This document shows, in pieces, positions 1 through 64,000 of a stretch of 64,000 bases of DNA; position 1 is the stretch's first letter; every line of letters begins with the position of its first letter. Location: positions 1 to 64,000 of IMG/VR virus record IMGVR_UViG_2923682817_000001, one strand, 5' to 3'. Below the pieces are notes generated by a model. The model saw only the letters and a list, made by a program, of their open reading frames with translations, did not search any database and was not told where the DNA came from. Source of the DNA: a virus. Its lineage: Duplodnaviria; Caudoviricetes. The position numbers and the translations under genes were made by a program.

Positions 1-483
1 CAACCTCAACCAGTCCAGGTCGGAGACACCAGGCTGCAGCAGGTAGGGGTGTATGCGGGTCGTCTTGTGGACCACCGCGGACAGGCCGTAGTCCTCGGCG
101 ATTTTCAACGCGATACCGCTATCGGTGATCTTGCGCCAGTCCTTGGTCCGCTGGGTCTCCATCGCGTGGCCGGTGCCGGCCAGCACGTAGGAGACGGCCT
201 CCATGCCCGGCCCCTCGGGGTGGTCGTGGTCGGGCCGCGAGTGGTGGACATAGCCCCACCAGGTCCGCAGCTGCGCCGGCGCGATCCCCCACTGGACCTC
301 TACCGGCGTGCCGGCGGCCGGCAGCTGCGGCCGGTAGCGCATCGGCAGCGCCTCGGGGTACAGCGCCCGCACGGTGGCCACGGTGTTGTGGGAGACGGCC
401 CGCTCGAAGGAGACCGAGAACGGTGCCGGCGACAGTTTGCGGCCGGCGAACCGCACCTCATAGTGAACGCGCAGGTCAGACAT
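1..483 (-). CDS. Baseplate hub (gpD/VgrG-like) protein, runs off the window start
   Basis: Not in the ORF track; read by hand from ATG 483, overlapping the LysM gene stop: MSDLRVHYEVRF...KITDSGIALKIAEDYGL...LLQPGVSDLDWLRL. Position follows the LysM gene. Confidence 0.65.
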   Translation of the reverse strand, partial: MSDLRVHYEVRFAGRKLSPAPFSVSFERAVSHNTVATVRALYPEALPMRYRPQLPAAGTPVEVQWGIAPAQLRTWWGYVHHSRPDHDHPEGPGMEAVSYVLAGTGHAMETQRTKDWRKITDSGIALKIAEDYGLSAVVHKTTRIHPYLLQPGVSDLDWLRL

Positions 484-739
484 ACTGCACCCGGATGACC
501 GTGCCGGGCTTCAACGTCCCCCAGTACAGGATTTCGGGGTTGACGTCGGCGATCTCCGACCACAGCCGGGCATCTCCCCAGTACTTGGCGGCGATCAGGT
601 CGACGCGCTCGCCGGCCTCGTCCACCTGGTGGAAGGTGAAGGAGAAGGCCCGCGCCGGGTTGGGCCGCAGCGGTATGCACCGCGTCAGCTTGCCCCGGTA
701 GGTCGTCATCTGGGGCGCCATGGTGTCGTAGCGGCTCAT
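476..739 (-). CDS. LysM/tail-X-like baseplate protein
   Basis: GERVDLIAAKYWGDARLWSEIADVNP...LKPGTVIRV is LysM-like; GGAGG lies before ATG 739. Confidence 0.8.
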   Translation of the reverse strand: MSRYDTMAPQMTTYRGKLTRCIPLRPNPARAFSFTFHQVDEAGERVDLIAAKYWGDARLWSEIADVNPEILYWGTLKPGTVIRVQYV

Positions 740-741
740 CG

Positions 742-1593
742 CTACCTCCAGACCGTCGGGTAGGGGCTGCCGTTGGGCACCCATCGGTTGGGAATGTCTC
801 CCAGGTCGAAATCAGCCGGATCCCAGGTGGCCTTGTCGGACGGGAACTGATACCCGTCAGCCCACGGGCCGGGGCCTTGACCGTTTCCGGTGTCCCACCC
901 CAGGTAATCGTCCAGCGTGCGCACCGGCGGCGGCTGGTACAGCGAACTGGACTTCATGGAGGGAAGCATGTTCGCGCTCATCCGCATTCCCACGCGGATG
1001 GGCACCATGTCTTTGCTGAAATGCGTGTACTCGATCGAAAGGCTGGTCAGGTATCCGTAGTAGGTCAGGCCGCTGCGCTGGTTACCGAAATGGAAATACA
1101 TGGGGATCGGCAACATCGGCCCGGTGTCGAAATTCGACCCTGAGGAGTACATGGCTTCCTCGCCGACCCGATTCATGATTCCGGTCATGGCCAAAGCTGC
1201 CCGCACGTCTCGCCAGGCGCCCTCGTTGTCGCCGTCCATGACCTCATACGTCCGGTCGAACAGCAGGGAGAAGTCCAGGCCCTGCTGCAGCTGGGTGAGC
1301 GGGTCGGCCTGGCCGGAGTCGGTGCGCACGGCCAGCGCAGTGGTCGGCGCGTCCCACTGCATGCCGTAGTTGGTCGAGATCGTCGCGGGGTTATACAGGA
1401 AGTACAGGTAGCGCAAGGCCGGCTTGGTGCCGTCGGCTCCGAACGCCTTGGGGTCGGTGCGGATGTAGCCGCGCTCGGGCGCCACCTCACGGGCGGCGAC
1501 GCCGCGGCCGTAGGAGTCGACAGTGCCGACGGACCCGTAGGTGGTGATCCGTCGGTCGAACGTGCCGTTGCTGTTGGGATTAACGGGCGCCAA
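742..1593 (-). CDS. Contractile-tail tube initiator / baseplate protein
   Basis: FLYNPATIS...FSLLFDRT...YGYLTSLSIEYTHF pattern; lies between the tape measure and LysM genes. Confidence 0.65.
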   Translation of the reverse strand: MAPVNPNSNGTFDRRITTYGSVGTVDSYGRGVAAREVAPERGYIRTDPKAFGADGTKPALRYLYFLYNPATISTNYGMQWDAPTTALAVRTDSGQADPLTQLQQGLDFSLLFDRTYEVMDGDNEGAWRDVRAALAMTGIMNRVGEEAMYSSGSNFDTGPMLPIPMYFHFGNQRSGLTYYGYLTSLSIEYTHFSKDMVPIRVGMRMSANMLPSMKSSSLYQPPPVRTLDDYLGWDTGNGQGPGPWADGYQFPSDKATWDPADFDLGDIPNRWVPNGSPYPTVWR

Positions 1594-4500
1594 TGGTCTT
1601 TACTCCTCCGCGTGCGATCTGCTGATACAGCTCCTTGCGTTCCAGTTCCTTGATGAAGGCCGACGCGGCGCTCTTACCGGTCTCCGGGGAGGTGCCGGCG
1701 CCGAAGGTGAGCACGACGGATCCGGGGCCGAAGTTGAGCGTCACCCCGCCCGTGCCGGGCGCCCCGGTCGACGACGTGCCGCCGTTGCCGGTCACCGCGC
1801 CGCCGAGGTTCTGCTGGATCAGGGCGTCACGGATCGTCTGGGCCTGGGCGGACGGGATGATCATTTCGCCCTTGTGGACGACGGCTTCCTGGTCGTCGGG
1901 CACCTGCCAGGCGCCGGAGTCGTACCACCCCTTGGCCACGCTGTGCGCCCAGGCCTTGGTCGGGCTGCCATAGCGGTCCTTGATGTAGCCCATGCCCCAC
2001 TTGATCTGGGTGGCCGGGTTGACCCGCCAGTCCTCCCCCGCGCTGGACATCTTCCAGGCGGGCAGCGCTTGGGGGATGCCGTAGGCGTCGGAGCCGTCGT
2101 TGTCAGCCCACTCGCTCCAGCCGCTTTCCTTGGTCCAGAGCTTCTCCAGCGGCGACCACTCCTTGTCGCTCCAGCCCTGCGCCTTGAGCATCCGCTTGGC
2201 CAGGCCCTTGTTTCGGCCGGTGTTGGCGGCCGGGTGGCCGGCCGGGGCGTAGTTCAGCGTCAGGTCGCCGCCGAAGCCGAGCTTGTTGCCCGCCCGGGTC
2301 AGGGAGGGATCCCCGCGGCGCTTGGCGTGACGGTCGGGGTTGACGGGGGCGTCCTTCAACCCTCCCAGCCGCTTTTTGTCCTTGGAGCTCAGCGCCGTGG
2401 AGACCTCGGAGTCCTTACCGCTGGGCTCCTGGCGAGTGCCGCGCAGCTCCTGCGGCAGTTCCTCCTCTGAGGTGGCTGCGTCGCCGGCCGCGCCGCTGAC
2501 CACACCACCGCCACCACCCCCGCCGCCGCCGCCGGCCAGGATGCCCGCCAGTGCCGACAGTTCGCTGGTGGAGTAGGCCGCGGCGTTGGGCGAGCCGAGC
2601 CCCATCGAACCGCCGCCACCGCCTCCCCCGCCGCCGCTGTAGCCGGCGGTGCTCGCGGTGGAGCCGGAGGAGTCCGCGGAGTCCGCGGAGTCCGTGGCCG
2701 CGGTGGCGACGTCGCCTCCCCCGCCGTCTGGGCTGGTCTCCTTGGTCGCCTTACCCCGCTTTGATCCGGAGCCGACGATGCGCCGCGCGTCGTCCCAGTC
2801 TCCGCGGCGGAACTGCTGGATCTGGATGGTGTTGCCGTTCTTGCCCTGCGAGCTCGTGCCGACGGTTTTGCCGTTGCCGATGTACATCTCGGTGTGCTCG
2901 GCCGCACCGGAGGCCGCCCCGGGCTTGCCGCGCGCCCACAGCAGGATGTCGCCGGGCTGCAGATCGTCCCAGTCGACGTGCTCACCCTGGGACCACATGT
3001 TGGTCGTGATCGGACCGACCTTGTAGCCCAGCTGCGAATACACCCGGGACACGAAACTGGAGCAGTCGAAATAACCGTCCTCGTCGCGGTACCGCATCGA
3101 GTACTTGTACTTGCGGCTGCCGGTGGCGTAGCTGGTGGCCAGGCTGGCCAGCCGCTTTTGCTGGGCCTCAATGTCGCTGCTGCCGGCCCCGCCACCCGGG
3201 GGAAGGCCACCGGACAGCACCGGAGCCGAGGCGCCGCCGGCCGGAGCGTCACCCTGGGAGAGCATGTACGACTGGCCGTTGATCATCATCTGCTGGGGCA
3301 TGTCGCCGGCGCCGGAGAACCCGGCGGCCATGCCCTTGAAGAAGTTCTTGATGTCGCCGATGATCGGCGCGTTGACGAAGGCGGCGACCGCCTCGGAGAA
3401 GGTGTGCATGGCGCTGGAGGAGGTATCCAGGGCGTCCATGTACTCTTCGTTGCCGGTCAGCTCCGAGGCGCGCGACTTGGCGTTGGCCCGCTCCTGGACC
3501 TTGGAGAACTGGTCCTTGATGCCGTACTTGGTGTCATTGATCTTGCGGAATTTGTCGTACTTGTCGCCGGCCAGGTTCGACTTGGACTGGACCTCGTCGA
3601 AGTCCTTGGTGTCCTTACCCTGGGCCGTGGCGCGGTTGTAGCCGGCCAGGTAGGGCAGCATGGCCTGCGCGCCTTCCTCACCGACGATCATCCGCAGGTT
3701 TTCCAGGCCGACGCCGCCTTCGCGGAAGTCGTCAGAGAAAACGTTCTCGGGAACGGCTTTGCGGCCCTGGTAGATGCGCTTGAGGAAGGCGGAGTAGAAC
3801 GCCGCATTGCCCTTGTAGGAGCCGTCGGAGGCCACCGGGTCTGGCAGGCCCATCAGCATCATGTTGAGCCTGTTGGAGGGCTTCATCATGTTGCCGACCA
3901 GCTGCGTGCTCTTGGACCAGCCCATGCCGACGTTGGCGTAGCCCAGGCCCGCGGCGGCGTTCTTCAGCGCGTCGTAGCGCTTTTGCCCGGAGTTGCTGTT
4001 CATCCCGCCGGAGTAGGCCGCGGCCACGCTCCAGCCGCCCATCGCATCCTGGGCGTTCTGTACCGACGCCTGGGCGTTGATCCCGATGCCGCCGTAGGTT
4101 GCGGGGGTGGTGCGCGAGGCGCCGAGCACGCTGCTTAGGACGCCGTTTCGGTCGACCTGGCTTTGGGTGTGGGAGCCGTAGGTGTTGAGCAGGTTGTTGT
4201 GGGCGCCGATGCCGACCTGAGCGTCCATCTGATCGACACCGCGCTGTGCGGCGATGCCGGCGCCCCAGCGCAGCGTGTTGAGGCCGGCTTCCATCCGGTT
4301 GTACTGGGTGCCCCAGGACTTGGGGGTGGTGCCGGACACCGCGGCCATGGTGCGCGCGAAGTAGCCCGGTCCGTGGCCGCCAGCCGGCGCCGCGCCGGCG
4401 GCCATGCCGCCGAAGGTTGATCCGCCGCCGTTGGTGCCGTAGGAGTGTCCGCCGGTCGGGGTGCGAGCTCCGCCCCGCGGGGTCTGGCCGCCGGCCTGCT

Positions 4501-4789
4501 GGGGGCCGTGCTGGTTTGTCCCAGGCAGGCCGGAGCCGGCCACCATGTTGTTGAGCTTGGCCCAGACCGACCCGGCCGGACCGCTGCCGTTACCCGCCCG
4601 GACGCCGCCGGAGTTGCCCAGCGCGGCCGACAGGCCATTGAGCGCCTTGGTCAGCTGGCCGAGCTCGGTCACCAACTTCTTGTGGTCGCCGGAGATGAGG
4701 GAGGTCGCGTGGGCGAATTTCTCGGTGGCGTCCTGCAGCGGCTTGAGACCGAGCATGGGTGACTGCCCGTCGGGCGGGTTGGTGCTCAC
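1580..4789 (-). CDS. Tape measure protein with NlpC/P60 and lytic transglycosylase domains
   Basis: 1069 aa, G/A-rich; FDCSSFV...HTEMYIG (NlpC/P60 Cys-His); LWTKESGW...AYGIPQALP...YIKDRYGSP (SLT-like). Confidence 0.85.
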   Translation of the reverse strand: MSTNPPDGQSPMLGLKPLQDATEKFAHATSLISGDHKKLVTELGQLTKALNGLSAALGNSGGVRAGNGSGPAGSVWAKLNNMVAGSGLPGTNQHGPQQAGGQTPRGGARTPTGGHSYGTNGGGSTFGGMAAGAAPAGGHGPGYFARTMAAVSGTTPKSWGTQYNRMEAGLNTLRWGAGIAAQRGVDQMDAQVGIGAHNNLLNTYGSHTQSQVDRNGVLSSVLGASRTTPATYGGIGINAQASVQNAQDAMGGWSVAAAYSGGMNSNSGQKRYDALKNAAAGLGYANVGMGWSKSTQLVGNMMKPSNRLNMMLMGLPDPVASDGSYKGNAAFYSAFLKRIYQGRKAVPENVFSDDFREGGVGLENLRMIVGEEGAQAMLPYLAGYNRATAQGKDTKDFDEVQSKSNLAGDKYDKFRKINDTKYGIKDQFSKVQERANAKSRASELTGNEEYMDALDTSSSAMHTFSEAVAAFVNAPIIGDIKNFFKGMAAGFSGAGDMPQQMMINGQSYMLSQGDAPAGGASAPVLSGGLPPGGGAGSSDIEAQQKRLASLATSYATGSRKYKYSMRYRDEDGYFDCSSFVSRVYSQLGYKVGPITTNMWSQGEHVDWDDLQPGDILLWARGKPGAASGAAEHTEMYIGNGKTVGTSSQGKNGNTIQIQQFRRGDWDDARRIVGSGSKRGKATKETSPDGGGGDVATAATDSADSADSSGSTASTAGYSGGGGGGGGGSMGLGSPNAAAYSTSELSALAGILAGGGGGGGGGGVVSGAAGDAATSEEELPQELRGTRQEPSGKDSEVSTALSSKDKKRLGGLKDAPVNPDRHAKRRGDPSLTRAGNKLGFGGDLTLNYAPAGHPAANTGRNKGLAKRMLKAQGWSDKEWSPLEKLWTKESGWSEWADNDGSDAYGIPQALPAWKMSSAGEDWRVNPATQIKWGMGYIKDRYGSPTKAWAHSVAKGWYDSGAWQVPDDQEAVVHKGEMIIPSAQAQTIRDALIQQNLGGAVTGNGGTSSTGAPGTGGVTLNFGPGSVVLTFGAGTSPETGKSAASAFIKELERKELYQQIARGGVKTIGAR

Positions 4790-4950
4790 AGGGTGGCCAG
4801 ACTCCTTCGTTGGGCGCGTTCAGAGGCGCGGTGCAGGAAGAACCTGCGTTCGGCAGCCGTCAGGGCGCGGGCGTCGGCGAGAGTCCATCCGGTGAAGCTC
4901 AAAATGATCAGCTCGTAGGCGTCGAACAGCAGGTCTCGATCAATCGCGAA
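4786..4950 (-). CDS. Tail assembly chaperone C-terminal extension (no own start; probable frameshift product)
   Basis: Frame FAIDRDLLFDAYELI...GWTLADARALTAAERRFFL overlaps the end of the chaperone gene and is coupled to the tape-measure start (GTGA). Confidence 0.6.
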   Translation of the reverse strand, partial: FAIDRDLLFDAYELIILSFTGWTLADARALTAAERRFFLHRASERAQRRSLATL

Positions 4951-5920
4951 ACAGCACGTCGAGAGACAGCGGTACCTCCGTCTCCTGCTCGCACTCCGGG
5001 CAGGTGACCGTGGCGTCTTCCTGGCGGGGGCCGGGCCGCTGGTCTTCCAGGGCGCGCAGGATGGCCGAGCGGTCGGGCATCGACATTGAGCGCGCGATGT
5101 CGAGCGCCTCCCCATTGGGCAGTCGGATCCCCGCGCCGTGGGCGTCGGTCAGAGAGGTGAGGGTCCGGGCCAGCAGGATCGTGTCCTGCTCGGCGCGGTT
5201 GATCTGGCGGTCGCGGATGGCCGCGAGGATGGCCTTGGTGTCGGCGCCGGTGGCGAAACGGGCCTGGGCTCGGCCGCCCCTGCGCAGTGCAACGGAAACC
5301 ACCGCGGGGACCGTCTCGTCAAGGCTGGTGGTGGGGACGTCGTCCAGGTCGTAGCGGAGCTCGAAGTCCTTGCTGCAGCGCTGGCAGCGCAGCTTCTCGA
5401 AGTGGATTTCGGAGCCGTAGGTGGCCGTGCGGATGGCCAGCAGCAGCGCGTCCCGCACACCGACGGGCAAGTTCTCCAGGTCCGCCGGCGAGGGCTTGGT
5501 GTCGCCGAGAGCGACTACGCCGCGCTGCAGCAGGGTCTCGGGCATTCGCTCGGGGATCCCGGAGTTGGCGGCGCGGGCCAGCTCCTCCTCGTCGTATCCG
5601 GTGAGCTCGCGCACGCGGCCCGTTCGCACCAGGACGCCGTTGAAGACGACGGGGACGGGCAGGGTGATGGTGTCGGGGGCCGGCGCCCCGATGGTGGTGT
5701 GGTTGATGGAGGAGGACATCACCGCCGCGACGTCGGAGACGACGCCGGGGTTTTCGGCCGGGTGCTGGGCGTCCGCCATGGGGTCGTACGGCGCGGGGGC
5801 CATCGGGTCGAACACCGCGGGCTGCGGGAGCGGGGGCAGGCTGGGGAAGCCTGCGGGGTCGTTGCGGGGCAGTACCGGAGCGGCCGGGACGATCGGGTCG
5901 TGGATGATCTGGTTGTCCAT
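4940..5920 (-). CDS. Tail/baseplate-hub assembly chaperone with two CxxC motifs
   Basis: Between tube and tape measure; VRELTGYDEE, CQRC and CPEC motifs. Confidence 0.75.
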   Translation of the reverse strand: MDNQIIHDPIVPAAPVLPRNDPAGFPSLPPLPQPAVFDPMAPAPYDPMADAQHPAENPGVVSDVAAVMSSSINHTTIGAPAPDTITLPVPVVFNGVLVRTGRVRELTGYDEEELARAANSGIPERMPETLLQRGVVALGDTKPSPADLENLPVGVRDALLLAIRTATYGSEIHFEKLRCQRCSKDFELRYDLDDVPTTSLDETVPAVVSVALRRGGRAQARFATGADTKAILAAIRDRQINRAEQDTILLARTLTSLTDAHGAGIRLPNGEALDIARSMSMPDRSAILRALEDQRPGPRQEDATVTCPECEQETEVPLSLDVLFRD

Positions 5921-5986
5921 GGGGGTGTCCTTGTCGGGGTTGTCCCGGCCGCCTGAGCGACCGGTTTGGAACGGTCCAAATTGCGT

Positions 5987-6535
5987 TTAGAGAACGACGC
6001 CGGTACCAGAGATGTCCGGGTTGAGCTTGAAGTACCAACCCTCGTGGGCCAGCGACATCTGGTTGATCGAAATACTGTTGGCGCCGGCGTCAAGATCACT
6101 GAACGCAACCGACGTGGGCCATGCATTCAGAAGACGCCAACCGGCAAGCGCGATCGGGTCGGGACCAGGCCACGGGTGAGCCAGAAGATAAATGTCGATG
6201 TTCATCCGGAAATCCGGAATCTTCGACCCGGCAGAACCCTGAAGGGCGTCGAACAGGTCATTCATCCAAAGCATCATCGCCGGCTCGCCGACCATGAGGC
6301 CGCGCGACATCGACACCGGAGAGAAATCGCTCTGACCAGGCATTTTCCGCGTGGTCGTGTTCATCCCGCCCTCGCGGTACGGAATTACCTCCGTGGTCAT
6401 GGAAAGGCCGGAGACGTTCATGAAGCCGGCCTGGCCAAACTTATAGCGGTCGCCTGTACCGGCGCCGCCGAAAACGACCTTGAATCGGAAAGACCGCAGC
6501 GGGTCTTCCTTCAGTCGGGTGGCCTGAGTAGCCAT
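5987..6535 (-). CDS. Tail tube protein (T4 gp19-like)
   Basis: DPLRSFRFKV, GF..VSGL, YREGG, KMPG, AWPT motifs; follows the sheath gene. Confidence 0.92.
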   Translation of the reverse strand: MATQATRLKEDPLRSFRFKVVFGGAGTGDRYKFGQAGFMNVSGLSMTTEVIPYREGGMNTTTRKMPGQSDFSPVSMSRGLMVGEPAMMLWMNDLFDALQGSAGSKIPDFRMNIDIYLLAHPWPGPDPIALAGWRLLNAWPTSVAFSDLDAGANSISINQMSLAHEGWYFKLNPDISGTGVVL

Positions 6536-6558
6536 AGGGGGAACCTACCTCCGGGGGT

Positions 6559-8103
6559 TTAGAAAATGGCTTCCTCGTTGGTGTCAGTGCCACCGTCGAA
6601 TTGCCCGATTTTGATGACCACAAATTCGGCCGGATACCTCAGGGCAACCCCGATATCGACGTTCACCCGGCCTGCGTTGATTTCGCTCTGCGGGTTGTTG
6701 TCGCCGTCACAGCGGACGAAGAAGGCCTCGGAATCCGACTTGCCCTGGAGCATTCCGGCCTTGCGCAGCATCGACAGGTAGTGAGTGATCGACAGCCGCA
6801 GCCGGTCCCACAGATCGGGGCCGTTCGGCTCGAACACCGCCCACCGCGACTGGTCGGACAGGGACTTGCGCAGGTAGATGAGGAACCGGCGGACGGGAAC
6901 GTACTTGTCCGGAAGCTCCCGCTTCAGCGTCCTTGAGCCGAAAATGCAGTGGCCGTAGCCGGGGATCATCCGAATGACGTTGATGTGCGCGTCGCCCAGG
7001 ATGTCCAGCTCGGGCTCAGTGAAGCGCGCCTCCGCGGAGAGGACGTTGGCCAGAACCGTCTCGATGCCGGCCGGCGCCTTGGCCACGTGCCGGAAAACAT
7101 CGGTCTTGGCCATCTGGCCGATCACCGCGCCGCCCGGGGGAAGCAGCCGCACCGCACCGAACATCGAGCTCGCGGGATCCGAGCACATCAGCCACGGCCC
7201 GTACACACCCGCGTAGGAGTTGGCCAGCAGCGAGGTCGGACCCTCCACCAGCGCCTGGTAGCCCTGCATCACCTGCGCACTGGTCGCGCCCTCGGCCGCC
7301 CGTGGGCCGTCGATGACCACGAACACGCGGCCGTTCTTGGAGGCCCAGTCGACGATCGGGTTGATGATGTTGGGGTCAGAGATCGCCGGCAGATTGAGAT
7401 CGAACGTCGCGCCCGGCACGTCGGCCAGCAGCTTGGTGTTCTCCACATAGTCATACGGGCCGGTGCCGTCGGCGCCGCCGGTCAGGGTGACCGACTGAGC
7501 CGGGATGATGTCCTTGACCTCGTCGTAGACGTAGGCTTCGGTGATCTTCTTGTTGGTCAGCTTCACCAGCAGCGATCCCGCGTACGGCGAGTTGACGATG
7601 GAGATGACGTAACGCGGGTCGTTGGGGTCGCTCGACATGTCGCCGAACCGCTCGGCTACCCGGCCGTCGTCGATCACCTGCAGATCGAACCGGCCCCGCG
7701 TCGCGCCGGTCGGGAGGATCCGCACGCTCGTGGTGTTGGACCACGATCCCTCGGCCAGGGCGGTCACCTGGAAACCGGCCAGCGGGGTGCCCGTGGTCGA
7801 GTCCATCAGATCTGCCTTGGCCGCCACGGCGTCAGAACGGGTCGTACGCACGATGAAGCACGAGCCGCCGCCGTTGGAGAAAAAGGTGTAAACCGCGTAC
7901 GGCAGATAGGACCCGTTCGAGCCGGAAAAGCCGCCGAACAGGTTGACGTACTGCGCCCAGGACCGAACCCGGGTCGGGATGGTCGGCCCCTTGGGAGCCA
8001 GGCCCACGAATGCGCCGATCGCACGCGAAGCAGATCCGTCGCCACGATTCGCGGGCGCCAGATTCTCTTCGACGTAAACTCCGGGCGTCAAGTAGGTTGC
8101 CAA
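6559..8103 (-). CDS. Tail sheath protein
   Basis: TPGVYVEE, AFVGLAPKGP, KAPAG, YVPVRR, VFEPN, FFVRCD, PAEFVVI motifs. Confidence 0.95.
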   Translation of the reverse strand: MATYLTPGVYVEENLAPANRGDGSASRAIGAFVGLAPKGPTIPTRVRSWAQYVNLFGGFSGSNGSYLPYAVYTFFSNGGGSCFIVRTTRSDAVAAKADLMDSTTGTPLAGFQVTALAEGSWSNTTSVRILPTGATRGRFDLQVIDDGRVAERFGDMSSDPNDPRYVISIVNSPYAGSLLVKLTNKKITEAYVYDEVKDIIPAQSVTLTGGADGTGPYDYVENTKLLADVPGATFDLNLPAISDPNIINPIVDWASKNGRVFVVIDGPRAAEGATSAQVMQGYQALVEGPTSLLANSYAGVYGPWLMCSDPASSMFGAVRLLPPGGAVIGQMAKTDVFRHVAKAPAGIETVLANVLSAEARFTEPELDILGDAHINVIRMIPGYGHCIFGSRTLKRELPDKYVPVRRFLIYLRKSLSDQSRWAVFEPNGPDLWDRLRLSITHYLSMLRKAGMLQGKSDSEAFFVRCDGDNNPQSEINAGRVNVDIGVALRYPAEFVVIKIGQFDGGTDTNEEAIF

Positions 8104-8112
8104 GAAAAACTC

Positions 8113-8757
8113 CTAGACTTCAGGTGCGGTGAAGGACCCGACGACGGCCCCGTCACGGTCGGACTGGTAATCGAAATCGTTGATTTTCCCGGTGACCTTC
8201 TCGACCGCCTCGAAGCGCTTGACCTCATACGGCGAGAATTCGGTGAACACCCGTACGACGTAGTTGACGGAGAACAGGCGCTTTCCGTGAGAGTCGACCT
8301 GGGAAGAAAGCTCAGGGCCGCCCAGCAAATCCAGGCTGGCGATGACGCCCATGGGCTCGATGTGGATGTAGCCGCCGCGCTCGGGGAGCAGGTCTCCGCG
8401 GGCCAGGCGTGCCATGAGCTCGCTCTGCTGCGCCTGCAGCCGCGTAAGTACGCTGACCTGGTAGTCGATGTTGTAAGGGATGGGCCGGTCGCCGTAGTAG
8501 CCCCACCGGTCATCCGGACCGGGCATGGGCCGGCCCTCTTGGATGTAGCGGAAATCGGTGAACCCGCGGCGCTCTCGATCCGACGCCCTAGTCACAGCGG
8601 TGCGCGTAAGAACAATGACGGGATATGTCATTGACGTGTTTTCCGGCTCAGGGGTTGTGAAACGCGCCGGAACAGTCGCCGGACCTGCAGCCGAGGACGC
8701 CTGAATGCCGGACAGCTTCGCCTTGATGGCGGCGTCCTCATTCAAAATCCACGGCAT
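8113..8757 (-). CDS. Tail terminator / neck protein
   Basis: Directly upstream of the sheath gene; PIPYNIDYQVS motif; mainly synteny. Confidence 0.6.
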   Translation of the reverse strand: MPWILNEDAAIKAKLSGIQASSAAGPATVPARFTTPEPENTSMTYPVIVLTRTAVTRASDRERRGFTDFRYIQEGRPMPGPDDRWGYYGDRPIPYNIDYQVSVLTRLQAQQSELMARLARGDLLPERGGYIHIEPMGVIASLDLLGGPELSSQVDSHGKRLFSVNYVVRVFTEFSPYEVKRFEAVEKVTGKINDFDYQSDRDGAVVGSFTAPEV

Positions 8758-8841
8758 CGGATCACCTAAACCTGAAAGGAATCAATCGTCACATTTCAGG
8801 GTAGGGCGGAGCCGCTTTCAAATGGTAAAACCAGTTGGTCG

Positions 8842-10443
8842 TCAGCTCACTCCGACGAGCGGCATGAATGGCGAGGGGACACCGATTGCCGTCGGGTCGA
8901 AAGACGCCGGAAGCGCCGCCTGCCCAGATTGATAAAACCCGCGACGGTGCGCCGGACCCGTTGCGGGAATCGCGAACCACACCCCGTTGGCGTCGTTCGC
9001 CGCCGCGGGATACGGAATGGTCAGCCCCGTCATCCCGCCGGCGAGGGCGATGATGTAGACGAAGCGCCCGCCGGCCTCGGCCGCGATCGGAGCCGGCAAC
9101 GCCCCACCACGCCACCCTGCCGCGGTCCACAGGGTGGGGTCGTTCGGCAGCGAGGAGACGAGCGCGCCTGCGTCGGTGTAGAGCCCGAGCACGTTGGGGG
9201 TCGCGCTGGTGGCGTAGGTGCCTCCGTTGCGTACGGCCGCCCACAACTTGGTGATCACGACTCCGGCCGGAATCCACACCCGGGCACCCATCAACGTGTT
9301 GTTGAGCACGCCGCTGTTGCCCATGTACTCCATCGGGTCGGCCGAGGCCGCGAGCAGACCGTAGCCGCTCAGCGGAAAAACAGGCCCCCCGCCTGAGCCG
9401 CCCGGGTGGCTATGGCCGATCGGTGCGTAGGCGGCGTTTCCTTCGGTGAGTGTCAGGTACTGCGGGTGAGGGTCGCCGGCCGACTCATGGGCGGAGATGC
9501 TCGCCGGATCTCCGGGGTCGCCCTTCGGCCCCTGCGCGCCAGGAGCGCCGTCCGCGCCGGCCGGTCCCCTCTCTCCGGTGTCGCCCTTGGGTCCGGCGGG
9601 GCCTGTCTCACCAACCGGACCGGTACTGCCGGGAGACCCAGGGATGCCCGGAGGACCAGTCTCCCCCGCCGGCCCCGCCGGCCCGGTAGCGCCATCTGCG
9701 CCCGGGGCTCCCGGAGCACCTGTCGGCCCGGATGCTCCCTGAACGCCCTGCGGACCAGTCGGCCCAACGGGACCTGTGTCACCCTTCGGACCCTGCGGGC
9801 CGGTAGCACCGACCGGACCAGCCGGGCCGGTGTCACCCTTCGGGCCGGCGGGACCGGGCGGCCCCGCGGTACCTGACCCGGGCGGCAGGGGCTCCCACGG
9901 GGTGCCCTGAATCGGCGCGGTCGCCAGATCCCCCGTCCACCAAGCGGCGAACTGCGGGTCGTTGGCGATGTCTTCCTTCTTCAGCTGGATAGCGTCGACA
10001 CCGACCACGACGTCCCGGGTCTTGAGCTGGCCCAGGACCGCGACCTTCGTGACACGGAAAAGCCGCCCGTCATAGGCCAGCCTGTCGTTGAGGTAGGAGC
10101 CATGCTTGACATCCAGCTCAGTCAGGCCGGTTTTCGTCAGGTGCGAAAACGACGCGGTCAGGTGCAGGGTGTCAGTCCAACTCAGACCCGCGGGCGCCTG
10201 CTCGGCTGGGCCTTCCTCGCGCACCACACTGAGCACCGGTACGGCGACTGGCGCGAAGTAGATCCGGCCGGCGTCGTCGGCCTCGCCGTAGACGTCGTGA
10301 GTCTCCGAGTCGGCCCGGTCATACCGGAAGTACGTGATCTCCTGGCCGTAGACGGTCTGATAGCCCTCCAGCGCCCCGTCGATCTCGTCCGACTCGTAGA
10401 CGGGATCGAAGCGCCCCTTCTTACGGTCCAGGCGGGCCATCAT
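8842..10443 (-). CDS. Neck/head-closure domain fused to a collagen-like repeat and a C-terminal globular domain
   Basis: Start moved to ATG 10443, coupled to the upstream stop; about 40 uninterrupted G-X-Y triplets at about 9510-9875. Confidence 0.7.
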
Positions 10444-11246
10444 CAGTACGGCCCCCAGATCGGCGAGGGCAGGCCGGAGGTGTCCTCGTTCGGAGCATCG
10501 ATGGGCGGCAGCAACCGCTTGGGGTAGGACTCCGGCCCGGACTCGTCGTACTCGCGCTCTCTGAAGACGGGGACCAGGCGGCCGGTGGTACGGCTGACGC
10601 GCCGCAGCGTGGTTACCTGGATACGGGCCATGCCGATGTTGAGCTGCTGACACAAGGTGGCGTAGCGCTCGCGCAGCAGACCGATGTGGGAAACGATCTG
10701 GCTGTAGCGCTGGGACCGCGCCAGGTGCGTTCCCTCGGCCGTCCACACGTCGGTGTCGGAGGCGGCGTCGGTCGCCATGTCCCACAGGGCCTCGATGGTG
10801 GCCAGGACGACCAGCGGCTCTTCCTCCACGATCGGGAGGTTGGCCAGGGTGATCGGCTCGCGCTTGTACCTGATGTGGCCGTTGGTGTCGCGGTAGCGCT
10901 CTGAGGTCTCGGCATCGTGGGTGTGCTGGACGACGGCCGTGGTGATGTAGGCGTCCATCTCGGCGTCGGTGAACAGGCTGTATGCCAGGCCGGAAATCAG
11001 GATGCTCGCGTCCGCGGGGATGGGCGCGGGGAAGGTGATCGTGCCTTCGAGCGGATCCAGCACATAGTCAGCCGGCGTCAGCTCGGTCACCGTGGATCCG
11101 CTCACCAGGTCCACCAGAAGCTGCGTGACGCGGCGCCGGCCGATCTCGTAGGTCGCTTTGCCTCCGGGCAGGGTCACACGGAAGCGCTCCCCCAGGTCAC
11201 CCAGCGCCGATCGGACCTTCTTACGCACATCGCCAATCACAGCCAT
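10443..11246 (-). CDS. Head-tail adaptor-like virion protein
   Basis: Position between head and neck genes; start [12 protein letters not shown]. Confidence 0.55.
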
Positions 11247-11313
11247 AACAAAAGTGTCCGTTTTCTCACGGTAAATCTGGTATTTCGAGTTCCTGGGCAG
11301 TACCATCCGCGCC

Positions 11314-11664
11314 ATGGGCCACAACGGATTTGGGCAGTACGGGGGCTACAGCGACCCCTACAACCAGCGCGACAACAGCTTCCACTCCGTCGTGGAATCA
11401 GCTTTGAACGCCGACGTCCAGGCCCGTGCGCTGGAAATCGCCCTGGACCCGCAGTGGCAATATGTGCGCCACCCCGAAACCGGCGAAATCCTCTACGACC
11501 TCAACGGAAACCCCGTGGTCGAGCGGATCCCCATGGAGCAGCGGCTGGCGCCGGCCGTCGAACGCAGCAACATGATCATGGGGATGCTGTTTCGCATCAT
11601 CCCCGGGATCGGAATCCTGGCGCTCATCATCTACGGCATCATCGCGACGATCGCCAAGGGGTAA
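11314..11664 (+). CDS. Small membrane protein inserted opposite to the morphogenesis operon (moron-like)
   Basis: Good high-GC codon usage; C-terminal hydrophobic helix IIPGIGILALIIYGIIATIA; followed by a hairpin. Confidence 0.7.
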   Translation: MGHNGFGQYGGYSDPYNQRDNSFHSVVESALNADVQARALEIALDPQWQYVRHPETGEILYDLNGNPVVERIPMEQRLAPAVERSNMIMGMLFRIIPGIGILALIIYGIIATIAKG

Positions 11665-11690
11665 CTCCCAGCGCTGGGAGTTGGCACTGC

Positions 11691-11741
11691 GAAGGCCCCC
11701 GCACGAGATCGCCTACACAGGGCGGTGGTGCGGGGGCCTTC
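11691..11741. terminator. Hairpin between convergent genes
   Basis: GAAGGCCCCCGCAC...GTGCGGGGGCCTTC inverted repeat. Confidence 0.7.
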
Positions 11742-11771
11742 TCCCATCCCCTGGTAGCAAGCAGGGGAGCC

Positions 11772-12191
11772 TCAGGACTGCGAGGCGGTCAGCTTGTTCT
11801 GGGCGATCTGCAGCGCCTGCCCGTTGACCGCCTGCTGGGTCGTGTCCAACTGCCAGGTGTAGAGAACCTCGCCGGTGTTGCCGACCTGAGCGGTGACGAG
11901 CGCGCAGTGAGTCACCGGCGCCGCCATGTCAGCCGTCACCGGGCCGAACGTAACCACCGTCGCGTTACCCGAGGTGCTCGGCCGCGAGGCCGTGGCCGGC
12001 GTCCAGGTGATCGGCTGGCGGCCGTAGCCGGGGGTGGCCACCTCAGGCAGCGAGGACAGGCCGACGTTGTCCGGGACAGACGACGTCAGCAGCGCGAGAT
12101 ACACGGCCTGGGGGGCGGTCCACTTGAGCGCTCGACCGGTGACGTAGTCGAGCTGGGCCTGCGCACCAGTAGCCGTCGGATTGCCAGCCAT
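11772..12191 (-). CDS. Virion structural protein
   Basis: VYLALLT...EV...YGRQPITW...VTFGP pattern common in phage structural proteins. Confidence 0.6.
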   Translation of the reverse strand: MAGNPTATGAQAQLDYVTGRALKWTAPQAVYLALLTSSVPDNVGLSSLPEVATPGYGRQPITWTPATASRPSTSGNATVVTFGPVTADMAAPVTHCALVTAQVGNTGEVLYTWQLDTTQQAVNGQALQIAQNKLTASQS

Positions 12192-12424
12192 CAGGCCTCC
12201 ACAAACAGTTGCTCGAACGCACTCACCACGAGCGCGATGGTCTGAACCGCGCCGCCAGAGTTGAAGTAGTTGGCCAGGACGGTGTCCTCCTCGGCCCACC
12301 CGATGCCGGGGGTGCCGGGCGGGTAGATGCCGGTGGCCTTCACGATCGCGCCGGCGGGCAGAGAGCCAGGGCCGACGCCGAAATCCTCAGTGAGCCGGTA
12401 ATCGGCCCCGATCACGATTTCCAT
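12191..12424 (-). CDS. Hypothetical protein (head operon)
   Basis: Translationally coupled on both sides; MEIVIGADY. Confidence 0.55.
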   Translation of the reverse strand: MEIVIGADYRLTEDFGVGPGSLPAGAIVKATGIYPPGTPGIGWAEEDTVLANYFNSGGAVQTIALVVSAFEQLFVEA

Positions 12425-12753
12425 CAGTGGTACACGAACCCGATCTCTTCGAGCCGGTTCCACACGTTGATCGGCACGGTGTAGGTCTGGCCGCGGAGGA
12501 ACGTGTAGTCCGTGCCCTGCCCGATGGTGATGTTCTCCAGGTCGGTGTTGACCCGCAGCCGCTTCGTGGCCGCCGAAACCTCGACGGTGTCCGACAGCTC
12601 CAGCTCGTCGTCGCCGTAGTCGACGACCGTGGGCGGGGTCATGGTGGAGATGCGGCTGGCGTTGGCGGCGATCTCTTCGGCGTGCAGCTCGGCCAGCTCG
12701 ACAGCAGCGCGGCCGGTGGCGTCGCGGGGGGACTTGCGGGAAGAAGCACTCAT
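12424..12753 (-). CDS. Hypothetical capsid-associated protein
   Basis: ORF directly after the capsid gene with a GGAG ribosome site. Confidence 0.6.
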   Translation of the reverse strand: MSASSRKSPRDATGRAAVELAELHAEEIAANASRISTMTPPTVVDYGDDELELSDTVEVSAATKRLRVNTDLENITIGQGTDYTFLRGQTYTVPINVWNRLEEIGFVYH

Positions 12754-12857
12754 GCTCTGGGCTCCAGATTTAAATAAGAATGGGGTTCCGGGTGCCGGAG
12801 AATGGCTTTACTAGCTCTTTTCTCCGGCACCCTGATACGCCTTATGGGGCGTAGGAA

Positions 12858-13922
12858 TTAGTTCGTCTCTAGGGTCACGATTGCATTGTCGGTGATTACC
12901 CCGAGTCCCCACACGCTATACCAAGCGATCGAGTGTTCCCTTCCATGATCAAGAACGCCCCCATCCCTCAGTTCGACGGGCAGAGAAATGGCGTGACCGA
13001 ACGCGTTGTCTCCGATCATCTGCGCCTGGTAAACGCTCTTACCGGTTGCGACATCGGCCGCGGTGTCGGCCGTGTTCCAGTTCACCGGACCTTCTCCGGT
13101 CTTGAAAAGCTGGCGAACCTGAGTGGTCTCGATGAAAACCACGTCGTCGATTCGGCCAATTTCACCGAGAGCGAAGTTGCCGGGGCTCGCGTATTTCGTC
13201 ATCTCGATCCAGGAAGGGTCGTCGCGAAGCTTCCTGGACTGGCTCGGAGAAACGAAACAGACGTAGGTCTCCCCAAGTCGGGGGATGTTCTTCTGCGCGA
13301 GTGTCTGGACGCCATCCTTCACCAGGGCAGTGGTGAAGTAGTGGTCGGTCAGAGTGGACCGTCCGGCGGCCGGAGAGCCCAGGTCATAGGGGCTGAGGGA
13401 GGTGATGGCACCGGCAGGCTGCTTGAGCTTGTCGTAGCCATAGAGCACGCTACTGCCCTTTAGCAATGTGTTTCTCGCTGAGCGATCCAAGTAGAGGGCC
13501 ATGTTACGCCCGAGGAGCCTGGAAGCCGACGAGAGAATATCGTCATAGGAGGCGTTCAGAAGCATCTCGGAAACGGCGACAGCCATGCCATGTTCCGCAA
13601 CCGTGATTGAGAACTGGCTCGCAGAGAGAGCGTAGGTCTCCATGCGGACACCTTCCACGAGTTGCTTCGCATCGGGGAGGTTGTTATAGCGCATGAAATT
13701 GATGGTCAGGCCCGGCTGGACGCCCAGTTCCGTGCGCTTTACCGCGAATTGTTCATACCGGAGTATCGGCATGGCGCTGAACAAAATTTCTTTCGACCAG
13801 ATGGTGGCAATGGCCGCGCCGAGGCCAGAGCCGGCGCCATACATGGAGCCCGGAACATTGGTCGCGAGGTTCGGCGTACCGGTGATCGCGGAGGTGGTGG
13901 GAAAACCGCCGTTGAATGCCAT
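12858..13922 (-). CDS. Major capsid protein (N4-gp56-like)
   Basis: IWSKEIL, PG.TINF.RY, GEIGRIDDVVFIET, D.GR...IAWY motifs; 354 aa after the scaffold gene. Confidence 0.9.
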   Translation of the reverse strand: MAFNGGFPTTSAITGTPNLATNVPGSMYGAGSGLGAAIATIWSKEILFSAMPILRYEQFAVKRTELGVQPGLTINFMRYNNLPDAKQLVEGVRMETYALSASQFSITVAEHGMAVAVSEMLLNASYDDILSSASRLLGRNMALYLDRSARNTLLKGSSVLYGYDKLKQPAGAITSLSPYDLGSPAAGRSTLTDHYFTTALVKDGVQTLAQKNIPRLGETYVCFVSPSQSRKLRDDPSWIEMTKYASPGNFALGEIGRIDDVVFIETTQVRQLFKTGEGPVNWNTADTAADVATGKSVYQAQMIGDNAFGHAISLPVELRDGGVLDHGREHSIAWYSVWGLGVITDNAIVTLETN

Positions 13923-13940
13923 AGGAGTTTACTCAGTCCT

Positions 13941-14768
13941 TTACCCGAAGAGTCCCTGGTTGCTATTCGGCTGCGCCGCCTGACCGATCAGCTGGTGTCG
14001 GATCTTGGCGTAATCAGCCATTGACATCTGCCTGAGCTCTTCTGGGGTGATCATTTTCTGTACCGAGTCGATGTCCATAGGCCCTGTCGCGGCGTACCCG
14101 GCAGGGGACACACCGCGGGGAGGTGCAGGCGGGGCCACCGAGCCGGCGGCGGCCTGCATGTTCGTGATGATCGAAGAGGTCTTCTCGCGCAGCACCGCAA
14201 TGCGGCGCTCGACCTCGTCCGGGGTGGAGCCGTCGACCAGGTCCAGAAGCTCGGGGGCGATCGTCTCGCCCTGCTGCTCCTCACGGACCCGTCGCTGTAC
14301 GTAGGCCTGGAGGGCGGAGAACTCTCGCTCCTTCTCCAGGGCGGCCTTCTCGGCCTGCCGCTCGGCTTCCAGAGCGGCGAACTTGGAGTTCCACTCCGCA
14401 CGCTCTGTCTGGAGGAGCTGCCGTACGGACATCTCCTCCTCAGCCGCCTTACGGGCGGCCTCGGCCTCTGCAGCCTGACGCGCCTGCTCAGCGCGCTGGA
14501 TTTCTGCCTCACGCTCGGCGAAGGTGTCCACCTTGCCGCGGAGCTCGTTCAGCAGCTCTTCCTGCTTGGTGAGCTTGCCGTAGAGCTTCCCCTTCTCCTC
14601 CGCACGGATCTGCTCGACCTGGGCGGCGGTGAAGTACTGCTCACCGGGCACCGGAGCGGCCGGGGCGGCCGGCGTGGGAGTGTGTTCCTCGGATCCACCG
14701 GCGATGAGATAGATCGGGCCGCGCTTGCCGTGGCCGATGATCTCACCGGGCTTGATAGTACGGGTCAC
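13941..14768 (-). CDS. Capsid scaffolding protein
   Basis: E/A/Q-rich coiled coil between portal and capsid genes. Confidence 0.8.
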   Translation of the reverse strand: MTRTIKPGEIIGHGKRGPIYLIAGGSEEHTPTPAAPAAPVPGEQYFTAAQVEQIRAEEKGKLYGKLTKQEELLNELRGKVDTFAEREAEIQRAEQARQAAEAEAARKAAEEEMSVRQLLQTERAEWNSKFAALEAERQAEKAALEKEREFSALQAYVQRRVREEQQGETIAPELLDLVDGSTPDEVERRIAVLREKTSSIITNMQAAAGSVAPPAPPRGVSPAGYAATGPMDIDSVQKMITPEELRQMSMADYAKIRHQLIGQAAQPNSNQGLFG

Positions 14769-14782
14769 TAACTCGTCTCCTG

Positions 14783-16512
14783 CTAATTATCTGCGTCCGG
14801 ATTTCGGCGCTGCGGCAATTTCGTGCCGTAGGCCTGTGTCACCAATTCGGTAATGAGTTGGTTTTCCTGTGCTCCGACCAGTCCCGTGAGCTGAGTGCCC
14901 ATCGGTCCTGGATTCGGCGCCGGACCCGCAGGATTCGAGTTAGTGCTGCCAGTTGCGGGGGTTGAGTTGTCAAGGGGAGTTCCGTCAGGATTCATCCCCG
15001 TCACTTCGACGATAGCAGCGCCGATCTGAGCATTGATAATGTCGAGTGCGCCTTGTTCCTTGGCGTCCAGGACCATCTCAGCAAATATCTCGGCTGCCTT
15101 TTCGTCTGGGAACTCACATCCCAAGTCCTTGAGCGCGCCACGCTTGGACTCCAAACCGAGCGCCATCTTCGCCTGAATCTCGTTCAGCTTGATGAGCTTG
15201 TCGGTCGGCATAGCGTCCGGCCAATCGCACTCGGTGCGATAAACCAGCGGGTCAGCGGGGTCAATGATGACCGGCTGACCGTCCTGAATGATGCCGTCGG
15301 TGTCGGGATCGTAGAGCATTGTCTCGGGCTCGAAGATGAACAACGTACGCAGGGCGAGCTCGTTTATTTTCTTCAGGCCCCGCGTGAAATTGACCAGCTT
15401 CGCGTCGCGATTGTTGGTGGCCGGTAGCCACTGGATGGACAAAGCGACGCCCGACGTATTGGAAATCGGCTGGACCTGGCCCAGCGACGTTTCCGGGACT
15501 CCCGACATCTCGTGCATGGACGTCTTGAGGAGCTGCATGAACTGCAGCGGCCCCGACAGGTCCACGCCGTTTTCAAGGTTGAAGACGGACGCGTCCTTCG
15601 GGAGGCCGCCCCATACCTTGCGTGGCCCCTTTTCGAGATTGCTCGCTTTGGCACCGAGCAAGATCGTTACGGGGGCCGCGTGGTACGAGATGATGTCTGC
15701 GATCTCCGTTGCCGTCTCGTTGTACTGCCTGTTCAGGGCGATGAGGTCCTGACAGTCAGACAGCCCCCACGGGGATCCGGAGACCGAGATGTTCGGCGTG
15801 TGGACGATCGGGATTACGCCAAGAGGATTCGGCCGGCGGTCGATCAGATCGTCATTTACATACTCTTCGATCCAGTCATCCGTCACGATTTCCGTGTACT
15901 GGAATACCTGCCTGGTCCCCTCTAGGGAAGTCGACCAGAAGCGGTATTTGATCTTGACCCTCAGTAAACGTTCCCGATCATGTGGGTGCCATTCTGGGAA
16001 CACGAATGCCGAGTTCAACGGAAGGATCCGAACGCGGCCAGGGTGGAGATTACCGGCCGGATCGGTGTACGCCGGATCGTAGGCGACCTTCACAAATGAG
16101 TCGCCGGACACGCCGCCCTGCTGCGCCATTTCGCGCAGCACCTGGGGCTTGTCGTTGTCCGTCTCCCAGATGCGATTAAGTAGCGCCGGCACGATGTGCG
16201 AGTACTGCTTCGCCGACTGGAAGGTCACCCCGCGGGAGAACGCGAAGTTGATCTGGAAGTCGGTCAGCCGCCGGACGTAGTTGAACGTCATGAGCGGCTC
16301 GCCAGGCTCACGCCTGTATGCGTGGTGATGGCCAAGGTAGAAAGCCCAGTTCATCGCGTAGCGATTCAGCCGAGGGCTCAACCATGAACTTCAAATTCGT
16401 CGAGTTACGGATGTAACTCGTCCGCCAACTCCACAAGACCGAGGGGCGAGATACTGATAGCGAGATCAGAACCGGCCGCGCGGGTGGAGGGCGGATAGAA
16501 AGCGATGCTCAT
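14783..16512 (-). CDS. Portal protein; 5' end interrupted by two short inserts
   Basis: Portal-like body (FNYVR, GDSFVKV, NPLGVIPIVH, WGLSD, SGVAL) in ORF 14783-16381. AGGAGG plus ATG 16512 opens MSIAFYPPS...GLVELADE, which hits TAA at 16407 and TGA at 16380. Confidence 0.85.
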
Positions 16513-16633
16513 CCTGGCATCACCTCCTTAAGACCGCGTCAACGCGGACGCACCCGACATTTCGCTTTTCAGCGTATGGCGGGTGCGTCCGAGAATTGTA
16601 ATGTGGAGTTATGAGGGGCGGCCCTGGAAAGGG

Positions 16634-17050
16634 CTACTGGTTAATGTTGGCGGGATTCTGGCGCAGGTAATGGCCGCCGGAGCGGGTCACCTGCTCGAAC
16701 TCGATTACGCCGTGGTCGCCGTAGGAGCCGTGGGAGAACTCGCTGAGGAAGGTGGGGGCCTCCACCCAGCTGGCAGAACCGGCGTGGGCGCGCTCGGCCA
16801 GGGTCTCGTGCGGCCACTTGGTGTCGACCTTGGCGTTCTGGTTGGGGCGGCCGGGATTCGTGCGGTAGCCCTGCATGATGCCCTCGGTGAAGCCGTCGGG
16901 CACGTCGCTGTCAGTCCCCAAGCCCTCCTCGAACCTCAGGGGGCCGCGGCGGACATCGTTCTGTCCGTACTTGGCCTCCCAGCGCGGAGTCATGCGCTCG
17001 GGGAAGTGGGGGGCCGGGGCGAAGGGGGAAGTCTGGGTGGGGTCAGCCAT
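16634..17050 (-). CDS. Hypothetical protein between terminase and portal
   Basis: Start MADPTQTSPF at ATG 17050; RRGPLRFEEGLGTD motif; good codon usage. Confidence 0.7.
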   Translation of the reverse strand: MADPTQTSPFAPAPHFPERMTPRWEAKYGQNDVRRGPLRFEEGLGTDSDVPDGFTEGIMQGYRTNPGRPNQNAKVDTKWPHETLAERAHAGSASWVEAPTFLSEFSHGSYGDHGVIEFEQVTRSGGHYLRQNPANINQ

Positions 17051-17115
17051 TTTGAAAGCTTTCTCTAAAGGGATCCACTTACCAGAGTAGAAACCGGGCG
17101 GGATCGGGTTGTAAT

Positions 17116-18717
17116 TCAGCGCCGGCCGTGGAAGGGAGACGAGCTCTGCTCGGCCTCGGGCATCTGGTGGTCGATCGTGAGAATGCAGGCCATCGCGAGA
17201 CTGTCGCAGTAGTCGTCGTGGGCGCCGGCCTCGTTGGGGGCCTCGGCCAGCATGTAGGGGCCGGTGTAGACCAGCTGCAGGTCGCTCATCTCCTGAATGA
17301 ACCGGCGGTAGGTGCGTAGCTTCTTGGTCTTGGCATGCGCCGGCCAGGACACCTTGCCGCGCTCCATGAGGGCCTGGAGGTGCTTCCAACGCGTGGACTG
17401 GTCGGGCCGCTGGCTACCGAGCTCTACGACCTCTACGTGCGGCATAAGGATCTTCAGTCGCTCGGCCACCGCGTCACCGACGCCGCCACTGTCCACGCCG
17501 ACGCTCAGCACGTGATAGGCGGACAAAAATTCTACGATGCGGTGGTATTGGGCTTCCCATGTAGTGGTTCCACCGAGGTCAAGCCAGTTGAGGACGCGGT
17601 GCTCGAAGAAGCCGAATTCGTCAGGGTTGTCCCAGTCGACCCAGACCACGGTCACGATGGTCGAGTCTTGCTTGCGCGCAGGGTCGATGCCGACCACGAC
17701 TGGTGACTTGTACCAGGCCTTGACGGTCTGCATGGATCGGTCCCCGAGCTCGTCCAGCCGCTCGGAGGTCGTGAACATGCCCGCCTCCAGCAGCCAAACC
17801 AGGCGGTAGCTCAGTTTGAACTCGTCGGAGTCCACGCCCATCTTGAGCTTCTGCTTCTCGCAGTGGATGTGGTACTTGGGGTTCTCTTTGGCCGCGGCCC
17901 GGTAATCGGCCTCGAAGTGGTCTTGGCGGGCGCCGCGCTTGGTCTGGTCTCGCTTGTTCTGCTGGATCGTGCGGTAGAAGACGTTCTTGGTATAGGTGGG
18001 GGTACCGGTATAGATGTGAGTAGCGTTGGTGCTCGCACCCATCGGCGTGATCGACTTGTCCACCATGCGGTCGTCGGCGCCCTGGCACTCGTCGATCAAG
18101 ATCAAATGGTAGGTTCTGCCCTCGATCGTCGCCCGCGGGTGGCAGGTTTGCCTGCGCACCAGGGAGCCACTGTTCAAGGTCAGCGTGCGGCCCTTGGCCT
18201 TGACCCCGTCCATGATGTCCGGGTCGTTCATGAGCTCGATCGCACGCTCAGACGTCAGCCGCGAGACGATGCGTCCGAAAAGGGTGTCCGCTTGTTCGTC
18301 GACCGGGGCGAACGCCCCCACCCAGACGCCCTCGGCGAAGCCGCCGAGCAGGTTGGGGTAGACCCGTGCCAGCACCGGAAACATGATCATGATTGCGGCA
18401 ATGGTGTTGGCGACCGTTTCCGACTTGCCGGACTGCCGGCTGAATAGTGCGGTCAGGGTCGCGCCATCATTAATGATGACAGACTCTATGATTCGGGCTG
18501 AAAACGGGCGTTGGTATCGATACAGGGGGTGGCCGCTCAGCTCGTCGACCACGACCAGCATCTTGTCGACGATCTCGTCCACCGTGGCCTGTGTGAACTC
18601 GTCCAGGACGACCTCGGTAGCCGCTCGCGCCGCGCGCTCTTCCTCGGTTTCCTCGTCGAAAAGGTCTTCTAGCTCATCATTTGTGAGCTCTGCGTATTCG
18701 GTCGCCTGAATCGTCAT
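17116..18717 (-). CDS. terL: Terminase large subunit
   Basis: Walker A SRQSGKS, Walker B LILIDE, nuclease motifs VGIDPA and HDDYCDS. Confidence 0.93.
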   Translation of the reverse strand: MTIQATEYAELTNDELEDLFDEETEEERAARAATEVVLDEFTQATVDEIVDKMLVVVDELSGHPLYRYQRPFSARIIESVIINDGATLTALFSRQSGKSETVANTIAAIMIMFPVLARVYPNLLGGFAEGVWVGAFAPVDEQADTLFGRIVSRLTSERAIELMNDPDIMDGVKAKGRTLTLNSGSLVRRQTCHPRATIEGRTYHLILIDECQGADDRMVDKSITPMGASTNATHIYTGTPTYTKNVFYRTIQQNKRDQTKRGARQDHFEADYRAAAKENPKYHIHCEKQKLKMGVDSDEFKLSYRLVWLLEAGMFTTSERLDELGDRSMQTVKAWYKSPVVVGIDPARKQDSTIVTVVWVDWDNPDEFGFFEHRVLNWLDLGGTTTWEAQYHRIVEFLSAYHVLSVGVDSGGVGDAVAERLKILMPHVEVVELGSQRPDQSTRWKHLQALMERGKVSWPAHAKTKKLRTYRRFIQEMSDLQLVYTGPYMLAEAPNEAGAHDDYCDSLAMACILTIDHQMPEAEQSSSPFHGRR

Positions 18718-18804
18718 ATAAACCCTCGTTTGTCCTATATTCGAGGGTAAGAAAAAAGGCCTACCGCGTTGTAATGCGGTAGGCCTACGACCAGGTCAGA
18801 CGGT

Positions 18805-19119
18805 CTATATCTTGGTCCGCAACGCCCTCGCGCGGCCGGTCTTGATGCGGTCGTGGACGTCGGGCCGCGGGAGTTCCGCGGCAGCTGCGATGGTCGCCGG
18901 CGCCATGTTGTGCGCGTCGGCCATGTACGTGAACAGGTCCGTGTTCTCGGTGTCGGTGTCCCACACCCACTCCCTTGCAAAAGCACACCAGATGTCGGAA
19001 CAGAACGCCCTGATGTCCTTGTACGCATACCCCATGAACGCCCGGCAGGCGCGGCACTGGACGATCATCAGCTCGCCGTCCTCCGGCTGCTGCGCCTTGC
19101 GAACGGAGATCTTAGGCAC
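18805..19119 (-). CDS. Cys-cluster protein with a C-terminal HTH-like segment
   Basis: CRAC...FCSDIWC; APATIAAAAELPRPDVHDRI. Confidence 0.55.
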   Translation of the reverse strand: MPKISVRKAQQPEDGELMIVQCRACRAFMGYAYKDIRAFCSDIWCAFAREWVWDTDTENTDLFTYMADAHNMAPATIAAAAELPRPDVHDRIKTGRARALRTKI

Positions 19120-19402
19120 CCTCTGACGCCCCCTTCTTCTTCAGTCCGTAGTCGGCCTCAATCTGCTGCAGGCCTTCACGGACCGCGATGACGCAGTCCA
19201 TGGGCAGCAGGTACCCCGAACTCGCTCTCCACTCGGTCGCGCCACCGACCTCCTTGGGGACCTCCACGAAGTCCCGCAGCTCGACGATGTCGTGGCCGGC
19301 GAAATTGAGCACCGCCAGGCGCGTTCTCTTGTCGGGCCGGGCCGCGTGGATCCGCCGCTCGAAGTAGATCTTCCGCCGGCCGACCGGCCTAGTCTCAGCC
19401 AT
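19112..19402 (-). CDS. PC4-like nucleic-acid-binding protein (tentative)
   Basis: IVELRDFV...W..SSGYLLP resembles the PC4 fold pattern; ATG 19402. Confidence 0.4.
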   Translation of the reverse strand: MAETRPVGRRKIYFERRIHAARPDKRTRLAVLNFAGHDIVELRDFVEVPKEVGGATEWRASSGYLLPMDCVIAVREGLQQIEADYGLKKKGASEGA

Positions 19403-19493
19403 CTGTTCTCGTCCCTTCCTTGAGGAATCTACCGCGATACATTCTATGCGTGGCTGGCCGATCAGCACAACACGCAGGGGTTCGTGTCGGCCG

Positions 19494-20722
19494 GGCAGCA
19501 AAAAGCGGCCGGAAGCACGAGCCTTCGGCCGCCATGGTGACACTGTCTTACACCGGCAGCAGCTCCTTCTGAGACATCTGGTGCCGAGCCACCTGCAGCG
19601 CCGCCCGCACGGTGCGCTCCTTGAGCTCGTACGGCAGCCGCGCTGCCACCACACGAGCCGTCAGCACGTCAGCATCTTCACCGGCAGCTGCTGCCGCCTC
19701 CAAGACTGCTGCCACCTGTCGCACATGCTTATCGGCAACGCGCGGCAGCTCGGCGTCAGCAGTCTGCTGCCGCACGGTCTGCTGCCGAGGCTTGGGCGGC
19801 AGCACTGCTTCGACTCGATCGCGGGCGCCAGCGGCAGCAATGACCGGCGGCAGCACGTCGCGGGGCGGGGCCGGCGGCAGCACCGGAGGCTCGTCCGGCA
19901 GCACGTCGGCAGCAGGGACCGGCAGCGGACCACCCTCGGCAGCAAGATCGGCAAGGAACGCGTCCCAGCGCGCGTCGTCCGCCACGGCCTTCTCCTGCTG
20001 CCGCTGCCGGTCCAAGCCCGGCTTGTCGCTGCCGGCAGCAATCGGCAGCACGGCAGCAGGTGCTGCCACTCGCTCGGGCGCCTTGGGCGGCAGCACCGCC
20101 GCCGCGGCGGCCACTGCTTCCGGTCGCTCTGCTGCCGGTGCTGCCGCGGCGCTTTCCTGCTGCCGCTGCTGCCGCCACTGTTCTGCTGCCTGCTGCCGCT
20201 CCTTGCGGTGTGCTTCTGCTGCTGCCATTGCTGCCGTTGCTGCCGCGTCTTCTGCTGCCAGCTCGGCAGCGATCCGCGCCTCCTCGTCGGCCTCGGCTGC
20301 TGCCACTACTGCCGGCTGCCGGGAGAACCAGACCAACACGAGCATGTGGCCGAAGGCGGCAGCAACGAGAGAGGGGATCGGCTTCAAAGCCAGCCGGAGC
20401 CAGAAGTCGGCAGCAAGAAGGCCGTCGTCGATCGCCAGCCACAGTGCTGCCAGGCCGATGGTCAGGACCAGACCGAAGATCGCGCCGAATGCTGCCGACC
20501 GCTTCAGGGTGCGGTGCCCCCGGGGGGTGAGGAAGTAGACGGCGGTGGACGCGAACTCGTAGCCGATGACGGTGATCGGCAGCGTCCAGTCCAAGGCGCC
20601 GAGGTGGATTGCGCGGCCGAGCTGCAGCAGGGAGTCGTAGTTGGTGCTGGCAGCAATGAGCATCGCCGGCGGCGTGATCGCTAGCAGGATCCGCGGGACT
20701 GCTCGGGGCAGTGCGGCAGCAG
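19494..20722. repeat. Dispersed (C)GGCAGCA motif array, both orientations
   Basis: Hand count of about 17 GGCAGCA and about 19 TGCTGCC in 1.25 kb. Confidence 0.85.
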
Positions 20723-20726
20723 ACAT
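19548..20726 (-). CDS. Spread-like (DUF2637/Spd-like) membrane protein
   Basis: Four N-terminal hydrophobic helices, a coiled coil, a P/A-rich linker and a helical C-terminus, as in actinomycete plasmid spread proteins. Confidence 0.55.
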   Translation of the reverse strand: MSAAALPRAVPRILLAITPPAMLIAASTNYDSLLQLGRAIHLGALDWTLPITVIGYEFASTAVYFLTPRGHRTLKRSAAFGAIFGLVLTIGLAALWLAIDDGLLAADFWLRLALKPIPSLVAAAFGHMLVLVWFSRQPAVVAAAEADEEARIAAELAAEDAAATAAMAAAEAHRKERQQAAEQWRQQRQQESAAAAPAAERPEAVAAAAAVLPPKAPERVAAPAAVLPIAAGSDKPGLDRQRQQEKAVADDARWDAFLADLAAEGGPLPVPAADVLPDEPPVLPPAPPRDVLPPVIAAAGARDRVEAVLPPKPRQQTVRQQTADAELPRVADKHVRQVAAVLEAAAAAGEDADVLTARVVAARLPYELKERTVRAALQVARHQMSQKELLPV

Positions 20727-20819
20727 CGTGGGGACCTTCCGTGGTGCGCGTTCTTGGTGGATTCGGGCCACCGTAGCGATCACCCCGTCTCGGTGTACAA
20801 CCTCCCAGCTCAGCGACGT

Positions 20820-21108
20820 GCCTCTGATGGCACATTCAGCACGGCAGATGGCGCAAAAAAGGCATGATTGGTGCGCCGAAGGCCGCTCGGATCGCCTAAA
20901 ACCGCCCTGCTTCGCACAGTCCAAAACAGGCTCTGAACTGCGACAATAGGACTGTGCAGGGAAGCTGTTAGACCACCGAAAGATTCTGATTGACAACTTC
21001 CAGTTGTGCGCCTAGTATCCTAAAAGCGCAGGTAAAGCGCCTGTGCGTAGGATTCTAGGGCACAAAAAAGCCACAAGGCCGTGCCCATCTGGAAGGGTTA
21101 GGGGCACA
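20820..21108. other. Candidate attP region
   Basis: Lower-GC gap next to the integrase with arm-like repeats (GGCGCAAAAAAGGCA about 20850, GGGCACAAAAAAGCCAC 21058-21074, GGGCACAA about 21102) and a GCACAGTCC/GGACTGTGC inverted pair. Confidence 0.5.
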
Positions 21109-22395
21109 ATGGCGCGCAAGAAGCTGATCCGGGGCATGGGCAGCCTGAAGAAGGTCGACTCCTGCAAGCACGGCGAGGACGCGCGCTGCAAGTGCAAGTG
21201 GCTCGGCCGGTGGTACGACGCGGCCGGCGAGCCCACCAAGCTCACCTTCGACGACTACGACGCAGGCTTCGAGCACCTGTTCCAGGAGTACACCAAAAAG
21301 CGCCAGGGCGTCGGCAGGATGTCCAAGGCCAAGGGCAAGGCCCCCTTGTTAGAGGTCTACGCCATCGAGTGGCTAGCCAGCATGCGCGACCTGGAGCCCG
21401 CCAGCAGGCGCAACTACAAGTCCATCCTGGAAACCCACGCCTTCCCCAGGCTCGGCAAGGTCCCCGTCAACCGCATCAACAAAGATCAGATAGCTGACCT
21501 GATCGACTACCTCTACTCCGAGGACCCGGAAACGGGGAAGGACCCGGTCTACGAGGGCACTGTCAAGAATCTCATCATGTACGTCCTGCGCCCGATTTTC
21601 CGCCAGGCTCAGGCTGACGTATGGCGCAGTGACAACCCCTGCGACGGACACCGGTTGCGCGACGTTCCCGACGCCGAGCGCTACGTCCCCACCCCGGCCG
21701 AGATCCACGACATCGCCCACACCATCAAGCCGATGTGGCGCCTGGCGATTTACCTCATGGCCGGGTGCGGCCTGCGCGAGGGCGAATTCCTGGGCGCCAG
21801 CACCGACATTCGTAAGAAAGACAACCGGCTCTGGATCTACCGGCAGTGGCACCATGAGGGCCGCTGGGCGCCGCTGAAGTACTGCAAGGCGAAAGAGGGG
21901 CGCTGGGTGCCTCTGGATCCGATCGTGGCCGCGGAGTTGGAACGGCACATCGCCGACTACGCGATCCCCGAGGGCGGGCTGCTGTTCCCCTCCCTCAAGA
22001 AGCCCGGCCAGGCGGTCAACAACTCGGTATTCAACCGAGCGCTCAAGGAAGCCTGCATCCGGCTCGGCCTCGACGACAAAGACATCACGGCCCACAACTT
22101 TAGGCATGCCTTCGCCAGCCACGTCATCGACGCGGGCGTCCCCCTGCCCGACGTCTCGCGCATGCTCGGCCACAAGTCCTACGAGACCACCTTCAAGACC
22201 TACTACAAGATGGTCGACCCGTCCTGGGAGCGCATCCAGCGCAACGTCAACACCTACCTGTCCACCGGCATCCCGGTCGACGCCACGCTCGGCGGCGTTG
22301 ACGCCTTCGCCGAAGACAAGCAGGCCGAGGTCACCGATCTGCTGGCCAAGCTCAAGGCCCTGGGCGTCACCGTGACGCTGGAGCAGGCCGCCTGA
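21109..22395 (+). CDS. int: Tyrosine integrase
   Basis: GCGLREGE (R), HNFRH (HxxR), LGH and TTFKTY (Y); N-terminal SAM-like domain. Confidence 0.93.
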   Translation: MARKKLIRGMGSLKKVDSCKHGEDARCKCKWLGRWYDAAGEPTKLTFDDYDAGFEHLFQEYTKKRQGVGRMSKAKGKAPLLEVYAIEWLASMRDLEPASRRNYKSILETHAFPRLGKVPVNRINKDQIADLIDYLYSEDPETGKDPVYEGTVKNLIMYVLRPIFRQAQADVWRSDNPCDGHRLRDVPDAERYVPTPAEIHDIAHTIKPMWRLAIYLMAGCGLREGEFLGASTDIRKKDNRLWIYRQWHHEGRWAPLKYCKAKEGRWVPLDPIVAAELERHIADYAIPEGGLLFPSLKKPGQAVNNSVFNRALKEACIRLGLDDKDITAHNFRHAFASHVIDAGVPLPDVSRMLGHKSYETTFKTYYKMVDPSWERIQRNVNTYLSTGIPVDATLGGVDAFAEDKQAEVTDLLAKLKALGVTVTLEQAA

Positions 22396-22424
22396 ACCAG
22401 ATCAACTTCAACGACAGGATCCCC

Positions 22425-22625
22425 ATGGCCACGTTTGAATCGCAGCCGCCCATCCACACGGGAACTACCGGAGCTGAGCACTACTCCTTCGCTCGGGAGT
22501 GGTTCGCCTCCAAGCCTCCGAAAGTCGAACGGATCGCCCGGCAGCGCTACCGCTGGGAAGAACTCCGGGAACGCTGGCCGTCTATGACCGCTGCGAAGAC
22601 CGCCTACCGCCGTCGGCACCGATGA
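22425..22625 (+). CDS. Hypothetical protein
   Basis: 66-aa ORF with AGGA upstream, followed by a terminator. Confidence 0.45.
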   Translation: MATFESQPPIHTGTTGAEHYSFAREWFASKPPKVERIARQRYRWEELRERWPSMTAAKTAYRRRHR

Positions 22626-22637
22626 CACTGTCCCGGA

Positions 22638-22680
22638 CAGCAAAACGCCCCCGTACCGAGCGGTACGGGGGCGTTTTGCT
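22638..22680. terminator. Bidirectional terminator
   Basis: AGCAAAACGCCCCCGTACC-GAGC-GGTACGGGGGCGTTTTGCT between convergent genes. Confidence 0.85.
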
Positions 22681-22686
22681 GTGCAG

Positions 22687-23028
22687 TCAGGCGCTCAGCT
22701 CGCGCTGTTCCTTCTCCAACTGCTCGATCTTGACCAACGCCTGCTGGTATCGAATCTCGCGCTCGTGGTCGATGAGCGGTGCAGCGTTTGCCAGATGGTC
22801 ACGCAAGCCACTTACCGCGATGTAGAACGGCCAGATGAACGCGACAAACATAGCTTCGGCCGCTGCATCCTTACGCCACCTGGCGAGATGCACTGCATCC
22901 TCTGCCAACGTTGGGTAGAGACGTACGTGATCCTCCATCGACCGCTTGATAAAAATCGGCGCGACGCGGGCAAGCCCGACGTACAGGTGCAGCGCGACGG
23001 TGCCGAGCACGATACCCAGGACGATCAT
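22687..23028 (-). CDS. Membrane protein
   Basis: Two hydrophobic segments and a coiled-coil tail; coupled start. Confidence 0.6.
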   Translation of the reverse strand: MIVLGIVLGTVALHLYVGLARVAPIFIKRSMEDHVRLYPTLAEDAVHLARWRKDAAAEAMFVAFIWPFYIAVSGLRDHLANAAPLIDHEREIRYQQALVKIEQLEKEQRELSA

Positions 23029-23189
23029 GACGCAGCCTCCACCGCGTCCCGCAGCCTGTCATAGGCGCCGAAATCTACGCCTGGCATCGGGTCGGCACGG
23101 TCCAGGTAGTAGGCCAGATCGGCCTTGGAGACGATCACGTATCCGGCGCGGGCGTAGGCCGCCGCGAGCTCATCGTGGATCTTAAACAT
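23025..23189 (-). CDS. Hypothetical protein
   Basis: MFKIHDELAAAY; overlaps both neighbours. Confidence 0.5.
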   Translation of the reverse strand: MFKIHDELAAAYARAGYVIVSKADLAYYLDRADPMPGVDFGAYDRLRDAVEAAS

Positions 23190-23964
23190 TGGCGCGGATC
23201 GCCTGCTCGGCCTCGGCACGCATGCGGAGGGTCTTGTCGTAGTCCTTGAAGCGCGCCTTGCTGATGACTCGCCGATCATGCGACCTCAGCACGATGCCCT
23301 CGCTGCGGCCGGGCGTGCCGGTCGACACCCGGGTTGCCGCGTAGGGTGCCATGAACTCGCGCATGCCGGCGATGCTGCGCGGAAGCTCGGCGGCGTCCAG
23401 GGTGAACAGCCTCGGAGTCAGGAGCAGGTATGCCATCTTTGCCTGAGCCTGCAGCGCGGCCTCGCCGGCGAAGTCCTGGCCGCCGCGGTCACGCCACATG
23501 GCGATCTCGTTGTGGTCCATCGAGATCCTGTCCGGGTCCACCGTGGCGGCGTCGAACAACCGGAAGGCCGCGGTGCCGTCCCCGTACTGCTTCCATTCCG
23601 GCAGCTGCTTGCCGCCGTACACCTCCAGGTACAGCACGAGGATTTCGTCCCAGGCGCCCTCGACCTTGTAGCCGACCTCGCGCAGGGCGTCCACGATCCC
23701 CTGCTGAGGGTTGTGGACTCGGTCGCCTGAGCAGGTCAGCAGCTCACCGCGGGAGCCGATCAGGAAACGGCCGTCGGGAAGAACGATCAGCCGAGCATTG
23801 GTGCCGTCGACCTTCTCCGTCCCGATCACCGTGCCCTCGTATTCGGTGGGCTCTTCCAGCAGGATGCCCTTGGCCCGGGGGTTCAGCGCGTGGTGCGTGG
23901 GGATGCTCGGGTATTTCGTCAGGGAGTTGATCTTCTCCAGGTCCTGCTGCCGCAGACGGTACAT
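23182..23964 (-). CDS. RNA ligase (Rnl2-like ATP-dependent nucleotidyltransferase)
   Basis: Motif I EKVDGTN, IGSR, FRLFD, motif IV EGIVLR and terminal K; GGAGG before ATG 23964. Confidence 0.85.
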   Translation of the reverse strand: MYRLRQQDLEKINSLTKYPSIPTHHALNPRAKGILLEEPTEYEGTVIGTEKVDGTNARLIVLPDGRFLIGSRGELLTCSGDRVHNPQQGIVDALREVGYKVEGAWDEILVLYLEVYGGKQLPEWKQYGDGTAAFRLFDAATVDPDRISMDHNEIAMWRDRGGQDFAGEAALQAQAKMAYLLLTPRLFTLDAAELPRSIAGMREFMAPYAATRVSTGTPGRSEGIVLRSHDRRVISKARFKDYDKTLRMRAEAEQAIRANV

Positions 23965-23966
23965 GA

Positions 23967-24302
23967 TCAGACCTCCTGTGCCTGCGGATACATACGCTTG
24001 TCGATTTCGGCGATCCACAGCTCGTCAAGCAGCTCGTAGCCCGCCTCGAAATTGTCGTATTCGCCACAGCGGAGGAAGAAACCCCGTGCGGCGGCGTCGT
24101 CGTCGTCCCAGTCCATGACCGAAAGGGCGCTGTCGTAGCCGTCGTACAGCTGGCCGAGGGGGCACAAAACAGTGTGGGACGTGTCAAGCCTGGCCTTGTC
24201 GATCTTCTCCCACCAGTCGGGCTTATTGGCATCGAGGCTGGCCGCTCCGAACGCCACCCTGGCGCCGTACTTGGCGAGGATCTCGGGGGTAACCGTGACC
24301 AT
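23967..24302 (-). CDS. Hypothetical protein, tandem paralog 3 of 3
   Basis: Shares WW..ID, C.LGQL and LWIAEID with the two upstream genes. Confidence 0.8.
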   Translation of the reverse strand: MVTVTPEILAKYGARVAFGAASLDANKPDWWEKIDKARLDTSHTVLCPLGQLYDGYDSALSVMDWDDDDAAARGFFLRCGEYDNFEAGYELLDELWIAEIDKRMYPQAQEV

Positions 24303-24304
24303 GC

Positions 24305-24655
24305 TCAGACCTCCAACGCCTGCGCGGCCTCGCGCATGTCGATTTCAGCGATCCACAGCTGCGTCCGGAGCTGGTAGGCGTCCCTAACCGCTTGGGAGAG
24401 GGAGTCACCACTGCAGTACAGGCCGAGCCGCTCGGATTCGCCCAGGTTCAGGCCGAGGAGCTCCAGGCCGATCTCGAACTCGTCGAACAGCTGACCGAGG
24501 ACACAGTCATAGGAGTTGCCCAGGTCGAGAGAGACCCTGTCGATCCCCGTCCACCAGTCGGGAAGTCGGTTGTCCATCTCCGCGGCGCCGGCGGCGACCT
24601 GCTTGCCGGCCTCAATACGCAGGGCGTCGTCCGTGACGAGGATTACCGTGCTCAT
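24305..24655 (-). CDS. Hypothetical protein, tandem paralog 2 of 3
   Basis: MSTVILV; VAAGA, DWWTGID, CVLGQL, LWIAEID. Confidence 0.8.
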   Translation of the reverse strand: MSTVILVTDDALRIEAGKQVAAGAAEMDNRLPDWWTGIDRVSLDLGNSYDCVLGQLFDEFEIGLELLGLNLGESERLGLYCSGDSLSQAVRDAYQLRTQLWIAEIDMREAAQALEV

Positions 24656-24665
24656 TCGACGTCTC

Positions 24666-25031
24666 CTAAGCCTGATCGGCGTTGGCCGCGGCGGCCTCGC
24701 GCTTGTCGATTTCGGCGATCCACAGGTGCGTCCGCAGGCGGTAGGCGTCAATCACCTCCGAGGACTCTTCCTCACCGGGGACGTACACGCCGTAGTTCTC
24801 GGCGTCGTCCGCGCACCAGCGCAGAACGTCCCTGCCGTGCCAGTAGAAGCGGTAGAGCTGACCCAGCACGCAGTCGTAGACGTCAGCCTGGTTGAGCCGA
24901 CTCTTGTCGATCTTCTCCCACCAGCCAGCGTGACGGTCGTCGAGCTCAATCGCGCCGGCGGCGACCTGTTCGGCGGCCTGCTCGGCAGCCTCAGTGTCGA
25001 CGGTGGCCATGTCGGGGGTCATCGTGTCCAT
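24666..25031 (-). CDS. Hypothetical protein, tandem paralog 1 of 3
   Basis: MDTMTPD; VAAGA, GWWEKID, CVLGQL, LWIAEID. Confidence 0.8.
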   Translation of the reverse strand: MDTMTPDMATVDTEAAEQAAEQVAAGAIELDDRHAGWWEKIDKSRLNQADVYDCVLGQLYRFYWHGRDVLRWCADDAENYGVYVPGEEESSEVIDAYRLRTHLWIAEIDKREAAAANADQA

Positions 25032-25051
25032 GTAATTGCTCCTGTTGGGAT

Positions 25052-25240
25052 TCAGATCGTGGGCTGCTGGTTGATCCAGTCGTAGAGCTCGCGCTCCGAG
25101 CACCTCGGGCTTCCGCCGATCCTTCTGAGCGGCAGTCCATAGGCTCGGGATTCGCGCTTCACCCAGCGCGGGCTCATGCCGACGATCTCGGCGATTTCCT
25201 CGGGGGTGAGGAGCCGGTCGCCCACTTTCACAACGGCCAT
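25052..25240 (-). CDS. Excisionase/BldC-like small HTH protein
   Basis: LLTPEEIAEIVGMSPRWV...LP.RRIGG..R; 62 aa. Confidence 0.8.
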   Translation of the reverse strand: MAVVKVGDRLLTPEEIAEIVGMSPRWVKRESRAYGLPLRRIGGSPRCSERELYDWINQQPTI

Positions 25241-25395
25241 TGCCGGCCCTCTCTTGCGGTCTACGGCGCCTTGCGGCGTCCTGTGGCAAGAGCAGAACAT
25301 GCATCCCAACTAGGGCCGCAACCCCCCAAAGAGACATCCCAACTAAGGAATGGAATGTGATGTTTTCCGCAGCCGGACAATCGGGTTATGCGGGG

Positions 25396-25647
25396 TCAGG
25401 TCCGCGGCGTTGTCTGGCCTGCGCGCCGCCGGCGCAGGTCGTCCACGGCGCCCAGGGCCATCTGCAGGCCCTTCTCCAGCTCATCCAGCTCGTCGTCCTG
25501 GAGGTTCTTGCGGTGGTCCTCAGCAGCCTTCCAGGCGCCGGACAGGCACACGTCCAGCCAGTCTAGGACCTGCTCCCTGGAAATACGGGCCAGCCGAGCG
25601 GCTGCGCGGGCGCGGACCCTGTCCGGCGACCTCTTGAACAGACTCAC
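25396..25647 (-). CDS. Hypothetical protein
   Basis: GTG start coupled to the upstream stop; helical protein. Confidence 0.6.
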   Translation of the reverse strand: MSLFKRSPDRVRARAAARLARISREQVLDWLDVCLSGAWKAAEDHRKNLQDDELDELEKGLQMALGAVDDLRRRRAGQTTPRT

Positions 25648-25913
25648 GGAATCACGCTCCGATAGATCGCCTTCCAATGCCGTTTTCCGTCCATGGCGAT
25701 GTATGGGGACCGAATGCAGTCGATCCGTCCGAACTGGGTGCGCGAGGTGTACATGTGGCGGAAATAGCGGTCGGCCCGACGCTCGACAAGCCACCGGGGT
25801 GTTCGACAGTGGCTTGTGAGCTGTACCTCTACGGGGCCGATGATGTCGCCTCGTGAGTAGCTGCTGACCACTCCGGTGCGAAATCGTCTGGGAATGAGTC
25901 TGCACAGCTTCAC
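25644..25913 (-). CDS. Hypothetical protein, atypical codon usage
   Basis: GTGA overlaps at both ends. Confidence 0.45.
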   Translation of the reverse strand: MKLCRLIPRRFRTGVVSSYSRGDIIGPVEVQLTSHCRTPRWLVERRADRYFRHMYTSRTQFGRIDCIRSPYIAMDGKRHWKAIYRSVIP

Positions 25914-26323
25914 CGGTCCTCCCCCGCCTCGTCCTGGTCATCGGGCTGTCCGTCATAGGCCAGGTCCATGAGGGTGATCAGCTTCCACTCCTCGTCCACG
26001 TCGCCGGCGGCTTTCTGAGCGATGATCTCCCGTTCGACCTGGCGCTCGAACCGCGGACTGATGCGGCCGTCGTCGTCGAACAGGCCGTCATCTTCTACCG
26101 CCTGCAGAGCACGGAGGATCGCGGTGTCCTCGTCGAGCTCGTAGCCGGTCCAGCGGCCGATGGCGATGGCGCGGCCGGCGCGGCCGTATCGGATGATGAC
26201 GCAGCGGCCGAATCGGTAGGGGTAGTTGTCCTCGCGCGTTTCGGCGGTGTGGAAAATGGGTGAGCCCGGCTCCAGCCGCAGGGGCTGGCAGAAGACCGGA
26301 CCAAAAACGTAGGCTCTCGACAT
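25910..26323 (-). CDS. Hypothetical protein
   Basis: 137-aa ORF with good codon usage. Confidence 0.65.
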   Translation of the reverse strand: MSRAYVFGPVFCQPLRLEPGSPIFHTAETREDNYPYRFGRCVIIRYGRAGRAIAIGRWTGYELDEDTAILRALQAVEDDGLFDDDGRISPRFERQVEREIIAQKAAGDVDEEWKLITLMDLAYDGQPDDQDEAGEDR

Positions 26324-26463
26324 ACCCGGAAAGCTATTTACCCCGCCACCAAATGTGGTAGCGGGGTACTTAGTCAGCGGATTCTTCCGCGGTATTCACG
26401 CACTTCCGCGGGGCGGTAGGCGCGAGCGATTGGGCAACCGCAGCGGTGGCCTTTTTCCGCCGG

Positions 26464-27147
26464 TCAGGTCATGCCGGTGGGCTGGTCAAGGGCCGGTTCC
26501 GGGGCGTAGGGATAGAAGTTGAGGACACGGTTGATGTAGCGGCCCGGCGACTTCTGCCTCTTAAAGTTCCGCCAAATGTTGGCTGGCACGTCGTAATAGC
26601 CGTACACCTGGCCGTTGCGGAATCGTACGCGCAGGGTGTTGGTGGTCTTGTCGTAGCCGGCGGCCAGGGTCCGCGGCCTGGGCGGATTAATGCTCGGGGT
26701 CGGCTGATAGGGCATGAGGTAGATGTCATTACCCTGCCGGGCCATTTCCAGCGCCCACCAGGCCATGGGATCCATGTGGACATGGCGGGACTCTTCTTGC
26801 TCGTTGAGATAGTCGAGCAGGTCGAGCTGTTCATGCTGGGCGTCGGCGTCCTGGGTGCCGTCGCGCTGGGCGCGCTGCTCGGCGGTGGGGATCAGGGCAT
26901 CGGCGGGGCGGGCGCCCGTTCGGCTCGGGAGGGGCCGCAGGGCCTCAGCGAAGCGCTGAGCGCGGACCTGGGCACTGGTGGCCGGCGCACCACGGCGGGG
27001 CGGCCGAGGGGCTGCAGTGGGCACAGGGGCCGGCGCAGGGGTCGATGCCGGCGCGGGCTGCGGTCCGGGATTTCCCGGGTTACGGGGTCTGAAGACCTTG
27101 CTCTGCTTGCTCTGCCGGCCACGGTTGCCGGACGGGCGGCGGGCCAT
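26464..27147 (-). CDS. KTSC-domain protein
   Basis: C-terminal AGYD...LRVRFRNG..YGY.DVP...W..F....SPGRYIN. Confidence 0.85.
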   Translation of the reverse strand: MARRPSGNRGRQSKQSKVFRPRNPGNPGPQPAPASTPAPAPVPTAAPRPPRRGAPATSAQVRAQRFAEALRPLPSRTGARPADALIPTAEQRAQRDGTQDADAQHEQLDLLDYLNEQEESRHVHMDPMAWWALEMARQGNDIYLMPYQPTPSINPPRPRTLAAGYDKTTNTLRVRFRNGQVYGYYDVPANIWRNFKRQKSPGRYINRVLNFYPYAPEPALDQPTGMT

Positions 27148-27365
27148 CAGATGCTGTGTCGGGCGATGGCGGCGTTGGCCCAGAACTGGGTCTCGTCGAG
27201 TGCGTCGATGGCCTTGTTCTTCTCGTGACCGTCGGGCATGAGCGTGTTGAGGACGTGGGCCAGGTTGAGACAGGCGGCGCGGACGCTCTCGTGCGCCTTG
27301 GCGCGGCTCTCAGAGATGGGCGGGTGGTGCGTAAATCGGCGATTGAGGGAGGAGGCGGGGATCAT
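27147..27365 (-). CDS. Acb2/Tad1-like helical hairpin protein (candidate nucleotide sponge)
   Basis: RFTHHPP...VR...LA..L....P...EK..AI..L.E..FWANAAIAR pattern. Confidence 0.6.
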   Translation of the reverse strand: MIPASSLNRRFTHHPPISESRAKAHESVRAACLNLAHVLNTLMPDGHEKNKAIDALDETQFWANAAIARHSI

Positions 27366-27463
27366 GTGGTGCTCCGATCAGCGTGGTTCCCTGGTCGGTG
27401 CGTGGTGGAGCCCGGTCCCGTCACTGTCTGAATCGGCCGTGACGGGACCGGGGTAAGGGGGGC

Positions 27464-27700
27464 TTACGCCGGAGGGGTGATGGTGCTGAGCGGGGGGCGC
27501 TTGGCGTCGTCGAAGGCGTAGTCGAATACGGCGGTGAGGTGCAGGCCCTCGTGGCCGTAGACCTGGCCGGAGTTGAGGTGGGGTGCGGTCGCACCACCGT
27601 TCTGCGCGGTGCCGCCAACGTTCGGCTCGTCGCGGTCGATCGACTTGTAATTCGGGTAGCCGGGGGCGACCAGGTTCTGGGGGTTCTGCTTGACTGCCAT
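27464..27700 (-). CDS. Hypothetical protein
   Basis: 78-aa ORF with GAAAGG upstream. Confidence 0.6.
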   Translation of the reverse strand: MAVKQNPQNLVAPGYPNYKSIDRDEPNVGGTAQNGGATAPHLNSGQVYGHEGLHLTAVFDYAFDDAKRPPLSTITPPA

Positions 27701-28048
27701 TATCGGCCTTTCGGGGATTTACTGGGACTCATCCCAGTATTGCTGGTTTTCGCCTTGAGGTGTTTGTGCGGTCGTGCCGGGCGCCCATTCGTATCCGAGC
27801 TCGTGGTTGGACACTGTTTCGTGGTAGCAGCCGGGCGGGCCGTAGTGAATTCCGTCATGGAAGTAGCAGGTCTGGACGTGCATCATGAGCCTTCGCGAAG
27901 TGCTGCCGACTTGATGGAGGTCGCTCGGAGCCGCTCGGCGTTCTCGGCCATTTCCGCCACGACGCGTTGGAGAGCGGTCTGTGCGGCGGTGATGTAGTCG
28001 GCGGGCTCAGATTCAGCGGTGCGCCGGGTTGTGCTCCAGGCCATATGC

Positions 28049-28384
28049 TCACGCCTTCGCGGTGTTGGAGTCCTTCGCCTGCGGATTTTTAGCTTCCGCC
28101 AGTCTGGTGGTGACGTCTTCCAACACGGCTACGACGTCCTCAAGCACGGCCGCGTTCTGCTTGGCACTGTCCACCATCGACTGCGCGATGGGGACTACTG
28201 TCTCGATGACGCCGGAAAGTCTTGCGTTCTCATCGACTACGCGCCGGTATGCGCGTCCGGGCACGACGATCTCGTTTACAAAGATGAGAAACACAAAGGC
28301 CGCGAGTGGGCCGAGGAACAGCGGATTCGTTAGAAAATCCCCCGCGGGTTCAACGGCGTTCGCAGCCAGTGTGAAGAGAAGCAC
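28049..28384 (-). CDS. Holin-like membrane protein
   Basis: One transmembrane helix, IVVPG motif and a coiled coil. Confidence 0.45.
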   Translation of the reverse strand: MLLFTLAANAVEPAGDFLTNPLFLGPLAAFVFLIFVNEIVVPGRAYRRVVDENARLSGVIETVVPIAQSMVDSAKQNAAVLEDVVAVLEDVTTRLAEAKNPQAKDSNTAKA

Positions 28385-28448
28385 GGTACCGCCGATCAGT
28401 CGAAATAACGTCTGTATTCGAGGGTACCGTTTTGTCGCTATTCGGTTG

Positions 28449-29045
28449 TTATGCGCGGGCGATGATGTCGTTGATGTCGTCGTAGGTGAGTTCGACGAAC
28501 CCGTCAGGCTTTTCTACCTTGCCGTCCGGCCGCTTCTTCACCTTTCCCGTTTCGGCGTCGATCTTCGTCTTGTTGTTGTCGTCGACCAGCTGGAAGACGG
28601 CGGGCAGATCGATACCCATCACTTCGGCCGTGCCGTAGACGACGTACAGCAGGTCGGCAAGCTCTTTCGCCAGTGCAGCGATGTTTCCGCGCCCGACCCG
28701 GAACTTGTAGATCTCGGTGTCGACCTCGTCGCTCTCTTCGCCGATGAGGGTCCGCCGCAGGACCAGGAGCTTCTGCTGAGCGTCGGTATCGAGCTCCAGG
28801 AACGGCTTCTGGTCGATCGCCTCGTGCCACTCTCGAAGCTCGGCCATGGGGTCGTAGCGGCGCGGTCGACGCGGCAGGGGCTGCACGGGCGGAAGCTTGA
28901 AGCGCACGGATCCGTCGGCGTTGACGCCTACCGGTTCGGGCAGGTCGTACATAGGCGGGCCGACCTCTTCAAACAGATCGTTGAGACTCTTCCAGACTTC
29001 CTGGCGAAGGAACCCGGGCTGGCCTTCCTTGAGGGGCTCAGTCAT
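28449..29045 (-). CDS. MazG-like NTP pyrophosphohydrolase
   Basis: LIGEESDE...KELADLLYVVYG...NNKTK...DGKVEKP. Confidence 0.85.
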   Translation of the reverse strand: MTEPLKEGQPGFLRQEVWKSLNDLFEEVGPPMYDLPEPVGVNADGSVRFKLPPVQPLPRRPRRYDPMAELREWHEAIDQKPFLELDTDAQQKLLVLRRTLIGEESDEVDTEIYKFRVGRGNIAALAKELADLLYVVYGTAEVMGIDLPAVFQLVDDNNKTKIDAETGKVKKRPDGKVEKPDGFVELTYDDINDIIARA

Positions 29046-29048
29046 GGG

Positions 29049-29873
29049 TCAGACCTCCAGCTGGAACAGGACAAAGTCACGCATGAGCTGGTTGCGGTCG
29101 TTCCACAGGTCTTCGGCGATCCAGAAGTTGACCTTGGCGCCGAAAATCTCGACCTCCTGGCGCCGGTACTTGGTCGGGTAAGTCGTCGAAGCGCTGGAGC
29201 GGTTGATGCCGGACAGGGAGGAGATCAGGCGGAAGCCCTGGGGCGGCTCGGTGTGGACGAAGTAGGTACCGAACGGCCCGTTGGGGTCGGTCTTACGCTG
29301 GCCGTGCTTCGGCCCGCCCAAGAAGATCTCCTTGTAGACCGGCTCGGGCGTGGGCTTCGGCTCGGCGGTCTCCGTGGGCTTGTCCCCGGCCGCGTAGCTC
29401 TTGAGCTGCTCGACGAGCTTGTCCTTGTCCAAGGGGGCCGAGGCCAGGGTGCCGTTCGGGCCGCCGCTGACGGACGAGAGCGCGGTGCCGAAGGAGTCGG
29501 AGAGGGAGAAGAAGGGGCGCCTGGAGGGGGCGAGACTGAGAGTGGGGCGGGCGGTGGGCCTGATCGGCTCGGGCTTGGGCTCAGGCTTCGGCTCGGGGCG
29601 GACGGGCACGGGCTTGACCGTGGCGCCCTGCTCGATCAGGTTGTAGATGCGGTTCCTCATCTGAGAGTTCCAGCACCTGGAGTAGAGGTAGGAAGGCCCG
29701 TAGATGAAGCACGCGTCCTTGGGGTCGATGCCGTCGAGCTGGGTCTGTGAGGTCAGGTAGATGATGTTGTTCGACCGCAGGCCGTTCTTGCGCAGGGTGT
29801 CCATGATCGGCTTCGCCACGGTGAGAGAGTGGGCGAGGACAAAGTGGCGGCGCTGCCGCTGCGTGGTGGGCAT
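29049..29873 (-). CDS. Hypothetical protein
   Basis: 274-aa ORF with good codon usage and PEPK linkers. Confidence 0.7.
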   Translation of the reverse strand: MPTTQRQRRHFVLAHSLTVAKPIMDTLRKNGLRSNNIIYLTSQTQLDGIDPKDACFIYGPSYLYSRCWNSQMRNRIYNLIEQGATVKPVPVRPEPKPEPKPEPIRPTARPTLSLAPSRRPFFSLSDSFGTALSSVSGGPNGTLASAPLDKDKLVEQLKSYAAGDKPTETAEPKPTPEPVYKEIFLGGPKHGQRKTDPNGPFGTYFVHTEPPQGFRLISSLSGINRSSASTTYPTKYRRQEVEIFGAKVNFWIAEDLWNDRNQLMRDFVLFQLEV

Positions 29874-29934
29874 GGCGAGGACGCTACGAATGCGTAGTTG
29901 GGATGCGTCAAGTTGGGATGTTTGCCCGGAAATG

Positions 29935-30115
29935 AAAAAGGCCCCGGAGGGGCAACCTCGGGGCCTGGCATCCGGACCATGGATGCTCTAAGAGAGTGGG
30001 CCGGCTTCCCCATCCACTGGATCCTCTTGCCCAAGATCCACCAAGAACAATCGCATCCGCAAGGTCGGGGAAACCGGCTTGTCGCTGACCCTACCGGTTC
30101 GTGGTCAGCGGGTGC
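29935..30115 (-). ncRNA. Candidate 3'-UTR-derived structured antisense RNA
   Basis: Several stems with G-U pairs on the minus strand, a segment complementary to early-gene leader A, and a terminator ending GGGGCCTTTTTC. Confidence 0.45.
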
Positions 30116-30118
30116 TAC

Positions 30119-30469
30119 TTAGGCCGCTACTGGTGAGCGGCCGAACTCTACCCAGCGGAACATCCCATAGGCGAACTTGTAGTGGAAGCCGTGGAGTGAG
30201 CCGTGCTGCTCGAAAATCAGGATGCCGTTGGGGATGGTGACCTGGCCGAACTCGACCATGCCAGTGATGCGCCAGCGGTTGCCGTTGCGGGTGTAGATGG
30301 CTGCCTCACGCTCGACCCAGGCCTGGGCGTCGGCGAGGTCGTCGTACCAGGGTTCGGGGGCCGGCAGGCTCTGGGTGCCGATCTTCCAGGCAGGCTTGGT
30401 GAGGTAGGCCCGCCATACCCAGTCGGTGGTGGGGGCCGTTGCGGTCGCTCCTTCAGGGCTGTTGTGCAC
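30119..30469 (-). CDS. Hypothetical protein (leader B)
   Basis: GTG start after CCACGCACCACCGAAGGGAA. Confidence 0.65.
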   Translation of the reverse strand: MHNSPEGATATAPTTDWVWRAYLTKPAWKIGTQSLPAPEPWYDDLADAQAWVEREAAIYTRNGNRWRITGMVEFGQVTIPNGILIFEQHGSLHGFHYKFAYGMFRWVEFGRSPVAA

Positions 30470-30502
30470 GGGGTTCCCTTCGGTGGTGCGTGGTGGTGGT
30501 TC

Positions 30503-30742
30503 TTAAATCAGGTGGTCCAGGGCGCCGGCCTTGATGTCGGCCGTCCAGGCGCCGATGTCGTCCGGGGTGAACACCAGGACGTGGCCGGTCGGGTGCTTGG
30601 TGTCCAGCATGCCGACCACTCCCCCGGCCAGCGGGGCGAGGGCGACACAGTTGCTGTTGCCGTGGGAACGGCTGCTCTTTCGCCAGGCAACGTCGGGCAG
30701 CTCGGTGGCGAGCATGCCGTTGCGGATATGGGTCATCTGCAT
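30503..30742 (-). CDS. DUF397 protein (standalone)
   Basis: WRKSSRS..NSNCV.LA...DTK.P...LVFT...IKAG. Confidence 0.9.
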   Translation of the reverse strand: MQMTHIRNGMLATELPDVAWRKSSRSHGNSNCVALAPLAGGVVGMLDTKHPTGHVLVFTPDDIGAWTADIKAGALDHLI

Positions 30743-30839
30743 GATCCCAGGATATTTGGAGGTGGCAATACCTGTCTATGGCCAGCTATTGCTGTATCGC
30801 ATCAGGCCTGGTAGAGACCCCCTGCCTAGGGTCAGCTAC

Positions 30840-31097
30840 ATGGTCGAATTTTCGGCGACGAAGCCGAAGTGGAAGCAGATCGCGGGGATACTGCGCGAGC
30901 GGATCCGCACGGGCGAGTATGGGCCGGACACGCTCATCGTCGAGCTGCAGCTGGCTCAGGAGTTCGAGGTCGCCCGCCAGACGATACGCAAGGCGATTAC
31001 GAAGTTGCGTGACGAAGGGCTGCTGGAGACCGAAGTCGGGGTCGGGTCGTCGGTCCGGGCCGGTGCGGTCGAGAGGCTCCAGGCGGTCGACGAGTAG
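30840..31097 (+). CDS. GntR-family winged-HTH regulator (DNA-binding domain only)
   Basis: WKQIA..LRERI..GEY.P...LAQEFEVARQTIRKA...LRDEGL...G.GS.V. Confidence 0.88.
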   Translation: MVEFSATKPKWKQIAGILRERIRTGEYGPDTLIVELQLAQEFEVARQTIRKAITKLRDEGLLETEVGVGSSVRAGAVERLQAVDE

Positions 31098-31296
31098 CTC
31101 GCCGCCGGCCGGCTCGATGGGATGCGGGCGGGCCGACGGCTCGTTTACGGCTGGCCCGTAGAGGGTAGATCATGATCTTGTCGTTGCCTACCAACTATAT
31201 GCAATTGGTCGTTACGAACCCTTCTGACCTGATCAGAGCGTTGATACTCTTCGGCTCGCGACGCACCTGTGCGCATAAGGGGTATTTGGAGCTGAC

Positions 31297-31653
31297 ATGG
31301 CAAAAGAACTTCGGGAACAGCTCGTCGACGATTTCGACGGGAGCGAGGCGGTCGACACGATCAACTTCGCGGTGTCGGGCTTCGCGTACGAGATCGACGT
31401 GTCAGAGGAGCACCGCAAGGAGTTCTGGGAGTTCATGGAGCCGTGGATGAAGACGGCCCGCCGTCAGGCTGTGCTGCGTCGCCCGCGTCGGTCGGGGATG
31501 CGTGGACCCGTCTGGGCGGATTCTCAGCGGGTACGGGCCTGGGCCAAGGAGGCCGGCTTGGAGGTCAGCGATAAGGGCTACCCGTCGCACGAGGTGCAGA
31601 TGAAGTTTGTGGCCGCCTACGCCAACGGGGATCTGCCCGACAAGTACTTGTGA
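31297..31653 (+). CDS. lsr2: Lsr2-family protein
   Basis: LVDDFDG..A..TINF.....YEID dimerisation domain; VRAWAKEAGLEVS DNA-binding domain. Confidence 0.88.
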   Translation: MAKELREQLVDDFDGSEAVDTINFAVSGFAYEIDVSEEHRKEFWEFMEPWMKTARRQAVLRRPRRSGMRGPVWADSQRVRAWAKEAGLEVSDKGYPSHEVQMKFVAAYANGDLPDKYL

Positions 31654-31894
31654 TCTGTCCGCTGACCGGACGTTAAGAGAGGGGAGTCCCCCGGATACCA
31701 CCCCGGGAGACTCCCCTTCTTCCTGACCAGCCTCGACAGGGCTTGAAGAAGGGTTCCTCCCCCTGATCGGTTGGTAGCTGGTGACTCACACCCAGGGAGT
31801 GCGCCCGCAACATCGACAAGCGGCGCTCGGTGAGCTGGAAGGACTCTACAGCCAGTTATGCGAGGCTTACCAGATCACGACTGTCCGTTCTGGA

Positions 31895-32020
31895 CATATT
31901 TCATCTGTTTTTAACTTTTTGCCGTTGACCTGGTCAAACTTTTTACTTCGAGCCTCCGCGCACCCTGATTTTGATCTTGTTTTTTGATCGTCTTTTGTCG
32001 TTGACCTTGTATTTGATCTT
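31895..32020. repeat. AT-rich repeat tract, candidate replication origin
   Basis: TTTGATC at 31970, 31983, 32012; CGTTGACCT at 31923, 31999; AACTTTTT at 31913, 31937. Confidence 0.55.
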
Positions 32021-32600
32021 CCCCACTCTCCGGGGCCGAGAGCCGGGAAGCGCAGGGCGGGGATCTCCCCTCCCCTCGCGCAGACCTGGGCCAAAAAAGG
32101 CGGTCTACACGAGGTGAGGGGAGACACGGAACTCTCCGTACGCCGCTTCGCGGTCGCTTGGTTGGTCACTCGTGCCGGACCGGGCATTACCACCGGTCCC
32201 AGGGCGAGATGTTGTGCAGATCTAGTACCCGGCCCCATCTCGATGGGTCGTCATCCGTAGTACGACTGGACTGCCAGCCCCAGAGTGAGCCTGTCTTAGC
32301 GTGCGCTCCCGGCCTCGCGGCGTTCACCCCAGCCCCGGGCCGAGCTCTACCGAAACGGCGGTCGCACCCGAGTACTGAAGCTAGGGAGCCAACCTCTGGC
32401 TGCCTACACATTCAGTAAGACCGTTTACCCCCTCTCGGGGGCTCTCTCTACACCCGGTGGCCAAGCCGGTGGGAGGTTACTCATTCCGCCTTTTCCTCCG
32501 CTGGCGGGACTGCCATCCACCGAGCCTCGTACGAGGGGCAGGGACTGCGCAGGGGCATGTTTCAGAGGGTGCCCACTCCCCAAAGTTGTTCGACGCGGCC
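32021..32600 (-). ncRNA. Candidate long structured RNA
   Basis: No convincing ORF; many hairpins; long stem 32064-32124 with G-U pairs on the minus strand; promoter-like TGTACA-17-TAACTT upstream. Confidence 0.4.
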
Positions 32601-32772
32601 GAAGTTACCAGGTATGGCCAGGTATGTACAGCTGTTGCCAGCTGCAAGATCGGGGCAGCCTCGCGAGCGACCGCGGCGCCCGAGCGCATCGGGCCGGCCC
32701 CCGCACGCGGCCGTCCGACAGACATGACAAGGCCCCCACCACTCGGCGGGGGCCTTGCCTACGTCTCGGGAT

Positions 32773-33015
32773 CTACCGGCGCCGCTGCGCCTTCCTGTGC
32801 CGCTTCTGGGGCGTCTTTGGCTTCTCCTCTGGGTACGGCTCCAACCCCATGGCTATACGCCGGGCGTTGTGCATCTTGTACCGAAACCTGAAACCGCCTT
32901 GACCGCGTCCACGCGGCTCACGGCACGGTTCGCCGGCCACCGCGGCGCACTTCTGCGCGGTGCAGAACACCGTGCCCCGCTCGTAAGGCTGCTGCGCCAC
33001 TCGTACCGTTCCCAT
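32773..33015 (-). CDS. Small Cys/His zinc-finger-like protein
   Basis: C....C.A..GEPC...H..R pattern; basic tail. Confidence 0.55.
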   Translation of the reverse strand: MGTVRVAQQPYERGTVFCTAQKCAAVAGEPCREPRGRGQGGFRFRYKMHNARRIAMGLEPYPEEKPKTPQKRHRKAQRRR

Positions 33016-33157
33016 GCGGCGATTCTAGCTGGAAGATCGCGCCGGAGCCACGGGGAAACCTGCTCACGAATACCGGAATGGTGTCCATAGACAGGTATGG
33101 CCAGCCACTAACACCTATAAGATGCACATAACATCCACCAAGAACAGCGGAGTACCC

Positions 33158-33715
33158 GTGACGCATCACACCGGATCCCACTACACGCCCGGCTACGGCT
33201 ACCCGCCTGCACCGGTTCCGTCCCGCCCGGGATTCAGCGGCTTGACCGTCGTCCTCGTCGCCTCTGGAACGCTCCTGTCCGGCTGCTTCGGCGGATTCAT
33301 CATCGGCAGCGTGAGCGGATCCACCGCGGCGGCTCCCTCCGAGCGCACGACCCTCCCGCGGGCCAGCAAGGCCGCCGTGCCGACCCACAAGTCCACCCAG
33401 CCCCAGGCGGCCGAAGCCGAGGGCGAGCCGCGCAAGCCTCGCCCTGGCGACTTCCAGCTCTCGGTTAAGACCCTGAAGCAGTCCTGTTTCAGCTCGGCCG
33501 GCTGCCTCATCACCTTTCGAGTGGTGCCGTCCTACCGCGGGCCGGCCCTGGGTGACCAGCAGTACACCGTCACCTACAAGGTCACCGGCGGTAAGGAACC
33601 GAAGATCGGATCGTTCACGATGGTCGGCGCCCAGCTCTCCTACGACCGCCAGGATTTCCTCTCCACCAACTCCTCCGCGGACCGGCTCGCTGCCGAGGTG
33701 ACCGAGGTTCTCTGA
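33158..33715 (+). CDS. Membrane-anchored/exported protein
   Basis: Hydrophobic helix, S/T/P linker, QSCFSSAGC domain; preceded by a leader-A-like sequence. Confidence 0.75.
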   Translation: MTHHTGSHYTPGYGYPPAPVPSRPGFSGLTVVLVASGTLLSGCFGGFIIGSVSGSTAAAPSERTTLPRASKAAVPTHKSTQPQAAEAEGEPRKPRPGDFQLSVKTLKQSCFSSAGCLITFRVVPSYRGPALGDQQYTVTYKVTGGKEPKIGSFTMVGAQLSYDRQDFLSTNSSADRLAAEVTEVL

Positions 33716-33772
33716 CCCCTGGCAGCAGGAAGGCCCCGCACCAAGCTGGTGCGGGGCCTTCCTCGTTCCTGG

Positions 33773-34333
33773 TCAGATGCGGAAGATCCTCGCGGTGCCG
33801 CGCTGGGCAGAGTAGACCCAGTAGTTGCGGTGGCCGGTTGCCTCTTCGTGGTCGGTCTGCCAGGTGTAGGCGACCTGCTCTTCCTCCGACGCCTCCGACC
33901 GCTCGGGGCAGTGACGACACTCGCTGTAGCAGAACGTCACTACGGCCCGATTGTCGGCCATCTTGTCGACCGGCCGCGCGTGGATCACTTCGCCAGCCGC
34001 GTGCACAAGCTCGCCAGCAGGCTCGGCCCCGGGCTCGGGGGCCGGCGGGGACAAGGTGGCGCCGATGGTGGCGGCGCAGTCGGTGAGGATGGTTTCGGCG
34101 AGCTCCTCCAGGGCAGCCACGTCAGCATGTCGCCACTTGGTGCCGGTCAACCCGGGGAGATCGGCCCGCATGAGGTTTCCCGGGGCGCTTCCGGCCGGGG
34201 CGATGAAGAAGACCGGCGCCTTGCCGACCAGTCCTTCCCGCCGGCCCCGCGGGGTGTTCTTCCACACGATGCGACACCCGGGCTTGGGCAGGCCGTCGAC
34301 CTGGACGGGGCGGCCCTTGTCGTCGGTGATCAC
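33773..34333 (-). CDS. Hypothetical protein with a C-terminal CxxC/H motif
   Basis: CRHC...HEEATGH; coupled to the upstream gene. Confidence 0.65.
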   Translation of the reverse strand: MITDDKGRPVQVDGLPKPGCRIVWKNTPRGRREGLVGKAPVFFIAPAGSAPGNLMRADLPGLTGTKWRHADVAALEELAETILTDCAATIGATLSPPAPEPGAEPAGELVHAAGEVIHARPVDKMADNRAVVTFCYSECRHCPERSEASEEEQVAYTWQTDHEEATGHRNYWVYSAQRGTARIFRI

Positions 34334-34626
34334 TTCTGGCTCCCGAACAGCTCGCGGCCGTCGTGGACGGTGTAGACGATGCCGCTCAGCGTGAACTGGG
34401 CGTTGATGATCTGGGCCATGGCGTCCCAGGCCCGGCTGTCCATCACCGCGGATCCGCGCCGCTCGGGGAGGTCGACGTACTCGACAAGGACGGCCTTGTC
34501 GGCGTCCAGGAGGGTGCCGATGTAGGGGCAGTGGATCTCCCTCTCGACGGCGTAGAGCAGCCTCAGACGGGCCAAGGCGGCGTCTGCGTCGGTATCGCCG
34601 ACAATGGCTTCAGTGATCTCGTTCAT
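34330..34626 (-). CDS. Hypothetical protein (operator-linked, leader B)
   Basis: ATG after CACCGAAGGGAAATCGGG; operator at 34691. Confidence 0.7.
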   Translation of the reverse strand: MNEITEAIVGDTDADAALARLRLLYAVEREIHCPYIGTLLDADKAVLVEYVDLPERRGSAVMDSRAWDAMAQIINAQFTLSGIVYTVHDGRELFGSQK

Positions 34627-35050
34627 CCCGATTTCCCTTCGGTGTTGCGTGGTGCGCCGTTCCTGCTGGCGTGCACCAATACTCTCACGTTAAGGAATCC
34701 AGCGCAACTCATTCCTCAAAGACGCCGTGACCTGGGAAAATGCGGATAATTTATCGATTTCCTAGACAGTGTCAGAGCTACCGCGCCACGCGAGGCGCGG
34801 CAAAAGGCCCCGTCGAAAGACGGGGCCTTTCTTCGTACGCCGTGGCCCCGGGGAGTCCCGTACCCGGAACGGCTCATCCCAGAGCCACGAACCCTGGTTA
34901 CCCTCGGCGGTGGCCGGTCAGGGGAAGCGACCGGAAAAGGCGCACGTTATGGGGATGACACACGCCGCGCACCGCCGAGGGTCCGCCGACCAATCAACCT
35001 GCCTATCCCTCGGGCTCACGGTCACCAACCGGCCGGCGGAGTCTTGTGGG

Positions 35051-35446
35051 TCAGTACATGAACAGGAACCAGACGGTGCGGCCCTTGGCGCCGGCCTCTT
35101 CTCGAACCCCCCAGGCCTCCGACCGATCGCTCAGCAACTTCATGCCTCGGCCGCTCTCGGCGAGCTCGTCGACTTCGAGCACCTGCGGCGCCGACGACTC
35201 CGATCCGTCGTCGCGGACTTCGACGAGCACGTAGTCCGGACCGGTCTCCAGTCCGACGGCGACTTGCCCACCGTTTCCGGAACGCGTGTGGCGAACCGCG
35301 TTGGTAACGAGCTCGGAGACCGCCAGCACGAGGTCATCATGTAACGGGTGTTCGCTGCTGATCAGATCTCGCACCCAGTCGCGCGCCTGGCCGGGGGCCT
35401 GCGTTCCGCCCGGAACCTGGTACTCGGAAAGCAGTCCGATCATCAT
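35051..35446 (-). CDS. HATPase_c anti-sigma-like ATP-binding protein
   Basis: LAVSELVTNAVRH, VEVRDDG, ESGRGM.L, WGV, VWF. Confidence 0.9.
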   Translation of the reverse strand: MMIGLLSEYQVPGGTQAPGQARDWVRDLISSEHPLHDDLVLAVSELVTNAVRHTRSGNGGQVAVGLETGPDYVLVEVRDDGSESSAPQVLEVDELAESGRGMKLLSDRSEAWGVREEAGAKGRTVWFLFMY

Positions 35447-35654
35447 ACTTCGACCCTTTCGCCAGCCCCGATTTCGCTCAATGGTCAGCCCAAGGAGGCC
35501 CCATCCAGGCGAGAGCGCGAACGCCCAACATGCGGTGGAGGACCCGTTACTCTCGATCGTGACGGTTCGACACGCCCATGTAAAGCCGTTCGATCGGAAC
35601 GGTTCGAGTGACTTACGTTCCAAATCCAGGCAAAGGGTGCAGAAGGGGTGCGGT

Positions 35655-36512
35655 ATGGGTGGTAGATCAAGCCCGACCATCGGGCGGCGGCAGCTCGCTG
35701 GAGAACTCCGCAGGCTACGTACGGCAGCCAAGATGACTCGCGAGGATGTAGCCGAGCAGCTCGACTGCGCGCCGGCCACCGTCACGAAGTTCGAGAACGC
35801 AACGGCCGCGGTCAGCGTGGCCACAGTCGCAATGCTCATGGAGATCTACGGCGTCGCCGGCCCCGCTCGCGACGACATGCTGAAGCTTGCCCGCGAGGCC
35901 CGCCAGCGTGGATGGTGGCACCAGTACAGCCGAGCGATCCCAGCATGGTTTTCCGTCTACGTCGGCCTGGAGGAAGCAGCATCGGAGATCAGCTCCTGGC
36001 ACCCCGAAGTGCTTGACGGCCGACTTCAGACCGAAAGCTACATGCGCGCCCTGATCAGCGCCGAGCTGCCAGTCCCCGACGCCTCGGAGATCGACCGCCG
36101 GGTGGCCGTACGACTCAAGCGCCAGGAACGCCTACACGAATCCGAACCGCTCAGCCTCTGGGTCGTCATCGGCGAGGCCGCGCTGCGCCGGCTGGTCGGC
36201 GGCCCCGAAACCATGCGCGAACAGCTCGAACACCTTGTGCAGCAGTCCCTACTGAACAACGTGACCATTCAGGTTCTTCCGTACAAGACCGGCGCCTACC
36301 CCGGCATGCACGGCGGATTTCACCTGCTCCGCTTCCCAGAAGCCACCGGGGACGCCATCGTGTACGTTGAATACCAGCAGGGGTCCATTTACCTGGAGAA
36401 GAAGCCAGACGTGGCCTCCTATGATCGTCTCTTCGACCACCTCGTGGCCAGGGCTCTCGGCCCGGACGAATCCCGTGCCATGATCACGCAGGTGGCCGAG
36501 GAATACTCGTAG
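35655..36512 (+). CDS. XRE-HTH plus DUF5753 regulator (WhiJ-like)
   Basis: RRQLAGELRRLR, GWW, LQTESY.RA, RLKRQ, GEAAL, QVLP, YLE. Confidence 0.92.
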   Translation: MGGRSSPTIGRRQLAGELRRLRTAAKMTREDVAEQLDCAPATVTKFENATAAVSVATVAMLMEIYGVAGPARDDMLKLAREARQRGWWHQYSRAIPAWFSVYVGLEEAASEISSWHPEVLDGRLQTESYMRALISAELPVPDASEIDRRVAVRLKRQERLHESEPLSLWVVIGEAALRRLVGGPETMREQLEHLVQQSLLNNVTIQVLPYKTGAYPGMHGGFHLLRFPEATGDAIVYVEYQQGSIYLEKKPDVASYDRLFDHLVARALGPDESRAMITQVAEEYS

Positions 36513-36541
36513 CACTACCAGCAGAAGGGTGCAGGTGACCT

Positions 36542-36796
36542 ATGGCACCGAAGCAGTGGCGTAAGGGCAGTCTCAGCGGCAACGGCGGCGCGGACTGCGT
36601 CGAAGTGGCGGTCGTTCCCGGCAACGACCCCGAGGTGGCCGAGAACAAGGCCGGTGAGCCCATCGTCTACCTCGTCCGCGACTCCAAGAACCCCGAGGCA
36701 GCCCCGCTGTCGTTCGACAAGCGCGAGTGGGCCGCATTCATCGGCTCGGTGAAGCTCGGCGAGTTCGACCCCGAGGCGGAGCCGGCGACCGTCTGA
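36542..36796 (+). CDS. DUF397 protein
   Basis: WRKGS.S.NGGADCVEVA...VRDSKNP...EW.AF...VK.GEFD. Confidence 0.92.
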   Translation: MAPKQWRKGSLSGNGGADCVEVAVVPGNDPEVAENKAGEPIVYLVRDSKNPEAAPLSFDKREWAAFIGSVKLGEFDPEAEPATV

Positions 36797-36974
36797 TCAG
36801 CTCGTTGATAGGCCCTCCCCGGGATCCGGGGAGGGCCTATCTATTTGGAACGGAACCTATGTGGGAGATTTCCGGAACGGTTCGATCCGAACTTGTTACC
36901 TTGAACGGATAGTCCGTAGTCGCTCGTGGCCGTAGCGTCATGGGCGACCGATCACCAACACGGAGGTGTGCACC

Positions 36975-37193
36975 ATGTCTGCCAGAGAAGCCGAGGTTAC
37001 TGTTGAGGTCGTCCCGGGAGACCACCCGTCCGTCCCCCCTCACAAGCGCGGAACCGACGCGCAGATCTGGCTCGTCATCGTCGGCAATGAGGGGCTGCTG
37101 GCCTTCAACAAGGCCGAATGGACGGCCTTCATCGGCGGCGTCAAGGACGGCGAGTTCGACATCGAAGACGCTGACGAGCTGACGACCGTCTAA
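36975..37193 (+). CDS. Divergent DUF397-like protein lacking the WRKSS/Cys motif
   Basis: Keeps VEV and LAF..AEWTAFIGGVKDGEFD only. Confidence 0.75.
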   Translation: MSAREAEVTVEVVPGDHPSVPPHKRGTDAQIWLVIVGNEGLLAFNKAEWTAFIGGVKDGEFDIEDADELTTV

Positions 37194-37236
37194 CCGCACA
37201 CGTCCGTACACAACCCCATCAGTGAGGAGCAAGACC

Positions 37237-37437
37237 ATGGATCTGACCGGTGCGAAGTGGCGCAAGAGCAGCCGCAGCAACGGCAACGGCGGCGAGTGCG
37301 TCGAAGTGGCCGACAACCTCCCCGGCGTCGTCGGCGTGCGTGACTCCACGGACCCGAGCGGGCCGGCCCTGGCCGTCAGCCGCCCGTCCTGGGGCGCCTT
37401 CATCCGCGCCGCGAAGTCGGGCATGTACGACGCCTGA
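37237..37437 (+). CDS. DUF397 protein
   Basis: WRKSSRSNGNGGECVEVA...VRDS.DP.GP.L. Confidence 0.93.
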   Translation: MDLTGAKWRKSSRSNGNGGECVEVADNLPGVVGVRDSTDPSGPALAVSRPSWGAFIRAAKSGMYDA

Positions 37438-37502
37438 TGACCGATAAGCGGAGACCCTCCCCGATGAAGGCGGGGAGGGTCTCACAGAGCGAGGATACCC
37501 AC

Positions 37503-37700
37503 ATGCACAAGTACGCTGGCGCCCTCTGGCGCAAGAGCCGGCGCAGCACCAACGGCGGAGACTGCGTCGAAGTGGCGGTCGTTCCCGACGCCGTCGGCCT
37601 CCGGGACTCCACGGACCCGCACGGACCTGTGCTGGACCTCACCCGGGAGCAGTGGCACCGCTTCGCCCGTTCCGTGAAGGCCGGCGAGCACGACGTCTGA
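37503..37700 (+). CDS. DUF397 protein
   Basis: WRKSRRSTNGGDCVEVA...LRDS.DP.GPVL. Confidence 0.92.
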   Translation: MHKYAGALWRKSRRSTNGGDCVEVAVVPDAVGLRDSTDPHGPVLDLTREQWHRFARSVKAGEHDV

Positions 37701-37763
37701 CCCCGTCTTAAAAGCGGGAGACCCCGAGCGAGTGGAATTCCACTCGCTCGGGGTCTTTTGTTC

Positions 37764-38480
37764 CTACAGTCTCTCCCCGTTCTCCAGCATGCGCCAGACC
37801 GCCTCCAGCTCGGCCGGCGTCTTGGTCGACAGCTCGATCAGCTGGTCAGCATCACGCAGCCGCTGCCAGAGCGGATACGACCGCCGAGCCAGGACCAGGC
37901 GCGGCCTACCCTCATGCCGGCCCATCTCCAGCAGCCACCCGTCCTCACCAACCGGCCGCTCGGCGGCCAGGTAGTAGTACTGAGAGACGGAGTTCCAACC
38001 GACGGTCGCGTCCCAACCGTTCTTCACCACGACCCGCGCCACGGCAGAGACCTCGCCCCACCAGTCCGCGGACACATCGCCCGAGGGAGCCGTCCCCTCC
38101 TCCCCGCGGACCAGCGGCGTGCACCGGCCGTCCTCGTCGATCTCCCACAGCCCCGGGCCGGGAAGGAAGTACTGCCGGTTGTCGGCGGAGAAGGCAACGA
38201 CCAAGCCGAGCTCGTCCTTGATTGCCTGACGGGCCGCGGCCGGCGACGGGATGTGCTGACGCACCCGGGCGATCACCGCTACGCCGAAGTTTCGGATGTC
38301 GCTAAGTTCTTTGTCAGTCAGCTTGGCCGCCTCGGCCACGGTCAGTGCGCCGGCGCCGGCGACCAGCCCGCTAGTCGCCCGATGGCCGATGTTGTCGTGG
38401 CCGAGCAAGTCAGCGAGCTCGCGCGCCACATCCGCTCGGCAGCTGAGGCTCAAGCAACGGGTAACCGTGGTCTCGCTCAC
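37764..38480 (-). CDS. RNA polymerase alpha-CTD-like domain fused to domain X
   Basis: LTDKELSDIRNFG; C-terminus similar to the N-terminus of 38477-39025. Confidence 0.65.
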   Translation of the reverse strand: MSETTVTRCLSLSCRADVARELADLLGHDNIGHRATSGLVAGAGALTVAEAAKLTDKELSDIRNFGVAVIARVRQHIPSPAAARQAIKDELGLVVAFSADNRQYFLPGPGLWEIDEDGRCTPLVRGEEGTAPSGDVSADWWGEVSAVARVVVKNGWDATVGWNSVSQYYYLAAERPVGEDGWLLEMGRHEGRPRLVLARRSYPLWQRLRDADQLIELSTKTPAELEAVWRMLENGERL

Positions 38481-39025
38481 TCGCCTGCCTCCAGGTCCAG
38501 GCGCTTCGTGTAGTCCTCGATCGCCGCGTCCAGCTCGTTGCCGGCCAGCTCGACTGAGCCGTCCGGGCCAATCACTGACCGAGGGGTCAAGGTCCCGCTG
38601 TCCAGGCCGGCCCACAGCCGCCCCAGTGCCTCGGCGCGCGTGGCGAAGTCGTCTTCGGTCTCCACTTTGTGGTGTCGGAAGTAGGTGACCGACCACGGCC
38701 CCTTGGCCCTACCCGTCTCGACGACCGCGGCCCCGAGCTTCACCCTCTTCTCCCAGATCTGGGCCAGCCGGTCGGAGTCCTTGCCGGCTAGCCGGATCAT
38801 GTCGTAGGTGCCGGTCGCCTTGATGTACCGGCCGCCGGCCAGGTCGACCAGCCGTTCCTCTACCACCGGGACGTCGTCAACCAGCTCCAGCGCCCAGTTC
38901 CCGCGCTCGCCGCGCAGGTAGCACTTGGACCGGTTGCCCGTGATGGTGACGTCCCAACCGTGCTTGACCAGGGCGTCCGCGATCGGGAAGATGCCCGCCC
39001 ACTCGCTCGTCTCGAAGTCGCTCAC
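38477..39025 (-). CDS. Hypothetical protein (domain X)
   Basis: W..I..IA..LVKHGWD.TI...YL.GER..W.LEL shared with the downstream gene. Confidence 0.7.
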   Translation of the reverse strand: MSDFETSEWAGIFPIADALVKHGWDVTITGNRSKCYLRGERGNWALELVDDVPVVEERLVDLAGGRYIKATGTYDMIRLAGKDSDRLAQIWEKRVKLGAAVVETGRAKGPWSVTYFRHHKVETEDDFATRAEALGRLWAGLDSGTLTPRSVIGPDGSVELAGNELDAAIEDYTKRLDLEAGE

Positions 39026-39744
39026 AGCAGGTCCCCGTCCGTCTCGAAGGTCTCGACGACAAGGCGCGTGCTACCAACGCAGGCACCCATGCCGTCACCC
39101 GACATGTAGACGGCGTCGTCCGGCAGCAGCTCGGCGAAGTGGCGCTCACCGAGCTGTTCGACAGAGCAGTCAGCCATCTGCCGCACTTCCAGGCCCGGCC
39201 AGTTCTTGGAGAAGTACGTCCAGAGCATCTCCCGCAGCCGCGCGGGCGACGACGCGACACCGACCGGCGACAAGATCTCAGGGCCAACGCACCAGCCCTC
39301 GGTCTGCATGATCACGTAAGACTTGCCTGGCTCGCCAGTATGGAGGGCGCTATTGACCGGCTCCTGCTCCCAGGCCCTGATGTCAGAGGATCCCGCCTCG
39401 GCCATGCGCCGCACGAGGTCCAGAGAGTACGTGGCGAGGCGGGGCCGGTCGTCCTTGACGAAGTCGGCGTGCTTCGGCTCCTGCTCAACGACCTCGACCG
39501 GCGGGTAGGTCCTGTGGCCGATCGCGATACGGATCCTCGCCAGATTGTGGGGTCCGAACAGCTTCAGGTCGACCAGCTCGCCGTTGCTGAGGTTGGCCAG
39601 CCGCTGCAGCGTCGTGATCTTTTCGCGAACCAGCTTGTTGAGAATCGTGTGGCCCAGACGGTCGTGTCCGAGGGCCTCGCCGAGCTCAGGAGCCCTCTCG
39701 TACAGGCAGGCCCCGTTAGGGCAGGGGGTGTCGGTGCTGATCAC
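39022..39744 (-). CDS. RNA polymerase alpha-CTD-like domain fused to domain Y
   Basis: NKLVREKITTLQRLANLSNGELVDLKLFG; C-terminus similar to 39741-40280. Confidence 0.7.
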   Translation of the reverse strand: MISTDTPCPNGACLYERAPELGEALGHDRLGHTILNKLVREKITTLQRLANLSNGELVDLKLFGPHNLARIRIAIGHRTYPPVEVVEQEPKHADFVKDDRPRLATYSLDLVRRMAEAGSSDIRAWEQEPVNSALHTGEPGKSYVIMQTEGWCVGPEILSPVGVASSPARLREMLWTYFSKNWPGLEVRQMADCSVEQLGERHFAELLPDDAVYMSGDGMGACVGSTRLVVETFETDGDLL

Positions 39745-40280
39745 TGCAGCTCCCCGTCCATCTCGTAGCCGATGATGTGGAAGGCGCTGTAGCCGACGAA
39801 GGCCGCCATGCCGTCGGCCGACAGGGTGATGACGTCGATGGGACGCCGGCCCTTGAGGTGCTGGGCGTGCAGCTCCTGCTCCTTGTCCGCGGTCTGCACG
39901 ATGGTCTTGCCCGGGTACTCGCGCAGGAGGTACTCGCCGAGCCGCTCCTTGGCCTTCTGCCGGGAGCTGGCGACGCCGATCACGTAGTCCCTGAGCGACT
40001 CGTCGGAGTCAGGACTGCTCTCGCCGAAGACGATGACGTAGGCCTTCGTGGAGTCGTCGATCTCCTGCTCGATCCCGTACTCAGCCACGAGCCGCTGCGT
40101 GTAGACGCTCTGCCTTGCGAGCACGTCGGGGTTGGCGCGCAGGTACTCGACGACCTGCCGGTAGGCGACCTGGTCCCGGGAGCTCGTCGTGGAGGCCGGC
40201 GGGTTGTAGAGCAGGACGGGGACGTCGGCGCACGGGTTGCTGGAGTAGGTGGGGGGATCGTTGTTCTCGGTGGATCTCAT
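39741..40280 (-). CDS. Hypothetical protein (domain Y)
   Basis: K.YVI...GVASS...Q.AD...S.DGM.A.VG shared with the downstream gene; start set at ATG 40280. Confidence 0.65.
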   Translation of the reverse strand: MRSTENNDPPTYSSNPCADVPVLLYNPPASTTSSRDQVAYRQVVEYLRANPDVLARQSVYTQRLVAEYGIEQEIDDSTKAYVIVFGESSPDSDESLRDYVIGVASSRQKAKERLGEYLLREYPGKTIVQTADKEQELHAQHLKGRRPIDVITLSADGMAAFVGYSAFHIIGYEMDGELQ

Positions 40281-40299
40281 GGGGCCATTATTCCGTGTC

Positions 40300-41500
40300 C
40301 CAGCGCCCCAGGCACCCATTTTCGGACGTTTTTTCTCGTATTTTCGTGCTTGTCGACTCCCCCGTCGGTGACTTGCTGCGTCAGGCCACTGTGCGCCTTT
40401 TTCGAGCATTTTTCCCATATTTTTTATGGTCTGACCTGCAGTGCTAGCAGCCTTGCTCGCGAGCCCGGGAACACTGAATGTCCATGCATGGCGGCTTAGG
40501 CCACTGTTATGTAAATATCCCTGTCAGCTACCTGATTTACCAGGCCGGCGACCTCCGGGCAAGATCATTTAAGGGTGGGGGGTCTCGCCATTTGTCAAGC
40601 CCCTGGGGGAAGTTGCACGAAACCTACAACATGCACACAAAGTTACACTGTGACACGCTGTGTAATACGGACAAGGTAGACATACCTCTTGCCGTGCGGA
40701 ACGTGCCCATTTTGTGCCCCCGCAAGCCTGTGACCTGCGCATATACCCCAATGCCTGAGAACTAAGAGTTGTGGGGCGCAATGTGCCCGACCCCCTGACC
40801 TGCGCATATACAGGGGCGCCCAGAGGGCCAGACGGCACGCATTGGCGCTCACGCACGGCGACGAGGCGGCGCACCTGTTGTCACTTGTCGCCAGCGCCCT
40901 TGACTTTTTGAGGCCACTGCTATATAGGGCCGGCCGCGCGTCTGGCCCCACGCCCCGGAAATGAACATGATGACCATATCGCCTACCCACTGCATACTCA
41001 TGCGCTGCCCTGCATGTCTTACCCCTGCTTGCATGTGCAAGCGTGCTGCAAGCGCCCATGAATACCAATCACAAAATAAAATACCGCAGATAAATACACG
41101 GTAACGACGCGCTATTTATTGAGACCATGCCGCACGGCGCCCGGCGCCCACTGGCGCCCACGCTGACCACGGCGCACCGACCACGCTACCCGGGGGAATG
41201 GGTGGCTGTATCCCTATGTATCTGTAGGGCTCTCAGAGCCACCGAGCGGGCCGATTTTGTGGACAGGTACAGACAGGTATGCCCAGCCTTGATACGCTCC
41301 CCCACAGCGCAGACAGACAAGCGGCGGTTCCCCAGGGTCGGGGATCGTGTGGCCCTGTCTGCGTACGTCGGGCAGTAGTGCGCGCATGCTGCCTGGCGGT
41401 CGGTGCTCTCGTATGGCCGATACCCGAGGGCGCCGATTTTCGCCCGCAACACGAAGGAGCCCCCCGGCACTACGGCCGGGGGGCTCAGGTGGTTCTGTGG
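40300..41500. other. Large non-coding region
   Basis: Lower GC, phased T tracts, TGACCTGCGCATATAC at 40731 and 40797, no credible ORF. Confidence 0.6.
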
Positions 41501-41505
41501 GCTGG

Positions 41506-42075
41506 CTACAGGTGGGGATACCGCATGTTGACGACCAGGGCGCCGCGCGGCATACCGTGGGCGGCTGCAACGTCCTCGGCCGCCGCGGAGATGCTGTATC
41601 GCTGCGGGAGGTGGGGCATCCCGGGGCGGCTACGCGCGGCCCAGGTCCCGCCGGTAACGGTGTTGTTGCTCCACAGCGTGCCGCCGGTCTGGTGGATCAC
41701 GGCGTGAAAGCCGTTCGGACCGTGCACCGCGGCGCGGCGTCCCTGGTATCGCTTGGTCATGGTGACAGTGAGCGTGATCATGGTGGCCGGTTCTTGGACC
41801 GGTGCCCACTGGACATGGTGGTGGTACATCTCGCTTGTCACCTGCGCGCCGTTCTCATACCGGGCGCCCAGGACGTAGCGGCCGGTGTTCTCGCCCCCAT
41901 ACATCCGGTCACGCTCGGCCTGGCGGACGCGGGTCTCAGCAACGCCCATGGCGGCCAGTGCTTCGAGCAACTCGGCGCGGTCGGCCACGTGGGTCACGTT
42001 CCAGACGGGCGCGGGCGCGAGCTTGCTCGTGGTGCTGTAGTAGATGTGGACATCGGCGGTGCGGAGCTCGATCAT
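41506..42075 (-). CDS. Early-array hypothetical protein
   Basis: Hairpin and leader B upstream. Confidence 0.7.
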   Translation of the reverse strand: MIELRTADVHIYYSTTSKLAPAPVWNVTHVADRAELLEALAAMGVAETRVRQAERDRMYGGENTGRYVLGARYENGAQVTSEMYHHHVQWAPVQEPATMITLTVTMTKRYQGRRAAVHGPNGFHAVIHQTGGTLWSNNTVTGGTWAARSRPGMPHLPQRYSISAAAEDVAAAHGMPRGALVVNMRYPHL

Positions 42076-42153
42076 GGCTGATTTCCCTTCGGTGCTGTGT
42101 GGTGGTGGGGAGCGGCGCCCGGCGCCGTGGTGGTGACGCCGGGCGGCCGGTGG

Positions 42154-42660
42154 CTAGATCAGGCTGGCGGGCTGAGCGCTCATGCTCACCAACAGGCCGT
42201 GAGTCGACCCGTTGTAGATCTTGCGGATTTCGCTCTGCGCGCTGATCTCACATCGGCCGCACGCCAGCACGTAAAACATGACCTCGGCCCGCATGTCGTA
42301 AGCCGCGTACCAGTCGGTGAGGGTGACCATTCGGACCGTGATTCGCGGGGCGAAACACAACCACGCTTCCAGGCTGGCGGCGTCGACGTCACGACGGCTC
42401 ATGTTGTAGACACGGGCGGCGAGGATCTTTGCAGCCTCAGTGATCACAGAGGGCGCGCAGGTCTCGCCGTTTTCGTCGGTGGCCAGCACCGGCACGACGA
42501 ACCCGGGGAGACGGCCCGCGGCGGTGGGCGCGTGGGCAGCCTCGCCGGGGTAGACGCCGGTCACGGCAACGGCGGCGTAAGACGGGCGGGTCTCGCGGTA
42601 GTAGCTGTGCATGGTGCGGACTGCCAGGGAGAGAACGTCGGGGGCGGTCGTGATGTCCAT
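42154..42660 (-). CDS. Early-array hypothetical protein
   Basis: Hairpin and leader B upstream. Confidence 0.7.
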   Translation of the reverse strand: MDITTAPDVLSLAVRTMHSYYRETRPSYAAVAVTGVYPGEAAHAPTAAGRLPGFVVPVLATDENGETCAPSVITEAAKILAARVYNMSRRDVDAASLEAWLCFAPRITVRMVTLTDWYAAYDMRAEVMFYVLACGRCEISAQSEIRKIYNGSTHGLLVSMSAQPASLI

Positions 42661-42738
42661 GGGGCGGTTTCCCTTCGGTGCTGTGTGATGGGGGGTGGCG
42701 CCCCGGGCGCGGTGGTGGTCACGCCCGGGGCGAGAAGG

Positions 42739-43932
42739 TCAGGCGTCGGCGAAGCTGAAGGAAACGGCGTCGGCCGGGAGGCTCCAGTACTCGGCGAGCA
42801 TCTCGGCGGCGTGCTCGGGCCGGGCCAGGCAAGAGAACCCCTGAGCGTCCGGGCGCAGCTGGCCGTCTTGCTTGAGCAGCTTGCGGCCCGAACCAAGCTG
42901 AGCGATGGCGGACCATCCCGCGGTCTCCCGCCACACAACGCCCGTGCTCATGGGACCGATCACGCGGAACAGGCGGCCGTTGCCCTCCTCGTGCAGGAAC
43001 AGGAGGGTCTTAGGCCCGCCGTCGCTGATGGTGTGGCGCTGGCGCTTGATGTCAGAGAGCAGGGACGCGGCGGCGTCAATGGCGTACTGCTCTACGGTGA
43101 ACCAACGGACCGGGGCGGGGGTGTCGTAGGTGGTGGGAGCGCCGGGGACGCGGCCGTGAACGATGCCGTACCACGTGCAACGGTGGTCGGAGTACGTGAT
43201 CACCCAGATACGCCCGGCGCGCGGGTGCTTGTCGGTGGGGTCAGCCGGGACCACGGTCTCGCCCGTAATCGTCGCGGCCACGTTGCCGCCGGTGAACCCG
43301 GGCGCCTTCGTGTGGATCGTCTCGCCCACGGTGGGGTAAGGGCGCTCTTCCTCGGTGGCCGGGGTCAGGTAGGCCTCAAACCAGGTCAAGATGTCGTCGG
43401 CGGCGTCGTCGACCGGCGCCGATTCCTGCGCGGCCTTAACCCGGGCGACGGTGGCAGCCAGAACCGGGACCATCTCGGCGAGCTCGGCGAGGCGGTCGAC
43501 CGGGGCGGGGGTCTCCTCCCCCTCCCCCTGCTCAATCTCGGCCGGGGTAGTCGCCGGCGACTCCTCAAGGGCGGCTACCTTGCACTCTCGGCAATTGGTG
43601 CTAGTCATGGCCCTACGCTCCACCGTGCCGTCTTTCGAGCCCTCGGTGGTGATCCACGCCGTGATCATGTGGCCGCACTGGTGGGTGATCACGCAGACGT
43701 GAAGATCATTGGCGGCGATGGTCTCGGCGTTGTCGGCGACAAGCTGCGTGTGCTCCCTGGAACCCAGGTGGCCGACCACGTACATGGGCTCCATGAAAGA
43801 CCGCTTCTTTCCCTGCCCGTCTTCGTAGTGGCGACGCACAGAGTGGGTCTTGGTGCTGATCTCGGAGCGCTTGATGCCGAACTGGGCGAGCGTGTCCTTG
43901 ATGCGCTTGGCGTTGGGGCTGAGGTAACCCAT
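42739..43932 (-). CDS. Early-array hypothetical multidomain protein
   Basis: ATG 43932 after leader A. Confidence 0.75.
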   Translation of the reverse strand: MGYLSPNAKRIKDTLAQFGIKRSEISTKTHSVRRHYEDGQGKKRSFMEPMYVVGHLGSREHTQLVADNAETIAANDLHVCVITHQCGHMITAWITTEGSKDGTVERRAMTSTNCRECKVAALEESPATTPAEIEQGEGEETPAPVDRLAELAEMVPVLAATVARVKAAQESAPVDDAADDILTWFEAYLTPATEEERPYPTVGETIHTKAPGFTGGNVAATITGETVVPADPTDKHPRAGRIWVITYSDHRCTWYGIVHGRVPGAPTTYDTPAPVRWFTVEQYAIDAAASLLSDIKRQRHTISDGGPKTLLFLHEEGNGRLFRVIGPMSTGVVWRETAGWSAIAQLGSGRKLLKQDGQLRPDAQGFSCLARPEHAAEMLAEYWSLPADAVSFSFADA

Positions 43933-44072
43933 TTTCGTGCTCCCTTGCGGTTGTTCTTGGTGGACTACTTGGAGCCTAGCACGCATGAGGAATGTACAGC
44001 AACATATTCCTCAAATTGGCCTCTGGGCAGCAGAAAACCCCCGCACCATGCGCGGTACGGGGGTTTGCTGGC
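43933..44072 (-). promoter_or_regulatory. Repeat module: terminator, operator, promoter, leader A
   Basis: Operator 43986-44013; TTGCTG-18-TAGGCT; CCACCAAGAACAACCGCAAGGGAG. Confidence 0.85.
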
Positions 44073-44115
44073 GGCCCTGTAAGGGCCTCAGAGGGCGCTG
44101 TCGGCCAGCAGGGGG

Positions 44116-45516
44116 TCAGACATGCGCGGGGGCGGTACCGGTGGGGCTGAGACGCCACACCGACGCCTGGAAGGGCTCCGCGTACTCGTAAAACGCCTCG
44201 ACCATCGCCGTCTGCGTGACCGGGTCGACGGACAGGACACGGCGCGCAAAGCGGCTGCCCTCAAGAGTGAACGTCTGAGCAGAGGGGACGTTGGGACCGG
44301 TCACCTTGACGGGCGCCGATTCCCGCTCGGTCACCTTGTCACCCCACGGGAAGACTTCGGCCTGAACATCGCTCATGGCGTGGGCGGCAGACTTCCAATC
44401 GGCGTGGTAGCTGCGCACGTCGCGAGTGACGTACGTTTCTCCGGCGGGGTCGACCGGCACCGACGGCCAGAAGACCGCCACAACGAACGGCGTGACGCCG
44501 TGCGAGGGGTCGTAAGTGGATCGCTCGACCACGGCCACGACGCCATCACGGGCGCGTCCCTTGCCCCAGGACACGGCCTTTACGGTGCCCGTGATCGTGT
44601 TGAAGGGCGCGTACACGAGTACGCGCGTGTTGGGCACGGGAACCCCGAGCGTCTCCGGCCCCCTGGTCGTCTTCACGACTTCGCGCGACAGGTCGAAGGC
44701 TGAGACCGTCGTCAGCATCTTGCCCTCCAGGGTGGACACGTTGACCTCGGCATAGACGCCGTGCACATACATCACGCGAACACGCTTGGTTTCGCCGTTT
44801 TCGTCGGTGAGGGTGAACCGTTCGGCGGCGAACAGCTCGGGGGCCAGCTGCCACGCGGACACCGTCTCGGCCCGGCCAGCACCAAATACGGTGATGCTGC
44901 CGTCAGGGTAGGCACACAGCGCGCGAACGGTCTCGGTCTGGCCGTTCTCGGCGGTCAGGGTGAAGCTGTCGGCGGATTCAGTGAGCCAGTTGTGGCGCGC
45001 GTCATCCTCGGGGCGCTCATCCTCAGTCGTGCGCTCAGTCTCGGCCTGCTCAGCCAGGTACTCGGCCGACGGCACCCGCACGTAAGGCTCAGGGCTCAGA
45101 GCGTCGGCGGAAACCGTGGTCTCCAGGCCGTCACAGTAGATGTCGGCGAGCGTGGCCGGGGCTCCGAGTTCGTCCAGCACAACCCGGACACTCCACACGT
45201 CGGCGCTGTCGGTGGTGCCCTCGTCGTTGGTGTAGGTGATGCCATCCATTCCCGCGGCGACGGTGGCCGGGGCGGTTACGGCAATCACAGTAGCGGCCTT
45301 GTCGTTGAGCTCGATCGTGTACGCCTTACCCTCCACATGCTCAATCAGACGCGCGGCCTTGATCTGCTTGAGCATCTCCCAAACCGGTTCCTGCCAAGTA
45401 ACGGGCTGGCCGAGACGGCGGCCGTTCTCGTCGCAGCCAGACACGAAGCCCGTCACGACGGTGCAAGCGGCCTTGATCTCGTCGACCCTCTTGGAGTTGC
45501 GGGCGATGGTTCGCAT
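44116..45516 (-). CDS. Early-array hypothetical multidomain protein
   Basis: ATG 45516 after leader A; three similar beta-rich units (T.T...G.T....V...TVSA..LS). Confidence 0.75.
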   Translation of the reverse strand: MRTIARNSKRVDEIKAACTVVTGFVSGCDENGRRLGQPVTWQEPVWEMLKQIKAARLIEHVEGKAYTIELNDKAATVIAVTAPATVAAGMDGITYTNDEGTTDSADVWSVRVVLDELGAPATLADIYCDGLETTVSADALSPEPYVRVPSAEYLAEQAETERTTEDERPEDDARHNWLTESADSFTLTAENGQTETVRALCAYPDGSITVFGAGRAETVSAWQLAPELFAAERFTLTDENGETKRVRVMYVHGVYAEVNVSTLEGKMLTTVSAFDLSREVVKTTRGPETLGVPVPNTRVLVYAPFNTITGTVKAVSWGKGRARDGVVAVVERSTYDPSHGVTPFVVAVFWPSVPVDPAGETYVTRDVRSYHADWKSAAHAMSDVQAEVFPWGDKVTERESAPVKVTGPNVPSAQTFTLEGSRFARRVLSVDPVTQTAMVEAFYEYAEPFQASVWRLSPTGTAPAHV

Positions 45517-45657
45517 TTTCGTGCTCCCTTGCGGTTGTTCTTGGTGGACTACGTGGAGCCTAACACGTCTAAGGAATCTACGTAAACACATTCCTCAGAT
45601 AGGGCTGTGAGCAGCAGCGAACCCCCACCCCATGCGCGTTGCAGGGGTTCGCTGGCA
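45517..45657 (-). promoter_or_regulatory. Repeat module: terminator, operator, promoter, leader A
   Basis: Operator 45570-45597; TTTACG-18-TAGGCT. Confidence 0.85.
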
Positions 45658-45663
45658 GGGCGG

Positions 45664-47214
45664 TCAGGAAGTGGTCAGCGTGCGGCGCTCGGCCTCGGCC
45701 CAGAGCGCAGAGTCGTCGGGCGCAGCCTCCAAGCGCTCCCAGAGCTCCGCGTCAGGCAGGCTGGCCAACGTCGCGGCGATCATCTCGGCCAGCTCGGCCG
45801 CCCAACGCACGTCGATCTCTGCGCGGACCTGCGCGAGGCGGGCGGCGACCGACGGGGCGAACCGGTCGCCCTCGCAATCCAAGACCCCCGACTCTTCCTC
45901 AAGGGCTTCAGTGGTCATGGAGGCGACGTCGGGCCGCGGGGCGATGGCCACCAGTACGGCCGGGCGCGGCGCGCGTCGCTGGGCGGGCACCGGCGGGGCG
46001 GCGGGCGCTTCGACGGCGGGCGCCTCGGGCGCGGCCTGGTCGACGTCGGCGGGCGCGGTCTCGGGCTCGGACTCGACGGCCGGGGCGGTCTCGGCGGGCG
46101 CCTCGGGCGCGGCCTGGTCGACGTCGGCGGCCGGGAGCATCGCGGCCTTGGTCGGGCGCTTGAAGTACCCAAAACACGGATCGTCTTCGGAGACTTCCAC
46201 GGCCGCCGTGAACTCCAGCCGGTCGCCCTTGTCGACACTGAGGGCGGACGGGCACGTTCCCCAGACCATAAAGCCGCGGTCGTCCTTGACGGTGATCTTC
46301 ACCGAACCGCCGCGCCCGTACCCATAGTTATTGTCTCGCCATTCGGCCTTGAGAACCGTTCCCGCGATCTTGATGCGCTTGTCAGTCACCGGGACCGGGG
46401 AGGCCTCGGACTGCTCACGGGCGCGCTTGGCCGCGCGCTCGTCGGCCTGGTCGACGATCTTCGCCAGGGTGGCCGACTGCTTAGGGGTCAGGTAGCCGTA
46501 CCGGTTGAAGGCGCGCACCATGTCGTCAGTGAAGCGGCCCGCCCAGTCAGACAGCACGCGGTAAAGGCGGTGCTGTCGCTGGCTCCCCCGCGCGGGGAGG
46601 CCGTTTTCCCGCACGTAGTCCAAGCGGTAGTAGCCCGTGCACGTGGAGACGGGGATCTGTCGCGGGTCAACGTCGGCGTTGTGGTTGGCCGCGGCGAATT
46701 CGGCGTCTTCCAGCGCTTCGGCGTTGCGCTCCGCGTGCTCCTCCTCGGTCTTGCACAGAGAGCACATGCGGTCGAATTCCTGCCACTCGTCCAGGAAGGC
46801 CAGCAGGCGCGCGTTCTCCTCCCCCTGGGCCAGGAACGCGGCCCGCTTCTCGGCCCGCTCGGCCTCTATGCGCAGCTGCTCGCGGCGGTTGGTCGACTGG
46901 ACCTGAAGGAAACGGATCTTCCCGGCGGCCTCGGCCGCGATCTCCATTTTCTCGGCGCAGTCCTGGCCGATGGTGATCCACTTGCCGGTAGGGGCGTAGA
47001 GGAAAACCGCGATGTAGCGCATACGCGAGCCGCAGATGTCGCACTTCGTGGCCGCGCGGCTGGTCTCGGCGTTGGGCCGGTAGGTCTCACGCTCCCACTT
47101 GATGAACTCGTGGGAGTAGTCCTTACGCTCTTCGTCCCAGCAGTCCACCGCGTCCATGAAGTGGTAGGCGGTGGCGTCGATGACGCTCGGTCGGTGGTCG
47201 TCGGTGCGGATCAT
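45664..47214 (-). CDS. Early-array protein with a Zn-finger and an OB-fold-like domain
   Basis: CDICG...IGQDC; IAGTVL...VWGT.P...KGD...F.A.V...FKRP; internal repeat of about 38 bp encoding ADVDQAAPEAPA. Confidence 0.7.
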   Translation of the reverse strand: MIRTDDHRPSVIDATAYHFMDAVDCWDEERKDYSHEFIKWERETYRPNAETSRAATKCDICGSRMRYIAVFLYAPTGKWITIGQDCAEKMEIAAEAAGKIRFLQVQSTNRREQLRIEAERAEKRAAFLAQGEENARLLAFLDEWQEFDRMCSLCKTEEEHAERNAEALEDAEFAAANHNADVDPRQIPVSTCTGYYRLDYVRENGLPARGSQRQHRLYRVLSDWAGRFTDDMVRAFNRYGYLTPKQSATLAKIVDQADERAAKRAREQSEASPVPVTDKRIKIAGTVLKAEWRDNNYGYGRGGSVKITVKDDRGFMVWGTCPSALSVDKGDRLEFTAAVEVSEDDPCFGYFKRPTKAAMLPAADVDQAAPEAPAETAPAVESEPETAPADVDQAAPEAPAVEAPAAPPVPAQRRAPRPAVLVAIAPRPDVASMTTEALEEESGVLDCEGDRFAPSVAARLAQVRAEIDVRWAAELAEMIAATLASLPDAELWERLEAAPDDSALWAEAERRTLTTS

Positions 47215-47352
47215 TTGGGGCTCCTTGCGGTCGTTCTTGGTGGATTACGTGGAGCCTAGCACAGATGAGGAATATACGTAAACATATTCCTCAACATGAG
47301 CCTGAACAGCAGAAACCCCCAACACCACATGAGGCGTTGGGGGTTTCTGTGT
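47215..47352 (-). promoter_or_regulatory. Repeat module: terminator, operator, promoter, leader A
   Basis: Operator 47266-47293; TTTACG-18-TAGGCT. Confidence 0.85.
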
Positions 47353-47367
47353 GGGGCTGTGGGGGCC

Positions 47368-47796
47368 TCAGTCCTCACCGGGCTGCATGAGGGTGAGAAC
47401 GGGTTCCCCCTTGTCCCCGGGGCCGAGGTGGACCACCAGGGAGACGCGGCGGGCCATCCTCCCGCGGCCACCGCGCGGCACCCGGTAGAGCTCCACCGGG
47501 GCCTTGCCACCACGACGACGGACGGCGTTGATGGCAAGGCGGGTCATCCAGACCACGTCCCACAGGCGCCCGGCCTGGTCCTGTACGGTCCCCTTGCGGT
47601 TGTTGTCGGCGTCGGTCCACTCCACGCAGTCGGCCCACACGGCCGCCGTCATGGCCAGCGGGATCACAATCCCGGCGTTCTCCAACAGGTCGGCCGGGAC
47701 TTCTCGGAGCAACTCATCTGCGATCAGGTCCGCCCGGGTGATTACGTCGATGTCATCGCCGAAAAGCTCGTTCATCTCGTCTTTGGTCATGCTCAT
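47368..47796 (-). CDS. DUF6573-like protein
   Basis: TRADLIAD...P.AMT.AVW.DCV.W...QD..GRLWDV.WM...GPGD.GEPV.T.M.P.ED. Confidence 0.75.
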   Translation of the reverse strand: MSMTKDEMNELFGDDIDVITRADLIADELLREVPADLLENAGIVIPLAMTAAVWADCVEWTDADNNRKGTVQDQAGRLWDVVWMTRLAINAVRRRGGKAPVELYRVPRGGRGRMARRVSLVVHLGPGDKGEPVLTLMQPGED

Positions 47797-47876
47797 GATC
47801 CGATTTCCCTTCGGTGGTGTGTGGTGGTGGTGGTCCGATCCGCCCCCGGACATCGCGCCCGGGGGCGGATCCGATG

Positions 47877-49151
47877 TCATGCGGCCAGCGCGGCGGCGTC
47901 CTGGTCGGTGGGGCTCTTGGCGTCGAATCCGAGGGCCGACAGGATCTCGTTAGAGACCTGAAGGACGCGGGCGGCGCTGTCCTTCACGGCCTTGACGTCC
48001 TTCCCCCAGCCGGCCACGTAGGGGACCGCGTACTGAGCCGATTCGATGCCCGCGACAGTGGCGACCACGAACGACACCGACTCGGCCTCAACCTCCTGGG
48101 CCTCCCGGCTCATGCCTCGCGTGTTGTGCTCGCACATGATGTGCGCCAGCTCATGCGTGAGGGACGTCACGGCCTGCGCGTCGACCTGGTGGCCCTTGAC
48201 CACAACGCGCCGTTCGGCGAAGTTCACGAAAGCCTCAGCGCTCCCGGCGTCGCCACGCTCCAAGGTGTACCCGCGGGCCTCAACCTGCGCGGCCAGCGCA
48301 TCCCACAGCCACGCCGGAGCATCGCCGGTCAGATCCTGGGGAATCGGCGCGGCGGCCGTCGGCACTGGCTCCCCCTCGGTCTGGGAGATGTCGAACACCG
48401 GGACCAGGAAGAACCGCGTGGAGTCGAACCCGGAGATAAGGGTGATCTCGGTTTCCTGACCGGTCGCGGCGTCGGTCTCCGTAACGGTCATGGTGTCGGC
48501 CTTCTTGGTGCGGGGCGCCCAGACCTTGAGAGACTTGCTTCCCTTGATCACCGTTCGTCCAAGCTTGTTCCACTCCGAAAGCGGGCGGACGTCGGTTGCT
48601 TCGGGCATCTGGGTCCGCAGAAAAAGCGTGTTGTTCAGGCTGTACTTACGCAGGGACGCCCGGAATCGGAGCATCTCGGCCCAACCCTCCGCGGTGGTCA
48701 GGGTCTCTACCGCGGCCGTCAGTGCCTCGTGGGCTTCCTGCATGCGCTTGGCGCGCTCCTCCGGGGTGAGACTGAACCGACCGGACTTCTTCTTGCCGGT
48801 CTTCTTCTTGCCGTTCTTCGCGGTGGTGGACTTCTTGGCCGGTGCGGCGGCGGCCTTGACGGGCTCGGGCTTGGGCTCAGGCTTGACCGGCTCGGGCTGC
48901 TGGCCGTCGATCTCAGCGAGGGCCGCCCGCCCAAGGTCGGTGATCACATAGGCCCAGTTGCTGCGGTCGGTCGGGGTGTTCTTCTCGACCAGACCGCGCC
49001 GCTTGAGAGCCTGCACCGAGTTGGCGTTAACGCCAGCCCTGCGCATGTCGTCCAGGAAGGCGGCCACGCTGCCGCCGGCGACTGCGAGATTCCGGAGGCT
49101 GGTGATCATCAGGGCGGAGAGGCCGCGGACGTTGTCGAGAGTGTTCGCCAT
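47877..49151 (-). CDS. ardC: ArdC-like antirestriction protein (ssDNA-binding plus HExxH domain)
   Basis: W..ML.F...L..YS.NN....Q...AT.V....W..LGR.V.KG.K; VFDISQT.G; THELAH; EVEAES. Confidence 0.85.
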   Translation of the reverse strand: MANTLDNVRGLSALMITSLRNLAVAGGSVAAFLDDMRRAGVNANSVQALKRRGLVEKNTPTDRSNWAYVITDLGRAALAEIDGQQPEPVKPEPKPEPVKAAAAPAKKSTTAKNGKKKTGKKKSGRFSLTPEERAKRMQEAHEALTAAVETLTTAEGWAEMLRFRASLRKYSLNNTLFLRTQMPEATDVRPLSEWNKLGRTVIKGSKSLKVWAPRTKKADTMTVTETDAATGQETEITLISGFDSTRFFLVPVFDISQTEGEPVPTAAAPIPQDLTGDAPAWLWDALAAQVEARGYTLERGDAGSAEAFVNFAERRVVVKGHQVDAQAVTSLTHELAHIMCEHNTRGMSREAQEVEAESVSFVVATVAGIESAQYAVPYVAGWGKDVKAVKDSAARVLQVSNEILSALGFDAKSPTDQDAAALAA

Positions 49152-49290
49152 TTTCGTGCTCCCTTGTGGTTGTTCTTGGTGGATGTGAAGACCGTAGCAC
49201 GTCCAAGGAATCTAGTGCAACACATTCCTTAAAAATGCCTCTGAGCAGCAGAGAGCCCCAACGCCATGCATGGTGTTGGGGCTCTCTGGT
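49152..49290 (-). promoter_or_regulatory. Repeat module: terminator, operator, promoter, leader A
   Basis: Operator 49204-49231; TTGCAC-18-TACGGT. Confidence 0.85.
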
Positions 49291-49297
49291 GGGGTGA

Positions 49298-49606
49298 TCA
49301 GTGGTCGCAGGTGACCGTCTTGCACTTGGCGAGCATCTCGTCAGCCCTGTCGTAACCCACGGTTGGCGACGACTCCCCCAGGCCGAGCAGTGCGGCAAGG
49401 CCGACGCGGAAGGCGTGCGCCTCGCCGTTGTAGAGCACCCACAGCATTGCGTCGCCGCCCTGGGTGAAATCCGGGTGGTGGTACTTGGCGGCCTGCCGGT
49501 ACGCGCCACACGCGTTGTAGGTGAGGCTGCGCGCCGCCTTGGTGATGTGCTCGCGCAGCTGGTCGGCCGGGGAAATGTCCGTGACAGGGGCGTTCTTGAT
49601 TCGCAT
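49298..49606 (-). CDS. Early-array hypothetical protein
   Basis: GGAG ribosome site; 102 aa. Confidence 0.65.
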   Translation of the reverse strand: MRIKNAPVTDISPADQLREHITKAARSLTYNACGAYRQAAKYHHPDFTQGGDAMLWVLYNGEAHAFRVGLAALLGLGESSPTVGYDRADEMLAKCKTVTCDH

Positions 49607-49638
49607 ATGAGGCTCCGAGCGCTTGGTGTGGGGGGTGA

Positions 49639-50016
49639 TCAGGCGGCGGCCGAAGTGCGGCCGTAGTTGCGGCTGTAGCTCTCGGCCTCGGCCATGCCGT
49701 TCTCGAAGTGCTTGGAGCCGTGCAGCATGCCGTACCAGCCGAGAATGCGGTAAGCGTCCACGACAAGCGGGTTCATCTCGGCCTCCTCCCGCATGCCAAG
49801 CTGCTCGTACATACCGAGGAGGTAAGCGCAGGTCTGGCGGGTGGCGCGGGCGCCGGTGAAAACGACCTGCCAGCTACCCGGGATCAGCCAGCGGCTACCC
49901 CGACCGGTGCGCAGGTCGGCCCCCTGAATGACGTTGCCGATTCCTCCCTCCGTGAGCGCCTCAACCTCCGCGGCGACGGCGTGAACGATCGTTCCCGTAA
50001 TGATCATGCGGCGCAT
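49639..50016 (-). CDS. Early-array hypothetical protein
   Basis: ATG after a leader A variant. Confidence 0.7.
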   Translation of the reverse strand: MRRMIITGTIVHAVAAEVEALTEGGIGNVIQGADLRTGRGSRWLIPGSWQVVFTGARATRQTCAYLLGMYEQLGMREEAEMNPLVVDAYRILGWYGMLHGSKHFENGMAEAESYSRNYGRTSAAA

Positions 50017-50054
50017 GTGGTGCTCCCTGCGGTGCGTTGTTCTTGGTGGTGTGC

Positions 50055-50184
50055 ACAGCTAACCACAGTTGAGGAATACACCGCAAGTCATTCCTTAAAA
50101 CTCTCTAGATCTCTCACATAAGGCCAGGTCACAGCCTTTTTTGAGGAATGAGTTGCAATACATTCCCCAGCTGTGGTTAGCTGA
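50055..50184. promoter_or_regulatory. Back-to-back operator/promoter pair at the centre of the early array
   Basis: Operators 50070-50097 and 50142-50169 lie in inverted arms, each ending CTGTGGTTAGCTG. Confidence 0.85.
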
Positions 50185-50236
50185 TGCCACGCCGGAAACG
50201 GCAGCGCCACGCAGCACCACCGAAGGGAATCGAATC

Positions 50237-50491
50237 ATGATCCACTACCACGTCATCAGGCCCGGCGAGTCCGGGGGCGGCAAGCTCGGCGGCCGTACCT
50301 TCGAGAAGCTGGACCACGCCCGCGCCGAATTTCTCCTGCTCGCCCCCCACCACGCACAGGGGATCACCGCGGAGTACTGCCGCCAGGTTTTCGCTAACGG
50401 CAACGTGGTTCGGCTGCGCGACGGAGACGAACACGGGGGCGCCCCAATCGCCTATTTCGCCGAGTGCAAGCGAGACGGCGTCTCCTGCTGA
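50237..50491 (+). CDS. Early-array hypothetical protein
   Basis: ATG after leader B. Confidence 0.7.
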   Translation: MIHYHVIRPGESGGGKLGGRTFEKLDHARAEFLLLAPHHAQGITAEYCRQVFANGNVVRLRDGDEHGGAPIAYFAECKRDGVSC

Positions 50492-50593
50492 TCTGCCTGA
50501 CGGGTCCTCCGCTCACCGCGCCGGCGATCCGGCGCGGCCGGGCGGGGCGTCCGCCTGGACGATCCACCACGCACCACTGAAGGGAATCCGATC

Positions 50594-50893
50594 GTGAACA
50601 AGCCGCTGACGCTTTCCACGCCCGAACTGCAGGCCGGGGACGTCGTCTTGACATACGGGATGCGCGTACGTCTCTCCCCTGAGCCGCGGATCTACCAGAA
50701 CAGGGGGACGGTCTACGCCTGGAACGGCACCGTCGAGAACCTGGACGAAGTCAAGGCGGACGGATTCGTGCCCATGTCGTTCCTGTCCGAAGGGCATTGG
50801 GTCGACGGCAAGGGGTGGGTGTACGAAGTGACCGGCCGCTGGGTCATTCAGGGAAACGACCTTGCTACCTGGGCTGTGATGCGGTCGGCCTAG
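50594..50893 (+). CDS. Early-array hypothetical protein
   Basis: Hairpin and leader B; W.IQGN.LA.W motif. Confidence 0.75.
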   Translation: MNKPLTLSTPELQAGDVVLTYGMRVRLSPEPRIYQNRGTVYAWNGTVENLDEVKADGFVPMSFLSEGHWVDGKGWVYEVTGRWVIQGNDLATWAVMRSA

Positions 50894-50985
50894 TGGGTCT
50901 GTCCGGGGACAAGCGGGCAGCTGCTCGCCGGTCCTCGCGTGGATCCACCCACGCCACCACCACGCACCACCGAAGGGAATCCGAC

Positions 50986-51579
50986 ATGAGTTGGTACCAG
51001 GATCAGGCGGCCATGCTGCAGCTCGCCCACGACATCGCCGAGCACCTGAAAGACTTCACGGTCGAGCTGTACCCCGTGCCCTTTGACGGCCACAGCAAGA
51101 TCAGTCTTGTAAACGGAGCGTTCCGCCTCGTGCTCCACCAGGACAGCGCGATGCACCGGAAGGGCAAGGTCACGTTCCTGACCGACTTGCCCTATGGCGA
51201 CAGGGTCAACGACCGTACGGTTACCTCCCCCGATCTCACCCTGAGCGCTCACCGGACCGGTAAGTCACTCGCCGGCGACATCACCCGGCGCCTGCTTCCC
51301 GAATACGTCCAGGCCATGCGCCAGGCGCGCGAGCAGATCGACGCGGCGCGCAGCCGGCGAGCCGAAACGAAGAACATGGCCCAGGCAATCGCCGCCATGC
51401 TGCCTGACGGCTACGCCAGGAACAGCGACGACAACGGCACCAACCAGCGCATCACGTGGCGCGGCTCCAAGGGACAGATTGACCTGTGGTCTGGTCGATC
51501 CGCGGTGGTCTCTCTGAACGTCGAGAGTCCCGAATTCCTCACCGAGCTGGTTGAGCTGATCGCCAAGCACTCCGCCTGA
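50986..51579 (+). CDS. Early-array hypothetical protein
   Basis: Hairpin and leader B; DITRRLLP.Y motif. Confidence 0.75.
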   Translation: MSWYQDQAAMLQLAHDIAEHLKDFTVELYPVPFDGHSKISLVNGAFRLVLHQDSAMHRKGKVTFLTDLPYGDRVNDRTVTSPDLTLSAHRTGKSLAGDITRRLLPEYVQAMRQAREQIDAARSRRAETKNMAQAIAAMLPDGYARNSDDNGTNQRITWRGSKGQIDLWSGRSAVVSLNVESPEFLTELVELIAKHSA

Positions 51580-51670
51580 CGGGTCCTCACCTACCGGGCC
51601 GGCGATCCGGTCCGGTAGGTGAGATGTCCGCCTGGACGAGTCCACCATGCACCACCGAAGGGGATCCGAT

Positions 51671-52024
51671 ATGACCATCAGGGACATGTCCAAGAAAGAC
51701 CTGGTCCACGTCGCGAACGGCGCTTTCACTAAGATCTACGAGCAGCGTACGGCCGTCCCCTCCTGGGGATCCGACGGCGCTATGACTAACTCGATGAGGG
51801 CCAACAACGAGGGCGACTCCGCAACCCTCTTCGCCGAATCCCGGACCTCTGGAATCTGGGCGCCGGACATGCGCGCGGAGATCGGCGTGCGGCTGCCGCT
51901 GTCCGAGCTGCGCCAGTACATTGCCGAGCTGACCGCGATTGCCGACGACCTCGAACAGCAGCAGGAGCAGCGCAAGGCCGATAACCGGGCCTTGATGCGC
52001 CTGTGCAACAACGGGAACGGCTGA
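51671..52024 (+). CDS. Early-array hypothetical protein
   Basis: Hairpin and leader B. Confidence 0.7.
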   Translation: MTIRDMSKKDLVHVANGAFTKIYEQRTAVPSWGSDGAMTNSMRANNEGDSATLFAESRTSGIWAPDMRAEIGVRLPLSELRQYIAELTAIADDLEQQQEQRKADNRALMRLCNNGNG

Positions 52025-52025
52025 C

Positions 52026-52373
52026 ATGGCGATCTCGTGGCGCAAGTACCGGAACACTGGTGAGATCTTCGGCCGGGTGTACATCGAGCACCGCTACGGG
52101 CTGTACGACTTGGTCAACATCCTCGCGAAGTACGCTCACGAAAACAACGACGCCGGCCCCTTCGACGAGCTCGACGTCACGAAACCCCTGTCGAAGACGT
52201 CGGCGGAGAAGTACATCCGCGAGCAGCTCCACGAATATGGACATCACGCGTCGTGGCTCTGGCGCGACAACACCGACGAGGACATGATCGAAATGTGCTT
52301 CGCGTGGGGTCGCGAAACCGCGATCCGAATCTGGCCGGAGTTCGCCGACCAGTTCGCCGAGGTGTCCGGGTGA
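52026..52373 (+). CDS. Early-array hypothetical protein
   Basis: Adjacent to the upstream stop; good codon usage. Confidence 0.7.
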   Translation: MAISWRKYRNTGEIFGRVYIEHRYGLYDLVNILAKYAHENNDAGPFDELDVTKPLSKTSAEKYIREQLHEYGHHASWLWRDNTDEDMIEMCFAWGRETAIRIWPEFADQFAEVSG

Positions 52374-52459
52374 AGTCCGATCATCTCTGATCATGGTCGG
52401 GCCGATTTTGGTCCGTTGGCGGATTGTGCCTCGCATCCCAACTGTGTTTGGCGGATTGC

Positions 52460-52590
52460 GCCCCGTATCCCAATTAGGATGCGGGGCTTTTCGCTGTTCA
52501 AAGGTGCTTTTAAGGAATATATTGTGTTTCATTCCTCACGCTGCCATACTGAGCACACACCACAGCAGTACCGAAGGGAACCCCCGCCCC
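52460..52590 (+). promoter_or_regulatory. Repeat module: terminator, operator, promoter, leader B
   Basis: Operator 52511-52538; TTGTGT-17-CATACT. Confidence 0.8.
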
Positions 52591-52821
52591 ATGAGCAAGC
52601 ACGACATGACCGAGCTCACCAAGGCCCTTACAGACCAAGGGTTCGAGGTGGTCACCAAAGGCGTCCGACACCCCAAGGTCTACAAGGTGACGACCAACCC
52701 CGACGGCGGTGAACGGCGCCGGCTGATCACTACGCTCCCGTCGTCGTCTTCATCAGGTCGGAACCTGGACAACACACTTCCCTACCTGCGCAGGGCTGGG
52801 TTCGTGTGGAAGAACCGCTAA
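52591..52821 (+). CDS. HicA-like toxin
   Basis: L.K.L..QGFEV..K...H.KV...T.PSS.S..R...N....LRRAG; 76 aa, basic. Confidence 0.65.
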   Translation: MSKHDMTELTKALTDQGFEVVTKGVRHPKVYKVTTNPDGGERRRLITTLPSSSSSGRNLDNTLPYLRRAGFVWKNR

Positions 52822-52896
52822 AAGTGACATCCCCCGCCCCGTCCTCAATACTGAGGGCGGGGCTTCCCCGTGCAATAACGACGACGAGGTGACGCG

Positions 52897-53226
52897 ATGG
52901 CCGAGAAGCAATGGTCGGTCCAGGTCGACTGGGGAAACGTCCCCAGCGAGCGCGAGATAGACACCATGCTGGACTACCTGAACGAGCACCGGCCGGACAC
53001 GCTCCCCGCTCTGGGCATCCTGGAGAACGGCCTGATGTCGGCTCGGCTGATGATCGCGACCCATGAGGGCTGGGACGCCGAGGCGGCCCTGTCGAGCGCT
53101 CGAAGGGCTCTCCAGCGCGCCCAGGGGGTCAGAGACCTGAGTATCCGACGGGTGGAGGTCATGCCCTGGGCGGAGTTCCTGGAGCGTGAGGAGGCGTTTG
53201 CGGACGGGGCGATGATCTCGACCTGA
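52897..53226 (+). CDS. HicB-like partner protein (no C-terminal HTH)
   Basis: Acidic ORF after the HicA-like gene; VEVM...EF..R motif. Confidence 0.45.
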   Translation: MAEKQWSVQVDWGNVPSEREIDTMLDYLNEHRPDTLPALGILENGLMSARLMIATHEGWDAEAALSSARRALQRAQGVRDLSIRRVEVMPWAEFLEREEAFADGAMIST

Positions 53227-53239
53227 CCGGCGCCCTTTA

Positions 53240-53372
53240 GGCCCCCGTTCCCCCTATGGGATCGGGGGCTTTTTGCTGCTCACAGTCTTTTTTGAGGAAT
53301 GTATTGCGCTGCATTCCTTGTCGGTGCTACGGTATTCACATCCACCAAGAACAACCGACAAGGAGCCACCAC
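53240..53372 (+). promoter_or_regulatory. Repeat module: terminator, operator, promoter, leader A
   Basis: Operator 53293-53320; TTGCGC-18-TACGGT; TCCACCAAGAACAACCGACAAGGAG. Confidence 0.85.
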
Positions 53373-53636
53373 ATGGCCCGCAACCTTCTCGCCAGCACCG
53401 ACTACCGGGTGCGCCTTCAGATGGCACTCACCCTGCGCGCCGACCGGCTGGCCGACCTTCAGGGCCTTGAGACCGAGCTGACGGAGGCGGCCGACGGCTT
53501 CACCCGCGGAATCCTGCGGACCCGCATTCGCGCCACGTCCAACCACATCGCGGGCTGGGAGGACTACATCAACGACGGCTGCCCCTACGAGCCGCGCGCC
53601 CAGGTCACCCGCTCCACCTACCGCCGTACCGCCTGA
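53373..53636 (+). CDS. Early-array hypothetical protein
   Basis: ATG after leader A. Confidence 0.7.
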   Translation: MARNLLASTDYRVRLQMALTLRADRLADLQGLETELTEAADGFTRGILRTRIRATSNHIAGWEDYINDGCPYEPRAQVTRSTYRRTA

Positions 53637-53824
53637 GGGGACGACATGACCGACGGTGAATTTCCCACGCTCCCCATCCTGTGCCCCGCCTGCTTTTTCA
53701 ACCTCAAGGACGACGGCTACCCCAGAGCACACCAGAACGCCACGGACGGGAAGACCTGCTCCTACGAGCTCAGCCCCGCATTGCTGGACTTCTGGTCCGA
53801 CCCTGACGCCTGAAGGGAGCTGTT

Positions 53825-54106
53825 ATGCGTACCTGTCTCACCCCTGATCAGTTGGCAAGCCTCGCCGCGCAGGGATTCGCCGAGTCACAGCGCAGCCGCT
53901 TCGTTGACCCTGACGCAGTCGCCAAGTCCAAGCGGATTCTTTGCGAACGCGGAGAGGAATGGGCCGCAAGCGTTCTCATGCGCGACCTTTCCCGCCGGTC
54001 TCTCCTGCTTCCCCATCTTCCGTACCTGGAGAACGGCGAGTTGGAAACGCTCATCCTTGCCGACCGCGCCGAATGGGATCAGCTCGCGGCGCTGGCTCAG
54101 GCATAA
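53825..54106 (+). CDS. Early-array hypothetical protein
   Basis: GAAGGGAG ribosome site; 93 aa. Confidence 0.65.
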   Translation: MRTCLTPDQLASLAAQGFAESQRSRFVDPDAVAKSKRILCERGEEWAASVLMRDLSRRSLLLPHLPYLENGELETLILADRAEWDQLAALAQA

Positions 54107-54135
54107 CCACCCTGAAAATACGAGAGGAACCGATC

Positions 54136-54492
54136 ATGGAACAGACCACCGTAGACCAGCAGATTTCCGAGGCCGAGCAGCGTGCGGCGCTGGCCCAGAC
54201 CCGCGCGGACTGGGAGAAGTTCGACGGCATCCGCCAGCGGGTGAACGCCATGGACATCATGGTCGACGCCTTGCGCGGCAAGACGGCCGACGGCCCGTGG
54301 CTGATCACGGCCGGAGCCATCCGCGTGAAGGACCTGGAGAAGCTCGTCACCCTGGCCGAAATCGCGCTCCGGGTCCACCGCGAGATCCAGTCGTGCGCGG
54401 ACCAGCAGATCCCCCTTGAGGGCCGCGAATCTGAGCTGGCATTCGACCTCTGGAACCGCGTCAACACCTTGAACGCCCAGCAGTCCGAGTAA
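54136..54492 (+). CDS. Early-array paralog (C-terminal module only)
   Basis: F.GIR.R.NAM...DLE.L..LAE.A shared with 54579-55277. Confidence 0.75.
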   Translation: MEQTTVDQQISEAEQRAALAQTRADWEKFDGIRQRVNAMDIMVDALRGKTADGPWLITAGAIRVKDLEKLVTLAEIALRVHREIQSCADQQIPLEGRESELAFDLWNRVNTLNAQQSE

Positions 54493-54578
54493 CCCTCACC
54501 GTAGGCGGGCCGATTTGGTCCGGTCCGCCTGCGGGCAAGGCCACTCGGCCGAGTCTGTTCGCACTGAAGGGAACCCCC

Positions 54579-55277
54579 GTGAAGAAGTCCGGCATCAAGC
54601 CTGGCGAGTTCTACGCCCTGAACAATCGCTACAGCACCGACCTGGTACGCGTGATCAATCTCGACCAGCTGGTGGTCAACGTTGACCGGAGCTGGGACCG
54701 CACCGTTCGAGCGTGCTTCGAGACCTCCCGCGACAAGCGGCCGACCCGCTGGAACTACGCGCAGGCCTCGGGATTCGCCGCGGTGAAGCTGGCGAGCGAC
54801 ACCCCCGAGCTGCGCGAGGCCGCGGCCAAGCTGACCCTTGACGACTTTCTGGCCGCCACGAATTCCGAGCCGGCTGACGGTCTGGAATTCGTGATCGTGA
54901 CGACCCTGGCCAAGATCCTCGGCCCGTACACGGAGGTTATGGCCGCCAAGGAGGCCGAGGAGGAGCGGGCGAGGCTTGCCCGCGAGCAGTCCGAGAAGAA
55001 GGCCGCGGAAGTGGCTGAACGGTTCAACGGCATTCGCGGGCGGCTCAACGCGATGGGCGTCACCGTCTTCCCCGAGCGCGTTGGCGGGACCATGTCAGGA
55101 AGGGCCTACATGGACGACTTGGAGCGGCTCGCCGCGCTGGCCGAACTCGCGGTTGATCTGCACACCAAGATTGACCAGGGCGCCGGATCCTTCGAGATGG
55201 CGTCGATCGAAGCGCATAGGTACGGCGCGGGATACGCGTTTGGGGTCTGGGAGAAGGTCCAGGCTCTGAACGCCTAG
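54579..55277 (+). CDS. Early-array paralog
   Basis: Hairpin and leader B; similar to both neighbours. Confidence 0.75.
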   Translation: MKKSGIKPGEFYALNNRYSTDLVRVINLDQLVVNVDRSWDRTVRACFETSRDKRPTRWNYAQASGFAAVKLASDTPELREAAAKLTLDDFLAATNSEPADGLEFVIVTTLAKILGPYTEVMAAKEAEEERARLAREQSEKKAAEVAERFNGIRGRLNAMGVTVFPERVGGTMSGRAYMDDLERLAALAELAVDLHTKIDQGAGSFEMASIEAHRYGAGYAFGVWEKVQALNA

Positions 55278-55381
55278 TTGTCCCAGTGGTCCTGTTCGCC
55301 GGCGGGCCGATTTGGTCCGACCCGCCGGCGGGCAAGGCCGCTCGGCCAGCTCCGCTACGCACCACCGAAGGGAATCCGATC

Positions 55382-56074
55382 ATGAAGCGCTCCGAGATCG
55401 TACTTGGCTCCGTCTACGCACACCAGCGCACTGGTGGACACGCTGAACCGATCATGTTCGTGTCGACGAGCTCCATCTACGAGCAGTGCTCGCGCGCTAA
55501 CTCCCCCGTCGGCGGTGTTTTCCGCCAGACGAGCGATGTTCGGCCGCGGTCCCGCTACGGCGTCGCCCTGTCCGGCTACCCCGTGGTGCGGCTGATCGTC
55601 GACACGCCGGAGAACCGCAAGCGCGCCGCCGAGGTCTCCATGGAGGACTTCGAGCACGCCACCACGGCTGACCTCGGGGACGGTCTGTGGCTCGATGTCG
55701 TGGCCCGTACGCAGCTAATCACGGGCCTGTATGACGTGCTGAAGGCCGAGACCGCCGCACGCGACGAGCGCAGCCGGGCCGCCCTCTCAGAGCACGAGGC
55801 GAAGGCCGCCGCCAGCCGCCAGCACTACAACGACACGCGCAACAGCCTGTCCGTCTACGGGGTCAAGCTGCGCGAGCTGAGCCCCTACGACGACGACATC
55901 ATCACTCACGCGAAGGTCAAGCTGGAGGACCTGGACAAGCTGCGCGGCATCCTGGACACCGTGCGCAACCTGGAGATGCTCGTCAAGGAGTGGGACACGG
56001 GCGGCCAGACGGAAACCGCGGCTGAGATCGTTCTGATTCTCCGCAACCTGCAGCGCGGTCTCGTCTCCGAGTAG
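55382..56074 (+). CDS. Early-array paralog
   Basis: MKRSEI..G.VYA versus MKKSGI..GEFYA; hairpin and leader B. Confidence 0.75.
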   Translation: MKRSEIVLGSVYAHQRTGGHAEPIMFVSTSSIYEQCSRANSPVGGVFRQTSDVRPRSRYGVALSGYPVVRLIVDTPENRKRAAEVSMEDFEHATTADLGDGLWLDVVARTQLITGLYDVLKAETAARDERSRAALSEHEAKAAASRQHYNDTRNSLSVYGVKLRELSPYDDDIITHAKVKLEDLDKLRGILDTVRNLEMLVKEWDTGGQTETAAEIVLILRNLQRGLVSE

Positions 56075-56163
56075 CCATGGTGGGGAGCGGCGCGGAGTAA
56101 TCTGATCCGTTCCCGGCCACGGCCGCTCGGCCGATTCCGTTCGCACCGCGCGAGGAGTTTGCG

Positions 56164-56832
56164 ATGTTGATCACTGAACTGATCCCCGAGGGTATGTCGG
56201 GACCTGGCCGGCAGACGGTCGAGCTCGACGGCGTGACGTATGAGCTCGTCGCCTGGGGACATCTCCGTTCCGGCGACCCGGTTAGCTGGGACGTGGTCCG
56301 CTTGGCTGGAGAGGATCGCGTCAGGTTTGCGCACATCATCCAGCACCAGCCGACAGAGCGTGTGTTCGACGTTCGGCCGGTTTCGTGGTTCATGCCCACG
56401 GTGACGACCAGCGTGACTGGTGACCTGGCCGAGATCGTGGCCGAGGTTCGCAAGCACAACGAGGCCGACGACAGGCTGTTTGCCGAGGAGGTAGGCGATC
56501 TGCGCGGGTTCGCTGCGCTGGTCTGGGCGGTCAGGCACTCGCCGATCAAGTCGGAGTTCAGCAAGCGGTACGACACCTACCGGATCCCTGTGTACGACGC
56601 GTTGCCACTGGTCTGGGTGACTCTGCGGTTCGAGACCGAGTCGCGGACCGTGCCTTACTACGATGCCGAGACGAACGAGATGACGACCAGGCTGCTGGAG
56701 TTCGGCCCCAACGGCAAGTACACGGTGCAGGTGCGCAACCCGGAATACCAGGATGAAGACGTCCGGCTGTTCGACGACCCGCGCGAAGCGGTCCGCAGCG
56801 CTGCGGAAGCGGCGAACTCTGCCTACACCTGA
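56164..56832 (+). CDS. Early-array hypothetical protein
   Basis: GAGGAG ribosome site; 222 aa. Confidence 0.7.
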   Translation: MLITELIPEGMSGPGRQTVELDGVTYELVAWGHLRSGDPVSWDVVRLAGEDRVRFAHIIQHQPTERVFDVRPVSWFMPTVTTSVTGDLAEIVAEVRKHNEADDRLFAEEVGDLRGFAALVWAVRHSPIKSEFSKRYDTYRIPVYDALPLVWVTLRFETESRTVPYYDAETNEMTTRLLEFGPNGKYTVQVRNPEYQDEDVRLFDDPREAVRSAAEAANSAYT

Positions 56833-56842
56833 TCCGGTCATG

Positions 56843-56878
56843 ACGAAGGCCCCCCGGCTTGCGCTGGGGGGCCTTCGC
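56843..56878. terminator. Hairpin between the early array and the convergent late operon
   Basis: CGAAGGCCCCC...GGGGGCCTTCG. Confidence 0.75.
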
Positions 56879-56957
56879 GTTTATCCACCACGGGCGGCAC
56901 CGAAGGGAATTCCGTACCACCGCGGCATCAACGGTAGCAGGCTGCCGGACGGTCCGG

Positions 56958-58451
56958 TCAGTCTCCGATCACCTCGGCCTCAACAATGCCGGCGTCAGCG
57001 AAGACGTGGTCCGACTGCACCGGGGCCGCCAGTGCCCGAGCCGATTCCGACGCGTCTTTGCCGAACAGTCTGGCGATCATTCCGGACTGGGCCTGAGCTC
57101 GGGACGAGGCCTTGACCGAGATGGACAGCGTTTCCGATTCCGACTCGCGGTGCTTGGCGATGCTGCGGTCCCATCCGTCCAGCTCCTTAGTCAGGTTCGG
57201 GTCGGCGTATCCGCCTTCCATCTGCTCGACCATGTGCATGAACGCGATTCGCTGGAATCTGATGGCTCGGATTGCGTCGTCGGCGGCGTCGATCTGCTCG
57301 CGCGTCCGCAACGTGATGGGCACCTCATAGGCGCAGCCGGCGTCAGGGCGAAATGCCTTGCAGTGGGAGGCGATATAGCAACTATTGCACTGGCGTAGGG
57401 ACGTGCCGGCGATGCTCGGCAGGTTGTCGGTGCGGCTGATCTGCTCGCCGTTTTCTCCCAGCTCAGAGCGTGAAACCTGGCGGAGCGAGAGGCCCGGGAG
57501 GAGCTCGCGTTCGCTCTCGTCGCGGGCGACCGCAGTTGTGGTTTTGGTCCGAGCTTCTGGGGTGTCCATCCCAACTACGGCAGGGGTGGTTTCCCCATTT
57601 ACGTCCGTGACCGGTTCAGGCGACATAGTAAGTGTTTTCTTTCGCGAGTTGAGATGTCCGACCAGCTGGCGCCACGACCAGACGGCGACCTTCAGGACCT
57701 CGGTGGAGTCGTCGCCCTCGAACAGGTCCGTGTCGAATCCCTCACGGTCCAGGTGCGCGCGGTGACGCTTGCGGCCCTGCGCCTTGTAGGCCTTGGGGTA
57801 GCGCTTCAACGTGTGGCCGGTCCAGATCTGGGAGTCGCCGTACTGGGCCGGCGACAGCCAGCTGGTGGATGCGACCGAGTCCCAGGCGATCGACTCCATG
57901 AGGTCCGGCTTGGTCATTGCGATGCCGTGCAGACGAACCCCGCGGCGGGCGATCCGGTTGAGGACGCCGGCGATGTCTCGGCCGGAGATCGACGTCTGCG
58001 GCACCCCGACGCGGCCGTAAGAGTCCGCCAGGCGCTCCAGCTCGGGCAGGCCGGCGGCTGCGTCCCAGATCGGGAGGAATTTCTCCCCCAGGTCGCCGTA
58101 GAAGTCCGATCGCTGGCGCTCGATCCAGTCCGGTCCCATGGCGCGGGCGTCCAACTCGGAGACCATCTCGACCCTGTCCAGGTTCGCCAGGACGAAAGCC
58201 TGATAGCGGTCCGACAGGGTCTCGATGTCCTCGCGGCTGTAGGAATCCGGTTTGCTGTTGACGGTGTAGGCGCCGGAGTCCAGGAAGACGCGTTGTCCGT
58301 CTGGGTATTTGTCGCTGATGAGCCATGGCCGGGCGAATTTCGTCCGGCGGGACAGACCGACGAAGGACAAGCCAACGTCGGTCACGTCCTGCTCGGCGAG
58401 GAGCTTGCGCCAGCCTGGGATCTCCGACCCACCGAAGTAGAGGGTCAGCAC
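56958..58451 (-). CDS. TGT/DpdA-like barrel protein with a C-terminal Cys cluster
   Basis: VFLDSGAY, LHGIAMT, DSVASTSW; CNSC.....C........C. Confidence 0.6.
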   Translation of the reverse strand: MLTLYFGGSEIPGWRKLLAEQDVTDVGLSFVGLSRRTKFARPWLISDKYPDGQRVFLDSGAYTVNSKPDSYSREDIETLSDRYQAFVLANLDRVEMVSELDARAMGPDWIERQRSDFYGDLGEKFLPIWDAAAGLPELERLADSYGRVGVPQTSISGRDIAGVLNRIARRGVRLHGIAMTKPDLMESIAWDSVASTSWLSPAQYGDSQIWTGHTLKRYPKAYKAQGRKRHRAHLDREGFDTDLFEGDDSTEVLKVAVWSWRQLVGHLNSRKKTLTMSPEPVTDVNGETTPAVVGMDTPEARTKTTTAVARDESERELLPGLSLRQVSRSELGENGEQISRTDNLPSIAGTSLRQCNSCYIASHCKAFRPDAGCAYEVPITLRTREQIDAADDAIRAIRFQRIAFMHMVEQMEGGYADPNLTKELDGWDRSIAKHRESESETLSISVKASSRAQAQSGMIARLFGKDASESARALAAPVQSDHVFADAGIVEAEVIGD

Positions 58452-60091
58452 TAGAAAAGCCGCTTCATGCTGTCCGGGTCGTTGCCCGGCTTGATCTTGT
58501 TGATGTAGGCCCGGTGCTTCTTCAGCTCCGTGTCAGTAAGGGTGTCGACATTCTTGCCGTCGTCGCCCCACTTGCGGCCACGCCCGCGGAGGTTCCGCCA
58601 CACCTCGGAGTCCTTGTCCCTGGGGGGCAGTACGGGACCATGCAAGGTCTGTCCGAGGACGCGCATCTCGTCGTCAGCAGTGGCGGGCCTGGAGAGGTTC
58701 CACTTGACCGTTTCCCGGCCGTGTACGTCCGTGCCGTTGTACTCGGCGCTGATGAGATCCGGGTGATTGGCGAACTTCTCCGAGACCTTGCGCACGGCCG
58801 CCGCGGTGTCCTTGGACACAGGGATCTTCCGGACGGACTTCCACTGGTCGATGGAGGAACGGTCGGAAAGGTCGGCGAGCTGCGTCGGCTGCTGCGCCGG
58901 GGCAGCTGCAGTCGCGGCGGCGGCGGCCGGCTTCTTGGTGCGCCGCTTGCGTGCGGGCTTAGCAGCCGGCGCGGCGGCCGGCGCCGGGGCCGAGGCGGTC
59001 AGTGAAGGCTTCGCCGCGGGCGCCTCGATGGCGGCCAGGGTGCTCGGAGCCGCGGGCGAAGAGGTGGGGGCCGGCGAGCTGGTCGGCGCGGCGTACGGAT
59101 TACGCAGCACGGACCCGCGGACGACGGTGGGCGGCGCAGCGGCGGCAGGCGTCGCGACGGGCCGGGGTTTCGGTGTCGCCGAGCCGCGCAGGGTCGGGGT
59201 GAACTGCGGTCCGGTCAGCGGTCCGTGCATACCAACGGCTTCGCGCGATGCGGGGTGTGCCGCCAGCGGGTTTCGGCGCGTCGCCGATTCCGGGGCGCCG
59301 TAGGGGTTCGGGCCGGCCTTGCGCGCGGCGGGTGCCGCGGTGGTGGGCGTCGGCGCGTACGGGTTGCGGCCGGCCTTGGACGCGGGGGTGGTGGACCTCT
59401 GGGTGAAGTCGGCCGGGCGGCTGATCTGCGCCATGGCCTGCTGACGGGCGGCTGCCAGGCGGTCGTAGGAGCCGCTGAGGTGCGCGCCGGCCGCGGTGCC
59501 CTGCAGCGACTGCGGAGTCCCGTGAATGCTCTGTCGGGCGTTGCTGATCGTCTGCTGGAGGCGAGCCTGGCCCTGGTCGGCGATCTCCTGCCAGCTGCGG
59601 TTAGGCGTCGGGGCCGATGCGCTGGGGCGCGCGGATACGAACGAGTTGCCGTCGTTGCCAACGCGGTGGGAGGAAGAGGCCACCAGCTTGTCAGGGCGCG
59701 CGGCCGGCCTACTGGGAGCTGCGGGAGAGGCTGCGGGGCCGCGGGCTACGAGCTGGTCAGGGCGGACGTTACGGGGGGCGCTGGTGAACTGGGCTCCAAG
59801 GTGCGGCGCCGGGGCGGGCTGCGGCCTGTCGTACTTCGACAGGTCCGCCGTCGACCTGGCCGGCAGGGTGTGGGAGTCGATGTCTCCGGGCGCGGCCGGC
59901 GGGCCGTTCTTCGGCTTGGGCGAGGCCTCGGGGGTTCGGCCGGGCTTGGCGCCGGGCTTGGCGGTGACGCGCTTGCGGTCGATGTAGGCGGCGCGGCGCT
60001 CGGCGTAGGGGTTCTTCAGCTGCCCGATGCCCTGGGAGACCCGTAGGCGCTGCTCGTGGTTGATGTTGTGGAGGGCGTTGAAGTCGATCAT
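58451..60091 (-). CDS. Low-complexity P/A/R-rich protein with repeated NPY motifs
   Basis: Start moved to ATG 60091, coupled to the HAD-like gene (GGAG upstream); ends adjacent to the next start. Confidence 0.65.
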   Translation of the reverse strand: MIDFNALHNINHEQRLRVSQGIGQLKNPYAERRAAYIDRKRVTAKPGAKPGRTPEASPKPKNGPPAAPGDIDSHTLPARSTADLSKYDRPQPAPAPHLGAQFTSAPRNVRPDQLVARGPAASPAAPSRPAARPDKLVASSSHRVGNDGNSFVSARPSASAPTPNRSWQEIADQGQARLQQTISNARQSIHGTPQSLQGTAAGAHLSGSYDRLAAARQQAMAQISRPADFTQRSTTPASKAGRNPYAPTPTTAAPAARKAGPNPYGAPESATRRNPLAAHPASREAVGMHGPLTGPQFTPTLRGSATPKPRPVATPAAAAPPTVVRGSVLRNPYAAPTSSPAPTSSPAAPSTLAAIEAPAAKPSLTASAPAPAAAPAAKPARKRRTKKPAAAAATAAAPAQQPTQLADLSDRSSIDQWKSVRKIPVSKDTAAAVRKVSEKFANHPDLISAEYNGTDVHGRETVKWNLSRPATADDEMRVLGQTLHGPVLPPRDKDSEVWRNLRGRGRKWGDDGKNVDTLTDTELKKHRAYINKIKPGNDPDSMKRLF

Positions 60092-60567
60092 GGATTCTCC
60101 AGGGGGCGGTGCGCTGCCCGAAGGGCTCGGGTGCGGTCGAGCTCGGAAACCATCTGGTCCCAGGGGGTGACGTGCTTGTCGTAGTCGGGCCGAAATTCCG
60201 GCCGGGAGAACGGGGCGTCCACGTAGTGGAGGCAGGCGACACCCATGTGGGAGATGACGGCGACGACGCCGGGGTCTGGGTCGACCAGCAGGTCCACGGT
60301 GGCGCCCATGCCGCGCAGCCGTTCGATCTGGCGCAGCCGTCGAATGGCGTTGTCGCTGGGGTCTTCTGGCCGCCGCTCGACCAGCACCTGGTGCTTGGTG
60401 TAGCCGTTGATGCCCAGCCACATGTCGTCCAGGGGCGAGTCAGCGATGACGGCCAGCCGGTAGATCTCGGACAGCCCGTGGTAGAGGGCGCGGCCGACGG
60501 GGATGGTGCCATCGGTGGACTCGTCGCGCAGGACTCCGTCCAGGGTGATGACGGCTAGCGTGCTCAT
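60088..60567 (-). CDS. HAD-like fold protein
   Basis: VITLDGVL (motif I with the first Asp replaced), LLVDPDP. Confidence 0.6.
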   Translation of the reverse strand: MSTLAVITLDGVLRDESTDGTIPVGRALYHGLSEIYRLAVIADSPLDDMWLGINGYTKHQVLVERRPEDPSDNAIRRLRQIERLRGMGATVDLLVDPDPGVVAVISHMGVACLHYVDAPFSRPEFRPDYDKHVTPWDQMVSELDRTRALRAAHRPLENP

Positions 60568-61568
60568 CGGACCCCCCGGGCGCTGGTCCAACTCAGGGCC
60601 TCGCGTAAGGCCGTTTTGTGGTCGGCGATCGATTGGCCGTACAGGCCGAGCTCAGCGGCCTTGTGGGCGCTTCTGGCCACCGCGGCGGCCTCGGCCAGGG
60701 CCGGCCCCACGCCGTTAGCCTTGAAGGCCTGCCACCGGAAATTGGCGTAGTCGCCGTAGCCGGATCCGCCGGGGCCGAAGGCTGCTTTGCGGCCCAAGTG
60801 GATGTCGTCGAACAGGGCCGCGGCCTGGGCGGCGGCCAACCGCAGCTCGGTGGACGCGTTGGTTTCGCCCGGGGATCCAGGGAGGGCGCCGGCCAGGCGT
60901 GCGTGTGCGTTGTTGAAGCGGGCCAGGATTTCGCGGGCGACGTCGGCCTGGCGGTCGATCTGCTGCCACCACTCGCGCGGGTACAGCGAGCGCGGGTTGG
61001 CCGGCAGCTGAGGCGGTCGGATGGTCCAGGCACCCGCGGTGAGGTCATAGGCGGCGTAGGGGTTGATGTTGCGCACCCCGCCGAGGTCGGCCGAACACGC
61101 GGGGTTCCAGAAGAACGTCAGCTCGAAGGTCTTGCTGGCGAAGGTGGTCGACGCCGTGGCGGGCCACAGCGCTGTTTTGAGCTCGCCGTTGATGTGGTCG
61201 GCCAGCTCGGCGTCGGTGTAGGCGCCGTAGCCTGGGTTGTGCTGGCGGAACACGGCCGCGGTGATGCCGACCATGACGTCCAGGTCGCCGTTTCCGCGGT
61301 CTCCGGACCACTGGTAGGAAATCCCGGAGCCGGCCAGCCACAGACGCGACCAGGCGCTCTGGGAGTTGTAGCGTCCGCTCCAGAATCGGGAGATTTCCCC
61401 GATGATGTGGGCGCGGATTTCCGGCTTCAGGTGCTCGCCGGCGAACAGGGACGGATCAAGATCCGAATCCGGGGACGCGAAATAGCCGCTGTGGCCTGGT
61501 TCCGGGATGATTTCCGGTGTGACCTTCACAGCATGCCTTAAATAAAATGCATCGGATTCATAGCCCAT
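60564..61568 (-). CDS. Pol-beta-superfamily nucleotidyltransferase
   Basis: LAGS..SYQW......GDLDV (GS...DxD); FELTFF; AYDL...W. Confidence 0.75.
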   Translation of the reverse strand: MGYESDAFYLRHAVKVTPEIIPEPGHSGYFASPDSDLDPSLFAGEHLKPEIRAHIIGEISRFWSGRYNSQSAWSRLWLAGSGISYQWSGDRGNGDLDVMVGITAAVFRQHNPGYGAYTDAELADHINGELKTALWPATASTTFASKTFELTFFWNPACSADLGGVRNINPYAAYDLTAGAWTIRPPQLPANPRSLYPREWWQQIDRQADVAREILARFNNAHARLAGALPGSPGETNASTELRLAAAQAAALFDDIHLGRKAAFGPGGSGYGDYANFRWQAFKANGVGPALAEAAAVARSAHKAAELGLYGQSIADHKTALREALSWTSARGVR

Positions 61569-61654
61569 GGTCCGATTCTAGTTTCGTGTGTTCTTTTTAA
61601 GTTAAATGCGAAAAGCCCCCACAAGTTACTGTGGAGGCTTTTCTAGTTGGGTTA

Positions 61655-62008
61655 TTAGGCGTGCGGCTTGATGCGGTTCATGATGGCGGCGTTGGCGGCC
61701 TGTTCCTGAACGAGGCGGGCGGCCTCGCGCATCCTGCGCTCAACCTCAATGGCGGTCTTCTGGGCCTGAATGTCGGAGCGCACGGCCGCGCAGCCGGCGT
61801 CCATCTCGTCGGGGTGGGCGATCTTGTCGATGCTGAGCTTGTCGCTGATCAGGCTGATGTCGTTGTGGGCGACCCACTGGCCGTCGTAGTCCTGGAAAAG
61901 GACGAACGCGACACGGACCGGCAGTCCGGGCGTCTTCTCCGGCGTGGGCTCGTCGCCGGCGGGGGCTGCGGGGGGCTGGCCAAGGGCGGCTGCGCCGGAA
62001 CCGTTCAC
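61655..62008 (-). CDS. Hypothetical protein
   Basis: Coupled ORF followed by a terminator-like hairpin at about 61610-61643. Confidence 0.65.
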   Translation of the reverse strand: MNGSGAAALGQPPAAPAGDEPTPEKTPGLPVRVAFVLFQDYDGQWVAHNDISLISDKLSIDKIAHPDEMDAGCAAVRSDIQAQKTAIEVERRMREAARLVQEQAANAAIMNRIKPHA

Positions 62009-62313
62009 TGGGAGGTCTCCTTGTCGTTGTTCTTGGTGAGGTCGACTTCCAGCGCGTTGATGCCGGACTGGAGCCAGCCTAAAAACTGGTGTCGGGCCTG
62101 GTTGTGGCCTCGCAGGAAAGCGGCCTCGGTGTCGGCCTTGACCTCGGGGGTGGCCAGCACCCGCTCCAGGCGGTCGCGCATCTCGTTAGCGGCGCTCTCG
62201 ACATCGGCGCGGCGGCGGCGTTCCAGCGCGACCTCACGCTGGGCGTATTCGAGCTGCTGGCGCGCGGCCTTGAGCTCCCGCTTGAGCGTCTTCTTGGTCC
62301 TCTTGTGGTCCAC
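62005..62313 (-). CDS. Coiled-coil hypothetical protein
   Basis: 102-aa helical ORF in the operon. Confidence 0.6.
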   Translation of the reverse strand: MDHKRTKKTLKRELKAARQQLEYAQREVALERRRRADVESAANEMRDRLERVLATPEVKADTEAAFLRGHNQARHQFLGWLQSGINALEVDLTKNNDKETSQ

Positions 62314-62316
62314 GGC

Positions 62317-62823
62317 TCAGTCCTTGAAGCTGTAGTCGCCGCGGCCGGCGCGCATGCGCTGCATCGCGATGGAGAAATACGGGCAGAACTCGCACAAGAA
62401 CCTGTTGGACTTGACCGGTGACAGGCCGAGGTCTTTTCGCTCGGCCTTGGTGTCGGGGATCAGGCGCTTCTTCTCGCTCTTGAAGTCGCCGCAGTTCTTG
62501 GTTCTGTTGCGGGATTTCCAGCAGGTGAAGGCGTCTTCCTTGAAGGTTGCCTTGACCTCGTAAAACTTGTCGCCCAGGCCCTTGCCGGTGCGGGCGTTGA
62601 TCTGCTCGATGATCATCTGCCGGGCGTTGGGGTCTTTCCAGTGCTTCTCGGGCACGTCGAACAGGGCGCCGCCGCGGTGGCGGTTTCCGTCGGGGTACTG
62701 GTGTCGGGAAGCCAGATAGTCCAGCAGGTGGTCACCCCGGACGTCCCCCTCATACCAAGGGAGCTCCTCAATGGACTTGCACTCGCCGCACAGCAGTAGC
62801 CGCAGCTTGGAATCGTCAGACAT
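62317..62823 (-). CDS. Cys-rich hypothetical protein
   Basis: CGEC, C...C and LCEFCP motifs. Confidence 0.7.
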   Translation of the reverse strand: MSDDSKLRLLLCGECKSIEELPWYEGDVRGDHLLDYLASRHQYPDGNRHRGGALFDVPEKHWKDPNARQMIIEQINARTGKGLGDKFYEVKATFKEDAFTCWKSRNRTKNCGDFKSEKKRLIPDTKAERKDLGLSPVKSNRFLCEFCPYFSIAMQRMRAGRGDYSFKD

Positions 62824-62855
62824 GCGCCAGGTCTTTCTGCAGATCAGGGGGTCAA

Positions 62856-63638
62856 TTAGGAAATCGGAGCGTTCCAGAGCGCTGCCCAGGTGAGCCGGCC
62901 CACGGCGCCGTCGACAGACAGGCGGTGCTCGTCCTGGAAGGCCCGGACCACCTGCGCCGTCTTAGGGCCGTAGCGGCCGTCGACCTCGATGGACCAACCG
63001 CGTTCCTTCAGCCGGGCCTGCAGCCGCCGGACACCGTTGTTGGGCTTGGTCTTGCCGCTGTTACGTGCCTGGGAGAACCAGTCGTCGGGGGCCAGCGGGA
63101 ACTTCGGTGCGCTGTCGCCGGCGGCGGGGCGGCCGACGGGCTTGGTGGCCACCGGCGGCGGGATCGGGGCGCCGGCCTTGGCGTACTTGGGGTAGCCGAA
63201 GCCGACGAACAGGCTGCGGTCGCGGTAGCGGATGGCCACCTGGTCGGCGGTGTTGCCCTCGATGGTGACGACCCGACCCCGGGCGTCAGTGCCTAGGACG
63301 ATGACCACGTGGTCGATCGCGGAGATGATCTTGGTGCCCGACCAGTCGATGAAGCCGATGGCACCTAGGGTGGGCTTGGCGCCCCAGCGGCCGTTGCGGG
63401 CGAACCAGGCGGCGTGGTGGGGGGTGTATGCGTACTCGCCGACGATGTCGACGGCTTCCTCGCCGCCGGCCTCGTGCGCGCAGTAGACCACGAACATGTC
63501 GCACCAGGCGGCCTTGTCGAACGCGCTGTTCTTCTGGCGGTCGCCGTACCACTGGCCGAACTTCGTCGCGCCGTTCTTCTCGGCGTAGCCCTCGTAGGAC
63601 TTGGCTACCCTGATCAGCTGCTCAGCAGTGAAGCTCAT
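62856..63638 (-). CDS. Endolysin (CHAP-like amidase plus peptidoglycan-binding domain)
   Basis: AWCDMFV, DHV.IV, IEGNT; VRRLQ.RL...VDG.YGPKT...FQ....L.VDG.VG..TW. Confidence 0.9.
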   Translation of the reverse strand: MSFTAEQLIRVAKSYEGYAEKNGATKFGQWYGDRQKNSAFDKAAWCDMFVVYCAHEAGGEEAVDIVGEYAYTPHHAAWFARNGRWGAKPTLGAIGFIDWSGTKIISAIDHVVIVLGTDARGRVVTIEGNTADQVAIRYRDRSLFVGFGYPKYAKAGAPIPPPVATKPVGRPAAGDSAPKFPLAPDDWFSQARNSGKTKPNNGVRRLQARLKERGWSIEVDGRYGPKTAQVVRAFQDEHRLSVDGAVGRLTWAALWNAPIS

Positions 63639-63787
63639 GCCACACCGCCGCTCAGCTCGTCGAAGGTTGGCAGCCCGAGCACCTCGCCGCCCTGCGCGCC
63701 GTCGCTATCGCGCACCGGCGCCATACCAGGGACGTTGACCGGGACCGGGGAGACATACACAGCGGGGGCATACTCGTACTCGCTCAC
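63635..63787 (-). CDS. Small hypothetical protein (50 aa)
   Basis: Read by hand: GTG start, MSEYEYAPAVY; 4-bp overlaps at both ends. Confidence 0.5.
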   Translation of the reverse strand: MSEYEYAPAVYVSPVPVNVPGMAPVRDSDGAQGGEVLGLPTFDELSGGVA

Positions 63788-63954
63788 GCCAGACTCCCCT
63801 TGGTTCCAAGCAGCCCGACCATGACGTGGCCCGGGTAGGTGTTGGAGGGGGAGGCGTCCGGGCCGCTGCGGTCAACGCGGGGCTTGCGGATGGCGCCGTC
63901 GGTCATGCCTTCGTGCAGCTCGTCCTTACAGCTGCGGGGGGTTGCATAAGCCAT
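63784..63954 (-). CDS. Small hypothetical protein (56 aa)
   Basis: Read by hand: MAYATPRSCKDELHEGMTDG. Confidence 0.5.
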   Translation of the reverse strand: MAYATPRSCKDELHEGMTDGAIRKPRVDRSGPDASPSNTYPGHVMVGLLGTKGSLA

Positions 63955-64000
63955 TTACGCGATCCGCTTTCCGGTACCGTTGGGCTTCCGCCTGTCATTG

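Follow-up and report, generated by a model that had tools for sequence, protein, structure and literature searches.

The convergent junction and the phage element

The window, meaning the whole stretch of 64,000 nucleotides analysed here, contains a gap of 125 nt into which two genes converge. The gene on the plus strand is the last of an accessory block and had no match in Pfam and PHROG searches. The gene on the minus strand, which ends at the gap with a TGA stop codon, encodes a DpdA-like protein, whose best phage relatives are genes of BRock-type Streptomyces phages with 41% identity over residues 1-495 of 497. Within the gap lie, in the direction of the plus strand, a strong hairpin, a copy of a leader (leader B) that elsewhere in this phage stands directly ahead of genes, a 13-nt segment GTACCACCGCGGC, a small stem and a palindrome that adjoins the DpdA stop (table 1). 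On the minus strand the order is the DpdA stop (56958), the leader copy and the hairpin. The original prediction had described this arrangement as a copy lying between a TGT-like stop and a terminator; the DpdA-like stop and the strong hairpin are both present, but the U tract of a terminator is missing on the minus strand.

The window covers the initial 64 kb of contig C4, which is 105,521 bp long and has 65.5% G+C, and the other contigs of the 10.5-Mb genome have 70-72% G+C. One ORF spans the two ends of the contig (window 1-483 and C4:104853-105521), and the contig is therefore circular or circularly permuted. A second or integrated copy was not found in the other four contigs, the chromosome included, and the 105.5-kb element may be either a prophage that is extrachromosomal or DNA of a phage that was co-assembled. 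It is the contig of a temperate, myovirus-like actinobacterial phage, whose host is a high-G+C actinobacterium: it encodes a tail sheath, a tape-measure/lysin protein, a baseplate hub, a large terminase and a tyrosine integrase, together with a replication set that comprises DnaB, primase, helicase, SSB, DNA polymerase, ribonucleotide reductase, recombinase and exonuclease. The virion, replication and lysis genes, with an endolysin gene at 62856-63638, are carried by a co-oriented minus-strand array of about 69 kb, which runs from 20.7 kb down to 1 and then from 105.5 kb to 56,958, and the DpdA-like gene is its final gene. It is plausible that the transcript of this array is late, as the original prediction assumed. 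Genes were called with our own codon-score script.

Elsewhere in the window, ARAGORN reports a 91-nt tRNA-Cys (33541-33631, plus strand, anticodon printed as ACA) inside the predicted gene 33158-33715; one of these two calls is wrong. For about 1.1 kb (31654-32772), bordered by a plus-strand gene on one side and a minus-strand gene on the other, the script made no confident gene call.

Table 1. Coordinates of the features discussed, counted from the first base of the window
Feature	Position	Strand	Basis or remark
Terminal gene of the accessory block, 222 aa	56164-56832	+	ORF and coding score
Convergent-junction hairpin, G+C stem of 11-13 bp, GAAGGCCCCCC / GGGGGGCCTTC	56845-56877	.	folds
Orphan leader-B copy TCCACCACGGGCGGCACCGAAGGGAAT	56884-56910	+	unique at no more than 3 mismatches
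Predicted RNA hairpin	56887-56926	-	GCCGCGGUGGUAC paired with the anti-leader spacer, four G-U pairs
Alternative stem-loop UGCUACCG / CGGUGGUA	56915-56939	-	minimum-energy fold of a 125-nt RNA
Palindrome CCGGACCGTCCGG	56945-56957	.	directly after the DpdA stop codon
DpdA-like queuine/archaeosine tRNA-ribosyltransferase homologue	56958-58451	-	phrog_887, E 3e-58
Canonical intrinsic terminator GGCCCCGAGG / CCUCCGGGGCC, then UUUUUCAUU (U tract)	29931-29965	-	folds
Orphan leader-A copy CCACCAAGAACAAT...CCGCAAGG	30036-30066	+	minus-strand genes on both sides
Leader-B copy	30473-30500	-	ahead of gene 30119-30469
Leader-B copy	34632-34659	-	ahead of gene 34330-34626
Leader-B copy	42082-42109	-	ahead of gene 41506-42075
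Leader-B copy	42668-42695	-	ahead of gene 42154-42660
Leader-B copy	47804-47831	-	ahead of gene 47368-47796 (DUF6573)
Leader-B copy	50203-50230	+	ahead of gene 50237-50491
Leader-B copy	50560-50587	+	ahead of gene 50594-50893
Leader-B copy	50953-50980	+	ahead of gene 50986-51579
Leader-B copy	51638-51665	+	ahead of gene 51671-52024
Leader-B copy	52554-52581	+	ahead of gene 52591-52821
Leader-B copy, weakest	54547-54574	+	ahead of gene 54579-55277
Leader-B copy	55348-55375	+	ahead of gene 55382-56074
Putative promoter/operator module	43963-44040, 45547-45625, 47243-47320, 49182-49260, 50049-50125	-	
Putative promoter/operator module	53267-53342	+	
Putative promoter/operator module, also near	34693-34716, 50144-50166, 52513-52536		

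Two families of leaders at gene starts

Leader B has a 13-nt core, CACCGAAGGGAAT, which is matched 14 times in the window with at most two mismatches, against 1.33 matches expected; none of 100 shuffled sequences reached 14, and the density of the core is 132.7 per Mb on the phage contig compared with 0-1.4 per Mb on the other contigs. Twelve of these matches are located 3-9 nt ahead of the ATG or GTG that opens a predicted gene. The gene-linked copies, seven on the plus strand (50.2-55.4 kb) and five on the minus strand (30.4-47.8 kb), are all found at 30.4-55.4 kb, and there is none inside the virion, replication and lysis array. The remaining two matches are a coding-internal one with two mismatches (9436-9448) and the copy in the convergent junction. 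The consensus of the leader is (T)CCACCACGCACCACCGAAGGGAATCCGATC-ATG, and the exact 13-mer occurs in only three of the twelve gene-linked copies. With the host 16S rRNA's 3' end (...CCUCCUUUCU), leader B can pair through GAAGGGA only, that is, 7 bp including one G-U pair, in a conserved block of about 28 nt.

Leader A, with the consensus TCCACCAAGAACAACCGCAAGGGAGCACGAAA-ATG, is found ahead of nine genes. One of them (47877-49151, minus strand) encodes an ArdC-N anti-restriction domain (PF08401, E 8e-7), which fits an early, anti-defence role of the leader-A gene set.

Six leader-A genes and about three leader-B genes are preceded by a module of about 75 nt that is conserved and in which the inverted repeat GAGGAAT(N10-12)ATTCCTC is followed by TGN-TAGGCT or TACGGT; its sequence suggests an extended -10 promoter together with an operator, and it resembles ESAS. 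Between the leftward and rightward accessory blocks lies a divergent control region of 222 nt (50018-50239) whose predicted fold is one long palindrome (-102.7 kcal/mol), with TGTGGTTAGCTG boxes, mirrored, and GAGGAAT/ATTCC repeats on either side; it looks like a central switch region.

In the plus-strand block (50.2-56.1 kb) a strong hairpin precedes each of the seven leader-B copies in the same intergenic gap. These hairpins fall into families by their common loops (GGGCCGATTTGGTCCG; CCGGCGATCCGG), with sites at 54493-54560 and 55278-55345 and also at 50492-50560 and 51580-51640, and a small second hairpin (GTCCGCCTGGAC or GGCCGCTCGGCC) follows the block hairpin just ahead of the leader. The intergenic hairpins may be processing or attenuation sites.

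Leader copies without a gene

The copy in the convergent junction is a real member of the leader-B family. Both its 5' box TCCACCACG (56884-56892, 9 of 9 positions) and its core (56898-56910, 13 of 13) are exact, whereas its spacer is 2 nt longer and G-rich (GGCGG) compared with the C/A-rich spacers of the gene-linked copies. A gapless weight matrix placed it below the listing threshold, probably because of the longer spacer. No ATG, GTG or TTG is present within 40 nt downstream, no plus-strand ORF of at least 20 aa starts behind it even if CTG, ATT, ATC and ATA are allowed, and the frame at the usual spacing between leader and start meets a stop after six codons. The absence of a start codon, which had been claimed from the sequence, is confirmed for a leader that has twelve gene-linked relatives and no ORF of its own; such a copy is called an orphan here. 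In the 47 nt past it, the resemblance to a tandem, degenerate second leader is weak and non-significant, since 63 of 1000 shuffled sequences score as high (p ~0.06).

The hairpin of the junction has a strong stem. It is followed on the plus side by GCGTTTAT; as regards the U tract of a terminator, the plus side offers GCGUUUAU and the minus side has no U run. The hairpin is not among the results of a consensus terminator scan, and other junction hairpins of the same phage likewise have no U tracts. One strong symmetric hairpin is found at each of six of the eight listed junctions between plus and minus genes on the contig, and three of the hairpin-bearing gaps measure 57-63 nt and hold little else. 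Compared with these, the 125-nt gap is long, which makes the extra 80 nt, consisting of the orphan and its pairing partner, unusual. At the gathering threshold no Rfam family matches the junction, the best sub-threshold candidates being terminator-like hairpins, and a tRNA scan found no tRNA there.

Read on the minus strand, the orphan becomes an anti-leader, AUUCCCUUCGGUGCCGCCCGUGGUGGA. Inspection by eye revealed no minus-strand promoter just upstream of it. Any anti-leader-B RNA would thus consist of the DpdA mRNA's 3' UTR or of a fragment of that UTR. Since no terminator-like structure was found between the DpdA stop and the orphan, DpdA transcripts should include it.

The leader-A family also has an orphan, and the claim that the two mirror each other holds: the leader-A copy reported near 30037 is real, it lies on the plus strand ahead of a minus-strand terminator, and each family has exactly one gene-less copy, both on the plus strand and both flanked by a minus-strand stop and hairpin. 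On the minus strand, orphan leader A is within the 3' UTR of gene 30119-30469, which is itself a leader-B gene. A 53-codon ORF with a TTG start (30079-30240, plus strand) begins 14 nt behind orphan leader A, antisense to gene 30119-30469, and is unlikely to be a real gene. Right after the terminator, in 29874-29930, TTGACG, a 17-nt spacer and TAGCGT are placed 7 nt ahead of the ATG of gene 29049-29873, which looks like the promoter of a leaderless mRNA.

Predicted folding of the minus strand

For the 80-nt junction segment the predicted fold is -32.6 kcal/mol on the minus strand and -22.9 kcal/mol on the plus strand. The apical loop of the predicted minus-strand hairpin at 56887-56926 is UUCCC, the complement of the SD-core GGGAA at 56905-56909, and in the ensemble of the 122-nt 3' UTR this loop is unpaired with P > 0.99. 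The 80-nt minus-strand fold has z = -1.1, with 26 of 200 shuffled sequences folding as well, and is not significant. When the 5' flanks were shuffled, the loop was as exposed (at least 0.9) in 80 of 500 cases, 128 of the 500 placed it in a hairpin loop, and 86 of 1000 folds were as stable. Strand-specific structure, as modelled here, is weak evidence for an anti-leader B.

The original prediction also contained an 8-bp stem with two G-U pairs. It is present in one minimum-energy fold, but its 5' arm CUGCUACC is about 0.8-0.9 unpaired in the ensemble, because a competing hairpin takes the 3' arm. The G-U pairs of the stem-loop at 56915-56939 are possible only on the minus strand, and its ensemble probability is low.

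The 3' UTR that contains anti-leader A folds with z = -2.4 on the minus strand (3 of 200 shuffled sequences) versus z = -1.0 on the plus strand. In this predicted fold a long hairpin ends in a tip that leaves GUGGAU, a part of the anti-5'-box, unpaired.

Pairing of the anti-leaders with start regions

As a specificity test, duplex energies over long windows gave no discrimination, because any two G+C-rich RNAs pair. They were replaced by a duplex test with 29-nt anti-leaders, in which 149 genes were ranked. The twelve leader-B start regions pair with anti-B at -34.0 to -40.3 kcal/mol and occupy ranks 1-11 and 13, and the medians are -21.05 kcal/mol for 128 other genes and -22.6 kcal/mol for the nine leader-A genes. 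With anti-A, ranks 1-8 and 15 of the 149 go to the start regions of the leader-A genes. These calculated energies show that the anti-leaders have pairing capacity and family specificity; the orphans being leader copies, family-specific pairing arises by construction and is not independent evidence. The ranking bears out, for all twelve genes, the complementarity between the minus strand and the SD region of about a dozen leader-B genes that had been noticed in the sequence. In addition, UCCCUUC of anti-B pairs with GAAGGGA without a G-U wobble, whereas the 3' end of the host 16S rRNA needs one.

Relatives and variants of the site

By Megablast, 54000-60000 had no match in the phage collection, and comparison of the DNA of 55300-58500 with 40 genomes of the genus (39 besides the genome itself) gave short chance matches only. 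When contigs of genomes, viruses and metagenomes were searched with the DpdA protein, no confirmed relative was found; among 401 genomes of the family, only two others have DpdA relatives, at 38-39% identity. Exact leader-B patterns had no matches in genome contigs or viral contigs. Of the 401 family genomes, five others contain a degenerate leader pattern of 16 nt, once each, and only the phage's own genome contains it several times. No relative of the phage was found in the collections searched. An RNA run that contains this DNA was likewise sought, and none was listed. The contigs of three DNA runs, which probably come from the source organism itself, hold no variant of the slot; they are identical in this region except for single-base homopolymer gaps in one noisy run.

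What could the orphan leader B do?

The reading that we tentatively favour, and that may well be right although we stop short of calling it probable, is that orphan leader B is a putative functional anti-leader in the 3' UTR of the DpdA-like mRNA and acts in trans on twelve start regions. The sequence, the position, the complementarity and the parallels are established; from them we infer transcription through the site, the 3' end of the RNA, its pairing in vivo, and in which direction and at what time it acts. A polymerase that ends the minus-strand array would pass the DpdA stop, transcribe the reverse complement of leader B and then reach the junction hairpin. The resulting anti-leader-B RNA, either still within the mRNA or as a 3' fragment that the hairpin protects, would expose UUCCC in a loop and could pair, in the twelve leader-B messages, with the 13-nt SD core and the 9-nt 5' box. 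Such pairing would block ribosome binding or expose the messages to double-strand RNases. Orphan leader A, carried in the 3' UTR of gene 30119-30469, would act likewise on its own family of genes.

Several aspects argue for the anti-leader. Both boxes of orphan B are perfect though they serve no gene; the extra 80 nt of the gap consists of the orphan and its pairing partner; and the minus strand of these 80 nt folds about 10 kcal/mol better, with UUCCC in a loop. Orphan A has the same layout, a canonical terminator with a U tract and no plus-strand block adjoining it, and the strongest pairing of either orphan's antisense is with start regions of the same family. Finally, cluster K mycobacteriophages offer an analogue, with a reverse SAS in the apical loop of a stem-loop. 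As to the earlier suggestion that each leader family has its own antisense RNA, the geometry, the symmetry of the two families and the family-specific pairing speak for it, and the fold of the junction, which is not significant, is weak evidence.

On the other hand, there is a serious rival, which we regard as less likely. According to it, the copy is a functionless leftover or boundary copy, left either by a hairpin and leader-B unit, the usual spacer of the plus-strand block, that lost its downstream gene through deletion (the emptied cassette slot of the original prediction), or by cassette exchange through recombination between leaders. Orphan B is co-oriented with the plus-strand block and stands behind a hairpin like all seven functional copies there; its GGCGG spacer departs from the C/A-rich consensus, as the spacer of a decaying copy might; and the following 47 nt are weakly, non-significantly leader-like. 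The minus-strand fold is no better than that of shuffled sequences. It also counts against the anti-leader that the junction hairpin has no U tract on the minus side, that inspection by eye showed no dedicated minus-strand promoter, that no phage relative was found, and hence no conservation or covariation for the site, and that the homologous loop is diverged in three of the ten cluster K phages sampled. What a leftover does not explain is that core and 5' box are perfect without the constraint of any gene. No trace of a lost gene is present, and the C-terminus of DpdA is intact, aligned to residue 495 of 497. Moreover, three other gaps at convergent junctions are trimmed, and the hairpin is of the operon-end type (GAAGGCCCC...), not of the intergenic type of the plus-strand block. 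Nor can a leftover account for orphan leader A, which is flanked on both sides by minus-strand genes.

It is quite improbable that the leader is instead a binding site, as RNA or DNA, for a phage or host factor, such as a translational activator or repressor of all leader-B messages, and that the orphan is an extra site, either a decoy on minus-strand RNA or on plus-strand read-through RNA or a DNA roadblock at the junction. A block of about 28 nt is conserved where 16S pairing explains 7 nt of SD sequence, the authors who described SAS left a protein or an RNA partner open where they discuss the motif (PMC3203893), and an extra T creates an 8-bp palindrome, GGAATTCC, in orphan leader B only. 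However, no candidate factor was identified, the fixed distance of 3-9 nt to the start codons argues for a translation-linked role at the RNA level, and sense RNA would seldom include an orphan that stands behind a terminator. That orphan leader B serves a plus-strand product, whether a very short peptide, one with a non-canonical start or a small RNA, is hardly credible: the leader is intact and its SD-like GAAGGGA is present, but the start codons, reading frames and Rfam matches sought behind it are those reported missing above, and it stands behind a plus-strand hairpin.

If the anti-leader reading is carried further, the start leaders of actinophages would be the target half of an RNA switch, with one 3'-UTR anti-leader per regulon that is held by a terminator hairpin, with anti-A and anti-B cross-wired and with the reverse SAS of cluster K as the same device. 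This generalization is speculative and, in our estimate, rather unlikely to hold. In the cross-wiring, anti-A would sit on a leader-B gene and anti-B on the final gene of the 69-kb virion, replication and lysis array, and once that array had been read to its end, the accessory or early proteins would be shut off. If true, it would provide a mechanism for a motif that has been unexplained since 2011, and if the orphan is the RNA partner, one short RNA could compactly switch a dozen dispersed genes. SAS-type leaders mark early or accessory gene sets in many actinophages, some of which serve as tools in mycobacterial genetics and in therapy. If the orphan is only a leftover, it would still point to the leaders as cassette boundaries in phage mosaicism.

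Comparison with known systems

As far as the published accounts of the motifs go, the leaders resemble the SAS and ESAS of cluster K mycobacteriophages (PMC3203893, PMC11373665) and of cluster EF Microbacterium phages (PMC7302621). Common to both are an asymmetric motif at the position of the ribosome binding site, 3-9 nt ahead of 10-19 starts; conservation that goes beyond 16S pairing; confinement to the non-structural part of a temperate actinophage; inverted repeats and a promoter ahead of a subset; and one gene-less copy that is reverse to local transcription. The sequences are unrelated, the leaders here being ACCGAAGGGAA and CCACCAAGAACAAC...AAGGGAG and the SAS consensus of cluster K GGGATAGGAGCCC, and by sequence the leaders are an analogue of SAS, not a member of the cluster K motif family. 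Further differences are that two leader families occur in one genome, each longer (about 28-35 nt) and with its own orphan, that the orphans are located in 3' UTRs just ahead of hairpins, and that host and phage type are not the same, the carrier being a myovirus-like contig of 105 kb within an actinobacterial genome of 10.5 Mb and high G+C. The likeness to SAS is an analogy and not an explanation.

According to the account of Pope et al. 2011 (PMC3203893), each K1 phage has one reverse SAS without a gene start, and the reverse sites of Adephagia, Angelica and CrimD are given in figures S3/S4 of that paper. In Anaya we find 16 forward SAS and one reverse SAS, the latter between gp96 and gp97. 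Read on the transcribed strand, this reverse site makes up the 10-nt apical loop CCUCCUAUCC in a predicted stem-loop, and the gap, which is highly structured, has z = -6.0. Across 133 cluster K records the region is conserved, with identities of 74-100%, and several of these records annotate a hypothetical CDS across it. An alignment of ten cluster K phages shows an invariant TAGACT box and, after it, two hairpins in whose stems G-U pairs and some compensatory pairs are retained. The loop CCTCCTATCC is kept in seven of the ten and diverged in Amgine, Ekdilam and SirPhilip; Amgine still has the canonical SAS, which argues against a strict anti-SAS role. Positions 59759-59969 of Anaya and their homologues may be an unannotated small RNA. 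No paper that links start-associated sequences with antisense RNA was found in the literature searched, and the one co-occurrence was unrelated.

The c4 RNA of P1/P7 and the CI RNA of P4 are experimentally shown phage antisense RNAs that mask the ribosome binding sites of several targets; they are encoded upstream of or within the operon that they control and act in immunity. Like them, the anti-leader would be a short RNA from a longer phage transcript that pairs with repeated targets containing ribosome binding sites; unlike them, it is located in a 3' UTR, has twelve dispersed candidate target genes and is predicted from sequence. In bacterial small RNAs derived from 3' UTRs, the seed lies just upstream of the terminator hairpin of the mRNA and no promoter of their own is needed. 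The putative anti-leader B likewise lies just upstream of a hairpin and would need no promoter of its own, but here the hairpin has no U tract on the minus strand. Actinobacteria are not known to have Hfq. SAS-type leaders and the single reverse copy of cluster K are already in print as observations; this phage adds two leader families and two orphans in one genome, both orphans within 3' UTRs.
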